A DNA stretch of 63,883 nucleotides, filler included, from Globobulimina sp. (taxonomy: Eukaryota): the NCBI GenBank assembly GCA_003354225.1. It is 14 parts of 14 records of this genome, joined end to end, with 100 filler letters (N's around TTAATTAATTAA, not from the genome) between each part and the next. Parts side by side here need not be neighbours in the genome. Positions count along the whole stretch, not along the records: positions 22,875 to 27,347 come from PIVH01001208.1; 13 more parts are not named here. One strand, written 5' to 3'. The position numbers and the translations under genes were made by a program. Below the pieces are notes generated by a model. It was not told the origin of the DNA. It worked only from the letters and a program-made list of their open reading frames with translations, and ran no database searches. Below are positions 1 through 63,883 of the stretch, one piece after another (within the stretch, counting starts at the first letter, position 1; the number at the start of each line of letters is the position of its first letter).

Positions 1-858
1 TATAACGTTGCATTCAACCACAAACAATCTGATTTGCAACAAAATTTGGCGGGTTTCTTATTATTCTTAACCATTGTAATGGCAATCTCCAATTTGTTGG
101 GTGTTTTATTCATAAAATTGGACAAAACTGACCGCAATTTGGCAGTGCAAAATAACGGAGAAAATATTAATGTTAATGTAGCTGAGAAGGAAGGGTCAAA
201 CAAATGGCGAATATTATTGAATTCAGATTTTATTCTTTTATTTATATCGTTTTTAATGATTCAAGCGTCCGGATTGTTATATATAAATAATATATCCTAT
301 ATTTGTAAAGCATTACATGTCGACTCATATACTCCGTATTTAACAGTATTACTACCATTAACCAGTGCAATTTCACGATTCTGCATTGGATTTTTATCTG
401 ATTGGTTACATCCAACATATTCAAGAACGCTTTTATTTACGATCGCTACTGTTTTTATGTTGCTATCTCAAGTAATCGCATGGTTGGTGATGGATCAATT
501 ATTTTTATCATCGGTATTGGTGGGATTTAGTTTTGGCAGCGCATGGTGTCTATGTCCAGTCATTGTATCTGAACAGTTTGGAAGAAACAATTTTGGATTG
601 AATTGGGGACTTATTATTATGGCATCAGCTTTTGGAGGATTAATGTATCAGCCGTTGCAGAGCAAGATATACAATGATCATATTGTTGGAAGTGATGATG
701 ATTGCTATGGAAGGGAGTGTTACCAAATGACATTTATGGTTTCATCCATTGGAATTATTATTGCTATCATTATCAACACTTATTTGGTCAAAAGATTCAA
801 AGCTTCTCAGCCAGAGAAAGTGTTTGATGGATTTACTGAGCCTCTTGCCTGTGATTAA
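1..858 (+). CDS. MFS transporter (nodulin-like/Mch1/OFA-type), C-terminal half, 5'-partial
   Basis: Frame open from base 1; multiple TM helices; MFS loop motif SRFCIGFLSD; PVIVSEQFGRNNFGLNWG; C-terminal CYGRECY typical of nodulin-like MFS proteins. Confidence 0.8.
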   Translation, partial: YNVAFNHKQSDLQQNLAGFLLFLTIVMAISNLLGVLFIKLDKTDRNLAVQNNGENINVNVAEKEGSNKWRILLNSDFILLFISFLMIQASGLLYINNISYICKALHVDSYTPYLTVLLPLTSAISRFCIGFLSDWLHPTYSRTLLFTIATVFMLLSQVIAWLVMDQLFLSSVLVGFSFGSAWCLCPVIVSEQFGRNNFGLNWGLIIMASAFGGLMYQPLQSKIYNDHIVGSDDDCYGRECYQMTFMVSSIGIIIAIIINTYLVKRFKASQPEKVFDGFTEPLACD

Positions 859-963
859 AAAACATTTTTCGTCGACTCACAATCAACACTGCATTATATT
901 AAACTTAATACAATGAACGTATCACAGACGAGACGGAGACTGAGCAAATAGTTGCGAAGTGAG

Positions 964-2151
964 TTAAATGACTGACATATTCTCATTTAAATCGTAGACA
1001 TCAATGGCATTAATTGTGTCTGGTTCATTTATCATCTGACTTTGTATTTGTCCCATTTCCTCATTAAACATATCCGATGGCTGTGCATGTGACAGAAACA
1101 CGTTCTCTCTTTCTTTATCAAATGCATTGCTCACATTCCAATAATAAAACAGAGTGCACCATACTATTGACACTATGGATATAATCACTTCAATTATCAT
1201 CACAATAAATAGTATTTTCTTACTCTTTGACTGCAAATATACGCCAATCAAACAGTACAAAACAGTGTTTGGTATCATTCCCAAACAACCAATAATATGA
1301 CCACATAAATCCAATGAAGTAAAACCAAGCATATAATTCATTAAACTGTATGTGTTCATAGGTAACAGTCGCAATAACAAGACAAATTTCCATCCATTTA
1401 TATAAAATATGCTCTTTTCGACCATTCGAATGAGTTCCCAATTCTGTAGAAATTGTTGGATTATATTTCGTAGCAAAAACCTACCATAAAAATAAGACAT
1501 TGTTGATGCAATAAAATTTATACCCCAAACAACAGAAATTGTGAGCATTATTCCTTCGGATTTGCCCCATATATTTGTAATTATTACAGCCGCATGAATA
1601 ATAAACATTGTTTGTGGTAACATCAATATGATGCAAACAAACAACATGACAGAAAACAAAACAATGCCCCAATTATGTTGCACTTGCATTGTATTTAGAT
1701 ATGGATTGAATATAATTGATGCAAAATGATAGTATATTAGAGATAAAATGAACAATGTGGTTAAAAAACATGTGGATACTATTTTGATCCAAATAATCGG
1801 CTTCTGATACCATTGGAGTTGTATTTGTGGTGGATTTAAGTTTACGGATGGCAGTAATGGCGGGATAGAGGCACTCGATGGCAGTGATTCGACAGATTCA
1901 TAATAGTTATGGTTGTATGGTGTATTAGACTTTAAAGACGAAGCACGTGTTATTGATGATTTGATAGATTTTGCATCGCTTCGGATTTTTGTTGGATAGC
2001 GAGGGAAATGCGGCTTGAATTTATTATAGGTATGGCGGGAAATATCTGTATGAATAACTGTTGGAGCAGAGGATGAGGTATCGGTTGAAACTGTTGGTGC
2101 ATACAGATGTCGTGAGAATTTAAAAGGATCAGAACCTCCCCAGTCTGACAT
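964..2151 (-). CDS. VTT/SNARE-associated Golgi (DedA/TMEM64/TVP38-like) membrane protein
   Basis: ASTMSYFYGRF, GWKFVLLLRLLP, YSLMNYMLG and LGMIPNT motifs of the DedA/VTT family; Ser/Pro-rich N-terminus. Confidence 0.8.
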   Translation of the reverse strand: MSDWGGSDPFKFSRHLYAPTVSTDTSSSAPTVIHTDISRHTYNKFKPHFPRYPTKIRSDAKSIKSSITRASSLKSNTPYNHNYYESVESLPSSASIPPLLPSVNLNPPQIQLQWYQKPIIWIKIVSTCFLTTLFILSLIYYHFASIIFNPYLNTMQVQHNWGIVLFSVMLFVCIILMLPQTMFIIHAAVIITNIWGKSEGIMLTISVVWGINFIASTMSYFYGRFLLRNIIQQFLQNWELIRMVEKSIFYINGWKFVLLLRLLPMNTYSLMNYMLGFTSLDLCGHIIGCLGMIPNTVLYCLIGVYLQSKSKKILFIVMIIEVIISIVSIVWCTLFYYWNVSNAFDKERENVFLSHAQPSDMFNEEMGQIQSQMINEPDTINAIDVYDLNENMSVI

Positions 2152-2257
2152 GATGCTACAGTTTTCACACTTTGCATTTAGAGCTACCGAAAGTTTAGTA
2201 TATAAATCATTAATTCAAGTAAAAACATTCGAAAGAACGCGTAAATAAAACACTAGT

Positions 2258-2974
2258 CTATGCCATATTATTCATTATCAACATCATTACAATTAAGAAT
2301 ATTAACTCTGACACATACATAATGATACCACCGCTATTTACCATACAATATCCCCATGCAAAAGAATGCAAAATCACACTCTTTCTCATATGTCTTTCAG
2401 CATAATCTTTGGTCCATGGTTTGTCTGCTCTTTTCATGACTAAATCCTGTTCATGGCCAACATTATCAAACGGACAATATTTGAATCCAATGATTTTGCC
2501 ATTAAATATGTTCCTAACTTTTTTGATGGTCCTCAATTTCTGACATTGTAGTTTTTGAATGTTTTGTAGTGCGTGGGACAGCATACAACAATCAAACAAC
2601 TTTCCATCATTAAAAATGTAAACCAAATATTCAAATTTGACACATACATCTGATATATCTCTCATTTTAAACGCCAAATAAGGTAAAATTTCATTTTGAT
2701 AATTACAATGACCACGAACCATTGTTCTGGATTTTGTTTTTTCGAAATAATGTATTAATGTGGTATTTGAAGGGGGCATTACATCTAAACCAATCAATAT
2801 TGTGTCATAGAAATCAAATGATTCCAAAATTTCTTTTCCTGTAAAATTGGCATTAAATAATGATTGGAATTCCTTTTCGATTCTATTTATTGGCGTTTTT
2901 AATGATGAATTTGACGATTTTACAGCAGAGATCATTATCAATGCGCTGTAAATTACCAATGAGAATTGTTGCAT
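2258..2974 (-). CDS. Hypothetical secreted or surface protein (signal peptide, hydrophobic C-terminus)
   Basis: 238-aa ORF with N-terminal hydrophobic leader, several Cys and a hydrophobic C-terminal tail; no family recognised. Confidence 0.6.
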   Translation of the reverse strand: MQQFSLVIYSALIMISAVKSSNSSLKTPINRIEKEFQSLFNANFTGKEILESFDFYDTILIGLDVMPPSNTTLIHYFEKTKSRTMVRGHCNYQNEILPYLAFKMRDISDVCVKFEYLVYIFNDGKLFDCCMLSHALQNIQKLQCQKLRTIKKVRNIFNGKIIGFKYCPFDNVGHEQDLVMKRADKPWTKDYAERHMRKSVILHSFAWGYCMVNSGGIIMYVSELIFLIVMMLIMNNMA

Positions 2975-3200
2975 CTTTTTTTTGAGTTTAGTTTTGTTTG
3001 CTGAGTACTTGGATGGATTTTAATTCGTTAAAATGCGAATCTCCGGATTCCTGATAAATAGCAGCTGCTGATTGTTTGTTAATTTTCCATGATATTGCAC
3101 GATGCATTAAATTCTTCATATTATATCGCCTCATTCGAAATTTCGTTCAGGTTTCAGGGTTTTCAGTCAACAATCATCAAAATTTTTGCCAACGTATTTC

Positions 3201-4477
3201 ATGCACCGACTAACTAGACTTTGCCAACGTATTTCTACTACAAGTAGGTAAATATTAATTCTCTCAAATTACATTTCGTGATTTTACCACTTATTCCAAT
3301 GTATATAGAATTGATAAAATACTATCAACGAATGCACGAACCGTCAGTTCACAACCATGGAATGATTACATATCCAGTGCACCTAAACACGATGCAATCC
3401 ATAGACTTTTAAAAAACAAGGGTTACATAAACGGTCAAGTTTAGTCTTCTCAATGAAATTTCTGGAAACTTACTCTCTATTTGCTCTGCTGCACAGTGGC
3501 AGGATGCAATCGACAAGCAAACATTCGATGTATTCGACCCCGCATCCAATGAAATAATCGCAACCTTGCCAGATATGAATGTGACAGAGACCAACGATGC
3601 AATAACCACCGCCGAATTATCGCTGGAAGCGTGGCAATCGTTTACAGCACATTATCGCTCAGAAATTGTAAACAAAATCTATGTGCTCATGAATGTGTAT
3701 CAGGAACAGTTGGCACGTATAATCACTGCAGAATGTGGCAAACCTTTAACGGAGTCACCTGGAGAAGTGATGTATGCTGCAGCGTTTTTCAAATGGTTTG
3801 CCGAAGAAGGCCGCAGAGTGTACGGTGATGTCATACCCAGCAACAAGCAAAACAGACGCATCTTAGTCACCAAACAGCCAGTCGGTGTATGCGGTATCAT
3901 AACACCATGGAACTTCCCGTCTGCCATGATTGCCAGAAAATTAGCACCAGCTCTCGTCACCGGCTGTTCTGTGGTTATCAAGGTACGTAACACTGTGTTT
4001 GCAGTACATGTAATTACTGCTTATCCAATGTAACAAACACAAAACAAATTCAGCCACCCCGCTTGTCGCCGCTTTCGGCATTGGCATTGGCAGAGATTTG
4101 CGAGGAAGCGGGCGTGCTGCCAGGCGTCGTCAATATGATTACAACAAAACAAAACAACCGCCAGGTTGGGCAGGAAATATGCGGCAATAAAACCGTACGC
4201 AAGCTATCCTTCACTGGTTCTACCGAAGCTGGCATGCTGTTGGCCCAGCAATGTTCGACTACGTTGAAGCGGACCTCTATGGAATTGGGCGGCAATGCGC
4301 CATTTATAGTGTTTGAGGACGCGGATATCGATGCTGCTGTGCAAGGCGCCATGGCGAGCAAGTACAGGAATGCCGGACAAACGTGTGTCTGTACGAATAG
4401 ATTTTATATTGACAGGAAAGTTCATGATGAGTTTGTGGATAAATATGTAGAACAAGTGAGGAAAATTAATGTTGGGC
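3201..4477 (+). CDS. ALDH5A1: Succinate-semialdehyde dehydrogenase, mitochondrial-type, 3'-partial; exons 3201-3247, 3309-3438, 3497-3982, 4054-4477
   Basis: Spliced frame is continuous (introns of 61, 58 and 71 nt, GT-AG). Contains GYINGQW, WFAEEGRRVYGD, ITPWNFPSAMI, SFTGST, SMELGGNAPFIVF and catalytic NAGQTCVC; Arg/Thr-rich leader. Confidence 0.9.
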
Positions 4478-4577
4478 NNNNNNNNNNNNNNNNNNNNNNN
4501 NNNNNNNNNNNNNNNNNNNNNTTAATTAATTAANNNNNNNNNNNNNNNNNNNNNNNNNNNNNNNNNNNNNNNNNNNN
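4478..4577. other. Artificial contig linker (N-run + TTAATTAATTAA + N-run); 13 such linkers in the window
   Basis: Identical 100-nt spacers also at 9055, 13629, 18202, 22775, 27348, 31920, 36491, 41057, 45623, 50189, 54754 and 59319; contig lengths fall from 4477 to 4465. Confidence 0.99.
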
Positions 4578-5381
4578 AATTCAATTCAACCTTCCTTTTT
4601 TAATGTTTGTTGTTCATTCATCTCATGATATATATACTTATTGGTTGGTTGCTTGGACTGTTGAACAGTCCTTGTTAATATATATAAATAAGCCACAAAA
4701 ACTGTAGTAAGCTAAAGCTGCCTCTTAAATCATGTGAAATGGCGAAAAGCAAAAAAGATACGTTTTTATTATTATGTTATGTTTTGTTTTGTTTTGTGTG
4801 TTGTGAATGCAATAATTAATATTATCAGAACGATGGCGTGCATGCGGTGGATCGAATTGGTTGATAATAATAATAATAATAAATCCTATCCAGTGCGGAC
4901 ATGCCATCACAATGATGATCCCATTACGGCCCAAACCACAAGACATGGTAGGAAACACGTTACATTGTTCGCCGTGGTGTGAAGTGTGAACATTAAAATG
5001 TCAAAATTGGATGGTACCACGCGATGCTTCTCACGCATAATAAATCTAATGCCCATTCTCCAGCTTTTTGCAACCGGTCCTTTGTAATCAACTCCTTTTA
5101 CAACCACTGTCCAATATAGATCCTGTTGACAAGCGGCAAACGCTGTTTCTTGTACAAAAATACCATGCTGACTTATATGCCACTCATTGCGTCCATCTTT
5201 CTTATGTTTTAATGCAAAACGTTTCAATGCATCTAAACAATGGTCAGTTTTAGTTACAGCTGCCTTAATTTGCTCACCATAATCACCATTATTATCATCA
5301 TAATCGCCATATTATGATCATAATTGTCATTATTAGTGTTCTGTTTATATAATTAGATAATTGACAAAAAAATAAACTCAA

Positions 5382-5384
<3 letters not shown>

Positions 5385-5421
<37 letters not shown>

Positions 5422-5426
5422 CTCTC
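5385..5426. repeat. (TC)n/(CA)n microsatellite
   Basis: About 15 TC units followed by a short CA run, ~65 bp upstream of the ATG at 5492. Confidence 0.95.
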
Positions 5427-5491
5427 ACCACCCCAACCACTGTATTTCCGCGTAGCAAATTCAAAGAAACAAACAATTGCAAATTGATCAG

Positions 5492-7852
5492 ATGTCATAT
5501 CCAAGCGATCATCCATCAATAAGTGGTGATATCAATTTAAGTAAACATGATTCACCAAAGGATTCATCTGAATTAGAACGGTGGTATTTTAATGGACATT
5601 TTACTGGACATTTAAATGAGAATAATAATGATTTTTCATTATTTCTTTGTTTTTTTCGTATTACTTCAAAACGAAAAAAATGTGGATATGCTTATGCAAT
5701 CAAAATATCCATTTACAATAAAACCACAAATAAAGTTTATCACAAATGTATTTTCCCGAAACTGATGTGTAAAATGATGAGTGCTGAATATGATGATATT
5801 CGAAAAGCAGGAAAAGAGACACTTTCATTTATTGAAGAAGAATACGCAAGATTTTTCAAAGAAAATATTTCTCCCAAACCAGATTTCTTAGCAATTAATG
5901 ATCCCATTGTTAAAAAAAATGAATTATTTATTCAAATTGATGATAACCTATTAACAAAAGATAAGTTTGGTAATTACATCATTAAAATTGATACAACAAT
6001 GTATGAAGAAAGTGAAGAAACAATCAAACTTGATTTATTATTCAAACCATTTAAAAGAAAAGCACTCAGACAAGGATATCATGGATATGTTAAAGATACG
6101 CAAACATTTTATTACAGTTTAACCAATTTAAACATATTTGGAAAAATGCAAATTAATAATCAAATGATTGAAACTGTTAATGACAGTAAAAATAAAGGAT
6201 GGTATGATCATGAATTTGGCCCAAACAAGAAATTAGGTTGGAACTGGATCTCGATTCAATTGGATAATAATGTTGAAATTTGTTGTTCACTTCTCTCCAT
6301 TGAACATGAGAAAAATGGAAATGGTCGAATTATAGTTACTGATGCTGCGCCATTAAATGATAATAATAATTCCACGCGGGTGATTCATGAAAATGACAAT
6401 ACAATAACGTTTAATGAATCGAAGGAAAATTTATTTGTATCACATAAATCGTTTGATTCTTATCCGACAAAATTTAAGCTTGAATTGGATGATATTAAAT
6501 ATGGTCACATTGAGTTAGAAGTAGAATGTGCGTTAAACAGTGCGGATATTAATTGTGAAATAATGTTTATCCCGTTAAGAAATACATTTTGGGAATCACC
6601 TGTTAATATTAGTGGTTATATTAATAATGGTCAAACAAAAGTAAATGGTGTTGGATTTGTTGAAATGGTGAATGCAACAGATAACAAACATGCGTTTAAT
6701 GAAAAAATGATCATGAAAAAAGTGCAAAGTTATTTAGCAGATGTTGCAATACATTCAATTTATCCAAAATTAAATAATTTTGATTTTGAACATTTAAAAA
6801 AATTAATGTTATTACCAGGATTTGAAGGGAAGACAAATTTTAATGAATTAGATTTAAATAAGTTACATTTAAATTTATTAAACCCTGTTCTTGAATTAGT
6901 AAAACAGAAAGGAAAAGGTTGGAGATCATTGGCTGGAATTATAGCAGCAAATATTGCAAACAATAATTTTAATCCTACACAGATGGCATTAAAACAACTG
7001 GTCGCATTACAAGAATTAACTCATGTTGGTTCATTAATTCTTGATGATATTCAAGATGATTCATCACAACGAAGGGGTATGCAAAGTATTCATGTAAAAT
7101 ATGATATTAAAACAGCAATTAATTGTGGTAATGGAGCAATGATGTTATCTGAATATATTTTTCGTGATATGGGTCTTAATGAAGATCAAAAATTAAAAAT
7201 GTATCAACAATTATTTCGTTGTTATCGTGGTGCATGGATTGGACAATCATTAGATTGTGCTACATTAGGTTATATGATGGAGGATGTGATTGAAAATAAA
7301 AACAATGAGGTTGATTTAGCAATTAACAGATTAACACAAATTCATTCATTAAAGACAGGTGTACCAGTGAGTTCTGGAGCATGTATGGCTGCGATTGTTG
7401 CAGATGAGAATGTTACAGATGATACACTTAATGCTCTTGCAAATTATTTTGAGAATTTAGGTATTTCATTTCAAATATTAGATGATGTAAAAAATTTAAT
7501 GGGTGTATTTAGAATAGTTGACACAAATAATGAAAAAGCTATTCCATTGAAAAATATTGGTGAAGATATTACAGAAGCAAAGGTTACTTATCCATTATTG
7601 TATGCGATGAAATTTATTAAAAATAAAAAAGATAAATTGGAATTATGGAACAGAATTAAAAAAAATCCAACGGATTTTAATGACATTAAAAGTATTATAA
7701 ATGTTATTAAAGATTGTGGTGCAATACAACATTGTAAAGACATTGCATTACAGAAAATGGAAAAAGAAAATGAAAAGATATATCAAGTATTTGGACCATC
7801 ATTTTATACCATTTTGATGGTTGCATTTGGTAAATTTCTTTTGAATAATTGA
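5492..7852 (+). CDS. Fusion of a CrtC/AttH (lipocalin-like hydratase/cyclase fold) domain and a trans-isoprenyl diphosphate synthase
   Basis: N-half: ERWYFNGH, FYYS, GWYDHEFG, GWNWISIQLDN, FWESP, GVGFVE. C-half: GKGWR, ELTHVGSLILDDIQD..RRG (FARM), GQSLD, KTG, FQILDDVKN (SARM), GEDITEAKVTYP. Intronless. Confidence 0.85.
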   Translation: MSYPSDHPSISGDINLSKHDSPKDSSELERWYFNGHFTGHLNENNNDFSLFLCFFRITSKRKKCGYAYAIKISIYNKTTNKVYHKCIFPKLMCKMMSAEYDDIRKAGKETLSFIEEEYARFFKENISPKPDFLAINDPIVKKNELFIQIDDNLLTKDKFGNYIIKIDTTMYEESEETIKLDLLFKPFKRKALRQGYHGYVKDTQTFYYSLTNLNIFGKMQINNQMIETVNDSKNKGWYDHEFGPNKKLGWNWISIQLDNNVEICCSLLSIEHEKNGNGRIIVTDAAPLNDNNNSTRVIHENDNTITFNESKENLFVSHKSFDSYPTKFKLELDDIKYGHIELEVECALNSADINCEIMFIPLRNTFWESPVNISGYINNGQTKVNGVGFVEMVNATDNKHAFNEKMIMKKVQSYLADVAIHSIYPKLNNFDFEHLKKLMLLPGFEGKTNFNELDLNKLHLNLLNPVLELVKQKGKGWRSLAGIIAANIANNNFNPTQMALKQLVALQELTHVGSLILDDIQDDSSQRRGMQSIHVKYDIKTAINCGNGAMMLSEYIFRDMGLNEDQKLKMYQQLFRCYRGAWIGQSLDCATLGYMMEDVIENKNNEVDLAINRLTQIHSLKTGVPVSSGACMAAIVADENVTDDTLNALANYFENLGISFQILDDVKNLMGVFRIVDTNNEKAIPLKNIGEDITEAKVTYPLLYAMKFIKNKKDKLELWNRIKKNPTDFNDIKSIINVIKDCGAIQHCKDIALQKMEKENEKIYQVFGPSFYTILMVAFGKFLLNN

Positions 7853-7987
7853 TCGATGATATATAGTGATTATCATCTCTAAATAATATTAATTTGTTAT
7901 TATTTCCCGTCTTTAATCTTTAAAGTCTACTGGTCTCGTCCTATCCCCTCTAGTCTCGCTATATTGTTTATAATTCATTTGAAAAAT

Positions 7988-8068
7988 GTGAACCTAGCTC
8001 AATTGGCAGAGCATTGGTTTGAATGGATTGCAAACCAATGGATGTAGGTTCGAATCCTACGGTGATAT
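7988..8068 (+). tRNA. tRNA-like element or pseudo-tRNA (anticodon ambiguous: GAA Phe or GCA Cys)
   Basis: D-arm TAGCTCAATTGGCAGAGC, anticodon stem TTGGT/ACCAA around a 15-nt loop, perfect T-arm GTAGG-TTCGAAT-CCTAC; acceptor stem only partly paired. Confidence 0.6.
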
Positions 8069-8520
8069 TATTATAATTTATTTAATTAACCCGAGCCTCT
8101 GCTATGACACGTGAATTAATTAATTATATATAGCGTGAAAATGCAGTATATCAAACTGCATCTTTATCACGTTGTATTTTACAAATTATTTGGGTTGGAA
8201 TTGGTTGAATTGGGTTGGAATTTAATAATTATTTGATTCTTATGATGATGGCTTAAATGCATCGTCATCATCACCACAACTAATTATTTGAATATCAATG
8301 GGCGAGATCCCAAGAAATAATTATTTGAATATCACATTAGCAGCTAATCCAAGTTACAAAACAAAAAGCATTTTTGCTTTATCGTAAAAATCCATTTTCT
8401 AAGAAAAAAAACTGATTTTTTCTGTTTAAAAACAAATTACATCTTTTTGACATGCTCCCTAAAGCAAAAATACCCATTAATGGTAGATATAAAGTTTTTC
8501 TTACTTGTTACTTGCAAATA

Positions 8521-9054
8521 ATGCAACGTGCAACTCGAAATGTCTCTCGTTGTGTCAGAAACACAACCGTTTCCAAATCAATATATCTTGGAGTTAGCCA
8601 TTCAATTCATTACACCCAACGTCGTGGAGGAGCCATATCCAACTTTTTCACCAACAAACTAAGTCTCGGATATAAAATCCGTGGAATTAAATCAAGAGAA
8701 GACTTCAAACCAAAAGGCATTTTAGTCTACAAATCAAGCTATCTTTCCGCCTTTAAATACCTCGCCATTGGCACCTCGATGTTTGCCATTTCATTCACCT
8801 TTGCTGGAATCTATGATTATATCTATCCCATCGAATTTTTTGCTCAAAACTTCTTTGTTATGTTTGTTGGCGGCGTCGCCGGTTGGATGATTCCACTATT
8901 TATCATCCCTAGTTTTGGTCGTCGCTTTATAACCAGAATGTGGCTGGAAAACAACTGGTGGATCCATATAGAGTCCCATTCGAGAATGGGCAACATCAGA
9001 CATACCAGAGTACGTGATATATTTTCCAGAATTTTCAACACAAACTGCTATAAA
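8521..9054 (+). CDS. Mitochondrial two-TM protein, TMEM70/TMEM186/TMEM223-like, 3'-partial
   Basis: Arg/Ser/Thr-rich presequence (MQRATRNVSR...), LVYKS, two TM helices, then FGRRFITRMWL. Confidence 0.5.
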
Positions 9055-9207
9055 NNNNNNNNNNNNNNNNNNNNNNNNNNNNNNNNNNNNNNNNNNNNTT
9101 AATTAATTAANNNNNNNNNNNNNNNNNNNNNNNNNNNNNNNNNNNNNNNNNNNNTGACACCTTCCCATTAGGCTAACTTGGACCACATTCCCCTTAGGGT
9201 TTGGTTC

Positions 9208-9370
9208 AAATAAACCTCGACCAACATTGTCACCAAGTCCCGTCATAAATAAATCTCGACCACCATGTCACCAGCCGTCGCCAAGTCCCCCGTTAGAAAT
9301 AAATACATGACTACCCACCAGCGGACCAGGTTTTGGTCGAAATAAACCTCGACCACCACGTCACCAAGTC
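9208..9370. repeat. Degenerate tandem repeat, 4 units of ~40-50 bp (AAATAAACCTCGACCACCA..GTCACCAAGTC)
   Basis: Units start at ~9208, 9247, 9297 and 9340; the last includes the dyad TGGTCGA-N8-TCGACCA. Confidence 0.75.
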
Positions 9371-10002
9371 ATAGCCTATATACGCCTCCACTGGTCATAT
9401 ATTAAATATATGATCATGCAGTTGCTGGGAAAACTGTCGCGGCGTCATGATCTCGATAATATTTATATTATCGATAATATATATATGATCTCAATAATAT
9501 ATATATTAGTAGATAAAATATATATTAAAATCCTAAGGGAATCTTCGCTGTGTAATATATATATTAGCCTTAATCATATATTATCTAATCATATGCGTAT
9601 ATCTTATCCGGAACATTACTGTAAAGTTTTCCATGTCGACTGTCGAGCATTTAATGTTAAACATGAAAGAGCTGTGCAGTTCGAAAACCTCCACAATGCA
9701 GTTCCACAACACCAAAAGCTCCACATTGCTGATCCGCAAAATATGCGCCAGTCTCGATATTACTGAATAATTATGGGTAAAATACTATTTGCAAAAGAGC
9801 ATCCGGTTTTCAACGTCAGATTTTTATTGTTTCTGAGAAACGAAGGCAAACCTATATTATGTTTACCTTTATCAGTCACCAGAAACGGTTTGCTTACACC
9901 TTACCCCAATAAAAATCTGAAGACAGGATGCTCTCTTTGTGGACTTATCGAATTGGTTGAAAATTTAAGCGCTGTTTTACAGCGTTTTTAAAAAATCAGT
10001 AC

Positions 10003-10018
10003 TTATCGGAGAGGCCTA
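10003..10018. mobile_element. Putative transposon terminus TTATCGGAGAGGCCTA (second exact copy at 33343-33358)
   Basis: Exact 16-mer shared by two unrelated contigs, each at the right edge of a gene-free tract, ending in TA. Confidence 0.35.
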
Positions 10019-10034
10019 ATAAGAACAACCCCGA

Positions 10035-11054
10035 ATGATGTCAAACTTGAAGACTTGCTTCAAGCTATTTATTGCTATGATAGTTATGTTAGTGATCAGT
10101 ATGACAGTTATCATTCGGCTGCAGAATGATGTGTTGAATACCAAATGCGATCCGTGTAAGATGAAAGAGTCCCAATTTATCCCCAACAATTTTGATGCTC
10201 GATTACAAGCAGCAAACTTCAAACCGCATAAACTCAGAGTAAAGAAATGGAATTATGTTTATTTCCAACACATTCGAAAAACCGGTGGCTCATCAGTTGT
10301 GGCAGTATTTTATGAAAATAAATTGTGTTCGTCGGATAGATGCATAATATGGTCACCTTTTTATGGACTGACTAAAAACATTGACGATCATAAGCGAGAA
10401 TGTGACAAAAGAGGCATGAAATTTATTGTGATCGAATATTATCCATTTTACACATCCCATTATTTGATCCATAGAGACGACACATGGAATGATGTCTTAT
10501 TAACCACCATTTTGAGAGATCCATTGCAAAGAATATGGAGTGATATTGGTTCCGGCGCAACATTCCATTGCGGCCACAGGAATACCACCATTGAGGAATA
10601 TAAAAAGCATTTAGGCGATGAGCAGTTTCTCATTCAATGTGCAAAGGACTTCCAATATGGATACACTTCAAATGTGTATGTGAAAATATTCAGTGGCAGT
10701 TGGAAATACGCCATAAATGATCCTGAACGACATTTGAAAAAATATAATATTGATTATAGCCCAACGCATAGTGCGCATGCCGTGCATCTGGCTGTGGCTA
10801 AGAGCATTATTCTGGAATTTGATGTTATTTTACTGCTGGAAATGTGGCAAGAAACAAGTATTCAGCTGAAATGTAATAATTTGCTGCATACAGCATTGGA
10901 AAAAATCAACAGAGGATATAACAACTATAAATTGGATGATTTCCCCAAACTCAAAGAAGTGCTGTACGAACTGAATAGATATGATATGGAATTTTATGCG
11001 TTTGCTAAACAACTGGCTCTGCGGAAATCGCAGCAATGCATATTGTACGCATAA
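10035..11054 (+). CDS. Golgi-type (type II membrane) sulfotransferase family protein
   Basis: N-terminal TM; 5'-PSB motif FQHIRKTGGSS; 3'-PB motif ILRDPLQRIWS; C-terminal NRYDMEFYAFAK. Confidence 0.85.
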   Translation: MMSNLKTCFKLFIAMIVMLVISMTVIIRLQNDVLNTKCDPCKMKESQFIPNNFDARLQAANFKPHKLRVKKWNYVYFQHIRKTGGSSVVAVFYENKLCSSDRCIIWSPFYGLTKNIDDHKRECDKRGMKFIVIEYYPFYTSHYLIHRDDTWNDVLLTTILRDPLQRIWSDIGSGATFHCGHRNTTIEEYKKHLGDEQFLIQCAKDFQYGYTSNVYVKIFSGSWKYAINDPERHLKKYNIDYSPTHSAHAVHLAVAKSIILEFDVILLLEMWQETSIQLKCNNLLHTALEKINRGYNNYKLDDFPKLKEVLYELNRYDMEFYAFAKQLALRKSQQCILYA

Positions 11055-11141
11055 AACATAAGTGATCACTGATTGTTTGGCAATGTATTTGTATTATTAT
11101 TTGGATTTGATGAAAATTAAAAAAAGGTTTTCTGTTTGCAA

Positions 11142-12926
11142 ATGTCTTCAAGTTCAAGAGCAAGTCGTGTTTGTGTATCGGTTTTGGACCACTTACCTTC
11201 AACAACGACCCATAAACATAAATTGCTAAAAGAAATCCCAAAGTTTAGCAACCAGTTAGTGCTGGACAGGCAGAGAAATGAAAAGAAGTTAACATCCGAA
11301 AAAAGACGGAATGTGTCATTGCAAGAAAGAGATACGACATTATATCATAACCCATTGTTATCAAAGGAATTGCGATCATATAGGTACAAAATACAAAATT
11401 GTGACTCGATTGATGAAATATATAATATTTTCTCACAGTTATCTTACATTTCAAATTCAAAAACAAGTTCATCCACGGATTTATCCGTATTATTTGATGA
11501 TTTTATGAAACAATTTATTAAATTACAAAAACATACTGAATGTCTCAATGTTTTGCAATTGATGTATAATAAGCACATTCCGCGTAGTTTAGCATCGTAT
11601 AATATTATATTTGATGGCTATGTAAGTTATGGCCACAGCCACACTGCGATGGAAATATATTATCAATACATGTTAAAAAATGATGTTGCTTTGCATCCAA
11701 ACATAATTACTGTCAATACATTGCTTTGTGGCTGCAAACAGAAAGCTGACATTTATCTCATTAAACAAATATGGACAGATATTGTCATTCCTTTTCAAAT
11801 AACGCCAAATATCGCCACATATATTCTATTAATTACTATCTATGGCAGAGCTGGATTGCCTGACCATTGTTATGCTTTATTTGCAAATATGATTGTTAAG
11901 GTTTGTATGTTTAGAATTTTCTATAATTATTAATTTACATTTACATTCAAAAAATTAAAGGAAGGATTGAGAGCAAATACAGGTATTTGTGGCGCATTGA
12001 TGAATGCGTATGCAATGAAAGGAGATGTAAAGCGTTGTTATCAGATACTAAAATATATGGAAACGAACGGAATTAAGATCACAATCGTCGAATATTGCAC
12101 TTTGATGAAATGTTACTTATGGAATGAACAGCCATTGATCGCATTAAATGTTTATCATAAATATCTATTAAAACTCATTAATGAATCGGTGGGCGATAAA
12201 ACGATCAAAATTATGGCAAGTATGAGAATGACATGTTATTCCAAACTGATCCAAGGAATACTGGGTAAGCATTACAATAATAACAAGGATAAAATTAAAC
12301 ATTTGGAAGAAGCAGATATTGGAAATGTAAAATATTATTTTAAAATGATAGTGCAACAAATTCCATTTGATGTTAAATTGCAAAGTAAGAATGATGCGAA
12401 TAATTTTTATGATTATTTGGATGACAATTTGCTGCAAAGAATGTTAAATACATTGATTATAATGAATGAAAATGAATGTTTTCTGAATGAAAATTACGAA
12501 AATGAAATGTTAACCTTTTTAGAAAATGGATTAAAAAACAATAAATTTGCATTTTGGAATTCAAAAAAAAAAAATATGATCGATTTTCATAATTTTTGGT
12601 CGAAAAATTGCGTATTAATATTAAGATATTTTGTGAGTTTTGAAAGGAAATATATTCAAAATACACTCAATTATGAGATTAAAATAATTGTCGGAAGTGG
12701 CAGTCATTCGGATAAAAATATTCGAAAAGATAAACATAAAAATGATATTCAATCAATACCAATTTCTCAGGCTATTTTGGAAGAAGTATTACATTGGAAT
12801 CCAGCCGTTAAAATCTACAAACTTGAAAATGAGGCTGTCTTAGCTTTAGATTCGACCGATTTAAAGCATTTCCTTCAGCAAAATGCAAATAAATCACCAT
12901 GGTTTAAACATCGTGCACCAAAATGA
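11142..12926 (+). CDS. PPR-SMR protein; exons 11142-11900 and 11961-12926
   Basis: P-type PPR repeats (SYNIIFDGY, PNIITVNTLL, PNIATYILLI..YGRAG, GALMNAYA); 60-nt GT-AG intron joins the two ORFs in frame; SMR-like IDFHNF...IKIIVGSGSHS. Confidence 0.8.
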
Positions 12927-13254
12927 CGTACAAAATGATTCATTAATATATATATATATATATACGTTCGAAATTCACACTGCAGTGACAACTATTGGGC
13001 TATATAATTTATTTGTGTCGATGTGTAAGTGGTTTAGTTGGTGAAGCTGCCTTAGAAATATCAAATCACAAACACAACAAAATAATCACAGCTTTGCTGT
13101 GGCTTTTCATCTACCACCACCTAAAAGCAATAGCAAAATGTGAATGTTCAAGCAACAAATTGGTAGACCATAGTCACTTAAAACATGAAAGAAAAAATAT
13201 TTAAAAAAAATTCAACATTCAACAAATATATATGATATTATTGATATATGATAA

Positions 13255-13628
13255 TTATAGTGATGGATTGATAGATTCTTGTTGATTATTAGTCGAATCA
13301 TCTGTTCTTTGAATAAATTCTTCATATTGCTCAGATGTAACCTGTCGGGATGCAAAGCAGGTAATTTCTTTTGGTTTCGCACTTTCTTCTTCTTGTTCAG
13401 TATCATCGCTGCCATCCATTTCCTCGTCACAGCCATAATTATGCACCACAAAGGCGTCATAATTTTGTCTCATCCACGCAGATAATGGCTGTTCCAATTG
13501 CGGGTCGGTTACAATGGCACGGATCTTCGGACCATCCAGCATTGAGCTAAAAGCTTGTAAAACATCTACAAATGCAACATACCAAATGCATTCATCCCCA
13601 TCCTCGTTCTTATTCGTTTTGTGCAGAT
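13255..13628 (-). CDS. Hypothetical protein, 3' fragment (5' end beyond contig)
   Basis: Frame open from the contig edge; acidic C-terminal region. Confidence 0.5.
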
Positions 13629-13728
13629 NNNNNNNNNNNNNNNNNNNNNNNNNNNNNNNNNNNNNNNNNNNNTTAATTAATTAANNNNNNNNNNNNNNNN
13701 NNNNNNNNNNNNNNNNNNNNNNNNNNNN

Positions 13729-14250
13729 AAAAACATTCCTCTTTGTTCCTCCCACAAATCGCAACCACCATCATCTTGCCATGACTCTATCACATAACCA
13801 AAATCAGTCCCAATTGCACCTGCGGCTGCTGCTCCTGTTCCATTTTTAGCATAACACCATGGAACATTAAATGATTGATTGTGCACAGGATACCAACAGC
13901 AACCATTTGCTTCACACACTTCCTGACTTGTTCCTGCGTTTTTTTTTTAGTTTCTATACTGCGCAATGTACACAGTACAAACCTTCATGACCGCAGTCCA
14001 TTTTTGCTGTCTGTGGTATGACATTACATGTTCCGCTGCCTGTTGATGTTGATGGAGTATAAACAAATATTTATCTACATAATCTTTGTTATTAGTATCT
14101 AATAAATAATTTGCGTAGAATGTTAATGCTTGCGCTCTGGTGGCTGGTCCATCGTTTTGTGGCCTACACCAACCACCGTCGAATACTGTCGCATTGCAAT
14201 AAAATTTATGTTCACCCAAAACGTTGCAGGGGGTTATCGATCTTTTGCAA
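13729..14250 (-). pseudogene. GH15 glucoamylase fragment with an inserted trefoil (P-type) domain; frameshifted
   Basis: LGEHKF...WCRPQNDGPATRA and CDLWEE GH15 motifs; six-Cys trefoil CNVIPQTAKMDCGHEGTSQEVCEANGCCW...PWCY across intron 13934-13982; frameshifts near 14231 and 14062; no 5' part. Confidence 0.75.
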
Positions 14251-14353
14251 TATATCGTTAAAATAAAACAGTTTTCTAAAAGCATCACAGTCATGTCACC
14301 ACATTTGATGATTTAAGAAACATATTTTAATCCTACTGATACAGTATAACAAA

Positions 14354-16044
14354 ATGAATGATCATGAAAGAAATGAAGAAAAATACGATTCGGATGAAGA
14401 AAAATACGATTCGGATGAAGAAAATTTGAATATTGACAAACCACAATATATGTCATATTTTTGGGCATTTATTTTATTACAGTTTATTTTTAGTATTTGG
14501 AAGTTTGGTCCATTTTTTGATAGCTGTCCTCCTATTTATTATAAAGAAACGTTCAATCCAGGAACGGAAACTTGTTCATGGATTCAGTTTCTCCCTTTTA
14601 TGTTGCAGTTGGTATTAAATTTTATTTTGTTATTTTTGGTCATGGCCTGTACGTGTAAATTACCATGCATTTGTCAACAATTATATCCACAAATCTGCTG
14701 TTCGTGTGATAAATTATTATTTCCTATTTTAGTGATGATGGTTATGATTGTAATTGGCGTTTTAATTGCGCTCTTATATCAGCCATGGTATTTTTTTCAA
14801 GTCGGCATCGATATATTTGGATATACACTGTGGTTTTTATATGCTCCCATTGTCTCCACCGTATTGAAAACGTGTACTGCACGGTTTATGCATCGTAACT
14901 TAAGATATTATTTCATGACACACATTTTTTTTATTTTTACTGCGTTTTTTGCCATTGTTTGGAGTTTGACAGCGATGTTTAAAGAAGATTTTGATTTTGA
15001 TATTCTAAGAAAAGAAGAATTAGTATTTGTTCAAATTGTGTTGGAAACTACATTGATAATCGAATGGCTGCACGTTGTCTTGCATGATTGGATGCATTCT
15101 CCCGCAACTCATACAAGTCAATATACTGCAGTTTTAAACGAAAATGATGACACAGATGATGAAAGCACTGATTTGCGTATACATGAAATGAAAAATACAG
15201 ATAATGAAATTGAATATTATGAATCCAGAGGAAGATTGGTAGGAAATAAATATCTTCTTTTCGCATTTACTGTAGATATAATTGCAGTCATTGGCTTTGG
15301 AATAGCGAAAACATATTATCATCATAATGCGGATAAATATGAATATTGTCAAGTTATAACATTTCAATTAATGAACACTGTGCTTATGGATTATGGATTA
15401 CTGAGTGTGTTCTTGTTATATTGAGTACGATTATAATATGGGCTGTATTTTGTTGCTCTAAGATTAATGCAACATTATTGGAATTCGATAGGTTATTATT
15501 TCCATCCATTGTATGGATCGTATTAATGGTAATTGAAGTTATTTATACATTTAATATCAAGCAAACGTATGCTCTGCAATTAGGTATTGATTTTTTCTCT
15601 TATATGGTTTATTTTATTCAAGCATTGTATGTGGTGCAATTTCGAAAATATTTAAAATCATTTCAATTGAGAAAAAAAGCGGGATATTGTAAGGCTTGGG
15701 TGCTTTTATGTGATGGGGCAGATGAAGATAATTTTCCTGCCCATGATTGTGTGTGTACGTCATTTAATTGTACGCTTGTGTGGGCCGTTATTATTATTGT
15801 ATTGGAATTGGTGTTATGTTTTGTTGTATTGGTTTTAAATTTTCATAACGATTTAAATGAAGTTGAAAAGGCAGCTGATGGTTTGGATGTTGATACAAAA
15901 GTGGTTGAAATGATTGCTTTTATTCAAATTATATTTGAAAATGTTTTATTGGTGGAATATATTCATGTTTTGCTTGGTGGATTGGAATTTTGTAATAAAA
16001 CGGAAAATCAATATGGTAAATATGGTAAATATGAAATAAAATAA
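14354..16044 (+). CDS. Multi-pass membrane protein of two homologous halves, interrupted near 15345-15405 by a frameshift or weak intron
   Basis: Overlapping ORFs 14354-15424 and 15346-16044; QVGIDIFGY vs QLGIDFFSY and FVQIVLETTLIIEWLHVVL vs FIQIIFENVLLVEYIHVLL. Confidence 0.65.
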
Positions 16045-16343
16045 TTCTGATTTCATATATATGTAAATTCCAGTATTTTTTCGACTTTAGTTAAGTGTCG
16101 TCAATCTACTGCAACCAAGGCTGATTTGAAAAAGCATTTTCTGACTTTTCTAACTCATAGGAAAAGAAACGTTTTGCTATAGCTTTGTGGTTTGTACATG
16201 TCTTGGTTTGCAAATTCAGAACAAATTAATGTATACAAAGGGGGGTTATCTTTTGGAATATATATTAATTTTGTATGTTTTTTTACATTATCGATGAAAC
16301 GACCTAATTCACCCAAATGACAAAATTTGTTTTTAATTGTCAA

Positions 16344-16870
16344 TTAAGTGTCATTGGGCTCATGCTTCCAACTGACTGAGCATCAGCAGTTTTTTGTTTG
16401 GGTGTACAGGTACTCTCATACAATAGATCATAGTCTCTATCATTATCAATACTGACATTGCCATTTTTGAAACCGGGACCAACAGTATTTTTGATGTTGT
16501 TGGATACGTAATTACCAATCCGTCTGTGTCTGCTTTTAATGTTGTTGGAGCATTGGTTGTCGGCGAATGTGTTGTTGGAGCAACAGTGGTTGGTGCATTC
16601 ATAGTTGTTGTTGGCGCATTGTAGGTCGGTACTGATGTTGTTGGCACAGTTGTTGGTGAATTCGTTGTTGGTCCACTGGTAGTCGGCACATTGGTGGTAG
16701 GCACGGAGGTTGTTGGTGCATTGGTTGGTATATTGGTAGTTGGCATGTTAGTGGTTGGCGTGTCAGTGGTTGGTGCATTACTGGTTGGATTAGCAGTGGA
16801 TGGTATTGATGGTCAGGCATGTGATAGATTGTGCAAATAATGAGCATTGAGGAGCCGGTGTACATGTAAC
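16344..16870 (-). pseudogene. Mucin-like Thr/Pro (TTNAP/PTT repeat) surface-protein fragment
   Basis: ~15-nt degenerate repeats encoding PTTNAPTT; frame breaks on both sides of the repeat block; degenerate TM-like tail. Confidence 0.55.
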
Positions 16871-17027
16871 AGCTGCAAACACAATGTGTGGAATCAATAG
16901 GAGGAACAAACAACTGCATACGAAACAGTTTGAATAGTTGACATTAGATTCAACGAAATAATTCAAGTTGTTTTTAATCTAAAGCGCAAGGATAAAATTT
17001 AACTTTGTAGTTTATATATAATAAAAC

Positions 17028-17963
17028 ATGGGAGCAGAATTTACTAAATTGAAACAGAAAGGAAATAATACGCATAATGTAGACATAGCATACGATTATA
17101 GATTTTTCTTGGATTATCTGAATGATAATATTCATAAAGACTGTCTTAAATATATGCAGCCATATAAAATATTACCAAAAGAAAATGACAGACAAGTCTT
17201 GACCCATTACTTTGCAAACGTATCCAACGAAGAGTTAAACAAATATTCAAAAGCAGTGGACATTAATCCATCATTGCGATGTTACTGCTTAGATGGTTTG
17301 GTTATAAATTATCTATTCCAAGCTGATGATAATAAAAACAATGACACTGAATCATTGATGATAGATTCAATAAAAAGTGTGCTTATCGATAATGATAATG
17401 TTGCATTGTCTGAAGGTTTATTTGGAATGAATCAAATCTATCAATTACCATTCCATCATATTTTAATGTATTTATCATCAGAAATTAATGACGATATACA
17501 AAGGCATATAATGGATAAATATGAAAATAAATCAAATCATTTAAATCATGAAATGATATTTGATTTGCTAAAATATAATGCATTGCGAAACGAATCGCAA
17601 AGTAATTACCAATTATTAAAGAAAATGATGACATTCCATCAAAATAAAAATGATAAATTAAGTTTGAAGTACATTCCAATGATTGCAATGTATAAAAACG
17701 AGAATGATATCCTATTAATTCAATCATTATTAAATCAAGGACCAGCAAATAAATCATGGTTTGCTGCCATGAATGGTATTCAATACTTTCCGCACGCGGC
17801 ATTTTGGGATTATTTAATGAAATTTTTCAAGAAAATATACAAACATATCTCAATTGTAAATGGCGAAACTGTCCCTATGGCTTTGGGACAAATTGATGAT
17901 AAATTTGGAGAGGAAGAAAAGGATGAATTCAAACAAGAAAAAAAACAAGAATTGTTAAGGTAA
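17028..17963 (+). CDS. Hypothetical protein (possible N-myristoylation MGAEF; may splice onward at AG/GTAATT ~17960)
   Basis: 311-aa ORF with coding-like composition; no family recognised. Confidence 0.6.
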   Translation: MGAEFTKLKQKGNNTHNVDIAYDYRFFLDYLNDNIHKDCLKYMQPYKILPKENDRQVLTHYFANVSNEELNKYSKAVDINPSLRCYCLDGLVINYLFQADDNKNNDTESLMIDSIKSVLIDNDNVALSEGLFGMNQIYQLPFHHILMYLSSEINDDIQRHIMDKYENKSNHLNHEMIFDLLKYNALRNESQSNYQLLKKMMTFHQNKNDKLSLKYIPMIAMYKNENDILLIQSLLNQGPANKSWFAAMNGIQYFPHAAFWDYLMKFFKKIYKHISIVNGETVPMALGQIDDKFGEEEKDEFKQEKKQELLR

Positions 17964-18033
17964 TTATGTGATTACTGAGATGTAGATGCGGATCGCAGTG
18001 AAATCACAAATGATCCACTATGATGTACTACAT

Positions 18034-18148
18034 TCAATCAATTGGAATCACGTCAAATGCGTTCTTGCATGTTAATCACCAATGGTGTGATTTCGTGTTG
18101 GTGATTTCTTGCATGTAAGAACGTGTTGGTGTGATTTCGATCAATTGA
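18034..18148 (+). ncRNA. Long RNA hairpin, pre-miRNA/siRNA-precursor-like
   Basis: Manual pairing of arms 18034-18084 and 18096-18148 gives ~47 bp, including ~10 G.U, with only 2 mismatches, 1 bulge and 1 internal loop. Confidence 0.5.
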
Positions 18149-18301
18149 CTGCACTCAGTGTGCCATGGTATGCTACTAAAAAAAAAGATTTACTTGAACT
18201 CNNNNNNNNNNNNNNNNNNNNNNNNNNNNNNNNNNNNNNNNNNNNTTAATTAATTAANNNNNNNNNNNNNNNNNNNNNNNNNNNNNNNNNNNNNNNNNNN
18301 N

Positions 18302-21300
18302 TAGCTATAAATATCCAATTGAACACACGCATGGCCATATATTTTGGCATACAAATCTTGAAATTGATTCAAATGACATTTATTGTCAGCATTCGCAAAT
18401 AATTCAGATAAATGTAGCAACAATGCATTGCGTACAGTTAATAGTTTCTGTTCTTGCATTTGCCAAATATACGTTGGTTCCTTACGTGCCGGAGTAGGAC
18501 GTACATAAATAAAGGGATGATTATACATAAGTTTCTCCACATTATGTTCCAAAAATGAATTTTGTCCATATTTCAAATCCCATTTTTGCTGAAAACTATG
18601 AGCTGGAATTTCAACTTGTTTCCAATAATTTTTCTGGCCGACATGCTCCTTTCTGTTTGCATTAGTTTTCAATAAAGTATAATTCCTATCAAATTCTTCA
18701 AATATTGCTCGTATTTTATACAATAAATTGTCCTCATAACGAACACGTGGCGCAAAGGACCATAGCTTATGTTGTTCATTCCATTCAGATTGCAATAAAT
18801 GCGAAAAATACTTCGGAATATCAGTCAGATATTGTTCATACTCATCATATAATTCCTTTATAGCCGCCACAGGTTTATCAATACAATCGACAGCATCCAT
18901 ATCAATGTCCAGTTTGCTCTCATTAATATCCGACAGATTTGGATTTAAAACAGCTATCACAGCAGCTCTTAGTTTTACTTCTAATATAGATTTATTACTA
19001 TCAAATGCTTTCGAATTCAAAACACGACTTATTGCATCACATAAAGTAACATATGGTGTTGGTAACATATATGAAGGCGATAAAGGGTATGGTTTATAAG
19101 CTGAATAATTTGGTGTTGATTCAATCAATGATTCAAAATCATTTTCAAATCCATACTTTTCTAATTTCAATGCAGGATATTTACTCATTAACTCAATCAC
19201 TATCTTATCAGTTACAGTTAAACTGTCTCCATTCTCTGCGGATAATGTATTAATTATTGCAGTTATACATTCATGTAATTCTGATATTTGCGGTGATGCA
19301 TAAATAGTGATATTGTTCAAATTGCTGATATACCGAAAATGATCAGTCACTGAAAATAAATCAATGCCATCAATGTCCAGTAAAAAGTTGACCACATCAT
19401 CAAAATAAACTTTTTTCTGCGTTTGTGGGTCTGCTATGGATTGAAATTCAGCATTAAAAAAAGTGGGAGACACTGCACGCACTAAAGCTAATATAGCCGA
19501 TAATGAGACGCCATTTCCATCCCTACGGTCATGACCCTGTACTTCACGAATGATGAAATCTTGAATATTATGCTGTGATTCTACTGCGGTCACAATGGGA
19601 TCATACCGTGGTGAGCTTGCAATGATGGATAAACCACTGTTTTTGGCATGTAATAACCATAACGGATTTCTTTTATCCCAGTTATTACTAAAAAACGCAG
19701 GCGTAAATGTATATTGATTGGATTGTGATAATTTGCTGATGATTTGTGACATATATAAGCCTTCTGCATAATTTTTATTTGTTGTCAACAAGTCACGCGT
19801 GGCTGACTGGAATGAATCCGCATTATAAATTGGTATTTTATCAGTGTATGTGGACGATTTCTCCTCTTTCAATACGTTTGTATCGTCTCTAATGGATATG
19901 TATCGAATATATTTATTTGAATTTGAATGCGGTGAAATTAAATGTATTTCAAAATAGGGATAATAAATGTAAATAAGCTCTTGCATCATCTTGGAATGAT
20001 TTATATTTAATGGTGTGTTATAATGTGACTTCCATAACGTAACAATATCATATTCTGAAATCGCAATTTTATTTTTTGTCACCTCATTACCAACAGAAAT
20101 ACTGTCCAATCTGACCACATTTGCATAATTTTCCAGCTCGCAATGTCGTAGTAATTGTAACAAATCCCTGACAATGTCGACATTCATTTTGTGATTTGAT
20201 TGTTTGGATAATTTATCTAAATTCATTTCGATCGCAACAGGTAAAGTAATATCAGCTTTGATGAGTTTATCATTGCTGTTTGTTGTTAATGTTGGCATTG
20301 TGGCGGAAGATGTCGATTTTGTGATTAATGTTGATGTGGTATTAATATTTTGTTGCGTATCAATAACCTTTGCTTGGATATCTCTCTTCTCTTCGAATGC
20401 ATAATGTTTTGGTTGTTTTGAGCTTCTCGTTTGATGTATTTGCGGTATATTTGCATTCAATATTCGTTGCTGTTGCTGGAAGGTATTATTATTTGCAACT
20501 TTTTTCCGTTTTAATATATTCTCCACCACCAATGGCAATTTCCATTGCGTAATTTCGTGAAAGCCATCATTTTCAATTTGTAACTCACAAAATTTACCCA
20601 ATGTAATCGGTGCCGGAGCATCGTATGGGTGATGGACAAATATTGATTCATTAAATAACTGACTTAATTGCAAATTATCCAAATTAGAATTATTTAAATT
20701 ATTAATATCGATAAAATATGATTGTTTGATGCCATATAATAACAACTCTTTGTTCAATTTAAATCTCCCATTGTTGTGATAGTAATTATCGGTATCAAAT
20801 AGAAACTGACTATTTTTATCATTCGATATAAATACAGTCCATGCATCGGAATCTATTTTATTTGAAGGCGATTGTGTATTAATTGTAAACTGTTCAATTT
20901 GGTCCAACCATTGAAAATATTGAATGACACATTCCAAATAAGACAACCTTCCGCTTAATATTAACGTCGATGGAGATTTGATTTGATATTCAACAAATAA
21001 CATATTTGTTGAATTGAATAAAATATTAAACCAACAATCAGCATTTTTGACCATTATATTTTCAATCCACTTGGACACATTCAATGATATTTTCTGGTTT
21101 AAATTTGCAAATAATACTAATTCCTGTTTATGTGGAACATATTTTGAGACCACAATTTCCGAATATTGTTTAAAGAAATCCTGTAACATAAATGCGGTGT
21201 TTTCATCCAGTACAATATCATTGATATCTTTGTTGAGATGAGTTTGAGTGATAAAATCCTCACGAAATAAGTGGTTAAATTCTTTGCAAAACGAATGAAT

Positions 21301-21938
21301 GTCAATTCCCTGCGGATGTTCATTTAAAATTGTAATTAATTTGTCACTCATTGATAAGGGCGGTAATTGAAACAATAACTTTTCAAATTCAAATATTCCT
21401 AAATATAAAGTATTGTTATTGTTATTTGTTTGTGGTTTCAGTTTTAATACAAAATCAACATAGAATTGATTGTTGAGTTCAATATTATTATTATTTGCAT
21501 TGTTTAGTGCCTCAAATGTGTCATAATTGCAAGTTATATTTAAAACATGTCGATATTCTGCGAGTATATTTTTGTCGATTAATTGGTGGTTGTTTAGAAT
21601 GAAAATGTCAATGTTTTGAGCAGATAGCAGTTGTAATAAGTGGTGGGATAATGGTACTGCTGTATTTGAGGGCATATTGGATGATAAAAGCGAGGGGTTA
21701 TCATTTGATGAAAATAATCGGACAAAATGTGTTTTTAATAATGATAAAACAATTTCATTGTTTCCATGAAAAAGTGTTTTTAGTACATATTGATCACAAC
21801 TTCGTTGTTTACGAATCGTATTTGATTGTTGGTGGCTTATTTTGTTGTGTATTTTCTCAGCGTCATCATCAAGTTTTTGCTTTTTGAATTGTGCGTAATT
21901 TGATGTTGCTTCATTGTGTTTCTCTTGCTGTTATACAT
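18302..21938 (-). CDS. Large protein with multiple LOTUS/OST-HTH-like domains (MARF1/limkain-like), 3'-partial; frameshift near 21883
   Basis: LITILNEHPQGIDIHSFCKEFNHLFREDF and HLNQFQDLYAKIYG resemble OST-HTH repeats. The frame is open ~85 codons upstream of 21675 without Met; upstream ATGs at 21938 and 21914 are in another frame. Confidence 0.6.
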
Positions 21939-22229
21939 TAGTCCAAACAAAACGGATTTTATGTATTGAAATTTCCAGAATTTGATAGATATTATACCCA
22001 TGAGGTTAGCGATCGAACACTTCCATAAAGCATATTTTTGGCATTGTTGATTATAATATGGTTTGTTGATGCTTTATGGGAATACCTATTGAAACGTCTC
22101 ATCTTCATAGCTTTGGCAGTTTAATAGTGGAAAACTTCAAAGTTTATTATTTCTAAACTTAGAGAAACACGATAATTCAAACAAAAAAAGTAGAAATATA
22201 GACATTATAAATTTATAATTCAAGTTCAA

Positions 22230-22774
22230 CTATATACGTATACATTTTTGTGCAAAAAACATAATCAATGTTAATAATAAACTGATCGCATACAAACATC
22301 CAATCACCCATAAAAACCAATATATTTGATGTGTCCAAAGAATAGCTACGGCCAAACAAGCAAATGCTTTGAGAAACTTTCTTGCCATCATTTTGGCTCC
22401 ACTCACTTTTCCAGCATGTTGCTTTGGCTGCAAGTTAAGTAACATCACCTCCTGTGTCATATTAGTTACTCCCAATCCTATTCCTGCCACACAAAGGAAC
22501 AGCCATCGCATGTATTGCACATTCTGTATTCTTTGAAAAACAAACCACCACAAAGGAATACCAGTAACATGTCCAATAAACAGTACTACATATTCACAGT
22601 TTGGAAAGCGTTTCAATAAAGGCGGCGTAACAACACTTGCTATGATAAAAAACAACATAAATGCGGCGAGTTGCATTGTTGATACAATTATAGCTTCATT
22701 CAGTTCCTTTTTGCAATAAATTAAAAAATATGTGGCAGCCACCCCTTCAATCCCTAGCAGACAGGCATTGGCAA
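22230..22774 (-). CDS. MFS transporter, C-terminal fragment
   Basis: Several TM helices; QPKQHAGKVSG loop motif typical of MFS helix 10-11; frame open to the contig edge. Confidence 0.65.
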
Positions 22775-22874
22775 NNNNNNNNNNNNNNNNNNNNNNNNNN
22801 NNNNNNNNNNNNNNNNNNTTAATTAATTAANNNNNNNNNNNNNNNNNNNNNNNNNNNNNNNNNNNNNNNNNNNN

Positions 22875-24100
22875 TTATTATCCTGTATCAAATCAACTTC
22901 CTCAAATGCATCTTCCTCATCCTCTAAAAACGCATTAACATCATTATCCCCATCATCATCCCCATAAATATCAATATTCAGTTTAGTCAAATCTGGCAAA
23001 TCATCAATATCCATTTCAGTTTGAATAGCTTCCAAAGTTTCCTTCAATTTCATATTCAATGTATTTGTAGATTCCATCAATAAAATCTATTACAAACAAA
23101 ACTAAATTAACTTATAATTAAAAGAAACATACACTTAACAGATTGCGCATTGTTAAACCAAACAGCTGCTTCTTTCTTTTTGTCCAATTTATAAAAACAA
23201 AACGATCCGAGCGCCCAACATTCGCCAATTGCATCATTTGCATTGACCAAACTCCTTAAAATAACAATACATTTTTCATATTGTTGCAATTCAATGCCCA
23301 ACTTAACAATCTTCAGAAATGAGTCGATTGAAAGTGATTTCTCGCAGAAAATGTCCAATTTGTCATCATCCATTTTGTGTTCACTGTCTTTGTTCAAAAA
23401 TAGCTTTTTAATGGAGACATTGAAATATTTTATAGCATCAACAGTATTCTGTTGACAGTGTCTCAATTCAGCAAAAGTTGCATAAGTCTCAATGTTGTCC
23501 ATATCAAACTGCAAAGATAGATTCAAATATTGTTCGCATGTTACGTCAGCACCTTTGTCTCCACATAAATCCGTCATATATAGCTCCGCAATGGATACAT
23601 ACACCGATGATATTTCATATTTTAACGATGATGTGATTTTATTGTCAGTTTTGTGATTTTCATTTTTGAGAATTTTGTTTTTCATTAATTCGATGCCTTT
23701 CTCAAATGCGGATTTTGCAGCATTGCCATAGCATTGTTGTCCAATATAGAGATAATTTGATTCGTTTTCGTTTGGTGACAGTTGGATGCTCTTTAGAAAT
23801 GAGTAAGTATTTTATAATGTAATTAATTATGAATATGATTAAACATCAAATTACGGTAAGAAAGAAAAGGATATCGCTACTTATCTTGTGCGCTTGCAAA
23901 GGTTCACCATGTTCAACATACATTAGAGCTAATTTGTGATGCAATAATGCATTGTTTGGTTGTTGTTTAATTGCATCTTCGTAGTATTTGGCTGCTATTC
24001 CAGGACTAAATTGCTCAAATGCTTGTTCAGCGAATTTGATCAGTTGAGCCACTGATAATGCACTTTGTGGTGTTTTGCATTCTTCTGGTGAGGTGTTCAT
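22875..24100 (-). CDS. ACL4: TPR protein, assembly chaperone of Rpl4, 3'-partial; exons 24100-23885, 23802-23140, 23086-22875
   Basis: TPR repeats, NYLYIGQ, SIAELYMTDLC...CEQYL, acidic tail. Intron 23087-23139 is GT-AG; the first intron is best modelled as AT-AC at 23803-23884. Confidence 0.8.
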
Positions 24101-24277
24101 GATATACTTCAAAAACAGTTTTTTACTTAATGGCAGACTCAGAAAATAAGGGGTGTCGAAAGGTGCATGAATTCTTCTTGTGATGTTTTGTATTCTTCTT
24201 GTGATGTTTGACCTGATGTTTGTGAGCGGTTCGGGGTTTGAAATGCGGAGCGAACTCAGCCTAAAAAAGATTATCTC

Positions 24278-25468
24278 ATGACAGAGATTAAGGTCGATCC
24301 TGAAAAGGAAGATAAAAATGTTTCCACCAAGCAAATAAACGAAAAAGAGCATACAAACTCTTCAGCACCGTTCCATGTTTCAAATATATTGCATTCAACA
24401 TTTGGAATTGATCATTATCCAAATTATTTGCACCGATTCAGTTTAAACAATATATCACAATTAGAACAGCAATTATTATCACAATTAAACCACGTACAAT
24501 CCGCCAAACAACAGCTAACACAAATTGTGGAGTTATCGAAACCATTCGACGGGATATTAAATAAAGACAACAATAAGCTAATAAACAGTATATTACATAG
24601 CAAGTTATTACCATTTGTTAAATATAACAAAACCAATAATAAAATATCATTACAATGGGATTGGAATATGGTTTCTGAAATAATGGCAGAGGAAACTGAC
24701 AATGTTTATTCATTTCCATTGTTTGATGCTAAGTTTTGTGACAAATTATTACAACACACAGATGAATATATAAAATACTTTCAAAATATGAATAAAATTA
24801 ATAACCAAACACATAATGAAAATAATGGCATTGAATATTTGTTATCATCGAGACGCAGTGTGTTGGATTGGATGAACATTGGATGGTTAAATGATTTCTT
24901 ATTGCAACAAATTGTCAATCCAATCACAAAATACTTATTTCAAAAAGAAATGTATTATAACTGCAGTGCAGTGGGTGCAGACCACCAAAATAAAAACAAG
25001 TTCACCAAAGAATATCGTTTATTAGATTGGCGACATGGATATATCATTGGTTATAAAGCAAAGAAAGAACTATATGATGATGTCTATGAACAAGGATTGT
25101 CGCAAATATATCAAAGATCCGGTTTGGTGACGCATACTGATGACAGTGAGATTACAATGAATTGCTGTTTGAAGGATGATTTTGAAGGAGGAACATTGAA
25201 TATATTTAATATGCGAGGTACAGAATATAATGCGAAGGGAAAGGGGAATGAAAGCAAATTGGAAACAGAGCTACAATTAAAAAAAGGATATGCAATTATT
25301 CATCGAGGGAGGCAGTTCCATGAAGTAAAGGATATATACAGTGGAGAAAGAGTAGTATTAATTGTTTGGTGTAGGAGTTTAAATGGAGTAAGAAAAGCAA
25401 TATGTCCTTGTTGTTGGTTAAATCGTAGAAATGATTTGAATTGTATTTGCGGACAGTTATGGAATTGA
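24278..25468 (+). CDS. 2OG-Fe(II) oxygenase (OGFOD2/PLOD C-terminal-like)
   Basis: VYSFPLF, HTDDSEITMN (HxD), FEGGTL, HRGRQFHEV, GERVVLIVW; Cys-rich tail. Confidence 0.85.
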   Translation: MTEIKVDPEKEDKNVSTKQINEKEHTNSSAPFHVSNILHSTFGIDHYPNYLHRFSLNNISQLEQQLLSQLNHVQSAKQQLTQIVELSKPFDGILNKDNNKLINSILHSKLLPFVKYNKTNNKISLQWDWNMVSEIMAEETDNVYSFPLFDAKFCDKLLQHTDEYIKYFQNMNKINNQTHNENNGIEYLLSSRRSVLDWMNIGWLNDFLLQQIVNPITKYLFQKEMYYNCSAVGADHQNKNKFTKEYRLLDWRHGYIIGYKAKKELYDDVYEQGLSQIYQRSGLVTHTDDSEITMNCCLKDDFEGGTLNIFNMRGTEYNAKGKGNESKLETELQLKKGYAIIHRGRQFHEVKDIYSGERVVLIVWCRSLNGVRKAICPCCWLNRRNDLNCICGQLWN

Positions 25469-25561
25469 TATCAATCTGTAACATTTATTTTAATTAAAAA
25501 CAGTCCAAACGATTTTTGACTGTGTCACAGTGTCAGTAAGCTCTACATCAAATACATAATC

Positions 25562-27347
25562 ATGAGCGCTGCAAATTCGAGTGATTCATTACTGGCAATT
25601 GACGCATTGATACAGAATTTTAAAACAAGTCCTTTGCGCATGCAATCAAATAGTAACTATTCAGTTGGCGATGTTGTCAGAATCAATCCAATGAAGAAAA
25701 TAAATACCGTCACTTGTTTAGCACGGATTCGAGCAATTAATATTGCGGATGAGGCATTGTTAAAATTATTGAACAATGATACTGATGAGAAAAAAGAAAA
25801 TATTGCCAATAATAACAATATAAAATACATTGGCGTGGAATATTTTAATTGGAAACCGAAAATAAACAATGAGGCGGATTTGATTATAGATGGAGTTATC
25901 AATGGATTGAAGATATTTGATGTTAAAAAAGCAGGATACGGTGCATTTATAAAAGAAACAAACATCATTGGCTCAGCCTTATGGACTAAATATAAATCGC
26001 GAAAAGCATTAAAATTGAAACATTTTCATCATGACACATTTATCAAAGCAGCTAAATATGGATCAATGCCAGTCATTAAACATATGTTCCAAATGAATTC
26101 TTATCCAAATGACCCGTCCATTATAACATTACCTAAGACCAAAGGTGGATATTCTGCTATTTGTCAAGCGATAGCTTGCAATCACTATGAAATTGTTAAA
26201 TTATTATTAAATAATAGCAGCAAACCCAAACAAGCAAATGACTGCAACAATGACTATAAATATACAGTGCCAAAGTTAAGAATATTAAAAGCCCGAAAGA
26301 ATAGCGACGTGCTGCAATCTGCAGATAAGAAAACAAGGTATTATAATCCCATATTATTTGACAAATTATGCAAAGATGGCAATGTAAAAATGTTGCAGTT
26401 ATTGTTGGAATATGATTCATGGCCCATTTATTATAAATATTCATATGGTTTGTATTTAGCTGCAACTGCTGGCAACTTGGAAGTGGTTAAATTATTACTA
26501 AATTATGTCAACGATGCGTCATATATTAACCTTCCATTATGCCGCGATACCAAACAAAGGACAATAATCCCGCAAACCAACTTAAATTTGTTAAATGTGG
26601 CTATAAGCCATCATCGTTTACCAATCGTGGAATATTTGATCACTGAATGGAAATATCGGGAGGTGATTATTAAAAATAAATGCTTATATTATCCAAATAA
26701 GCCCCATATTTTACCAACGTTATTGTACACAGTGTTGGACTGTCATTTACATTTTGAAGAAAGGATCAATTTTACCTGTGATTGTATTGAGTTATTGACA
26801 AAATATTGTGACCCAATTGATATTGGTTTAAATTGGGTGTGTAACAAAAAATTGTCGGCGCAGCAAAATATTATTATTGGTGATCTATCCGCAAATCCAT
26901 ATTTTGATACAAATGTATTAAATATAAATAGGACATTATGTGTTGGCACGTTGTTGGCAGCGCTGGTTTATAAATGTAAAGCGCTATGGGTCGCCTTTCG
27001 CGTTTATGATGAGGAAAAAAAGGGATTACAGCTTGGATTACAAAGATTAATTACTGTGTTGGTACAAAATGGCATGGATTGGAATATTGCCAAATATGAT
27101 ATGAATGTTAAAAATATAATAATGAAATATACGACATTTCCACATTGGAATATGACGGATTTGGATGTTGATATTTGTGATGATGAGGATTTTGTTAAAT
27201 TTTTCAGGCAAACTGTATCAAACTGTATTGATGTTTTTCGGGGGATTTGGTTGAATGCATTTCTTACTTTTTATAAAGAGGATGCATTGATGGCAAATAT
27301 ATTTAAATGGTATGTTTTGGATTTTGTTGTTCCACCGAATGATATTT
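25562..27347 (+). CDS. CAP-Gly-like plus ankyrin-repeat protein, 3'-partial
   Basis: YIGVEY...DGVINGLKIF...GAFIK (CAP-Gly-like); ankyrin repeats AAKYG, AIACNHYEIVKLLL, AATAGNLEVVKLLL. Confidence 0.7.
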
Positions 27348-27453
27348 NNNNNNNNNNNNNNNNNNNNNNNNNNNNNNNNNNNNNNNNNNNNTTAATTAAT
27401 TAANNNNNNNNNNNNNNNNNNNNNNNNNNNNNNNNNNNNNNNNNNNNAAACAC

Positions 27454-28637
27454 ATGCCCAACACCAGACGTAAACATAAGGGCAAAAAGAAAAAAAAATC
27501 AACACCAAAATCAAAAGAACTGCCATGCAACAAACCAGAATTCTACATCAAACTCACACGCACCCAACAACACTCATTGATTGCTGGCTATTTTCTAATT
27601 CATAAAAAGCTATGCCCAACAGATCTAATGTCAGTAATTCAATCCTTTTATAACGACGTCACTTATCAATATACTATATCCACTCAAGAATTCCAAACCA
27701 AATTCATTGACGCATTGCCAGGCGATCAACTAACATCGAATACATTTGATATCTCCTTAAATAGTCACATATTTACTTTTCAATTATCAGTGTTTCCAAA
27801 TGGATCAGGGACCAACAATGGCTCTGTTGATTTAAATATTGAATGTTTAACAGATTTGGCAGTTTATGATATACTCAAACTGAGCTTTTATCTCATTCTG
27901 TATTGTCCAGAAACAGGCAACGAAACGAGAGGATGCAGAGTCATTACAAACAAGGACAAAGTGCGAAGATGGGCTGGCTACTCAATGAAATTAACGCAAT
28001 GTCACAAATACTCTCAAATGAATTTCAAATGTTATGTGGATTTACTGAGGTATATAAGTCACTGTATTTTGAGCATTTGATGTAAAAACATATTATATAT
28101 ATATATATGAAAAGGATTGAATATATTACGAAAAAAACACATTACCATAGTGATAATGACGGGAATATAATGAATTCAAACATTGAATTTAACTTTGAGA
28201 TCACAAAGAAGTTTGCAAGTATTTGGGGACAGTTGTATTATTCGAATAATTTCAATTCAAATTATTGGACAGCGCTCTGTATCCCAGAGGGACATAGTTT
28301 TGATGAAAGAAGTAATTTTAAATTGCGATTGAGATTACTTCGAATGCCCTTTGAAGTGAATTACATGCAAATTAAGTTTTTGATGATGATCAAAGGTTTT
28401 GAGAAGCACGGAATATGTAAGAATGCAATATTTACCATCAATAATGATGATAATAAGAATAATTATCATCTGACATTTGATGCTCAGCAGTCTGTGTTGT
28501 TGAGTAAGTTATCGGTATGGACTGCGAGCGTAACTATACAAGTTATGAAATTGTTTGATTTTAAGGAGAAACCAATACCGCCACAACTATGGAGTGAGCA
28601 TAATGTTATTTATCAGTGGGATCCGGTTAAATTGTAA
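27454..28637 (+). CDS. MATH/TRAF-like beta-domain protein; exons 27454-28049 and 28115-28637
   Basis: SNTF...FQLSVFPNG..NNGSVDLNI and YSNNF..YWTALCIPEG resemble two MATH domains; 65-nt intron joins the frames. Confidence 0.6.
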
Positions 28638-28953
28638 TTGTTTATCAGTAACGAGTATATATGTCATGCCTCTGTGTTTTAGTGTTACTTTGTTTACGAC
28701 GAACATAAACAATGAATTGATTTGAAATATTTTAAATACCGTATCTTATTTTTGGTTCAAGATATCGTAAATCTGAAAAAGTTCCCACTTAATAGTTCCC
28801 ACAATTGCATTGTGCATGCATTTTTGTACAAATATCACAACTAATTTTGAATTCAGATTACTACTCTAATACTATTTACGTGCATCAGGAACGCTAAATA
28901 TCCCATCAAAACTCCTCAGAGAAAACTGCAAAACTAAAACTGTCAGCAGTCAT

Positions 28954-29821
28954 ATGGCAGCCGATCATGATGCTCTAGAATTATTGAAATGTATGCAACA
29001 GTTGACAGTATATGGATATGTCCGAACGATTGAGACAGTTTTCATCAATAAAATAATCCCACAATGCATCATCCAAATAATTCTGCAGTATTTTGCTCAG
29101 GTTAAGTTATAAGCATAATTCACTACACACTGCACAACGACGCTAATGGCATGTACGCAGTGCAGGAAATATTGGAAAAATAAAAATCCGACCAACTGTC
29201 GTTGTGCAGCGTGTGCATCTCACTGCATCGGTTGTTAATTAATCAAGTAATTATAACTAACTGTGTCAGATTGGAATTTATTTTATGAATTCAAAAGTTA
29301 AATGTATAAAACACAAGTTTGAAGATGGACATCTTATTCAAACATTGAAAATTCCGTATGAATGGCATGACTTTTCGGCACCGACATGTTATTCACAAAA
29401 AATGGCACATAATCCACAACAACCTATTTATGCATGGACACTAAACTGCAAAGGAAGGCATCCAAATGATATGATTGGCATTGCAGCGCGGAATGATAAT
29501 ATTGATGGTAAACATTGGATGCAATGTGAAGGTGGAGGTTGTTTTTGGTGGAATCATGCTGGAATATGGGCACATTTCGATGGTTATGATGTTAAATATG
29601 ATGCAGAATGGAATGTAAAATCATCACTGTTGTTTGCTGAATGGAAGGGAGGAGATTCAATCGCTGTACAGTTAGATATGGAAAACGAGACAATATCATT
29701 TTTAAAGAATGGAAATAAAGTATTTGATTTTGTGAAATTGGCACTGGAACCTCAAGTATCTGAATGGTACGCATTTGTTGCGCTCGCAGGGTCTTACAGT
29801 CACTATACACACCAAGTGTAA
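28954..29821 (+). CDS. SPRY/B30.2-like protein; exons 28954-29100 and 29270-29821
   Basis: N-terminal LTVYGYVR..IPQCIIQIILQY motif; MIGIA, WKGGDSIAVQLDMENETISFLKNG, WYAFV; 169-nt GT-AG intron. Confidence 0.75.
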
Positions 29822-30156
29822 TAACATAGTATTTATCGCATCACCATTTGTTCATAAACAAAAACTTCGTGCAAAAGTCTATAAACTGTGCATTGTATGG
29901 AGATGGACAAGAAACAAAAGTACGGATTTAGTGACGACGAAAACAACATATGTGACAATCCGAGCATTGATCGTTCCGAAATTTGTTTAGTCAAAGAAAA
30001 TTAACAGAAAATATGACATAAGTCATTCAATTACTTTTTAAAAAAAGAACCAGAATCACATATAAATCACCTTAAACATTTCTATTTATTTAATATAAAA
30101 ATAACTCGAAAAAAAAAGCAACATACAAATTAATTGACATCTCATCGATTAATTTG

Positions 30157-30846
30157 TTACGATATGGTAGGGAATAATGATAAATCCGCGTCAAAATTTT
30201 TTAACTCGATTTCAAATTCAGAGTCATCCTCCGATGGACTATACTGTTCACCATTTACTATCAATTGATTCTCCTTTATATATCGGTCAACATCGTCACT
30301 ACTTTCACCCAAATGATAGCTCTGCGACGATTTCTTATTTATTTTGTTGATTACATGTATTGTATCACTGTCATATTCGTTATCATCCTCAAATTCCAAT
30401 GCATCATAATAGGTATTGAGTGTATGCTGTTTTGTGTTTGATACTGTTAATTCGTTATAGGCAGCGGTTATGACAGGAATTGCTTTTATTTTAAATGTGC
30501 TCGTACTCACAATATTATTGTTATTATTGTCATTGTGATTGCCATTGTTATCATCATTATTATGACCGGTATTATTGTTATGATCATTATTGAATGAATG
30601 CGGGTGTGATTCTCTGTGATTTGATGAATTTTGCTCATTTATGTCATGACTGTGGTCTTCTTCATTGTCAATAGATTGGAGCTTTTCAGCTAATGATGAT
30701 AACATTTCAGCGATATTTGGATCGTTTTCTTCGTTTTCTTCGTTTTTTTGTATTTTCGCTCCAAAAAATGTAAACTTGAGGTAGATTATGTAGCATATTG
30801 TTGATATGATCAATGAATAATATTCAATAGATAATGTGTGCATCAT
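30157..30846 (-). CDS. Hypothetical single-TM protein with Asn/acidic low-complexity body
   Basis: ATG at 30846 followed by a TM helix; divergent from the gene at 30941. Confidence 0.55.
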   Translation of the reverse strand: MMHTLSIEYYSLIISTICYIIYLKFTFFGAKIQKNEENEENDPNIAEMLSSLAEKLQSIDNEEDHSHDINEQNSSNHRESHPHSFNNDHNNNTGHNNDDNNGNHNDNNNNNIVSTSTFKIKAIPVITAAYNELTVSNTKQHTLNTYYDALEFEDDNEYDSDTIHVINKINKKSSQSYHLGESSDDVDRYIKENQLIVNGEQYSPSEDDSEFEIELKNFDADLSLFPTIS

Positions 30847-30940
30847 TTGCTTTGTGTGTTGGTGGTATTGTGCTATTAAAAAAAACGTAAACTGTTTAAC
30901 TATGAAAAAAAACGCTCTGACATCTATCTTGCATCGAACA

Positions 30941-31919
30941 ATGTCGACAATCAAGTCAACTGACAAAGCACTTGCCAGATATTATAAATTGCACGGCCGT
31001 AGTTATTTCGATAGCGATGGAATAGGTAAATTTATGGCAACATGCGATGTTAAGTGGTATATTGAGATAAGCATAATCCGTATAAAACAAAACCAAATCA
31101 GGAAAATGGATTTGTAGATGAAGATTTAGCGGATGAAATACTGAATACCACTGCTGATGATTGCATGCTTTTAGAGTTTGATGAGAACTTTCCAGCAGTC
31201 ACAAAGGGTGATCTTGAGGCAATTTATAACATCTTAAAAGAGTGTTACCTCAATGGTCCAGATGCAGAATTTGGCGACAAAAACAAACCAAAAAAAGCCT
31301 TTGAATGTTATCCATCCATATTATACACACATATTTGCATCGATATCCGTACACATGTAATATTTAGATGTAAAATCGGCGTACGACATATCAGACAAAG
31401 ACAAAGAAGACATAACCAAAGCGTATAAGAAGCAGTGTCCAGAGTCATTTCTCAATGCAATGTTGAAAGACGACTCTACATTTAAATTAATGATGATTGG
31501 TCGCAAAAATGATGAGCCATATATTCAAAATTTAGTGGATGATTATCTTCGCTGTCGAGTGGAAAAATGGGTTAAAGATAAACAGCCATTGACAGTGACA
31601 CAATGGTCTTTGGATCATACACATTTTAAAATGATCAAACATATATCACGCAGCACACATGCGCTCGTTTTGGCTGCGGTCAAAGGCTTTAGTTCACGCA
31701 TTTGCCCTGTTTTATTATTCCAACCTGTTGCTAAAATAAAAGGTATGTGATACAGTTATATTTGCAGCACAGTATACCCTCAAAAATGAATCATGCGCAG
31801 GTTCGTTGCAACAGACTGCAGAGCTGATGTTTTCAGCAATTAATTTTGTTTCTGGGCTATCTAAAAACGACCAGGAAAGTTGCCCATTTCAGATGGATTT
31901 TTGTGTTGGTTTTAATCCA
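30941..31919 (+). CDS. Hypothetical protein, 3'-partial; introns 31049-31101, 31307-31367, 31743-31800
   Basis: Three GT-AG introns join four ORF pieces in frame (ALARYY...YFDSDGIGKF..CDENGF...EFDENFP). Confidence 0.7.
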
Positions 31920-32275
31920 NNNNNNNNNNNNNNNNNNNNNNNNNNNNNNNNNNNNNNNNNNNNTTAATTAATTAANNNNNNNNNNNNNNNNNNNNNNNNN
32001 NNNNNNNNNNNNNNNNNNNGATAAATCATCCCATTCCATCTAATTTTTTATGATGATGCTTAACGAGATCAAGCATATCTTAATTAAAGATAATTTGGGT
32101 TCAAATCACAATCATCACATTTTGTTTTGTTTGTTTTGCATGTAGGTGCTTTGAGTGCAGATCTATAGAAACGGTAAACAAACTGTAAATATAAAAAAGT
32201 GACAAAAATGAATCTGCAGCAGTTTAAATAGGCATAGCGAATGCAAGCTGTTTGATAAGTTTGCTTTTTTTTTTT

Positions 32276-33288
32276 TCTGTGAAAACCTTTCAAATAAGTT
32301 AAATTTAAATAAACTCAACAAAATTGAGATTGATTTTGTCTTGCTAGACAACACATGTGTTGTAGCAATGACAGCAAAACCAACACGAAGGACGTCAGGA
32401 CGCTTAGTATGTAACCCACTATTATGGTCCAATCGATATAGGTAACCCAAAAAAAAAGAATCAAACAAAAATATACTAATGTAAAACAGAGCTTGGATAT
32501 CTTTTATCTATTATCCGCTGTGTTTTATTATAAAAAACATATAAAAAAGATAAAATAAACAAGGATGAATTAATTATATAGTAATTGTTGTTTAATATAA
32601 TTTTAGTTTTTTATTGTGATGTACAAAAATAAATAATTTAATTACTCATCGCTTCACACCCTATACAAACCATATCAAAGTTTGTAAAAATAAAATAATA
32701 ATAATAAAATATACTATAGAATAACTCACGGAATAATATTTTAATTTGCAAAATGAAACATAATAAATAACATCGCAGGAATATACCATAAATATAACGG
32801 TAAAGGAATAAAAAATGTTGATAATCATTCCCAGCATAATAATACGTAATAGATAATCGCCATAAATAATTTGCAAATGCTAATAATTAACAGCTGCCCA
32901 ATACATTGAATTTTGTGTAAAAAATAATTATTTGAGACTGCGAAAATGCGGGTATTTGAAACTGCGGAATTGCTGAATAATATTTATGATTTAGCTATAA
33001 TTTATTGATGATTTAGTTCGGATTGTATGGTGTTTGATGTTCGGTATTTGCTATTTAATGTTTAATGTTTAATATTTAAATATATAGTATTAAATGTCTG
33101 TGGTCTTTGGTCTTTGGTCTTTGATATTTGGTATTTGATATTTGGTATTTGTCTGCAATTATTGGCTGCAACCTTCCATTTCTATCACATTCTAATGGAA
33201 ATCCCATTGTTTAATAGTAGTACCAAGTAGCAATAGGGGTGCCATCATTAGAGGATGGGAGTCAACTTACTTGAAAGGTTTTCACAGA
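32276..33288. repeat. 25-bp inverted repeat pair (32276-32300 / 33264-33288) bracketing ~1 kb of non-coding DNA
   Basis: TCTGTGAAAACCTTTCAAATAAGTT vs AACTTACTTGAAAGGTTTTCACAGA, 1 mismatch. Confidence 0.7.
33101..33150. repeat. 7-bp tandem repeat (TGGTCTT/TGATATT/TGGTATT)
   Basis: Seven degenerate heptamers visible directly. Confidence 0.8.
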
Positions 33289-33357
33289 TAAGTTTGCTGA
33301 AAAAAATGAAAAAACTTTTTGAACAGAAAAAAATTTGCAGCATTATCGGAGAGGCCT

Positions 33358-34137
33358 ATTGTTTCAATCACTTTATTATACAGAATATTTTTCCAAGTCA
33401 ATGCTGCCATGGCTTTAGGTCTCTGTTTTATTTGTTTGACGATATAATATTGTTTTTATACGTATTTGCAATGAAATCATATAAATTAATAATTATACAA
33501 TCTCGATCGATGATATGCAGATAATAAATATGGTTTATTGACTTTATTCATAATGTAATGACATTAAACATATATATAATTAAGCCATTGTCCAAATTAC
33601 AGATCCATCATATTTAGATATTAATTTTTCGATCACAAAATAAATCACAAACACGTGATCGATCATAAAATAAAATTTAAAATAATTGCATAGTAATTTT
33701 GAGTTTAATTAAATTATTTATGTAATGAAAATTGAGTGAGAGATTATATAATTAAGATATAATCCGCATATTCACCAACAATGACACAAGTAATATATAA
33801 TTGGAGCAAAAGGAAGAATTTTACCATTATCAGATATTTGAAACGTATTATAATTTAATATATAGCCATTTTAGCTTTGATATTGTATTTAACTGCCTCT
33901 TGTTATCATTCTCTGTGGCATATAATATTTTGCGATGCATCTTTTAATTTACAACATTATTTTTGTACCATTACGAGCAAAGAGTCGATCGATATTGTAT
34001 AATTATTAATTTATATGATTTCATTGCAAATACGTATAAAAACAATATTATATCGTCAAACAAAGAAAACAGAGACCTAAAGCCATGGCAGCATTGACTT
34101 GGAAAAATATTCTGTATAATAAAGTGATTGAAACAAT
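33358..34137. repeat. ~153-bp inverted duplication (33358-33510 / 33985-34137) around a ~475-bp spacer
   Basis: Arms are reverse complements with about 2 mismatches; also seen as near-identical short ORFs on opposite strands in the ORF track. Confidence 0.9.
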
Positions 34138-34694
34138 TGTCACAGCTTCTTGTATTGGACACATAACAAACAGTATTCAAACGTGTGATCAACTTTTCAA
34201 AAAGTGAAAATTTGATCATGTCTAACTTTGTCAATTCGAAGAATTGAAGTCTCTCCTTTTAGAACCTATCTGATGAGTACGAGTACAATTCATACACAAT
34301 ACAACAACGCACAAGTCAAGCAAAATGACGAAAGAGTTAGTGTGCTCATACCTAGAACTAAAAGCAAAAACTCTACAACTTAAGTTTTTGAGCTTGCGTA
34401 CTTTAACTTTTTTGTGTTGACTTGACACAATGGCAGGTTTTGGAGATTTAGAATCTCAAATAGAATATGTCAAACGCTCCCTGGGAATGGGAGCCCTCGA
34501 GCCTAAAAAGTCAAATGTTATCTAGATCTAACTTTTGTACGTGCATCATGATAGAAACAGAAAAAGCAGAGTGAAAGCAGTTCCTAACTGTTGGGCATCA
34601 CCGACACCCGGCACATGTACGTCTTATTAAGATGAACTCACAAAGAGTTGTTGCATACTTTACACGCTAGAAATGTATAAATATGAAACAAATA

Positions 34695-35846
34695 TTATAC
34701 TTTTGGAGTTATATAGTAAGGAAATCGATTGATTCCACACTGACCTTCCTTTCCATTTTTATTGCAATCTTTACAAATTTGAATATATCCATTCATGCCC
34801 CACTTTGCACCCCAACTGTTCTTAACATTCCAATATTGCAAGCCATTGGACACACCATAACCAGTGATTGTAACACCATGATCGCATCCATCACCACAAT
34901 TACCTGTAAATACACCAGAACTATACGAAAACCAGGCTGCTTCCACACACACTGCTTGACATGACTCACTTACTGCTAAAGCTAACGCACTCTCATCATT
35001 TGGAGTTACTTCCGTGTAACTTACAATTGGATCATATTTTGCGCCACAGTTCAGTTGTGATGAATAATTGCCATCCGCACAAATACCAAGCCGTGCTGTA
35101 TATGGATATGCTTTCTCTGTACAGAGACCACCAATTATTTTCACATAATCCCATGCATTGTACCACCATCCACCTCCACAACCATTATTACCGTACCACA
35201 TGGTGCAATCCACCAATTGCTGCTCACTCAATGACACCAATTTGCCCGTTTTAATCGCTGTATCGCATTCCTGCGCCCCGGTGGCTGCAAAAGCCCAGCA
35301 AGAACCTGTATATGTATATGTGTATAATTTTAATTATAATTTGATATTTATGGATTGCAGTATTTGGACGTAACCACATTGTCCTTGGTCTTTAACAGGG
35401 GTAACATCTCCAGCTGCTGTCCAATCGACAGATGTTGGGAGTTCGAGTTGGGAGCCATTCAATTGATGCATATGTCCATGACGAGTATGCATATGATGAC
35501 GTTTTGGTGATGCAGGTGGTTCTGTGCATGTTGCAAACATTTGTTTAAGTTCCGTTAATGTTTTATCACCAAATTGATTCATTCTATATTTATAGCTAAG
35601 ATTCGCATCATTCACCTTTAATATTTCATCCATTTTGGATAACCATACATTGTGTCGATACTCTTCTTCTTCAAATGAATGATATACTCGCTTATGATAA
35701 ACCTTCCAATCTTCAAATGTTTCTGTTGTATTTAATTTATCCCATTCGGATGACACGAATTCTTTATTCCATGATATGTTTGGATAATCCCATGGTGTCT
35801 GCGAAACAACTCCCGATAGGGACAGCGTTAAAATTATTGATAACAT
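34695..35846 (-). CDS. Papain-family (cathepsin L-like) cysteine protease; exons 35846-35375 and 35305-34695
   Basis: Signal peptide, I29 propeptide (MNQFGD), VTPVKDQGQCG|SCWAF across a 69-nt intron, LSEQQLVDC, catalytic His (CDHGV), YWNVKNSWG. Confidence 0.95.
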
Positions 35847-36065
35847 CAAATTGTAATTGTTTTTCAAACTTTTTTTTCTCAGCTTGAAATTCATCAAATA
35901 ACACAAATGTTTTTGGACCACAGCAACTATTTAACTATTTAACACAAACAATAGCTATAGGCATTTTTACGATAAAGCAAAAATGCCTGTTGACACAGTT
36001 AAATGCAATCTAACAAAAACCACTTAATAGTAAGAAGTTTTTTGTATCATATTCACTCTGCTATC

Positions 36066-36490
36066 ATGACACAACAACAAGACTATCAGGTTTGACTACC
36101 TACGAAACAATTCACCTTTCCACATATCAAACCAACCATTGACAAAAACCCAGGACACAGGCGATTACGGATACGAATACGACGACGAAGACTATGAAGG
36201 CTGGTTATGGGACGAAACCACTCAACAATGGATCGAAGATCCAAATTGGGTCGACCCAAATCAACAACCATACACTTCACAATCACACACCGACAACACT
36301 CAAAACAACGGCAAACACACATACAATCAACCAAACACAAACGCAAACGCCACCACTCAACCCCGTCCATCTCCGTCCAACACACAAACACAAAATCAAC
36401 CACAACCCACCACCAACACCAACGCAACCACCAATACCCAGCAACCGCCCAAATCATCGCGCTCCAAAATGCGTCCACAAGACATCAAAC
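36066..36490 (+). CDS. Hypothetical protein N-terminus (acidic/aromatic, then Q/T/N/P-rich), 3'-partial; intron 36090-36153
   Basis: MTQQQDYQ|DTGDYGYEY spliced in frame; divergent from the protease. Confidence 0.6.
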
Positions 36491-36648
36491 NNNNNNNNNN
36501 NNNNNNNNNNNNNNNNNNNNNNNNNNNNNNNNNNTTAATTAATTAANNNNNNNNNNNNNNNNNNNNNNNNNNNNNNNNNNNNNNNNNNNNTTTCTATTTC
36601 ACTTTTTTAAAGTTTGTTATTCATCTATTTGATTAATTTGAATAACGG

Positions 36649-36680
36649 GGTATTCGATCAAAAACTAAAAAAAGAAGATC
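36649..36680 (+). repeat. 32-bp exact direct repeat, copy 1 (copy 2 at 39166-39197)
   Basis: GGTATTCGATCAAAAACTAAAAAAAGAAGATC occurs twice, with degenerate similarity extending ~25 bp upstream. Confidence 0.9.
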
Positions 36681-36829
36681 AATTTTCGTTCAGCCTGTAA
36701 TAAATCGATCATACTTAAACTATCCACTGCTTTGAAGGACTTCATTCCGCGACGACTCGCAATTCAGATGCAGAGCAATGACAAAGTAGAGGTTTTTTTT
36801 CAAGTAAAACTTTTACAGTACATTATAAT

Positions 36830-38952
36830 ATGAGCAGAATGGCATTACAACCGTTGACAGCAAACGAAGCCAATAAAACAAACCGAAAGCGGAGAACTCG
36901 AAATATGACAAAAAATCAAAATAAAAAGAAATCCGCCATTCATATTATCACTAAAAATAACAATGATACCTTTGGCACATTTGATATTGATTCGATCCAT
37001 GAACCACCGAAACAAAAAAAGAAAAATGAACCAAGCATCAATTTTACATCCAACGCCAATAAAAGATCACAGTCAGATATATAAACGGGGCAAATTAAAA
37101 AATATCAGAAAAGAAAGACAAATACCCATTGAACGCGACGATACTTTCAATAAATTGTCAGAAACAAATAAGTCATTAACAAAACAAATAATAAAATATA
37201 AGGAAACCTGCAAAATATATCAAGGAAAAGTTAAAACATTAAAACATGAAAATGCAACATTTAAAAAAGTATTAATTCGGTTACATGAAAGAGATAAAAA
37301 CTTTCGTAAACAAAGAAGAAATGATAAGGATAAAATATGTAAAATGGAACTGAGAATCGAAGATATTGGGAATGAGTCAAATAAACATTTGAAACCAGAC
37401 AAAAATAATACGAATAATGATGAAATAAATAATTTAAATCAAACAATCACTGATATCGAATATGAGCGTAATCGATGGGAAATAAAATATAATCAATTAT
37501 TAGAAAAATCAAATAAGGTATTTCTAAAAAATAAAGTCATCCTTTTATGCTCTCTCACGATTTATTTATTTGTCATTGTGTTCAAATTGAACTGTTTTAA
37601 TTTTTAAATTTAAATAATTTTCATAATTAAACTGATTCGCTTTAATTTGGTTGTTTATGCTTTTAATTAAAAGTGCGATGAGAATGATAATCGAATACAA
37701 CAATTAAAAAAAGAGTTTGCTCGAAATAAATCATTGTATGAATTGGATAAAAAAGCATTGGAAAACGATAAGAAAAGTTTGCGAGCGGAACACAGAAATT
37801 TGATACAAGAAAATAAAACAAATAATGCAAAAATAAACAAATATAAAGCACAAATAAAAAATATATGCAATCAATTAAAAAGTACACAAAATGAAATTGA
37901 AAATTATAAGAAAAATATAAATGAAAATCAACTGGAATATAATAAAAAATATGAAAATATTGAAAATGAAATGAAAATAAAAGAAGTTAAAATGGAAGAA
38001 ATGAAGAATGATATTACTATTTTTCAACGAGACCGTAAAAATTGCACTGAATTCCATGTGGTATGTTTATTGTTTTTGTGTTGAATATGTTTTTTGTTTC
38101 TATTTGTCACAGAATCGGAGAGATATTGATTTGTTACGAAATGATATAAATTCAATGCGGAGAAAATACGAAGATACAATCTCAAATTTAAAAGAATCAC
38201 AACGAAAAACAAGCAAATTAAAAAAAGAAATGACAAATTTGCGATCCATAAATGAAAAATTAGAAACTAAACAGAATGAAATAAAAAATGAAAATAACGA
38301 GAAAAGCAAGCAATGCATTGAATTAAATGTAGAAATAAATAGTTTATCATTAAAAATAAAAAGCGTAAACGAGAAATACGACGATTTAAAACAGGAAATG
38401 AGAGATTGTGAAAGCATTCGATTATCGTTTGAATCGGAGAGAAATTCATTAATTTGCGAAATCAAAAGGTATTCGATGGAAATGGAAGGATTACAAATAA
38501 GAATGCAAAGTTTATGGCGGCGGTTTGAATCTGAAAGGGGCAAAGCAAAAATGTGGAAATTAAAATTAAAATCATTGGCAAAGCAGCAAAGTCATAGAAT
38601 AGCAAATATAAATGAATGGTTATTGCAATGTCGCGAAAACGAATTTGAATTGGACGATTTTGATGGAATTGATGGAATTGATGGAATGTCGGGAATTGGC
38701 ACAAAAGATAGCAATCCAAGCGAGAAAGAGGAGGAATCGGAGAGTGATTATGAAGAAGATCAAGATGTGGATATTAACGATGATGATATTGACAATCAGA
38801 TAAATACAATATTTTTATCACCAATACAATCGGAGAGAAATATGAATATCGAATCTGATGTTACTACTCCGACATCATCACAATTTGGACATTATTCTCT
38901 TGCAACGCCATCTTCATTGCGTTTGGGCAGTGATGCCGAGGAAGATAAATAA
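36830..38952 (+). CDS. Long coiled-coil protein with N-terminal D-box-like RMALQPLTAN; frameshift at ~37014-37020; introns 37518-37673 and 38061-38112
   Basis: K/E/N-rich heptads; introns join ORFs in frame; the first two ORFs overlap at an A7 run. Confidence 0.65.
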
Positions 38953-39512
38953 TTATTGTTTCTGTCATTTGCACTGTTTTGTATATTATTAATTTTATTC
39001 AACTTTTTGAGAAAGTATTGGTCACCAAAGCCAACTCAGCATATACGTGCATATAACCATTCACTTAAAAATATGAACACACTTTTTACTCTTTTCCCTT
39101 ATTTGATATAGTGAGTACCACACTGACTTATTTAGTTTGAAACATTTATTAGTTTGTATGACGAAGGTATTCGATCAAAAACTAAAAAAAGAAGATCCAT
39201 TGTTCAATTCGTGGAGAGAAGCTCTTGTAAAATGGAGGCTTTTATGTCATCCAAACGGATCATTGAGACCTATCGACATTATATGAGATTGCATCCATTG
39301 TAGGCACTCGAGATTTTTAGTCCATAAACGAGATAATTATGTTATAAAAACTGAAAATGTAATAAGACGTTAAAGGATTGTCGATAAATTGTTTGATTAT
39401 GATCAGTTTTTGGTTTTATTAGTTTATATTTAGATGAAATTGCTAATTATACATTTATCCAATCGCTGAAATTCTCATTTTTTATATATTCTGCAAAGTA
39501 TTTAATTGGTGA

Positions 39513-41021
39513 ATGGCTGCTTTAGTGAATGCAATAAAATTTAGGCATTTGTTTGACCAATTAACAGAGGAAGAATGTGACCAATTTATGTCAAAATTAT
39601 CAAAATCACAGAATTTTTTATGGCACACAATTATCAAAATTATCAGAGGAATTTTTGGCACACAATCTATCGCATCGTTGTTGTTTAATTCATGGTCTTC
39701 AAAACTCCAAACTATGATATCTGATAAGCAAATGATTGATATTGTTGACATAATATCAGATATTATTGAGTCAAGAGATAATCCGCAAACAAATGACGAT
39801 ATTAATATTGTTACAACAATCCATTATTTAATTGGTGAAATTGCCTCATATTTAAATGCCAACAATCACTCAAAATTTGCACGAAGTAACAGAGCAATAT
39901 ATATTGGATGCAATTCACCAAATTCTTTGCAAGAAATGGATTTAATTGACGCTCATTATGATAATAAAAAGGATTATAATTATTCGTTGGTGGATTTGAG
40001 TAAATATTCATCCCTTAAAACGTTACAGATTAAACTGAAAGATTTTGATAAATTCCGTTTGCCGAAAGATGGCAAATTAATTTTGAATAATTTAACAAAT
40101 ATACGCTTAGCAAGTAATTTATATCCCCGCGGTCCAGTTAATATTACACCATTTATGACACAAAAATGTATTAACTTTGATAAAATTGAAACATTATCCT
40201 TACATTCAATGAACAGCGATAATTTTTGGAATTTATTGCGTAAATTTAAAAATATAAAGCATTTACGATTAGACGACATATATATTAATCAATACATTCC
40301 TGACAATGAAATAAAAATATTATTTCCAAATTTAAAGCAACTTTCATGCAGTGATTTAGCCACAGAATTGACAAATAAATTTGTGCATTTTTATGGACAT
40401 AATTTGAAACATTTAGGTTTAAAATACTCGGATTTATTTTTAGATGACGTTGACTTTAAGAATTTGAATGAATTAACTCTGGACAATGCAACAGAACAAA
40501 CCATGTCTAATATTTTAAAATCTGCAAAAATGTTAAAAAAATGTAAAATGGACTTTTATAATCATGAAGACAATGGAATTGGTATCAAAAATATAATTAG
40601 CAATTTAATCTCAAATTCAATAGTTTTGGAATGTATTCAATTTGATACAAAGTATAATGATTTGGTGAATGTAATGAATGGAATGGAAGCGGGATTGTTA
40701 AGGACAAAAAAGATTAAACGAAAATATTTAAAGATAGGAATCACAACAAGGCCAAAAACAGCTGACATTTATGATATTGTATTATTTATTTCAAGAATTA
40801 AGGATATATTGGATTTATCACAAATCGATGATTATATGTTATTTTTTAAATTAGAAGGATCATATATCGATATCGAAGAAGTGAATCAAGCAATTAATGA
40901 GTTTCAATGTTTTGCGATAAAATGTTATGAGAAAGTTGGAGAATTTGCAGGAGCAAAGTTTAAAATGATTTGTATTGTTGCAATGAACAAAGGTTGTAAA
41001 ATAAATGAAGGACATTTATAA
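39513..41021 (+). CDS. F-box-like/leucine-rich-repeat-like protein
   Basis: LIGEIASYL...FARSNRAIY followed by degenerate LxxLxL repeats (LKTLQI, IETLSL, IKHLRL, LKQLS, LKHLGL, LNELTL). Confidence 0.6.
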   Translation: MAALVNAIKFRHLFDQLTEEECDQFMSKLSKSQNFLWHTIIKIIRGIFGTQSIASLLFNSWSSKLQTMISDKQMIDIVDIISDIIESRDNPQTNDDINIVTTIHYLIGEIASYLNANNHSKFARSNRAIYIGCNSPNSLQEMDLIDAHYDNKKDYNYSLVDLSKYSSLKTLQIKLKDFDKFRLPKDGKLILNNLTNIRLASNLYPRGPVNITPFMTQKCINFDKIETLSLHSMNSDNFWNLLRKFKNIKHLRLDDIYINQYIPDNEIKILFPNLKQLSCSDLATELTNKFVHFYGHNLKHLGLKYSDLFLDDVDFKNLNELTLDNATEQTMSNILKSAKMLKKCKMDFYNHEDNGIGIKNIISNLISNSIVLECIQFDTKYNDLVNVMNGMEAGLLRTKKIKRKYLKIGITTRPKTADIYDIVLFISRIKDILDLSQIDDYMLFFKLEGSYIDIEEVNQAINEFQCFAIKCYEKVGEFAGAKFKMICIVAMNKGCKINEGHL

Positions 41022-41156
41022 AACTCATTTCATAGTTTTTAATGACTTTCTATTTCNNNNNNNNNNNNNNNNNNNNNNNNNNNNNNNNNNNNNNNNNNNN
41101 TTAATTAATTAANNNNNNNNNNNNNNNNNNNNNNNNNNNNNNNNNNNNNNNNNNNN

Positions 41157-41275
41157 GGAAAAGCATTTGTTGCCAAACAAGCTGAAGATCTCAAAAATCT
41201 GTTGGATGATATTCCAATTCCTTCAACAAGTATATTGAAGTAAATGTGTTTGTGTTGCATTTCATAATTTGTTGA
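41157..41275 (+). repeat. 119-bp exact terminal direct repeat of contig 41157-45622 (other copy 45504-45622)
   Basis: The first and last 119 nt of the contig are identical, implying a 4347-bp circular or tandem unit. Confidence 0.95.
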
Positions 41276-41431
41276 ATATTACAAACTTTAAACTATGATT
41301 CTTAATTTGTGAATATCTTTCATTTAATATCACATACACACTCAACTCAAACATATTAATCACAACCAAATTAAAAAAAAATAAAACAACACTAATTATA
41401 ACAATATCATATATATATACATCATACAAAA

Positions 41432-42117
41432 TTAACAGTCAATGGGTTGGCCAGATGGTAAAGCTTTCAATTGCATAGTTTGTATTTTTTCAATCTCATT
41501 TGTTCTGTCATATAAACTGGAATTAAAATCAACAAACGATGCATTAAATGAACACTGTGAGTCTTCAGACCTATTGCAAACGTCTGGTATTTTATTTGTT
41601 AAATGTCCCTCTTTCAAGAAATTCCTAAATTTATTGCTTGATTTAAATCTTAAAAATGAATCCGAAGCAATGGTGACATATATTTCATGAAATGACGCAT
41701 CGAATAGGAATATTTTGGATAATGGAGAAAGTGCAGAAAATATTTTATTTTGAAATAAGTTTTTTAAATTTAATCTATTTTCATGTGATATATTGATGCA
41801 ATATGGCGAATAATCGGCGATAAATTTATCAAAAATATGTCTGGCCGCTTCTTTAATATTGACATTATTAAAAGATGTAGGGATTGGAATGAAATCTTGT
41901 GTTAACGGAGTAACAATTTCTGAAATATCACATCCTAAATCAAAATCGATTGAATCTCGCACAATATCAATATTTATCCGATTTGAAAATTTCAATGAAT
42001 TTCTTTCTGATCGCTCTGGCAATGAAATGATACTTTTTCTATCTGTATTTTCACATATTTTCTCATTATGGCCGCTAAATATCGATTGTAATATGGATAG
42101 TGAAGGAAAATGATAAT
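41432..42117 (-). pseudogene. C-terminal RGS-domain fragment (no start codon or 5' part)
   Basis: AARHIFDKFIADYSPYCINISHENR...LFDASFHEIYVTIASDSFLRFKSS is a clear RGS C-half; the frame begins after a stop at ~42118 with no Met. Confidence 0.65.
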
Positions 42118-42135
42118 GTCACACAAAAAAACATA

Positions 42136-44454
42136 ATGTCACACACAAGGAAAATCAGTTTGGCACATTTTTATGATCCTACAATTCCACAAATATGTTT
42201 CACGATTCATGTACAATTTACTGTTTTGGAATTGAGGCAATATCTTATTACAACCTACAATTTACCAACAACGGTACAACAGATTGAACTGTGGATTTCA
42301 CCAAATTCCGACAAGTCTACAGTTCCACAGCATGATAATCATAAACTATTATTCAAACTGTTCAAACGTGTTCCAACTCATTACAATTACCATTGGATAT
42401 ATTGGTTTAATAAGACAGATTTTCTCAATAAATTTCAAAAATGGGTGTTTTGGAGCAATGTTAAACACTTTGCAAAATGTTATAAATATAATGTATCGAA
42501 TCCAGTTGCAATCTCATTCAAAGATTTAGTACGATGCCATCGAACCGTCGCTTACCAAACACCATACATAATACCCGCAACCAATGGAGTATTTGATAGC
42601 AAATACACTCTCAACCAGATGTATCAAAAAATGATTGAATTCAACCAAACTGAAACTATGCATTGCAACATATATGGCAATAAATTTAAATATTCGAAGG
42701 ATGTCAACAATATTTATTTTCATTTCGCATTCAACGATAAGCATATTGTGGTCGAAGATAATTATCATAGATCGCTACATGCAATAATCACTGATGAGGC
42801 TGCAGAGGAAAAGAAAATATATAATGATAGCAACAACAACGATATTTATAATGTCGTAAATGTTGAAATCTATTGGTTGGATGCATCTGTAGTTAGAAAC
42901 ACCTTCTATGCTACTTCCAAACTGCAGTTTGCTGCCATTCATAAGCATTTACTGTATGATCTTAAAAGAAAATATGTTTATATGTCCATATTATTACCAT
43001 GCAATGCTTCAATTCGTCGTAGTGAATATGGAGCACTCTTCGAATTATCGGATGTATTGACCATCAAAATAATTAAACAATGCATTGATAAATCATGTGA
43101 ATGGTCTGTGGGGAATAGAATATATTATATTGTTCAGTGCTGTCATGATGTGACGATTGATGTGATTCTCCTTTCTGATGTTAATGACAATGATTTAATA
43201 TCAAAATATATTATTAAAACAGATGTTGGCTATAAAGTGTCCATTCGATGTATGAACAGCAATCGATTATTTTATTACGATCAATTGGAAGAAGATTTTG
43301 ATGCAATATATGCAAATATAGATAAAACTGAGTTGGGCAACAAAATATATTTCAAAGTTGAAGTGAATAATATTAAAACAAAACATGTATGTTCAAAATA
43401 AATAATATCTGTTGCAATTAATATAAAGTATATGCGATTTTGTTGACAGACTTATTGCTGTGGCACAGGTCTAAATATCTGGAGAGGCAGATTTGTAATG
43501 ATTGATAATATGACAGTGGCTGATATTAAACAGCATATTGTTTGTAGTATTTATGTCACACAGCAAGAGAGAGATGAATTGAATTTAGGAACATCAGTGA
43601 TATTTTGTGAGGGGAAATTGTTGAAAGATGATGATTTGATATGCAATATTAAAAAAGTAGGAAATGATCAATATTGGTCTTTGGATGTTTTATTCATTTT
43701 GAAAGGATTTTATTCAAAAGTTATTGTGCCACAATCATATTTAGCATGCATTAGATACTCACAATATGTGTTGACATCAATTATATGTTTATTGTATAAC
43801 AATGCATTGCTTTCATGGCCTGGAGATTTATCCGTTGTAATATCTTTTTATTTGTATGGTGATAAAGCATGGCCAATAACAAATGTGTTGAAAGAGAAAT
43901 GTACGCTTCCTGTCGGTGTGGAGGACAATGTTGAGAGTGACAGAAGTCACAGAACAATTGAAATATATCCATATGAAACTGTATCTGATTTAAAAAATAA
44001 AATGGTTGCTGCTTTGAAGGAAAACCGTTATTATGCTTATAATTTTGCGTATGATAACTCAAATTGTATCCGATTGTGTAAAAATAATGAAAAACTAAAT
44101 GCAAAAACTGTTTATGAAGCTGGACTGTTTAATGATAATATTGAATGTTATTTTAGTGAGAAAAGGAGAGTTAATCCTTTATGTGTTGATGATGAACATT
44201 TGGTATATTTGTCAAAAACGTATTCAATAAGATATAAAAATGTGGCTTACAAATCGTATTTTATCGGAATTGATTGTTTTATAAATGATACAATTGATAA
44301 TGTAAAAAGAATTCGAAAAATATCTCATGCAACTAGAATAGATGTGGATAAAATACGATTTCGTGATGCTGACAACATTGAAGCACCTCATATCACAACA
44401 GATGAACAGATGCAATATCACATTGAAAGAGGCTCCAAATTAGAGCAATATTGA
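42136..44454 (+). CDS. Protein with multiple degenerate ubiquitin-like domains; intron 43387-43449
   Basis: TVLELRQYL...QQIELW, MTVADIKQHI...IFCEGKLLKDD, ETVSDLKNKM, DTIDNVKR; 63-nt GT-AG intron in frame. Confidence 0.6.
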
Positions 44455-44618
44455 CAAATTAATTAAATGTCACATTTACTCATGTTTCTTTTTGAAAGTG
44501 TTTTCGTTGTGATACTACAGCTGCAGAATTTTCACGCAAAATCGCATTATAGTTGAAACTTTAAATTCCTTTAGTCTTCACGAATCACAACCAAACTCAG
44601 CAAAAAACAAAATACACA

Positions 44619-45590
44619 ATGAACACTGCTTTTAATTATTTCCTGCTGGTCTGCATCATGTTCATTATTAGCAAAGCTGCAGACATTTCTCTGTTTGTTA
44701 ATGACGGTCACACATCGCGTGCAATCGAGTTAGCAAACACCGCAACAGTAGAACATGTTAAACAAGACATTAGAAACTATCATGGTTACAGAGCGTCAAC
44801 AGGAGTAACATTAACATTCGCAGGACTACCATTGGATGATGATAGTGCACAGTTGTGTGATATCGGTGTTGCCCCACAAGCAACACTTCACTATACAGTC
44901 AGATTTGAATCAATTCCATTTGTATGGATTTCTGAACTTAAATGGCTCGTAGAAGATGATGAATACATAAGCGGTTTAAGTTCAGAAACCAATTTTCCAG
45001 GTTGTGAGGTCCAGTTCAAAGGCTCAGATCATCCAAGTTGTGAAATTAGCCTTGGGACAACAGATTTTTTTGGCGATTTGTACGAATGTGTTTTTACGAA
45101 ATGTAATATTCCATCTGTATACAAAGAAGATATCAGTGTAAACTTTCACAATTTGGATAATTACCACTATTTTGGCACTGGGATAGGTGCCGTTGGGTTC
45201 AAAGCTGCATTTCGAACCACGGACTTTGAAGATCAAGAAAGTCTCTTGAAAATTAATAAAACATTTTTTCCTGAATCAGAGTTATCAGACGGGTCTATGT
45301 TTATAGACCGGTCAAAATATCTGTTTGTGGATAATTCAAAGTATTCAGACGCGCTGATTCAAAATGAAACATTAGTAGGAAGTCGAGGAATATGCGATTT
45401 CGAAATTGATACATATTACAATGAAAACGCATTAATTGAGGCAACTATTGCTTTTTATCTTGATCTGCTTGAATTTGATTTGGATTTTTATTATGATGAA
45501 ATTGGAAAAGCATTTGTTGCCAAACAAGCTGAAGATCTCAAAAATCTGTTGGATGATATTCCAATTCCTTCAACAAGTATATTGAAGTAA
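44619..45590 (+). CDS. Signal peptide + ubiquitin-like domain + unknown C-terminal domain
   Basis: Hydrophobic leader to ~SKA, then ISLFV...ATVEHVKQDI...LTFAGLPLDD...LCDIGVAPQATLH (Ubl fold). Confidence 0.7.
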   Translation: MNTAFNYFLLVCIMFIISKAADISLFVNDGHTSRAIELANTATVEHVKQDIRNYHGYRASTGVTLTFAGLPLDDDSAQLCDIGVAPQATLHYTVRFESIPFVWISELKWLVEDDEYISGLSSETNFPGCEVQFKGSDHPSCEISLGTTDFFGDLYECVFTKCNIPSVYKEDISVNFHNLDNYHYFGTGIGAVGFKAAFRTTDFEDQESLLKINKTFFPESELSDGSMFIDRSKYLFVDNSKYSDALIQNETLVGSRGICDFEIDTYYNENALIEATIAFYLDLLEFDLDFYYDEIGKAFVAKQAEDLKNLLDDIPIPSTSILK

Positions 45591-45722
45591 ATGTGTTTGT
45601 GTTGCATTTCATAATTTGTTGANNNNNNNNNNNNNNNNNNNNNNNNNNNNNNNNNNNNNNNNNNNNTTAATTAATTAANNNNNNNNNNNNNNNNNNNNNN
45701 NNNNNNNNNNNNNNNNNNNNNN

Positions 45723-46148
45723 AATGCTTTTTGGATTAATTTATAACGCGCTTCTGCCTGTTTTCGGTGTTCTTGTGGTGCTTTATCTGGGTGCATTAGT
45801 AAGGATACTTTCCTATCTGTTTGTGTTTTTGTTTTAGTTTTGCATTCATAGTGCAAGGATTTGTGCGTTGTTTTAAACAATGTAAACTTAACAAGCTCGC
45901 TTGAGGTTATCTTGAGATATATTCATTTCATACTTTTTGATACCAAGTAATGCGTAGTAATCATCCAATGGACAATCCCAATCAACAGTGACTTGAATTG
46001 TTTTCTTTTTCTTTTTTTTCTTTTTTTTTTGTGTTTTCTTTTGATGTTTTTTTTTTTCTTGGGAGTCGTTATAAACAATACTTTTTAAATAATGAATTAA
46101 AAAACTTCTTCCTACACATTCTACATCAATTTGTATGGGCGGTTGCAT
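45723..46148 (-). CDS. DNAJC2: Zuotin/DNAJC2-like J-domain protein, 3'-partial; intron 45817-45892
   Basis: VECVGRSFL (zuotin N-terminal motif), DYYALLGI, KRAY|RKVSLLMHPDK, YKLIQKA. Confidence 0.7.
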
Positions 46149-46364
46149 GATTTTACTACGGAAATAATTTGATAATTCAAAGACTTGAAAACGGAGTAAG
46201 TAACAAATTTTTAGTTTATTAGAAACACTCGTAAGCACATCCATTGCTAATTCCAGCCCAGAATCAATCGTCAATTCGAAATAAATATTTTAAATCCACC
46301 CCATTTCTTAAACAGTTTACTCGTTTTCTTTTTTTTGGCTATTGTTTTTAATAGAAATTAAGAG

Positions 46365-49300
46365 ATGGAACCGGGTAACAACCAAACGAATATTAACAGC
46401 AACATTAATACTGACAATAAATCAGTTCTCAACAACGTTAACCACAATATCGCCAATTCTACAAACACTACAAACACTACACATCAACCGCCGCAGTTAC
46501 AATTACAACAACAATTAGTGCCGGTATCTGCTGCACGATTTCCAGATCCAAACCTTTCTGAATGTAATACTGCGAACAATAACAATAATAATATTTCACC
46601 ATTACCGATCAAAACGATTAATCCCGTTATTCCAGTTTGGTCTCTCTTTTTTTTTATTTTCTATTTTATTTATTCAAATTACTTATTAAATATTGTTTTT
46701 GTTTTTATTTTCGCATTCAACAAAGGCTCAATTCTCCAGTTCAAAAACAAATTCATTTCAACAACAAAAACAAATTCAAATGCAACGGTCTTCGCTTCCG
46801 CCCCCTCCCTCATTAACACCTAAGTCGTCATCCACACATTTGCAGCAACAACAAACCAACATTCAACGAAATAATCAGAACCTATTCCAAAGCTTATATA
46901 ACCAGAATGTTACGGGAATTACTCATCATTCCATCACAAATATTAATACAACTCCAATAACCACAAATGCAATGAATACACCGATTAATAATAATAATAA
47001 TACAGCCAATACGAATGGTAACCACCATCATAAAACGTATGTTTTTTATCCTACACTATGGACACACTAATTTTTTTTTAATTATTTTTCGTTGTGGAAA
47101 CACAAAAAAAACACATTTTGTGGATATGCATAAAATAAAACATTTTTGTTTAGCAAATCCGGCATTTTTGTGTTTTGGAAAATAAATAAAATAATTTATC
47201 TCTGATGCCGTGACAACAACGTTACCTAAATATTTTTGTAAAACATGACAAAAACATAATATCTCGTTTGGAAAATATGTGTTCTTCTCAAAACATTCTG
47301 TTTTTATACGTTTTGATTTAACACAAATTTATATTTATTTGTTTAAGATATCAACATCGCACTCCATTACCAGATTCGAAATTAAATTTACGACGAGGAA
47401 GACCCAAAAAATCTTCCCATTCGCACCGAAAAGCGTTTGAAGTTTAGCTTTTTCTGTTTTACGCATCATAAAAAGTGTATAATTCATGCATATAACACAA
47501 ATATATACGATATATCACCATCCAAATCCAATCGTATTTTTATGCCATATACTAAACATATAATAATATAAATATAGGCTGGACACCCACGCTTCGAAAG
47601 AGCACTACAACAATTAATCGAAATGCGACAGAAACATCCTCAGGGTTTATTGCCTTCGATCCGTGGATTTATGCAAACCATTCATATGGGCTTCGCCAAC
47701 ACAAATGCTGTCGTCAAATACTACTCCAATAACTATCTCAATATGACAGTTAAAAACATTTCCGTTTTTTTTATGCATTTTTATTTTGAAAACAATTGTT
47801 TTTTTATGTTGATCGATAAAGTTGGACGATTTCAAGAGAGATTATATGGTAATTCGTAGAGTTCGCGCTAAAACACGTAACGTTTCAGGTGGTCGACCAA
47901 AAAAATCTGCACAAACTCCGGCCGGCACAAAAATTCAAAATCACCACAAATACGATGATAAATCAGATTCCTCCGCCTCTGATTCTGATGAATATTCCAT
48001 GAAAAGGTCCGCGCGCTCTGCGCCGGGCACACATTCAAGAAACCATCACAACCATAATCATGGCCATAGTCATCACTACAGAACGCGCACAAAAGCACCG
48101 TTACAAGCACTCAAAATGCAAACTAGTAACAACAACAATAACCATCAAGCATATATGCAACAATTCCAACAGCAGTTATTAACGCAATTCGCTGCCAACA
48201 ATAACACCAATGGCGATGGCATTGATTTTAATTTCCCACTGTTTTTCGAAGGCATAGCGCATGGAAATAATAACTTTAACGACAATCAAATGCCAAAATT
48301 AATTGCCGACATCAAAACCGGTAACGATATCGAAATGCGAGATCGTGGCGTCAAATTAGAAGATTTTCGGCCAAAATTTGCTTGCGTTAAGTGTTTTTTA
48401 TATGTATCGCAATTATCGAGTTAACTTTCTATGCCATTGTATACACAGCGAGCCATAGATTTTAATGCCAGTGAATTTATAAGGAAATTAGAGAGTGATT
48501 TGGCAGTCTTAATGGAATTACAAGACAACAATAATAACAACACCGTGTCGCCCGAAGACATTAAAAAACCGCTATCCGTGGTCAGGAAACGCTTATTAAC
48601 AATGTTGGACCGGTCGTTGTATCATCAATTAGATCACAGTGAAAAGGTAACCATTGCCAAAGCCAACTTAATTGCGGGAATATGCACAGCTGCCATCCAT
48701 ACCGGATATTGCAAGGATGCACTTGCATTATACCGGCAATCGTTGACTTTATTTCGTGAGTTAAACACCGATGCGACCAACAACGGCTATGTCGGCGAGG
48801 AGGATGCTGACAAAAAGAAAGATATCGACCCCTTTATATTGTCGTTAATCAGCAATTGTAACAGCAATGAATCGGATGCAGGGAAATACTCCATGTTCAT
48901 TGTGGTGATCTATTATCAGATGAGTTTATTGTACGATAAGTCTCTCATTGAGAAAGTGCAGAAATCGCGTTATTATTTGATCCAAGCATTGAATTTATTG
49001 GTACGCGAGAACGCGATGAATAGCAACAAATATTGTATCGAAACGTTGCAGAGATTGGCACTTTTCGCATTGGAAACTGGTAAGGACTCTGAATATATTT
49101 CGATGATGATTATAACGTTGAACATACTTAAAAAATGTAATGAAAATATCGGCAAGATCTTGGATGTGGAGATACATTTTGCCAAAAATTTATTGTCGTA
49201 TGGACAGCAGTTACCGCACACAAATAATATGGCCCAACGACAGCGGTTTGAGAGCGTGAAAGCAGAATATCAGAAATTATTGACACAGATTATAAGCGAT

Positions 49301-49891
49301 GCCAAGCAGGAAAATACGACTATAAATACGGAGACAAGGCGCACTTTGTCGAAATTGTTGGAGTTGGCGAAGTTTTTATTGAGTTATAATCAGTTGGCGG
49401 AAAGTTACAAAGTGTACCATTGTATGCGTAAGATGTGCGATGATACGCAGATTAATTTGGATTTGGACTTTATGAAGATTTGGTTGACTTTTGTACGGGA
49501 GTTTATTGGGAGCATTGTCAACCAGAATACGTCACAGATACAGCAGCCAATGGGCGGGAATGGTAAGGTGTTGTGGAGTGAGCAGATATTAGAGCTGTGT
49601 GAGTTTGATGTCAAAGTATTGGAGAAGATACAACAAACCACGGATATCCAGATCGGGACAGATATTTATAAGGAATATATTTTGTGCTGCAATGCGTTGA
49701 TTGCAGTCAATGTTAACAGCGATTCGCAGATTATACAGAGATGTAAAATATATTTAAATAAAGCTGTGCTTTCGCCTGATTTAGATGTACGGCAAAATGC
49801 GCAACATATTCTACAAAATATTGATGCAAATACGTTAAATATAAATACTACAAATACGTTAAATATAAATAATAATACTACGAATAATTAA
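46365..49891 (+). CDS. Putative DNA-binding protein: N/Q-rich region, AT-hook-like motifs, small helical domain, TPR-like C-terminus; introns 46635-46725, 47037-47347, 47442-47577, 47749-47821, 48386-48448
   Basis: Five GT-AG introns give a continuous frame; RRGRPKK and GGRPKK flank HPRFERAL...LPSIRGFMQTIHMGF. Confidence 0.65.
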
Positions 49892-50648
49892 AAAAAATTA
49901 ATAAAAACATATTATATATAAAAGTTTTACTTTTTTATTTATTTGATCATTAAAAAAAAATGTTTGTTTTATTTTTTTTGATTCATATTTTTTGTTTTAT
50001 CATTCCTTTTTTTGTGTTGTCTCCCACTTTCTTTCTATTGTTTGCTATGTTGTTTGGATGATGGTCATTCCTTTTGTTTTTTTGTTATGTATCATATACA
50101 ATACATGATTCCCTCCGGTTTTTGTTTACAAAATCATGTATTATTTTTGTTGTAATTCCTGGATTTCTGGATTTGTTATTTACATTTTNNNNNNNNNNNN
50201 NNNNNNNNNNNNNNNNNNNNNNNNNNNNNNNNTTAATTAATTAANNNNNNNNNNNNNNNNNNNNNNNNNNNNNNNNNNNNNNNNNNNNTGGAGGAACGTG
50301 TGAATTCATATTTACAACATCTACACCCAATGCACTTCTGCCTCGTTTTCTCGATGGACATGGCTCGTTTGAAGAAGACATGATCAGAAAATAATAAAAT
50401 TAATTGACTTGAAAAAGGATTTTTGACCAAAAAAAGTCTGAAAATAGCCTATAAATCGAGCACATAAATGGAAATAATATAACCACTAACCGGAAATGAG
50501 AAAAGGCAAACAGTTAAAACCTCAAACAAAAAAACACAGATTACAAACAAAAAAAATATATTAATCCGATATTAAAATATTTTATTTACAAGAAATTGAA
50601 AATATATAAATGAAAAAAGATAAGTTTTGTGAGTAAAAAAAATACTTT

Positions 50649-53600
50649 TTATTGCAAATCATTAATTTGCAATTTTGCATTTACCTGTTTTAATAATTTA
50701 TTAATATGAATTAATTGATTATTTAATTTTTTATTTACCATTGCATTTTCTTTCAATTTATACTGAATAGATTTTATTTTTTTTTTGGCGTATTTATTAA
50801 ATAATTTCTTTGATTTTAGACATTTTTGTAATTTTTTGAGATCTTTTTGTGCTTTGTGTGAATTATCCAAATTATCAATTCCAGCTAAAAATAAACCAAT
50901 AAATATATTGCTGACAACAATGGTCACCACAGTCACATAAAAAATAAAATACATTGTTAATTTCATGGTCGTTGCCAGCGAATTCAAATACATAATTTCA
51001 TGCCATCCCTCACCAAACAACAATTGTATTAGACACAAAATAGCATATAACGGCGAATTAAAATTAGCAGCAATCGATGGTGCCACATCATACACTTCCT
51101 CGATGACAATGTCAGTCACATTATCCCCAAACAAAATGGTGCCCAATCTCGCCCACCAATAAATATACAAAAACAAAAATATTATCAATGATATAAATTG
51201 TGGAAACACTGTAAATATCGAATACGTCAATGTTTGATTCGATTTTAATAACGTAAATGTACGAATTAATATACCAAACTGAATAAAAGATATTTCAAAT
51301 CCTTGGTCATTGATACCATTACCAGTTAAACTCAAATACGCAGCCAAATATGCAATGGCAGTAAAATATATCATCACTAATTCAATTCGATGTATTAATG
51401 TCATCACATCTTTTTCCTCAATCGATAGTGGCCGGATTTCATTCAAATTATTGTTGGCCCAATGTATTTCTTGTGCGGATAATCGGACACTTTCCGCCGA
51501 TCCTTTATCCGCTGTCGCGGCAGTAAATGTTGTTTGTGTGGTAAGGTATTTATTGATCGAAGCAATTATATAATTTGGAACTGGATACGATTTCATATCA
51601 AAATATCTACCAAACCCAAACGAGAACCATCTCATATTAATATCAATGAAATTAAATACAAATAATACAATGAGGATATAGTCAATGCTGGCATCGGAGA
51701 AACCATTTAATCCCTTCAACACTGAGAATATATATGCCGGCATTACCATGGTAATAAGAATCATCGTATTATATTGCGGTCGGCGGATAAGATTACATTC
51801 TATTAATGCTTGCAACTTATTTTGTGGAGAGCTGGTTTTTGTTATACTATTTTTAAATTCTTGTCCTAATAAAAAGTTAACAAAGCCAACCAAATCAATG
51901 TCATCATCTTCTTTTTCTTCGTCTTGATCGTTATGAAAGACATCAAACACTTTGTGTCTATCGCTTAATATCGATCTGTTTATTAATTGTTTTAATTCTT
52001 CATGGTCGATGCCTTGATCGTTATTCATGTCTAACATGACAAACGCTGCGATGATACAAATTGTTTTTTGGAAATTCTCGCTTTTGCCATGCTTAATCTC
52101 CAATTCATTGAATGCACACTCAAACTGGTGAATTATTAATGGAATAAAGCAAAATGTTCCCAACATGCCGACAATAATTAAAAAACTTAACGCATAATAT
52201 CCTAAGGATTGGTTTTTTTTATAATATTCATTGTCGAATATATCATAAACAATTTTATAATTCTCCGCTGTGCTCATATAAACAAACGAGGTGACCATTG
52301 CTTCCCCGATGCTATAAAATGAATTTATTAAACGCTGCGAGTTATTCTCGTCTTGATTTGTCATAAAACCAAACAGTGAAATTGATAATATCGCAATGGT
52401 AAAAATGAAAAAAAGATACGAAGCTAACACCTTTTTACTTTTCCATAGCGCATAAAAAAAATCTTTTACAAAATTAAAAATCTGCATATTACGCAATATT
52501 AATAATCCGGGCAATATTGGCAGAATAAACGTGTATTTAAAGCCCATGAAATCCAATAAAATCAATAACAATAACAATCCATGCACAACAATGAGATAAC
52601 TGTACGGTCCTCGAAGTACAAAAAATAATGTATTGCCTGAATGCTGTTTGAAGAAATCCACATATTTATGCTTGAAGCCATAGTTAATTTCAAATAAAGT
52701 GATCAAATCTTTTTTATCTAAATCAAACTGAATATATCTTTTAATAAACACAAATATAAAATCAATGTACTCTAAAATAACGCAAGCAAGTAAACCTGGG
52801 AAAACCTGCTCGCTTTCAAACATACTCAGTATCAAATGTATACCAATAACTATTGCGACATAACTTGCATATAAATTAGACTCGAAAATATTTGAAAATA
52901 TGATTTTCTTTGTTGAATAATATTTATTTGATTGCCAGAAACATTTAAGAAATAAATATTTATCTTCCGTAGATGCAATAAACAGATTAGCGCGATTTGC
53001 ACAAAAATCCTTAGTCATTTCAGTGGTGCGCAAACCCACCATTTTGCCGTACTTCCTGTACCAAACAGCATTGGCAGAGTCGGTGATTATTCGTTTCATT
53101 TTATACATAATTTTGCCATAACGTTCCGCCTCTTCCTCCTCATCATACTCATCCTCTTCTTCCTCGTCGTTCGCGTTCGCATTCGAAGTTGAATACGTAT
53201 TTGAAATTCGCTTCAATAGCAACGCCACAGCAAATATAATGGACACACCCAACATTATCGAAAAGCGAATATCCTGAACATCCATTTTAGAAAAATCTAT
53301 GGTCCGCGACACTGTCCAGTCCACATTAAAACTTTCATGGTTATTTTCTTTAGTTTTATTTATTTCATAATACGAAATCCGCCCCGATTCCAAATGTGGT
53401 AAACCCAGCGGAACAGCCAACGACTTGGAGCCCGGTCTGCTATTTACATAATTTATTGGCAACGAACCTATCCCATGAATGGATACGATCTCTTCGCTCA
53501 TGACTCGAATGTCATACTGTGGATGGTCAGTGGCGATAAATGGTATTTGTTCCGCATCAACGCCGCCGCTAAACGTCAAGCACCCCTCCAACTGGGATGT

Positions 53601-54752
53601 ATCTGTAATTGTAATCATATCCGAACTCGCAATCATCGCTGCATCGTTTGCATTTGCTTCAAAAATCCATGAATGTTCTCTCACAGTTTCATTTTCATGA
53701 ATATTCTCCACAGAATGCACAAGTAATTGACTCAACGAATCCAACACCCAATCAATAGCTATAACCGCTAACACCTCGCCGTCCGCATTTTGTATGGTTG
53801 ACGACGCCGTGAGGCCAATGGTGGTAAGCTCCGCGAATACGTATCTGGACCATACGAGACTATATTTATCATTGTTTACAAAATTCGAGCTCGACATATC
53901 TCGAAAATCATTGGAATTATTCTGAGTGATACCGTACAAACTCATGGCTTCCTCCTTTGCTGTATCACAATTCTGCGTCAATTTGGGAGGATATGGGTCG
54001 TAATAGAAGTCTCTGAATGAAGTGCCCGGATAGGCCGTAGACATGGTGCCCGTGAAACTTTTGTCCAATGCCGCAATGTACCACGGCCGACAGCGCGGAT
54101 CATACAAATCCTGCTCATCAGTCATATCATTGTAGTCAGCCACATTGCCCTCGATCACAGCAAAAGCGCGTCTGACAAAATCAGTGGACTCATCGCGACG
54201 AAAATGCTGCAATTCGTTGGAGTTAGGGATGCGGATCGAACCTACGAATCGGCCCTCCGGAGTGCCGAAATAGATCATAAATGGAGTAAACTCGGAGTTT
54301 GGTCGAACGTACGATTTCATCATATTTATGAAAAACATATCCATGGCAACAGTATCGTTTCCATCTATCATTTGTTGATAATTCTGCCGGAGCGACTGTT
54401 CCACCATGTCGCTGGTCTCAAACATGTAATGAACTTCGTCGCCAACTTCGTGGAATTCATGCTTAGGGTAAATATCCTGCAACAACCTCTCTGTGGTGGC
54501 CTTCTCGTTGTACTCCCACATTACCGATACTATGGCCAAAGTGATTATTATTTGCGCAAAAGTGAATATTAACAATGCATTGGTATTGCAATGGCATTTT
54601 AATAAGGTTTTATGATGTTTTTTCGATGCACTTTTGAGCTCATAAGTACTGTCTTTGCTCTCATCCGGGTCTTCTGGTCCTGGCGTGAGATGAGAAGGGT
54701 TGGCCAGGCTCGAATTGGTAGTCTTTTGACTCAAAGATTTCTGACCCGACAT
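50649..54752 (-). CDS. dCache sensor domain fused to a two-pore-channel-like (2x6TM + EF-hand) cation channel
   Basis: TM, Cache (IYFGTPEGRF, YDPRCRPWY, WSRYVF..IGLTAS..GEVLAVIAIDWVL), TM, channel repeat I (pore SFYSIGEAMVTSFVYMSTAENY), EF-hand DMNNDQGIDHEE, repeat II (ANFNSPLYAILCLIQLLFGEGWHEIM, SNIFIGLFL), coiled coil. Intronless; the ATG is at the contig edge. Confidence 0.85.
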   Translation of the reverse strand: MSGQKSLSQKTTNSSLANPSHLTPGPEDPDESKDSTYELKSASKKHHKTLLKCHCNTNALLIFTFAQIIITLAIVSVMWEYNEKATTERLLQDIYPKHEFHEVGDEVHYMFETSDMVEQSLRQNYQQMIDGNDTVAMDMFFINMMKSYVRPNSEFTPFMIYFGTPEGRFVGSIRIPNSNELQHFRRDESTDFVRRAFAVIEGNVADYNDMTDEQDLYDPRCRPWYIAALDKSFTGTMSTAYPGTSFRDFYYDPYPPKLTQNCDTAKEEAMSLYGITQNNSNDFRDMSSSNFVNNDKYSLVWSRYVFAELTTIGLTASSTIQNADGEVLAVIAIDWVLDSLSQLLVHSVENIHENETVREHSWIFEANANDAAMIASSDMITITDTSQLEGCLTFSGGVDAEQIPFIATDHPQYDIRVMSEEIVSIHGIGSLPINYVNSRPGSKSLAVPLGLPHLESGRISYYEINKTKENNHESFNVDWTVSRTIDFSKMDVQDIRFSIMLGVSIIFAVALLLKRISNTYSTSNANANDEEEEDEYDEEEEAERYGKIMYKMKRIITDSANAVWYRKYGKMVGLRTTEMTKDFCANRANLFIASTEDKYLFLKCFWQSNKYYSTKKIIFSNIFESNLYASYVAIVIGIHLILSMFESEQVFPGLLACVILEYIDFIFVFIKRYIQFDLDKKDLITLFEINYGFKHKYVDFFKQHSGNTLFFVLRGPYSYLIVVHGLLLLLILLDFMGFKYTFILPILPGLLILRNMQIFNFVKDFFYALWKSKKVLASYLFFIFTIAILSISLFGFMTNQDENNSQRLINSFYSIGEAMVTSFVYMSTAENYKIVYDIFDNEYYKKNQSLGYYALSFLIIVGMLGTFCFIPLIIHQFECAFNELEIKHGKSENFQKTICIIAAFVMLDMNNDQGIDHEELKQLINRSILSDRHKVFDVFHNDQDEEKEDDDIDLVGFVNFLLGQEFKNSITKTSSPQNKLQALIECNLIRRPQYNTMILITMVMPAYIFSVLKGLNGFSDASIDYILIVLFVFNFIDINMRWFSFGFGRYFDMKSYPVPNYIIASINKYLTTQTTFTAATADKGSAESVRLSAQEIHWANNNLNEIRPLSIEEKDVMTLIHRIELVMIYFTAIAYLAAYLSLTGNGINDQGFEISFIQFGILIRTFTLLKSNQTLTYSIFTVFPQFISLIIFLFLYIYWWARLGTILFGDNVTDIVIEEVYDVAPSIAANFNSPLYAILCLIQLLFGEGWHEIMYLNSLATTMKLTMYFIFYVTVVTIVVSNIFIGLFLAGIDNLDNSHKAQKDLKKLQKCLKSKKLFNKYAKKKIKSIQYKLKENAMVNKKLNNQLIHINKLLKQVNAKLQINDLQ

Positions 54753-54900
54753 ANNNNNNNNNNNNNNNNNNNNNNNNNNNNNNNNNNNNNNNNNNNNTTA
54801 ATTAATTAANNNNNNNNNNNNNNNNNNNNNNNNNNNNNNNNNNNNNNNNNNNNTTTCTCCTGAAAATATATAATGTAACATATAACACTATATTATATAG

Positions 54901-56547
54901 GCTCATGAACGTACGTTGCATACAGATATTTTGTTTGGTTTATTGAAGGATATGTGCCGAGCCCGCAAGGATTTGAAACTGATCATCTCCTCCGCCACTT
55001 TGGAGGCGTCCAAATTCTGCGATTTTTTCGACAACGCGCCTCAATACAAAATCCCTGGCCGCTGCTTTAAAATCGACATTTATTACTTGAAAGCGCCAGA
55101 ACCTAACTACGTGGAAGCAGTCTGCATTTCAGTCTTACAGTTCCATGTCACGCAGCCATTGGGCGACGTGCTAGTTTTCCTGACGGGTCAGGAAGAGATT
55201 GATCTTTGTAAACAGTCGCTGGAGCAACGCACGCGCAAACTGGGCAAACGCATCCGGGAATTGATAATCCTGCCCATTTACGCCAACTTACCCGCGGAGC
55301 AACAGATACGTATATTCGAGCCCACTCCGGCCAATGCTCGCAAAGTGGTGCTGGCCACCAACATCGCAGAGACCTCGCTGACCATTGACAACATTGTGTA
55401 TGTCATTGATCCCGGCTTCAACAAACAAAATAATTATTGTGCGCGCACTGGCATGGACTCGTTGTGTGTCACTCCGATCAGTAAAGCTTCTGCGGAACAA
55501 AGAGCCGGTCGAGCCGGCAGAACTGCGCCGGGTAAATGTTTCCGGTTATATACGAAAGCAGCGTTTAGCAATCAAATGGAGGAGATGACCATTCCTGAGA
55601 TACAGCGCACGAACTTAGGCAATGTGGTGCTGTTATTGAAGTCGCTGGGCATTAATGACTTGATTCATTTTGATTTTATGGACGCGCCGCCCGCCGAGAC
55701 TCTGATGCGAGCATTGGAGCTGTTGTATGGTTTGGGCGCGTTGAACAATTGCGGTGAGCTCACCACTTTGGGCCGGAAGATGGCGGAGTTCCCCGTGGAC
55801 CCACAACTTAGTAAATGTTTGTGCGAATCTGGCAAATATAAATGTTGTAAAGAGATACTGACGATTGCCGCCATGTTGTCTGCCAATCATCAAATTTATT
55901 ACATTCCAAAGGATCAGGATATTGCGGCGGATACACTGCATAGAAATTTTTATAGGTTACCCGGTGGCGATCATTATACTTTGTTGAATATATACAATCA
56001 ATGGAGGGATGATACGAATTATAGTAAGAATTGGTGCGAACAGAATTTTTTACAGTTCCGAGCCTTGAACCGGGCGCGAGATATTCGAGAACAATTAGAA
56101 GGTTTATGTGAGAGAGTTGAAATTGATGCGAATGTGTCGGTTTATGATGAGAAGAATGGGAGTTATCGGAATGAGGAGGATGATGATGTTGGGAATGTCA
56201 ATGAATTTGAATATATTGGCTGCGCGTTGACTGCTGGATATTTTTTCCATACTGCGAAAATTACAAATAATGGGCAATATAAAACAATTCGATTTAATGA
56301 GGAAGTACAAATCCATCCATCGTCATGTTTGTCAAAATCTGAACTTTTGCCGAAATGGATATTATTTCATGAATTGGTTTTGACTTCGTCTGAATTTATG
56401 AGAAATGTAATTGAAATTCAACCAAAATGGATCACGGAGGTTGCTCCACACTTTTACAAAAAAGAAGCTGTCGAAAAAGCACAAGCTAAAATGCCAAAAA
56501 ATGCAATTCGGAATCAACGACTCAATCCAAATAAATATCAGTATTAA
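54901..56547 (+). CDS. DHX16: Spliceosomal DEAH-box helicase Prp2/DHX16, 5'-partial (exon starts after an acceptor at 54900)
   Basis: (DE)[53 protein letters not shown]2 and OB-fold tail; DHX16-type residues. Confidence 0.9.
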
Positions 56548-56650
56548 TATATTAGTTTTATTGTATTATCACCTTTTATTTATTGATATTCCATTGTTTT
56601 TATTCTAGTTCACGGCCACATTGTTTTTGGTCCAGTCCTCAAATAGTTAA

Positions 56651-59002
56651 ATGCACAAAAGTTTAATAAAAAAATTGAATGCTTGTAAGAAAAGCAAGAA
56701 TAGTATTGAAACAGGTAAATTATTGAGGAATATTTATTTTATTGATGTGGAAAAAAAAGAAAATTCAAATGTTGAAAAATCAAATAAAACTGTTGCACAT
56801 GCATTGGCATTGTATAATAAGGTAAATGTTAATGAAAGAGACAGTGATTTAATTAATACGTTGTTCAGATTGTGTTTACATTTTAGATTTAATAATATGA
56901 ATAAAATAGAATATGTTTGGAATGACATTAATAGAGAATTGGAACTGGAATACGGCAATAACTTATCATACAATTTAATAATGAAATGTTACTTAAATAG
57001 CAATGATGTCAATAAATGTGTCTTTATATTAAAATATCTAAAACATAAAAATGATAAGTTTCTATTCAATAAGAAATATTTGGAAATAATACAACTGATT
57101 ATCTCGAAATGTAATAATTCAAATCAAATGTGCGAGATTAATAATTTATTGGCAAGAGGAATAATTAAAAATAATATTTTTATTTCAAATGCATTGATGA
57201 AATCCTTTATTTATTACAAAAAATATGAAAATGCATTGGAAATCTATGAGGTTAATCAACACAATCACTTATTAGCAATTATTGCTTTTTATAATGTTTC
57301 AAGTAAAATAAATGGTGATATGCATTATAAAATATTATTATTGCCCAATTCTGAGAGTTTATTCGTGAAAACAAAATTAATTTTATTTTATTCTTCAATT
57401 GCAAAAGATATTAATTCTAATTCATGTTCAAATGCAAATGAAATATTTGAATCAATCCCATTTGAACTGAAAGATAAAATATTAATTGATTCTTTTATCA
57501 AATGTTTAATTAATCATAAAAAATATAAATATGCAGCAGAAATCTATCAAAAATATAAAATATATCATGATAATAAAATACATTTTTTAATAGCTATCCA
57601 AATCTATTTAAAGTTAAATGATGATAAACACCAAGAAATATTAAACTTAATCTTGTCAAAAGATTTTAATATTGAAATTTATAATAAATTGATTGATATT
57701 TATGGCGAATATGGTTTGATACATAAAGTGAATGAAATATTTAATTTAATTTCTGAGGAAAATAAAATTGACATTTATACAATTACAACGATGCTGAAAG
57801 TATTTGTCAATAATGATTTAAATGAGGCTGCTTTGCAAATCTATGATGCAAATATTGATATTTGTAACACAACTTCGACTCATATTGTTTCACATGTATT
57901 TGCCATTAAAGCTTGCATAAAAACGGATAACTTTGAAAAAGGAAAAGAAATAATAAATAATAATAATAAGATTGTAAATGAAAATAATAGGATATTAATT
58001 GAGTTTTATGCCCATTTTGGTGAAATATTATTTGCAGAAAATGTATTTGACGCAGGAAATATTAATATTGTGACAATAACCACTCTGTTTAATGGGTATA
58101 TCAATAATAAGTTAAATGAAAAAGCATTGAAATTGTATAATAAATATAAATGTAAATATATGGAACAAGAATCATTGCATTCATTAGCCATGAAATTATA
58201 TGCAAATAATTTGGAAAATATTGATTATGCACTGGACATATTTAATAATATAAGTTCAAAAACAAAAATAAGTATTAATACATTGATGAACATCTATTTA
58301 AATCGGAACAATAATATTGATATTTATAATTTATTTGAGAAATACAAAAATAATTTAAATTGTATTGATCTTAAAACATATATTATTGTATTAAAAGGCT
58401 GCGAAAACGGGACATTATTATATTGTGCCGAAAAAATGCATAAAATGTTGGATGAAAAGGATTTGATTTCAAATAATATTGAAATACAAGTTTGCTTAAT
58501 AGATATTTATGGCAAATGCGGAATGTTAAATATTTGCAATCAGATATTCAATAATTCAAAGTTTAAAAATAATAAAATTTCAATTTTCAATTCTATGATA
58601 AATGCATTTGCGCGAAACGGGGAAATTAATAAATTAAAACAAATATATTTGGATAATAAACTGATTCCCGATCGTCAAACATTTATATATTGTTTAAATG
58701 GATGCAGTCACTCTGGAAATCTTCAATATGCCATAAATATTTGGCACAACGAAATAAATGACAAACAAATAAAATACAATACATTTGTTATTAGCTCATT
58801 TATTGATTGTTTGTCGAGATATGGCGAAAATGATAAAGCATTTCAAATATATTTACAATATAAAGAATTCCATAAAGGTAAAATACATAAAAATGATAAA
58901 ATATTATTATTAGCACTGTTAAATGGATGCAAAACATATAATCATCCGGAGTTAGCAGGCATTGTTTACAAAGAAATGCTGAAAATAACACAATCGGATT
59001 AA
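56651..59002 (+). CDS. Pentatricopeptide-repeat protein, PLS-like with E-motif-like end, no DYW domain
   Basis: NKLIDIYGEYG, CLIDIYGKCG, FNSMINAFARNG, PDRQTFIYCLNGCSHSG, FIDCLSRYG, LLALLNGCKTY. Confidence 0.85.
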   Translation: MHKSLIKKLNACKKSKNSIETGKLLRNIYFIDVEKKENSNVEKSNKTVAHALALYNKVNVNERDSDLINTLFRLCLHFRFNNMNKIEYVWNDINRELELEYGNNLSYNLIMKCYLNSNDVNKCVFILKYLKHKNDKFLFNKKYLEIIQLIISKCNNSNQMCEINNLLARGIIKNNIFISNALMKSFIYYKKYENALEIYEVNQHNHLLAIIAFYNVSSKINGDMHYKILLLPNSESLFVKTKLILFYSSIAKDINSNSCSNANEIFESIPFELKDKILIDSFIKCLINHKKYKYAAEIYQKYKIYHDNKIHFLIAIQIYLKLNDDKHQEILNLILSKDFNIEIYNKLIDIYGEYGLIHKVNEIFNLISEENKIDIYTITTMLKVFVNNDLNEAALQIYDANIDICNTTSTHIVSHVFAIKACIKTDNFEKGKEIINNNNKIVNENNRILIEFYAHFGEILFAENVFDAGNINIVTITTLFNGYINNKLNEKALKLYNKYKCKYMEQESLHSLAMKLYANNLENIDYALDIFNNISSKTKISINTLMNIYLNRNNNIDIYNLFEKYKNNLNCIDLKTYIIVLKGCENGTLLYCAEKMHKMLDEKDLISNNIEIQVCLIDIYGKCGMLNICNQIFNNSKFKNNKISIFNSMINAFARNGEINKLKQIYLDNKLIPDRQTFIYCLNGCSHSGNLQYAINIWHNEINDKQIKYNTFVISSFIDCLSRYGENDKAFQIYLQYKEFHKGKIHKNDKILLLALLNGCKTYNHPELAGIVYKEMLKITQSD

Positions 59003-59418
59003 GGTGACAACTCTGACAATTTATTTAAGAAACGAGAAAGAATGGGTCAAAACAGCATATAACCAAAACGTCACCAAATCATTAACACACATTATTCATT
59101 TTTAACCAATCAATCAGTGTACAAAGATTTTAAATTGCGAGATGTTAAAGAGGTAATTAGTGACTTTGCTTTGAAGGTAATAAATAATGATTCATCTTGT
59201 CAAATCTCGCGAAAATATGACTGCTAGAATTGTCTTAACAATTATGTAATATTATATATTTGGAATTTGATCGAACGTCTTGCCACTATGTTCAAAATAT
59301 GCTGTTTGACAAGTGTACNNNNNNNNNNNNNNNNNNNNNNNNNNNNNNNNNNNNNNNNNNNNTTAATTAATTAANNNNNNNNNNNNNNNNNNNNNNNNNN
59401 NNNNNNNNNNNNNNNNNN

Positions 59419-59970
59419 TGCCATGTACCCACAGAAATAATACAAACTGTTTATAAATTTTATCCAAAATTGTTAAAATTCGAAACGAATGATAGTAGCA
59501 CCAAATTTAAAATTTCAAAGAATGGGTTAACCTGCAAAGGCATTTCAAGAACAGTAACATCCCATTTGATATATGCTCAGCAAATGTGCTATGGATGCAT
59601 AGGAATTCATTTTTGGTCAATAAAAAATCTATGTCAATGGAGTGTAGTGGTCATGTTCTATACGCATAGTATCGGAGTAAGAACAAAACAATCCATACCG
59701 TTGAGTATCATCAATGGTTTAAATTCCAGTGATAAATATGCTTTATATTATGATTCCAGTGAGGCAGCAAAATGGCCCATGAACTCTGTATTAACAATAA
59801 AACTAAATTATAAGGATTGCACTGTGAAATGGTATAAGGATTTAACCCAAGTTTGGAAACGTCGGATTAAAAGGAAAAAAAAATACTATTTTGCTGCTGT
59901 TCTAACTGCACTTAAAAGGTCGCGCTTTCAAATTGTTGAAACACCAAAAGAATTGATGTGCGGCTTGTGA
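59419..59970 (+). CDS. SPRY/B30.2-like protein, 5'-partial
   Basis: VPTEIIQTVYKFY, GIHFWSIK, SIGV, WPMNSVLTIKLNYKDCTVKWYKD, YYFA. Confidence 0.65.
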   Translation, partial: CHVPTEIIQTVYKFYPKLLKFETNDSSTKFKISKNGLTCKGISRTVTSHLIYAQQMCYGCIGIHFWSIKNLCQWSVVVMFYTHSIGVRTKQSIPLSIINGLNSSDKYALYYDSSEAAKWPMNSVLTIKLNYKDCTVKWYKDLTQVWKRRIKRKKKYYFAAVLTALKRSRFQIVETPKELMCGL

Positions 59971-60026
59971 TATTTTTTAAGGCTTTTCTCACAGCTTTTT
60001 GAGTCAACTAACTGGAGTACCAAACA

Positions 60027-63000
60027 ATGGCAGGGTTTACCAGTTTCCCTTGTGGTGATCTAGAGAAATTTGTATTGTCTTCAAACAGACGAAAATTACT
60101 TCAAATCGAACGAGAGGATGACACGAAACAAGATCCCGATGCAGCATCACGCGCAGTATCATCATCATCATTATTATATGGTTGCAACGAACATACTCGA
60201 TATTATTTACAACAAATTGAGAATGAACTTACGTCCATTTTAGTGCAATACAACGATGCAAATGGTTTAGATAACTTATCAGATGATGATAGAAATGGAA
60301 TTAAGTCGTTATTGAGAGAGGCACAGACAGTCATTGGTAAATACAAAAAAAATAAAACTAAATCCAATGATGTGTCCGTATTGAATTTTCGACATAAATT
60401 AAGAACATTATTTTTATCGCCATTCGTTCGCATTGATGAAGAAAGCAAAGACGATAAAGAGCAGAAAGAAGAGAAAGAAGAGGATATTTATGATATATTA
60501 ATTAATAAAATCGGCGTCGAATTTAATTATTCCAAACCAAGCGATGTCGCGGTTGGTGATGATGGCGATGAAAATGAGGAAAAAATATCACATACTATGC
60601 CTATATTCAATGTGGAGGATAAAGTGAAGGAACAATTTGCTGAATGTAAGGAGCGTGGTGATATTACAACGTATGAATATTTATTTTGTGTTGCTATAAA
60701 TTGCATATTTTAATTCCATATTTTTTACACTCACAGACGCTTTACTAAAGCAGCAGTTCCATTATTACTCAAACAAGATTTTAGTAATTATGCCAATGGC
60801 ATATTGGATTTGCGTGGTTTCTCTAAAAACGTATTATCGATATCAGACAAAGCGGATTTGGCCATAACATTGATGGAACAGAATAAGTCCGTCTCATTTG
60901 ATAATATCTGTAATTATTTTACTTTCACCAAAGAGCAATTACTTACATTGGCCGCACAGGCACCAAATTTATGGAGCAATCAACAATTTTTATTCCTGTA
61001 TATGGAGAAATTATTTCCCACACAAATATCTTTTTATTTTAGTCGCTATGATAATATCTCGCAACATTATACGCAACATTGTGAATTTGAAGATTTTTTA
61101 CCGCGGGATTTGGCCATGAAGTGTTATGATATTTTATTAGAGTTTGCAACGACTAACAAAGAGGCAAAGTTGTCCTCGGTTAGAAAAGCCTGCATTATGT
61201 ACAATTATATGCAGTTTCGACTGAAACATTATAAGGAATACAATTTCGAGGTATTTATGGAATATCTTAAACTGCCCAAGAAATGCCAATATAATGCCGA
61301 AATGCGACATGATGTAATCAGTAAATATAAGAGTACCAAAACCGGTGGGAATGAGGAAGACGACGACGAGGAGGAACATAAAGATTACAGTGAAGCATAT
61401 GATGATGATGAGATATATAAGAATGCATTTAATATTTATACCGATGGTGTTCATGGACCAGAAAATGTCATTTCATTATTTAATGATAAATGGAGAATGA
61501 GTTATATTGCCAGTTTGGAATACGACTTAATTCGCAAATATGTCTTGCATTATATGCACGGAGATAATTGGGACACTGTCTGCAATGACAACGGTTCCAT
61601 ACAAGATGTGTTGAGTGAGTTTATGGATGACAGATTTTTAAATATATTGCGATTGCAACATATGTTATGGAGTGGCGACGGGGATAAGACTGCCACAGAA
61701 TATATGAATGAATTATGCAAATTGGTAGAAGAAGCACCAGTTATTTGTGAGTTATATTGCCCAGAAAGGAAAGGGGTATATTGCAGTGATGGCATTATCG
61801 ATGAGATGAAGAATAAGATTATGTTCGATTTTGATGCCAGTAAAAATAAAGCAAAATATGGCATAAATGATGATGAGGTTTCACTGGAATTAAATGTGAA
61901 AAATTTATTCAAGGATGGCAGCACAGAAATAATGGTGCAAATATTTGAGATGAACACGTTATCATTTTACAGGGAGAAAATGAAAGAATTTGATATTACG
62001 ATGAATTTGGACGGCTTAAATAGCAAATATCAATTTAGTATACCTGTCATTGGTGATAACGCATTGCAGTTAAATCCATACCAAATTAGAAAATATAATG
62101 TGTCATTTCCGCCTGAATTGTTACATAAACGGGGCGTCTATATTATAGATTGCATATTTTGTGGCTATCAGACACGAGCAATGATCAAAATTGGTGATAT
62201 TAAATATATTGAAAGGATTAGCAGTGCTGGACATTGCTTTAGCTTTTTTGATGAAGAAAATCAAGCAATATCTGGTCAGTGTAATATATTTATGGATGGA
62301 CATATATACAGACCAAAATTGGAGAGTTCAAATAAGATATTTCTACCATTTTCAACGAGTGACTATGGACAGACGGATCAAGCCATCATCATCCAACGAG
62401 AGGACGATCCAAATTTCAATGTATTGTCACATTTCAATCATTCAAACGAAAAGTACGAGTTTGTGAGTAATATTTATATGGATCGAGAGCAGTTATTAGA
62501 AAAACAGAGAGTTAAATTACTGATACGATCCGCTCTTTATATGCAGTCGAGATTTGATAATACAAAATGTAAAATACCCTTGAAATTATTGCAAAATGTG
62601 AAATTAGAAATTAATATTAAGACTGGTCAGGATGTGGATGTGGATAAAAGATTTGATGATTTACAATTGAATGATAATGAAGAAACTGTAAAAACATTAA
62701 CTGTGCCGACCAAAACTAGGAAAATATCCGTTAAATTAACGGGTTTTATTAAGCTCATTCATTCGACCAATGCGGGTGATGCGGGCAAACAGTTTGTATC
62801 CTTTAATAAAACATTTACAATCAATCAAATTGAAGAAACAAAGAAATTTGGCTCCTTTCATTTGAATAAATGTGAAAATGGCGATTATATGATATGTTTG
62901 TTGGGAAAGAATGGCGAAGCTATTCCAAATATTGCCTGCAATGTATACTTAACTCATCATTATTTTAAAGAGGAATTCGAATATAAATTGAAAACAGATA

Positions 63001-63883
63001 ACAATGGAAGGCTATATTTGCCACAATGTTGCAGCGATAACCATCATGGCTTCAAGGAGATAATCATTGCGCCAATCCATCAAAATGCAGTAAATATTAT
63101 CAATGGCAATGAATGGCATCTTAATGATTTTTATGAGGATATGGCAGCTGCGAATTGCGTGTATTATATGAGTGAGAATAGCCAAATTAATGTAGCATTG
63201 AATAGTAATATTAATATGGATAAAGAGTTAAACAATGAGAACTTTGCTTTGTTTGATTCTTTTTATTCTGCTCGCTATGATAAAGAATGTGTATCAGTGA
63301 CACCCGATGGATATTTGAATATTTCCAACTTAAAACATGGCGAATATGCCTTAGTTTCATTAAATGCAGATATTGCCGACATGAAAATTATTGTATCTCC
63401 GGGGAGTAAACGTGGCGAAAAGGAAACGGAAGAAGCAAAAGAGGGAAACATGAGCCCCGGTGCAAGAAAGGCAAATCTATCAATGTTATCGTTATATAAT
63501 GAATATTATATGCAATTATCACCACGTAAACCCTTACAAATATCACAAATCGAGTCGATATCGGATGGTTATAAAATAATATTGAATGGTTTTAATGAGT
63601 TAACCCGCGTTCATGTAATATTGACACATTTCTATCCCCGGTTTGCAGTGTTGCAGTACTTGCAATCTATGGATAATTCGTCATTAATCAATGGATATTT
63701 CAATGCATTGCGGGATCAATGTCAATTCACAAATAAACGAAGGATTAGCGAGGAATATCGATATTGTTTGGATAGGAAAAAAAGGCAGAAATTTTACGGC
63801 AATTCGTTAACTTCACCTTCATTTTTAGTGAAACCATTAGAACGCGGTGCTACTAACACTGGTATTCAATATGCAAAGGCTGC
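60027..63883 (+). CDS. Very large conserved hypothetical protein (recalled similarity to Dictyostelium AbpF-like and planctomycete giant proteins), 3'-partial; intron 60671-60736
   Basis: After a 66-nt GT-AG intron the frame stays open from 60737 to the window end. Motifs FMEYLKLPK, LNVKN...VQIFEMNT..FYR...MNLDGL, RGVYIID, SSAGH, SEEYRYCLDRK...GNSLTSPSFLVKP. Confidence 0.8.

Follow-up and report, generated by a model that had tools for sequence, protein, structure and literature searches.

The window, by which we mean the whole analysed stretch of 63,883 nucleotides from Globobulimina sp., consists of 14 separate pieces of ~4.47 kb each, between which lie 100-nt spacers of the form N44-TTAATTAATTAA-N44 (4478-4577, 9055-9154, ... 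59319-59418). Genes at the piece ends are truncated, and adjacent pieces are not necessarily linked. The piece at 22875..27347 carries, on the minus strand, an Acl4-like TPR gene whose 3' end is missing. The features of this gene that are relevant here are listed below in the order of transcription; a slash marks the exon-intron border.

23885..24100, minus strand: coding part of exon 1 (ATG at 24100, last codons CACAAG, His-Lys), covered by the spliced contigs
23879..23887, minus strand: 5' splice site AAG/ATAAGT, 7/8 matches to AG/GTRAGT and 3/9 to the U12 string RTATCCTTT
23803..23884, minus strand: intron 1, 82 nt, AT-AC termini ATAAGT...ACTTAC, phase 0, 22% G+C, skipped exactly by 3/3 spliced contigs
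23866..23874, minus strand: ATATCCTTT, a perfect look-alike of a U12 5' splice site, 10 nt inside intron 1, unused in the contigs seen
23791..23854, minus strand: alternative GT-AG intron, 64 nt, GTAATT...TAAAG, in frame, absent from all contigs
23822..23826, minus strand: TTAAT, putative branch site of the U2 type, with the adenosine 20 nt from the 3' splice site
23140..23802, minus strand: exon 2, 221 codons, first codons TCA TTT CTA AAG, with homologues at E 1.7e-88 and below
23087..23139, minus strand: intron 2, 53 nt, canonical GT-AG (GTTAAGT...AATAG), removed in the same three contigs as intron 1
22875..23086, minus strand: exon 3, incomplete, since the piece stops at 22875, where the artificial spacer starts; the contigs have loose ends there

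Exon 1 gave a TPR_17 Pfam match (E 2.8e-6). With exon 2 as the query 16 relatives were found, an exhaustive search returned 745 at E <= 0.001, and the homologue search among longer proteins gave no match. Among named cellular homologues, the nearest come from animals, show ~30% identity and are annotated as 'uncharacterized'. None of the exon 2 homologue matches is a database protein identical to the gene product, which fits the gene having been missed or mis-modelled there. A profile of the TPR protein and its relatives matched solved Acl4 chains (PDB 4ynw, 4ynv, 5tqb) in one long stretch with E values of 3e-17 to 4.7e-17; the best match, 4ynw_A (E 3e-17), is a single stretch over profile positions 19-199. 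On the basis of this match to solved Acl4 structures, the naming of the gene as ACL4 in a preliminary description of this DNA is supported at the family level. The TPR build and an acidic tail are common to the foraminiferal protein and to Acl4, the assembly chaperone of ribosomal protein uL4, whereas the identity between the two is low, and uL4 binding by the foraminiferal protein is putative.

The first intron in genome and transcripts

On the gene strand, the exon letters ...CACAAG are followed by ATAAGT...ACTTAC and then by TCATTT..., and the coordinates and letters of the 82-nt AT...AC segment (23884..23803) had been given exactly in the preliminary description. Downstream of an in-frame TAA (23814-23812), no AG occurs before the TCA codon is reached at 23802; models that encode the conserved residues after the junction therefore need a non-AG acceptor. 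There is no second copy of intron 1 within the window (longest other match, 14 nt), and its region shows no unusual RNA fold (z 0.28), so that a non-conventional intron defined by structure is ruled out. On the same two grounds, the missing repeat copy in the window and the unremarkable fold, intron 1 was also rejected as an introner or hairpin element.

Seven sequencing runs were found, and the contigs of four of them (X1-X4) were compared with the window over 22850-24250. X1, X2 and X3 stem from two studies and at most two samples, as X1 and X3 come from one sample, and the RNA label of the runs is a guess. From each of these three runs a single contig (1150-1253 nt) was obtained in which 23885 is joined to 23802 and the 82 nt are skipped. 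The skipped ends read GT..AT on the plus strand (AT..AC in the direction of the gene) and have no letters in common ('both' = 0); the junction is thus unambiguous and cannot slide. The same contigs also join 23140 to 23086, skipping 53 nt with CT..AC on the plus strand, equivalent to GT..AG on the gene strand. In X4, a DNA-like run, a contig over 23103-24001 keeps both introns and is 100% identical to the window, with 0 differences. Since both introns are absent from the X1, X2 and X3 contigs and kept in X4, the spliced contigs behave as processed messages. The AT...AC ends, by which type II introns are recognised, accordingly stand at a junction supported by 3/3 spliced contigs, which are themselves ~3% diverged from the window.

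The X4 contig also bears on whether the letters AT and AC are false and arose through faulty assembly or sequencing. In favour of this are the strong fragmentation of the assembly and the low depth of X4 (~5). However, the agreement over 23103-24001 was obtained with Logan's separate assembly of X4, even if this may share reads with the window, and it is very unlikely that two errors would hit exactly the first and the last intron base. Taken as a whole, we consider such an error hardly credible.

In the spliced contigs, 33-35 letters (~3%) deviate from the window. They thus represent a ~97% identical copy and can be attributed to a different allele or strain or to a close species; the intron ends of that copy do not appear in the contigs. 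The 33 tabulated differences between transcript and window, for example at 23695, 23633 and 24002, comprise 17 synonymous and 16 non-synonymous changes, and none damages the frame, so that both copies look constrained. Because of this divergence, and since no contig identical to the window is spliced, the window copy might be a splicing-dead allele, with the transcripts stemming from a sister copy, allelic or in another strain, whose ends at these positions are GT-AG. This appears quite improbable to us. It needs a +1 G to A and a last-base G to C change, precisely the single combination known to be functional, and this pair would have to arise in a ~3% diverged copy with an intact frame and with half of the differences synonymous. 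Decay would rather be expected to produce mutants at a single end than a matched pair. By this argument, a GT-AG state in the copy from which the transcripts came is unlikely.

As had been described, an in-frame 64-nt GT-AG alternative exists, and its product is six residues longer. A cDNA with this junction had been named as the observation that would speak against the AT-AC intron; only the 82-nt junction was seen, and the alternative is disfavoured. The 64-nt GT-AG intron or another site may be used at a minor level, as contigs cannot reveal rare isoforms. The two products were also compared at the protein level, using 161 proteins from the exon 2 and exhaustive searches, 33 of which do not span the junction. 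Of the 128 homologues that do, 121 align with a better score to the AT-AC product and 5 to the 64-nt product, and 2 give a tie. Furthermore, five foraminifer-type orthologues (P0001, a Nonionella stella transcriptome protein, and P0002, P0003, P0004 and P0009) read AH[KN][SA]F[LQ]KSI across the junction without a gap.

The prediction that removal of the AT-AC segment creates an exact 34-residue TPR was thus borne out by the spliced contigs and by the orthologue alignment, which had been proposed as a check and which reads straight through the junction as expected for the AT-AC product, in line with the preference of 121/128 homologues. Together with the Acl4 profile match, these two lines of evidence also uphold the central claim of the preliminary description, namely that this gene has a genuine AT-AC intron whose donor is U2-like.

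At its 5' end on the gene strand, the X3 contig reaches 24164 and then continues into adapter-like letters, so that the transcript may start nearby, ~65 nt upstream of the ATG. The TPR gene (minus strand) is arranged head to head with an OGFOD2-like ORF of the 2OG-oxygenase type (plus strand, ATG at 24278), whose Pfam match (E 7.4e-6) is under the cutoff. The two start codons are 177 nt apart, and the region 24100-24278 may be a promoter region shared by both.

Splice signals and the spliceosome involved

The donor consensus of the major spliceosome is AG/GTRAGT, and that of U12-type introns is RTATCCTTT. The sole mismatch of the intron 1 donor to the U2 consensus is the +1 A, and ATAAGT had been read correctly as a U2 donor with +1 A (7/8 consensus matches). 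In contrast, the U12 donor RTATCCTT is not found at +1 of intron 1. A scan of intron 1 for CCTTRA or a TCCTTRAY-like box gave no hit, neither at the usual distance of a U12 branch box (about 10-20 nt from the 3' splice site) nor elsewhere in the intron, which confirms that no such box is visible near the 3' end. The candidate branch site TTAAT fits YTRAY, and a TTAAT is likewise present in the RNA-confirmed intron 2, at the same distance of 20 nt between its A and the 3' end. The fit to the U2 donor, the lack of a U12 branch box and a TTAAT as in intron 2 suggest that intron 1 is a U2-type ("type II") AT-AC intron.

The direct observations are the sequence of the genomic DNA, a junction placed to the base in processed transcripts of a copy with ~97% identity, and the agreement of this junction with homologous proteins. 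The best explanation for these observations is a genuine spliceosomal AT-AC intron of 'type II', presumably removed by the major (U2-dependent) spliceosome, a reading to which we assign a probability of roughly 80%. U1 and U6 would then recognise the donor AAG/AUAAGU, which is perfect apart from the +1 A, and U2 would pair at the TTAAT-like branch site, ~20 nt before the intron ends. During the second step, a compatible A-C pair would take the place of the non-Watson-Crick G-G contact that the two terminal intron bases usually form. The compatibility of a terminal A-C pair is established by double-mutant work in yeast and mammals.

Wu and Krainer reportedly dealt with U2-dependent AT-AC introns in 1997. 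Intron 1 resembles known U2-dependent ('type II') examples, such as those of human SCN4A and SCN5A, in its AT-AC termini, in a U2 donor deviating at the +1 A, in having neither a U12 donor nor a U12 branch box, and in great rarity. It differs from them in its foraminiferal (Rhizaria) host, its very short length (82 nt) and its AT-richness, and its snRNP dependence is putative, being deduced from the sequence signals. Sheth et al. 2006 (PMC1557818) define U2-type AT-AC introns as those whose donor, the termini aside, agrees well with the U2 type, and their Table 1 counts 24 of them among 610,067 introns of five species.

The terminal dinucleotides of intron 1 are also those of U12-type AT-AC introns. 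Together with ATATCCTTT, which agrees with the U12 donor consensus at 9/9 positions (intron positions 11-19), they count in favour of removal by the minor (U12-dependent) spliceosome, or of a U12-type ancestry, as a hybrid or as a relic, of which ATATCCTTT would be the trace. However, the donor in use, ATAAGT, differs from ATATCCTT and matches the U12 consensus at only 3/9 positions, and intron 1 has no TCCTTRAY 10-20 nt from its 3' end. ATATCCTTT itself does not share the register of the junction conserved in all orthologues. Its position 10 nt downstream had been described correctly, but the accompanying statement that it gives no in-frame product has to be revised: the ATATCC donor forms four in-frame combinations with more distal AC sites, e.g. 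23874..23781. These would delete conserved residues, and they do not occur in the contigs.

Furthermore, U12-type motifs are not enriched in the window. ATATCCTT occurs 6 times compared to 3.43 expected, a count that 18/100 shuffles reach, and TCCTTAAC occurs once compared to 1.35 expected. The presence of ATATCCTTT in intron 1 is probably a chance match. A point against the type II reading is that, by a rough estimate made after the fact, such a motif has a chance of ~0.2-0.4% in one 82-nt intron. One further U12-like pair was considered on the minus strand at 40697-40807, where ATATCCTT (at 40807) and TCCTTAAC (at 40704) lie ~100 nt apart in one orientation; as the pair is located inside a continuous 502-codon ORF of the plus strand, it was rejected as probably due to chance.

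Regarding the minor spliceosome in this supergroup, Olthof et al. (PMC11347168) state that no minor-spliceosome snRNAs were identified in Rhizaria, which argues against the involvement of U12. On the other side, the same paper lists 2.1% 'minor-like' introns for a foraminifer, Reticulomyxa filosa. The main text of PMC10639083 does not mention Rhizaria, Reticulomyxa, Foraminifera or Plasmodiophora. Within the window, the sole Rfam match is a tRNA gene (7992-8063, plus strand). Considering the splice signals, the register and counts of the motifs, the snRNA finding for Rhizaria and the GT-AG introns found at the same position in distant relatives (see below), we regard the involvement of the minor spliceosome, as well as a U12-type origin, as very improbable.

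Ancestry of the intron position

A scan of metagenome contigs provided 64 loci for comparison, all of them distant, with at most 47% identity over short pieces. Thirty-three of these run through the site as a single segment, so they either lack the intron or are transcripts, 27 are uninformative, and 4 break exactly there. Among the latter, L061 and L062 have identical sequence and contain a 456-nt intron (GTGTGT...TGTAG), and L064 contains a 169-nt intron (GTAAGG...TTCAG); the fourth, L028, shows an acceptor ...CCATAG. All are in phase 0 and located at the same residue boundary as intron 1.

The intron position is therefore common to distant relatives, in which the intron is GT-AG with U2-like donors (GTGTGT in L061/L062, GTAAGG in L064). 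This argues against a U12 ancestry and in favour of a paired terminal change: as the position is ancient and is occupied by GT-AG introns elsewhere, the two terminal bases have evidently changed together. The suggestion that intron 1 is a relic of a U12-to-U2 conversion thus found no support, given the GT-AG introns of the distant relatives, the register of ATATCCTTT and the counts of ATATCCTT reported above. Under the type II reading, the old intron position would most likely go back to a GT-AG ancestor, with both terminal bases having changed together in the foraminiferal lineage.

The ends of homologous proteins provide some additional hints. P0002 and P0004 are continuous through the site of intron 1, yet run into intron 2, and they are probably derived from genes without intron 1. 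P0018 starts and stops exactly at the borders of exon 2, and P0005-P0007 start at the first Met of exon 2; the ORFs behind P0005-P0008 and P0018 do not extend past the exon 2 boundary. To judge from these protein ends, the starts of P0005-P0007 are as would be expected if an interruption precedes exon 2.

Significance and further features of the window

The intron class is rare and already known. The example is new for Foraminifera as far as our literature search shows, in which no description of U2-type AT-AC introns in Foraminifera was found. It provides a transcript-backed case of a very rare intron class from a poorly sampled supergroup. In addition, it has consequences for annotation: gene finders that allow GT-AG and GC-AG introns only would either break the gene or choose the 64-nt alternative, which places six wrong residues into a TPR helix.

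Foraminifera might also tolerate or accumulate AT-AC introns of the major spliceosome far above the 0.003-0.008% of animals (PMC1557818), a proposition that we consider unlikely. If true, the lineage would represent a natural system for studying the matching of the first and last intron bases. A genome-wide census of junctions in Foraminifera is justified. Within the window, a census based on the joining of ORFs gave 6 donor sites of the ATRAGT..YAC type compared to 3-9 in controls with scrambled ends, and only 4 strong GT-AG donors; these counts do not discriminate and provide no estimate of frequency. One of the census hits, at 28054, was rejected as an AT-AC donor, being just a part of the GTATATAAGT donor of an ordinary GT-AG intron. 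This likely intron (28050-28150, plus strand; GTATATAAGT...CCATAG, 101 nt) is in frame and joins the ORFs 27448-28049 and 28151-28637. Donors in the Globobulimina sp. genome seem to be loose, with GTTAAG and GTATAT as examples.

The window also contains, at 54901-56547 (plus strand), the C-terminal half of a splicing helicase of the DHX16/Prp2 type, which is cut by a piece boundary. That the DNA stems from a foraminifer is borne out by this fragment, which shows 88% identity to a protein of Nonionella stella and 78% to a protein of Elphidium margaritaceum.

Follow-up and report, generated by a model that had tools for sequence, protein, structure and literature searches.

A gene from a rotaliid foraminifer encodes what may well be a receptor-channel in one polypeptide, namely a dCache_1 sensor joined to a two-pore channel (TPC)-type channel that would be ligand-gated and Ca2+-permeable, with the case for this function about evenly poised. 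As judged from sequence, it belongs to a family of predicted receptor-channels with a dCache_1 domain and a TPC-type pore that is conserved across foraminiferal genes, and every named family member is from rotaliid Foraminifera. The literature searches found no Cache-plus-two-pore-channel architecture in print, in agreement with the first-pass annotation of this DNA, which knew of no such channel.

Locus and integrity of the reading frame

The window, i.e., the whole stretch of DNA analysed (63,883 nucleotides), strings together 14 unrelated contigs, each about 4.47 kb long, by way of artificial linkers, of which the unit (44 N, TTAATTAATTAA and another 44 N) recurs every ~4.57 kb. The genes adjoining the ORF therefore lie on unrelated contigs. 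The features of the locus are as follows:

50289-54753, unstranded: assembly contig holding the gene, 4,465 nt, delimited by N runs and TTAATTAATTAA linkers (artificial linkers on either side at 50189-50288 and 54754-54853)
50649-54752, minus strand: ORF of 1,367 codons plus stop, an uninterrupted frame, 5'-open at the contig edge
54576-54752, minus strand: residues 1-59, predicted cytosolic segment before TM1 (charge pattern; P0003 alignment)

The ORF runs as a single uninterrupted frame of 1,367 aa, as had been claimed, while the "one-piece" description found no support as to completeness, since the contig end cuts the ORF and relatives of 2,286-2,485 aa extend upstream, where another Cache module and a region resembling SAM are present. 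Its ATG is base 2 of the contig, so the ORF is open at the 5' end; a contig of the X2 run continues ~654 nt further upstream, and 30 letters of this extension give 10 additional in-frame sense codons. Residues 1-59 are probably the continuation of a longer protein: the alignment with P0003 begins at ORF residue 17 (P0003 residue 963). The 20 residues preceding TM1 contain five K/R and no D/E. We regard the gene as real and nuclear, from a rotaliid foraminifer that is Globobulimina or very closely related to it, and as lacking its 5' end.

The Cache half had been noted as the more GC-rich, and the contrast is real and extends to third codon positions, with a GC3 of 0.41-0.53 across residues 1-600 and 0.15-0.38 beyond. 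This shift within the ORF was counted as a point against the best explanation of the protein.

The Cache-channel fusion is real. A chimeric assembly of two genes, at which the GC shift hints, or a pseudogene is scarcely credible: GC3 does fall near residue 600, the assembly is heavily fragmented, and paralogue-like contigs part ways at 53088 and 53747, but contigs from two studies, namely X1 record 4 (52606-53432, two differences) and X2 record 16 (52578-54752), run across both the junction of Cache and channel parts and the shift in GC3. Also against an artefact, the relatives are colinear over their full length. With P0003, a protein of Nonionella, a single alignment segment runs the whole length of the ORF protein, colinear over 1,382 columns with 567 identities, and the suggested search for the same architecture elsewhere gave at least eight relatives that combine the Cache motif with the two filters in a single chain (P0003, P0005, P0007, P0012, P0014, P0021, P0025 and P0153). 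Finally, the frame is intact over 1,367 codons and variation concentrates at third codon positions (p 1.9e-12), which hold 35 of the 40 variant places listed for the whole ORF and 27 of the 27 listed for the channel half. The artefact reading is thus already disfavoured.

The predicted dCache_1 ectodomain

54519-54575, minus strand: TM1, residues 60-78 (hydropathy 2.51; within the long N-terminal helix of the model)
53271-54518, minus strand: predicted dCache_1 ectodomain, residues 79-494 (profile search, hhalign, local HMM, AF2, Foldseek, VIA)
54078-54104, minus strand: N-terminal half of the amino-acid motif, YDPRCRPWY, residues 217-225 (Y217, R222, W224, Y225; also C221), aligned with PctA
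53853-54077, minus strand: insert splitting the motif, 75 residues (226-300), with conserved C262 (family rows; model)
53751-53852, minus strand: C-terminal half of the motif, W301...Y304...D334, aligned with Y144...D173 of PctA
53214-53270, minus strand: TM2, residues 495-513 (hydropathy 2.43; helical in the model)

The ectodomain between the two membrane helices is, by profile and model, a dCache_1 domain, and the claimed TM-Cache-TM order was recovered by profile search, profile-profile comparison and AlphaFold2 alike. The HMMER check proposed by the first-pass annotation had a mixed outcome: Ion_trans was present in two stretches (1.8e-15), the EF-hand remained below threshold, and Pfam found no Cache family at E≤1 in P0001, the protein of this ORF. 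P0001 misses the Pfam dCache_1 (PF02743) gathering score of 45 bits, and three relatives reach 12.5-18.5 bits. The family profile, run against 1.84 billion proteins, retrieved 849 at E≤1e-3; Pfam dCache_1 is present in 18 of the 18 remote matches sampled, 16 of which exceed the gathering cut-off. With hhalign, the match to 20 bacterial-type dCache_1 sensors spans TM1 to TM2 (99.93%, E 1.8e-35, 335 columns), in a comparison set taken from the profile's own matches and hence not independent of the query. A local HMM gave 94 + 31 bits on the ectodomain.

The AF2 model of the ectodomain (pLDDT 81.5, pTM 0.73), together with Foldseek and VIA, points to a long helix and two PAS-like modules, flanked by TM helices. 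Foldseek returned 55 matches at E≤1e-3, the best being the amino-acid chemoreceptor domains Tlp3, PctA/B, CtaA and Mlp24/37, with a probability of 1.00 to Tlp3, PctA and Mlp24. VIA comparison with solved dCache domains gave Z 15-18.8 and rmsd 3.2-4.4 over 220-290 residues, and Z≥8 was reached by 162 of 999 chains.

The amino-acid motif and its insert

The earlier reported YDPRCRPWY was confirmed at nt 54078-54104 and aligns with YDPRSRPWY of PctA (5ltx). For the Y-x29-D reported downstream of it, Y304 is the last residue of WSRY and D334 that of IAID. The claim of a full dCache_1AA motif stands, as every motif position aligns with PctA, and Y217, R222, W224, Y304 and D334 are in register with PctA Y121, R126, W128, Y144 and D173. 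Across 24 family rows, R222, W224 and D334 are each kept in 23 and Y304 in 22, and the position of Y217 is Tyr in 13 and aromatic in 21. The ligand-contact residues are near-invariant among paralogues down to ~25% identity, and the full motif occurs in 44 of 84 neighbouring bacterial-type modules.

An insert of ~80 residues after RxWY had been noted at the site of the alpha2-delta VWA domain; 75 residues are found there, and in the available part of PMC8915833 the VWA domain of alpha2-delta splits its Cache motif at this site. All 24 family rows have an insert of 59-104 aa, and among 105 Cache modules only the 17 B modules of the family have the motif split in this way. The motif halves (Y225 to Y304) are 78 residues apart, compared with 13-17 in prokaryotes, a short spacing that the eukaryotic alpha2-delta likewise breaks. 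The insert is modelled as short helices (pLDDT 71-92), C221 and C262 probably form a disulfide in its region, and it could reshape the predicted pocket.

It is unlikely, in our estimate, that the natural ligand of a ligand-gated receptor-channel of this kind is another amino-carboxylate or amine (GABA, taurine or a compatible solute) and not a proteinogenic amino acid. The insert, conserved, confidently modelled and adjoining the predicted pocket, may create a different binding site, Y217 is variable in the family, and GABA, taurine, amines and purines are ligands of dCache_1 domains whose motifs are related (PDB titles; available part of PMC10589655). However, the near-constant R222 is the carboxyl contact, P0001 has the full motif, and Foldseek ranks amino-acid-bound domains highest.

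The channel half

52878-53213, minus strand: predicted cytosolic linker, residues 514-625, an acidic run and then a moderately conserved stretch (charge; conservation)
52098-52877, minus strand: channel repeat I, S1-S6, residues 626-885, S4-I at 52449-52541 (hydropathy, A5 profile, model, Foldseek)
52257-52271, minus strand: filter I TAENY, residues 828-832, with E830 (family alignment; Cav3.2 alignment)
51783-52097, minus strand: inter-repeat linker with a putative EF-hand pair, loop DMNNDQGIDHEE at 51996-52031 (Pfam sub-threshold; A5 profile)
50853-51782, minus strand: channel repeat II, residues 991-1300, S4-II at 51207-51299 (Pfam Ion_trans; PDB matches)
51003-51017, minus strand: filter II FGEGW, residues 1246-1250, with E1248 (Cav1.3 alignment; family rows)
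50652-50852, minus strand: C-terminal tail, residues 1301-1367, heptad pattern (a/d hydrophobicity; long helix in the model)

The two 6-TM repeats claimed earlier are supported by the two Ion_trans stretches, by the model and by hydropathy peaks beyond TM2 compatible with 2 x 6 TM. Profiles and modelling indicate that the channel half is a TPC-type two-repeat channel, which upholds the earlier designation as two-pore-type. Foldseek ranks 1-15 of the channel model are all TPCs (E 8e-11 to 6e-7; HsTPC2 at 8e-11, AtTPC1 reaching a TMt of 0.65), four-domain channels first appear at rank 16, and sequence identity to TPCs in these fold matches is 12-16%. The A5 profile runs colinear with residues 208-478 of AtTPC1 (S5-I to S6-II), the EF region included; over repeat I it matches Cav3 pore modules and AtTPC1, and colinearity over the EF plus repeat I region was found with TPC1 only. 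Repeat II matches Cav, TPC and bacterial Nav entries of the PDB; Cav ranks above TPC by summed sequence score because Cav has four repeats. Repeat I is very divergent, with no PDB match as a single sequence and a weak profile match to repeat II (probability 10%).

The filters were described beforehand as Cav-like with a Glu in each, and the Glu of both TAENY and FGEGW indeed falls on the acidic locus of the Cav filters, so that both pore loops have the acidic residue expected of Cav channels. E830 corresponds in the alignment to the E/E/D/D locus of Cav3.2, the family form of filter I being T(A/G/Q)ENY, and E1248 to the filter Glu of all four Cav1.3 (7uhf) repeats. TPCs, by contrast, select ions by uncharged Asn, unlike Cav and Nav, according to the available part of the preprint 10.1101/181578. 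The S4 helices are, as reported, nearly devoid of Arg/Lys, with K739, R754 and K763 in S4-I and R1164 and K1170 in S4-II.

A channel half that does not conduct, leaving the protein as a sensor or scaffold, is highly improbable. In its favour are the strong divergence of repeat I and the degeneration of both S4 helices, but no other part of the protein is as well conserved as pore II (47% mean identity), the filter Glu is kept in 8/10 family rows in filter I and 8/9 in filter II, and the listed variants of this half all fall at third codon positions.

The EF-hand placed between the repeats held in part: the EF loop DMNNDQGIDHEE (residues 908-919), A5 profile matches over the region to CHP1 (3.4e-5) and calmodulin (1.4e-4), and the AtTPC1 colinearity speak for it, whereas Pfam EF-hand_1 stays sub-threshold (E 0.019, 14.9 bits vs a 25.4 cut-off). 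In plant TPC1, the EF-hands between the pore subunits confer Ca2+ activation, according to the available part of 10.1101/181578. The C-terminal tail is likely a coiled coil, as was claimed, since heptad a/d positions in the last 72 residues are 70% hydrophobic vs 33% overall and the tail is a single long helix in the model.

Proposed mode of action

It is plausible that an amino acid would gate a pore permeable to Ca2+. The predicted membrane-distal Cache pocket carries the complete motif Y217, R222, W224, Y304 and D334, and TM2 and the ~110-residue cytosolic linker would lead from it to the TPC-type two-repeat channel. Since one chain has two 6-TM Ion_trans repeats, as in TPCs, a dimer is presumed; with two chains assembled, four pore loops would form an E-E-E-E ring, which may favour permeation of Ca2+ or divalents. 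An amino acid or similar amino-carboxylate would bind the pocket on the outer or luminal face and displace TM2, by analogy with bacterial Cache receptors, and this displacement would bias pore opening. The S4 helices seem too charge-poor for ordinary voltage gating, and cytosolic Ca2+ may feed back via the EF-hands, as in plant TPC1. As the N-terminus is absent, further regulatory parts (the second Cache module, the SAM-like domain) probably take part. Here, we only infer dimer assembly, ligand identity, coupling, selectivity and membrane location.

The TM2-S1 linker has a mean identity of 20% to eight relatives and is the second least conserved part after the C-terminal tail (14%); a HAMP domain was ruled out there by the Pfam scan. 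With a poorly conserved linker that is not HAMP, rigid piston coupling is not evident. It is possible, if doubtful, that the Cache part is instead a built-in auxiliary module, like alpha2-delta/CACHD1 for Cav, serving folding, trafficking, surface stability and slow modulation by an amino-acid ligand, with opening driven by cytosolic Ca2+ at the EF-hands and perhaps also, in the manner of TPC1 and TPC2, by lipid or a residual sensitivity to voltage. This would suit the weak conservation of the linker, the conserved EF-hand linker colinear with AtTPC1, the TPC-like fold of the whole channel, the presence of CACHD1 at rank 28 of the Foldseek ectodomain matches, and the available part of PMC8915833, where motif-bearing alpha2-delta Cache domains affect trafficking, not gating. 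However, the sampled relatives of the Cache part are all bacterial-type sensors signalling via a C-terminal TM helix (18/18, with alpha2-delta or VWA proteins 0/18), and both the covalent link through such a helix and the near-invariant ligand-contact residues are easier to reconcile with an acute sensor than with a chaperone-like part.

Should the ligand-gated receptor-channel reading be right, the family might, as we tentatively suggest, be the first representative of a new ionotropic receptor class, in which a Cache domain of the universal type that senses amino acids exerts direct control over the opening of a TPC-like Ca2+ channel with Cav-type filters, all within one polypeptide. Such a protein would by itself convert chemoreception into a Ca2+ signal, and would provide a natural experiment on the communication between Cache domains and P-loop channels, the question behind alpha2-delta and gabapentinoid action.

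Comparison with known systems

The protein resembles TPCs in its two 6-TM Ion_trans repeats per chain, and AtTPC1 in particular in the EF-hand pair between them. It differs from TPCs in its N-terminal TM-Cache-TM receptor module (probably two modules in the full-length protein), in an S4-II that retains only R1164 and K1170, and in the Glu of both filters, vs the uncharged Asn reported for TPCs in the available part of 10.1101/181578.

With Cav alpha1 and alpha2-delta/CACHD1 it shares a dCache_1 domain with YxxxxRxWY...Y...D, an acidic filter in a T-x-E-x-W context, and a Cache domain that would face the extracytoplasmic side of the pore; in alpha2-delta, too, an insertion interrupts the motif at this position, going by the available part of PMC8915833. 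Sensor and pore are, however, one polypeptide here, with two repeats vs four in Cav, and membership of the four-domain Cav channels was rejected on this repeat number (Pfam, hydropathy, model). The insert is helical, of 59-104 residues and not a VWA domain, none of which was found in P0001 by Pfam at E≤1. The Cache modules are tandem and each TM-flanked, in contrast to the nested double dCache_1 of alpha2-delta, and their nearest sequence relatives are bacterial-type sensor kinases and cyclases. Without VWA and with tandem modules, membership of alpha2-delta/CACHD1 was likewise rejected. Alpha2-delta subunits with the motif have no known role in gating their channel.

A functional resemblance exists to iGluR, GLR and GluR0, which also place a bacterial-type extracellular amino-acid-binding domain on a P-loop cation pore; the iGluR binding domain is an unrelated periplasmic-binding-protein clamshell and its pore an inverted 2-TM one, and no homology is claimed.

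To PctA, Tlp3, Mlp24/37 and CtaA, the ectodomain is alike in predicted fold (VIA Z 14.6-16.5), and with bacterial dCache_1AA receptors in general it shares the TM-Cache-TM topology and the full motif in register. In contrast to these, it has a conserved Cys pair (C221, C262), no HAMP domain and motif halves 78 residues apart instead of 13-17, and its output is an ion channel in place of an MCP, kinase or cyclase module.

Gene and contig make-up

The receptor-channel protein (P0001, to which residue numbers refer) is encoded by a single unbroken reading frame of 1,367 codons. The features of the window to which the text refers are the following.

50649–54752, minus strand: ORF of P0001
50289–54753: contig carrying this gene, with the ATG at base 2 of the contig
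4478–4577, 9055–9154 ... 59319–59418: artificial linkers, 13 sites
54916–56547, plus strand: DEAH-box helicase
5477–7852, plus strand: 791-aa ORF
9155–13628 and 41157–45622: same-strand ORF series

Since the ATG starts at the second base of its contig, the ORF is open at the 5' end. A contig of 2,829 nt from X2, one of the sequencing runs compared with the gene, covers 52578–54752 and extends about 654 nt beyond, and the 30 letters seen of this extension give ten further in-frame sense codons. Immediately 5' of the ATG in the window lie 44 N, TTAATTAATTAA and again 44 N, a 100-nt linker with stops in all six frames, which is present in 13 copies about 4.57 kb apart. The window thus consists of 14 contigs, each about 4.47 kb long, which were joined in order of decreasing length, so that genes adjoining across linkers belong to unrelated contigs and their neighbourhood is meaningless. 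Scans of the gene's contig for Rfam families and for tandem repeats were both negative, and a search of the rest of the window for further family members found none.

Other genes in the window were seen as well. The DEAH-box helicase comprises the C-terminal half only (Helicase_C, HA2, OB_NTP_bind) and apparently lacks motifs I and II because it is cut at its contig edge. In the 791-aa ORF, a polyprenyl synthetase domain occurs together with CrtC/lipocalin-like domains, which is an unusual pairing. Gaps of about 35–165 nt interrupt the two ORF series, suggesting that further genes of the genome carry short introns; the receptor-channel ORF has none over its 4.1 kb.

Topology and Cache fold of the ectodomain

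Hydropathy gave two strong helices, at residues 60–78 (TM1) and 495–513 (TM2), flanking a hydrophilic part of 416 residues, whereby the peaks beyond residue 513 are compatible with a 2 × 6 arrangement of membrane helices. The 20 residues preceding TM1 contain five K/R and zero D/E. From the positive-inside rule and the usual topology of the channel superfamily, we infer that residues 79–494, like the pore loops, face the outside or the lumen.

A Pfam scan of P0001 returned no Cache family at E ≤ 1 and an NCBIfam scan zero matches, and the Pfam Cache score of three relatives was just 12.5–18.5 bits. A search of 1.84 billion representatives with a profile of five family sequences (A1) retrieved 849 proteins at E ≤ 1e-3; in the distant members of this set the match falls into two stretches on either side of an insert (see below). 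All 18 distant proteins that were scanned, picked by length and match pattern and not at random, contained Pfam dCache_1, which exceeded the gathering cut-off in 16; all were of bacterial type (histidine kinases, cyclases, HAMP proteins), and a VWA domain was absent from the 18. Profile-profile comparison with 20 distant proteins gave a probability of 99.93% with an E-value of 1.8e-35, the 335 aligned columns reaching from TM1 to TM2, and a local HMM of these 20 matched P0001 at residues 59–232 (94 bits) and 298–384 (31 bits). These dCache_1 comparison sets were drawn from the profile's own matches and are hence query-dependent, while the fold test is independent. The AlphaFold2 model of residues 50–570 had a mean pLDDT of 81.5 and a pTM of 0.73. 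Its top solved structures in Foldseek were ligand-binding domains of amino-acid chemoreceptors (55 at E ≤ 1e-3), led by Tlp3 with L-leucine (1.5e-6) and followed by PctA/B, CtaA, Mlp24/37 and a proline-binding cyclase. VIA-align superposed 220–290 residues of such structures, spanning model residues 31–445, at Z 15–18.8 and an rmsd of 3.2–4.4 Å; Z was at least 8 for 162 of 999 chains. The Cache fold proposed in the first-pass annotation was thus recovered by family profile, profile-profile comparison and model alike, although the Pfam model misses it, and by these predictions the ectodomain of P0001 is a dCache_1 domain.

Amino-acid motif and insert

The string YDPRCRPWY occupies residues 217–225 (nt 54078–54104), and the downstream Y-x29-D consists of Y304, the last residue of WSRY, and D334, the last of IAID, exactly as first annotated. 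The family profile aligned Y217, R222, W224, Y225, Y304 and D334 with Y121, R126, W128, Y129, Y144 and D173 of PctA (5ltx), with an E-value of 0.083 that is weak alone. In section 5 of PMC8915833, these PctA residues define the amino-acid-binding motif of dCache_1AA, and the full set predicted for P0001 (Y217, R222, W224, Y304, D334) aligns with them. Retention in the 24 family rows was as follows.

R222: kept in 23/24
W224: kept in 23/24
Y304: kept in 22/24
D334: kept in 23/24
Y217: Tyr in 13/24, aromatic in 21/24
C221: kept in 23/24
C262: kept in 24/24

According to PMC10589655, R126 is the carboxyl contact that is lost in amine receptors; retention of its equivalent in P0001 points to a ligand of the amino-carboxylate class. 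The full motif was present in 44 of 84 non-family modules drawn in by the profile and the R-W-Y-D core in 68. Descent of the family from the amino-acid-sensor class follows from this, with the reservation that the motif itself helped to draw in these 84 modules.

The two halves of the motif are 78 residues apart in P0001, the prokaryotic spacing being 13–17 residues according to PMC8915833. Each of the 24 family rows has an insert of 59–104 residues, which, among 105 Cache modules examined, is exclusive to the family's 17 modules of the type found in P0001 (module B). The AlphaFold2 model gives it a few short helices (pLDDT 71–92), and a VWA identity was rejected. According to the same paper, alpha2-delta and CACHD1 carry a VWA domain at the matching site, in line with the site named in the first-pass annotation. 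Every eukaryotic dCache_1 protein found by those authors carries the VWA insert, as they state; the foraminiferal Cache-channel family is an exception to this rule.

Two-repeat channel

Pfam Ion_trans matched two stretches of P0001. A family profile retrieved Cav1, Cav2 and Cav3 alpha1 at 1e-42 to 1e-34 with four stretches each, plant TPC1 at about 1e-22 with two stretches and mouse TPC1 at 1.7e-17. The Cav stretches all map to repeat II, while the TPC1 matches also extend over residues 769–1051, from pore I through the EF linker into the first part of repeat II. A profile built from residues 769–1051 alone (A5) was colinear with AtTPC1 208–478 (1.9e-8), matched the EF-hand proteins CHP1 (3.4e-5) and calmodulin (1.4e-4) in the linker, where an EF-type loop, DMNNDQGIDHEE, lies at residues 908–919, and brought pore I into alignment with each of the four pore modules of Cav3.2. 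A single-sequence PDB search with repeat I gave no matches at E ≤ 10. The AlphaFold2 model of residues 560–1367 reached a pLDDT of 73.6 and a pTM of 0.63; in Foldseek, ranks 1–15 were all TPCs (human TPC2 at 8e-11, AtTPC1 with a TM-score of at most 0.65, mouse TPC1), four-domain Nav, Cav and NALCN channels not appearing before rank 16. Together, the TPC-only ranks and the AtTPC1-colinear profile argue for the two-pore type first proposed: the predicted layout and fold are TPC-type, with an EF-hand linker as in plant TPC1, of which it is a feature according to 10.1101/181578.

Both filter strings were found where annotated, TAENY at residues 828–832 and FGEGW at 1246–1250. E1248 aligned with the filter Glu in all four Cav1.3 repeats and E830 with the Cav3.2 E/E/D/D locus. 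Since TPCs have uncharged Asn at the filter positions (10.1101/181578), the filters are Cav-like and acidic, as had been claimed, and not TPC-like. The filter Glu was retained in 8/10 family rows for filter I and 8/9 for filter II. The S4 helices are charge-poor as noted earlier, with one conserved Arg each in S4-I and S4-II. Mean identity was highest in pore II (47%) and fell to 20% in the TM2–S1 linker and 14% in the C-terminal tail, which has a heptad pattern.

Integrity of the fusion

The GC contrast that had raised the question of a chimeric assembly was confirmed: the Cache half is higher, and the difference extends to third codon positions. Within the one ORF, GC3 is 0.41–0.53 up to residue 600 (nt ~52950) and 0.15–0.38 thereafter, a fall which could be a 5'-3' gradient, past paralogue recombination or membrane-segment composition. 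Contigs of two studies cross both TM2 and the GC shift: record 4 of run X1 spans 52606–53432 with two differences, and record 16 of X2 does so as well. Of the 209 variant places, 40 are listed, and 35 of these are third codon positions, including all 27 listed in the channel half (binomial p 1.9e-12). The relative P0003 (Nonionella stella, 2286 aa) aligned in one segment of 1,382 columns from residue 17 to 1364 at 41% identity, and eight relatives, each below about 50% identity, combine the Cache motif with the two filter motifs in a single polypeptide. The public data for Nonionella stella and Bolivina argentea are Trinity assemblies of polyA mRNA, according to PMC8153729. Bridging contigs, third-position variants, colinear P0003 and the eight relatives make an assembly chimera or a pseudogene unlikely.

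Contigs of X2, X4 and X6 match the gene only at 53088–53747 (proximal Cache module, TM2 and acidic linker) and diverge on both sides. In one contig of each of these runs, 53114 is followed directly by 53727, so that 612 nt, or 204 codons without a change of frame, are passed over. This joint, which has no GT-AG ends and 21 letters on one side, is not read as splicing; the joint and the flanking divergence may be an effect of paralogues or a repeat.

Wider family and origin of the Cache modules

All named members of the family are EukProt rotaliid Foraminifera, four from Nonionella stella and six from Bolivina argentea, whose entries presumably derive from the polyA-mRNA assemblies of these species. 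A Globobulimina turgida fragment of 124 aa is 98% identical to residues 1117–1238, which assigns the window to Globobulimina or a species very near to it. Upstream, the longer relatives (2286–2485 aa) have a weak SAM-like match, a membrane helix, an unsplit further Cache module (module A) and a second helix. P0001 most likely lacks about 900–1100 N-terminal residues. The description as a one-piece protein therefore stands insofar as Cache and channel share one chain, but not for the protein's extent, P0001 being 5'-open and longer relatives having upstream parts. Module A of P0003, P0014, P0021 and P0025 has Y-R-W-Y/H-Y-E in three of four, with the amino-group Asp changed to Glu, by which modules A and B may bind different ligands.

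In the Cache-module tree, the 17 rows of module B formed one clade (SH-like support 99) and the four of module A another, with a long-branch warning. A single A + B clade was not rejected (AU p 0.62, 48 of 105 rows; seven long-branch rows were dropped, P0153 was omitted as a near-duplicate of P0004, and 28 others were drawn at random).

Apart from P0003, word-based searches with the channel half for near homologues returned just three four-domain channels from Symbiodinium or JGI, which share 24% identity with 11% of the query. Searches for shorter ones gave only fragments (Bolivina 597 aa, JGI 539 aa, ENA 509 aa, Globobulimina turgida 124 aa), and no stand-alone channel form was seen in these searches. 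A first metagenome scan found no relative. A second one yielded three distant channels and one fragment of the family, L001, whose 1,618 nt encode GEGW and an S4 poor in charges. P0029 (JGI, 4930 aa) gave 21 partial matches about 200 residues apart; these were confined to one segment of the Cache model, and it was rejected as a member.

Proposed function and comparison with known channels

The literature examined, including two Cache surveys and one survey of four-domain channels, describes no pore-forming channel with a fused Cache domain, in agreement with the first-pass annotation. The text examined of PMC4822843 and PMC5824947 holds none, nor does that of PMC8915833, whose Dataset S3 (the eukaryotic dCache_1AA list) could hold one. 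We regard the P0001 family as a new architecture within the TPC/voltage-gated-like superfamily.

One chain, conserved across a gene family, combines an amino-acid-type Cache sensor with a TPC-fold pore, acidic filters and an EF-hand linker. Two chains would build the pore as in TPCs, giving an EEEE ring and divalent permeability; a ligand in the distal Cache pocket would shift TM2, as in bacterial receptors, and bias opening. With charge-poor S4 helices voltage would be a minor input, and the EF-hands might convey an effect of cytosolic Ca2+. We give such a ligand-modulated, Ca2+-permeable channel an even chance. The main alternative, to which we assign distinctly less weight, takes the Cache part as a built-in alpha2-delta-like auxiliary module of a channel opened from the cytosol. 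The probability left over is shared among another type of ligand, a pore that is silent, and an artefact.

Should the Cache ligand prove to gate the channel, the family could represent a novel class of ionotropic receptor. In bacteria no extracellular sensor is commoner than the Cache domain, which survives in animals mainly in alpha2-delta, the gabapentinoid drug target, for which the effect of ligand binding on the channel is still debated. A sensor with an intact motif covalently joined to the pore would make binding and channel behaviour accessible to study in one expressed protein. P0001 also adds to the two-pore channel repertoire a predicted TPC fold that has acidic filters in the style of Cav and a large receptor predicted to face outward. 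Foraminifera, whose shells and pseudopodial networks depend on Ca2+ handling, gain a candidate direct link from external or vacuolar amino acids to Ca2+ signals. Compared with alpha2-delta, the type of Cache sensor is the same, but here it is covalently attached to the pore; with TPCs the fold is common, whereas the P0001 filters carry Glu in place of Asn.
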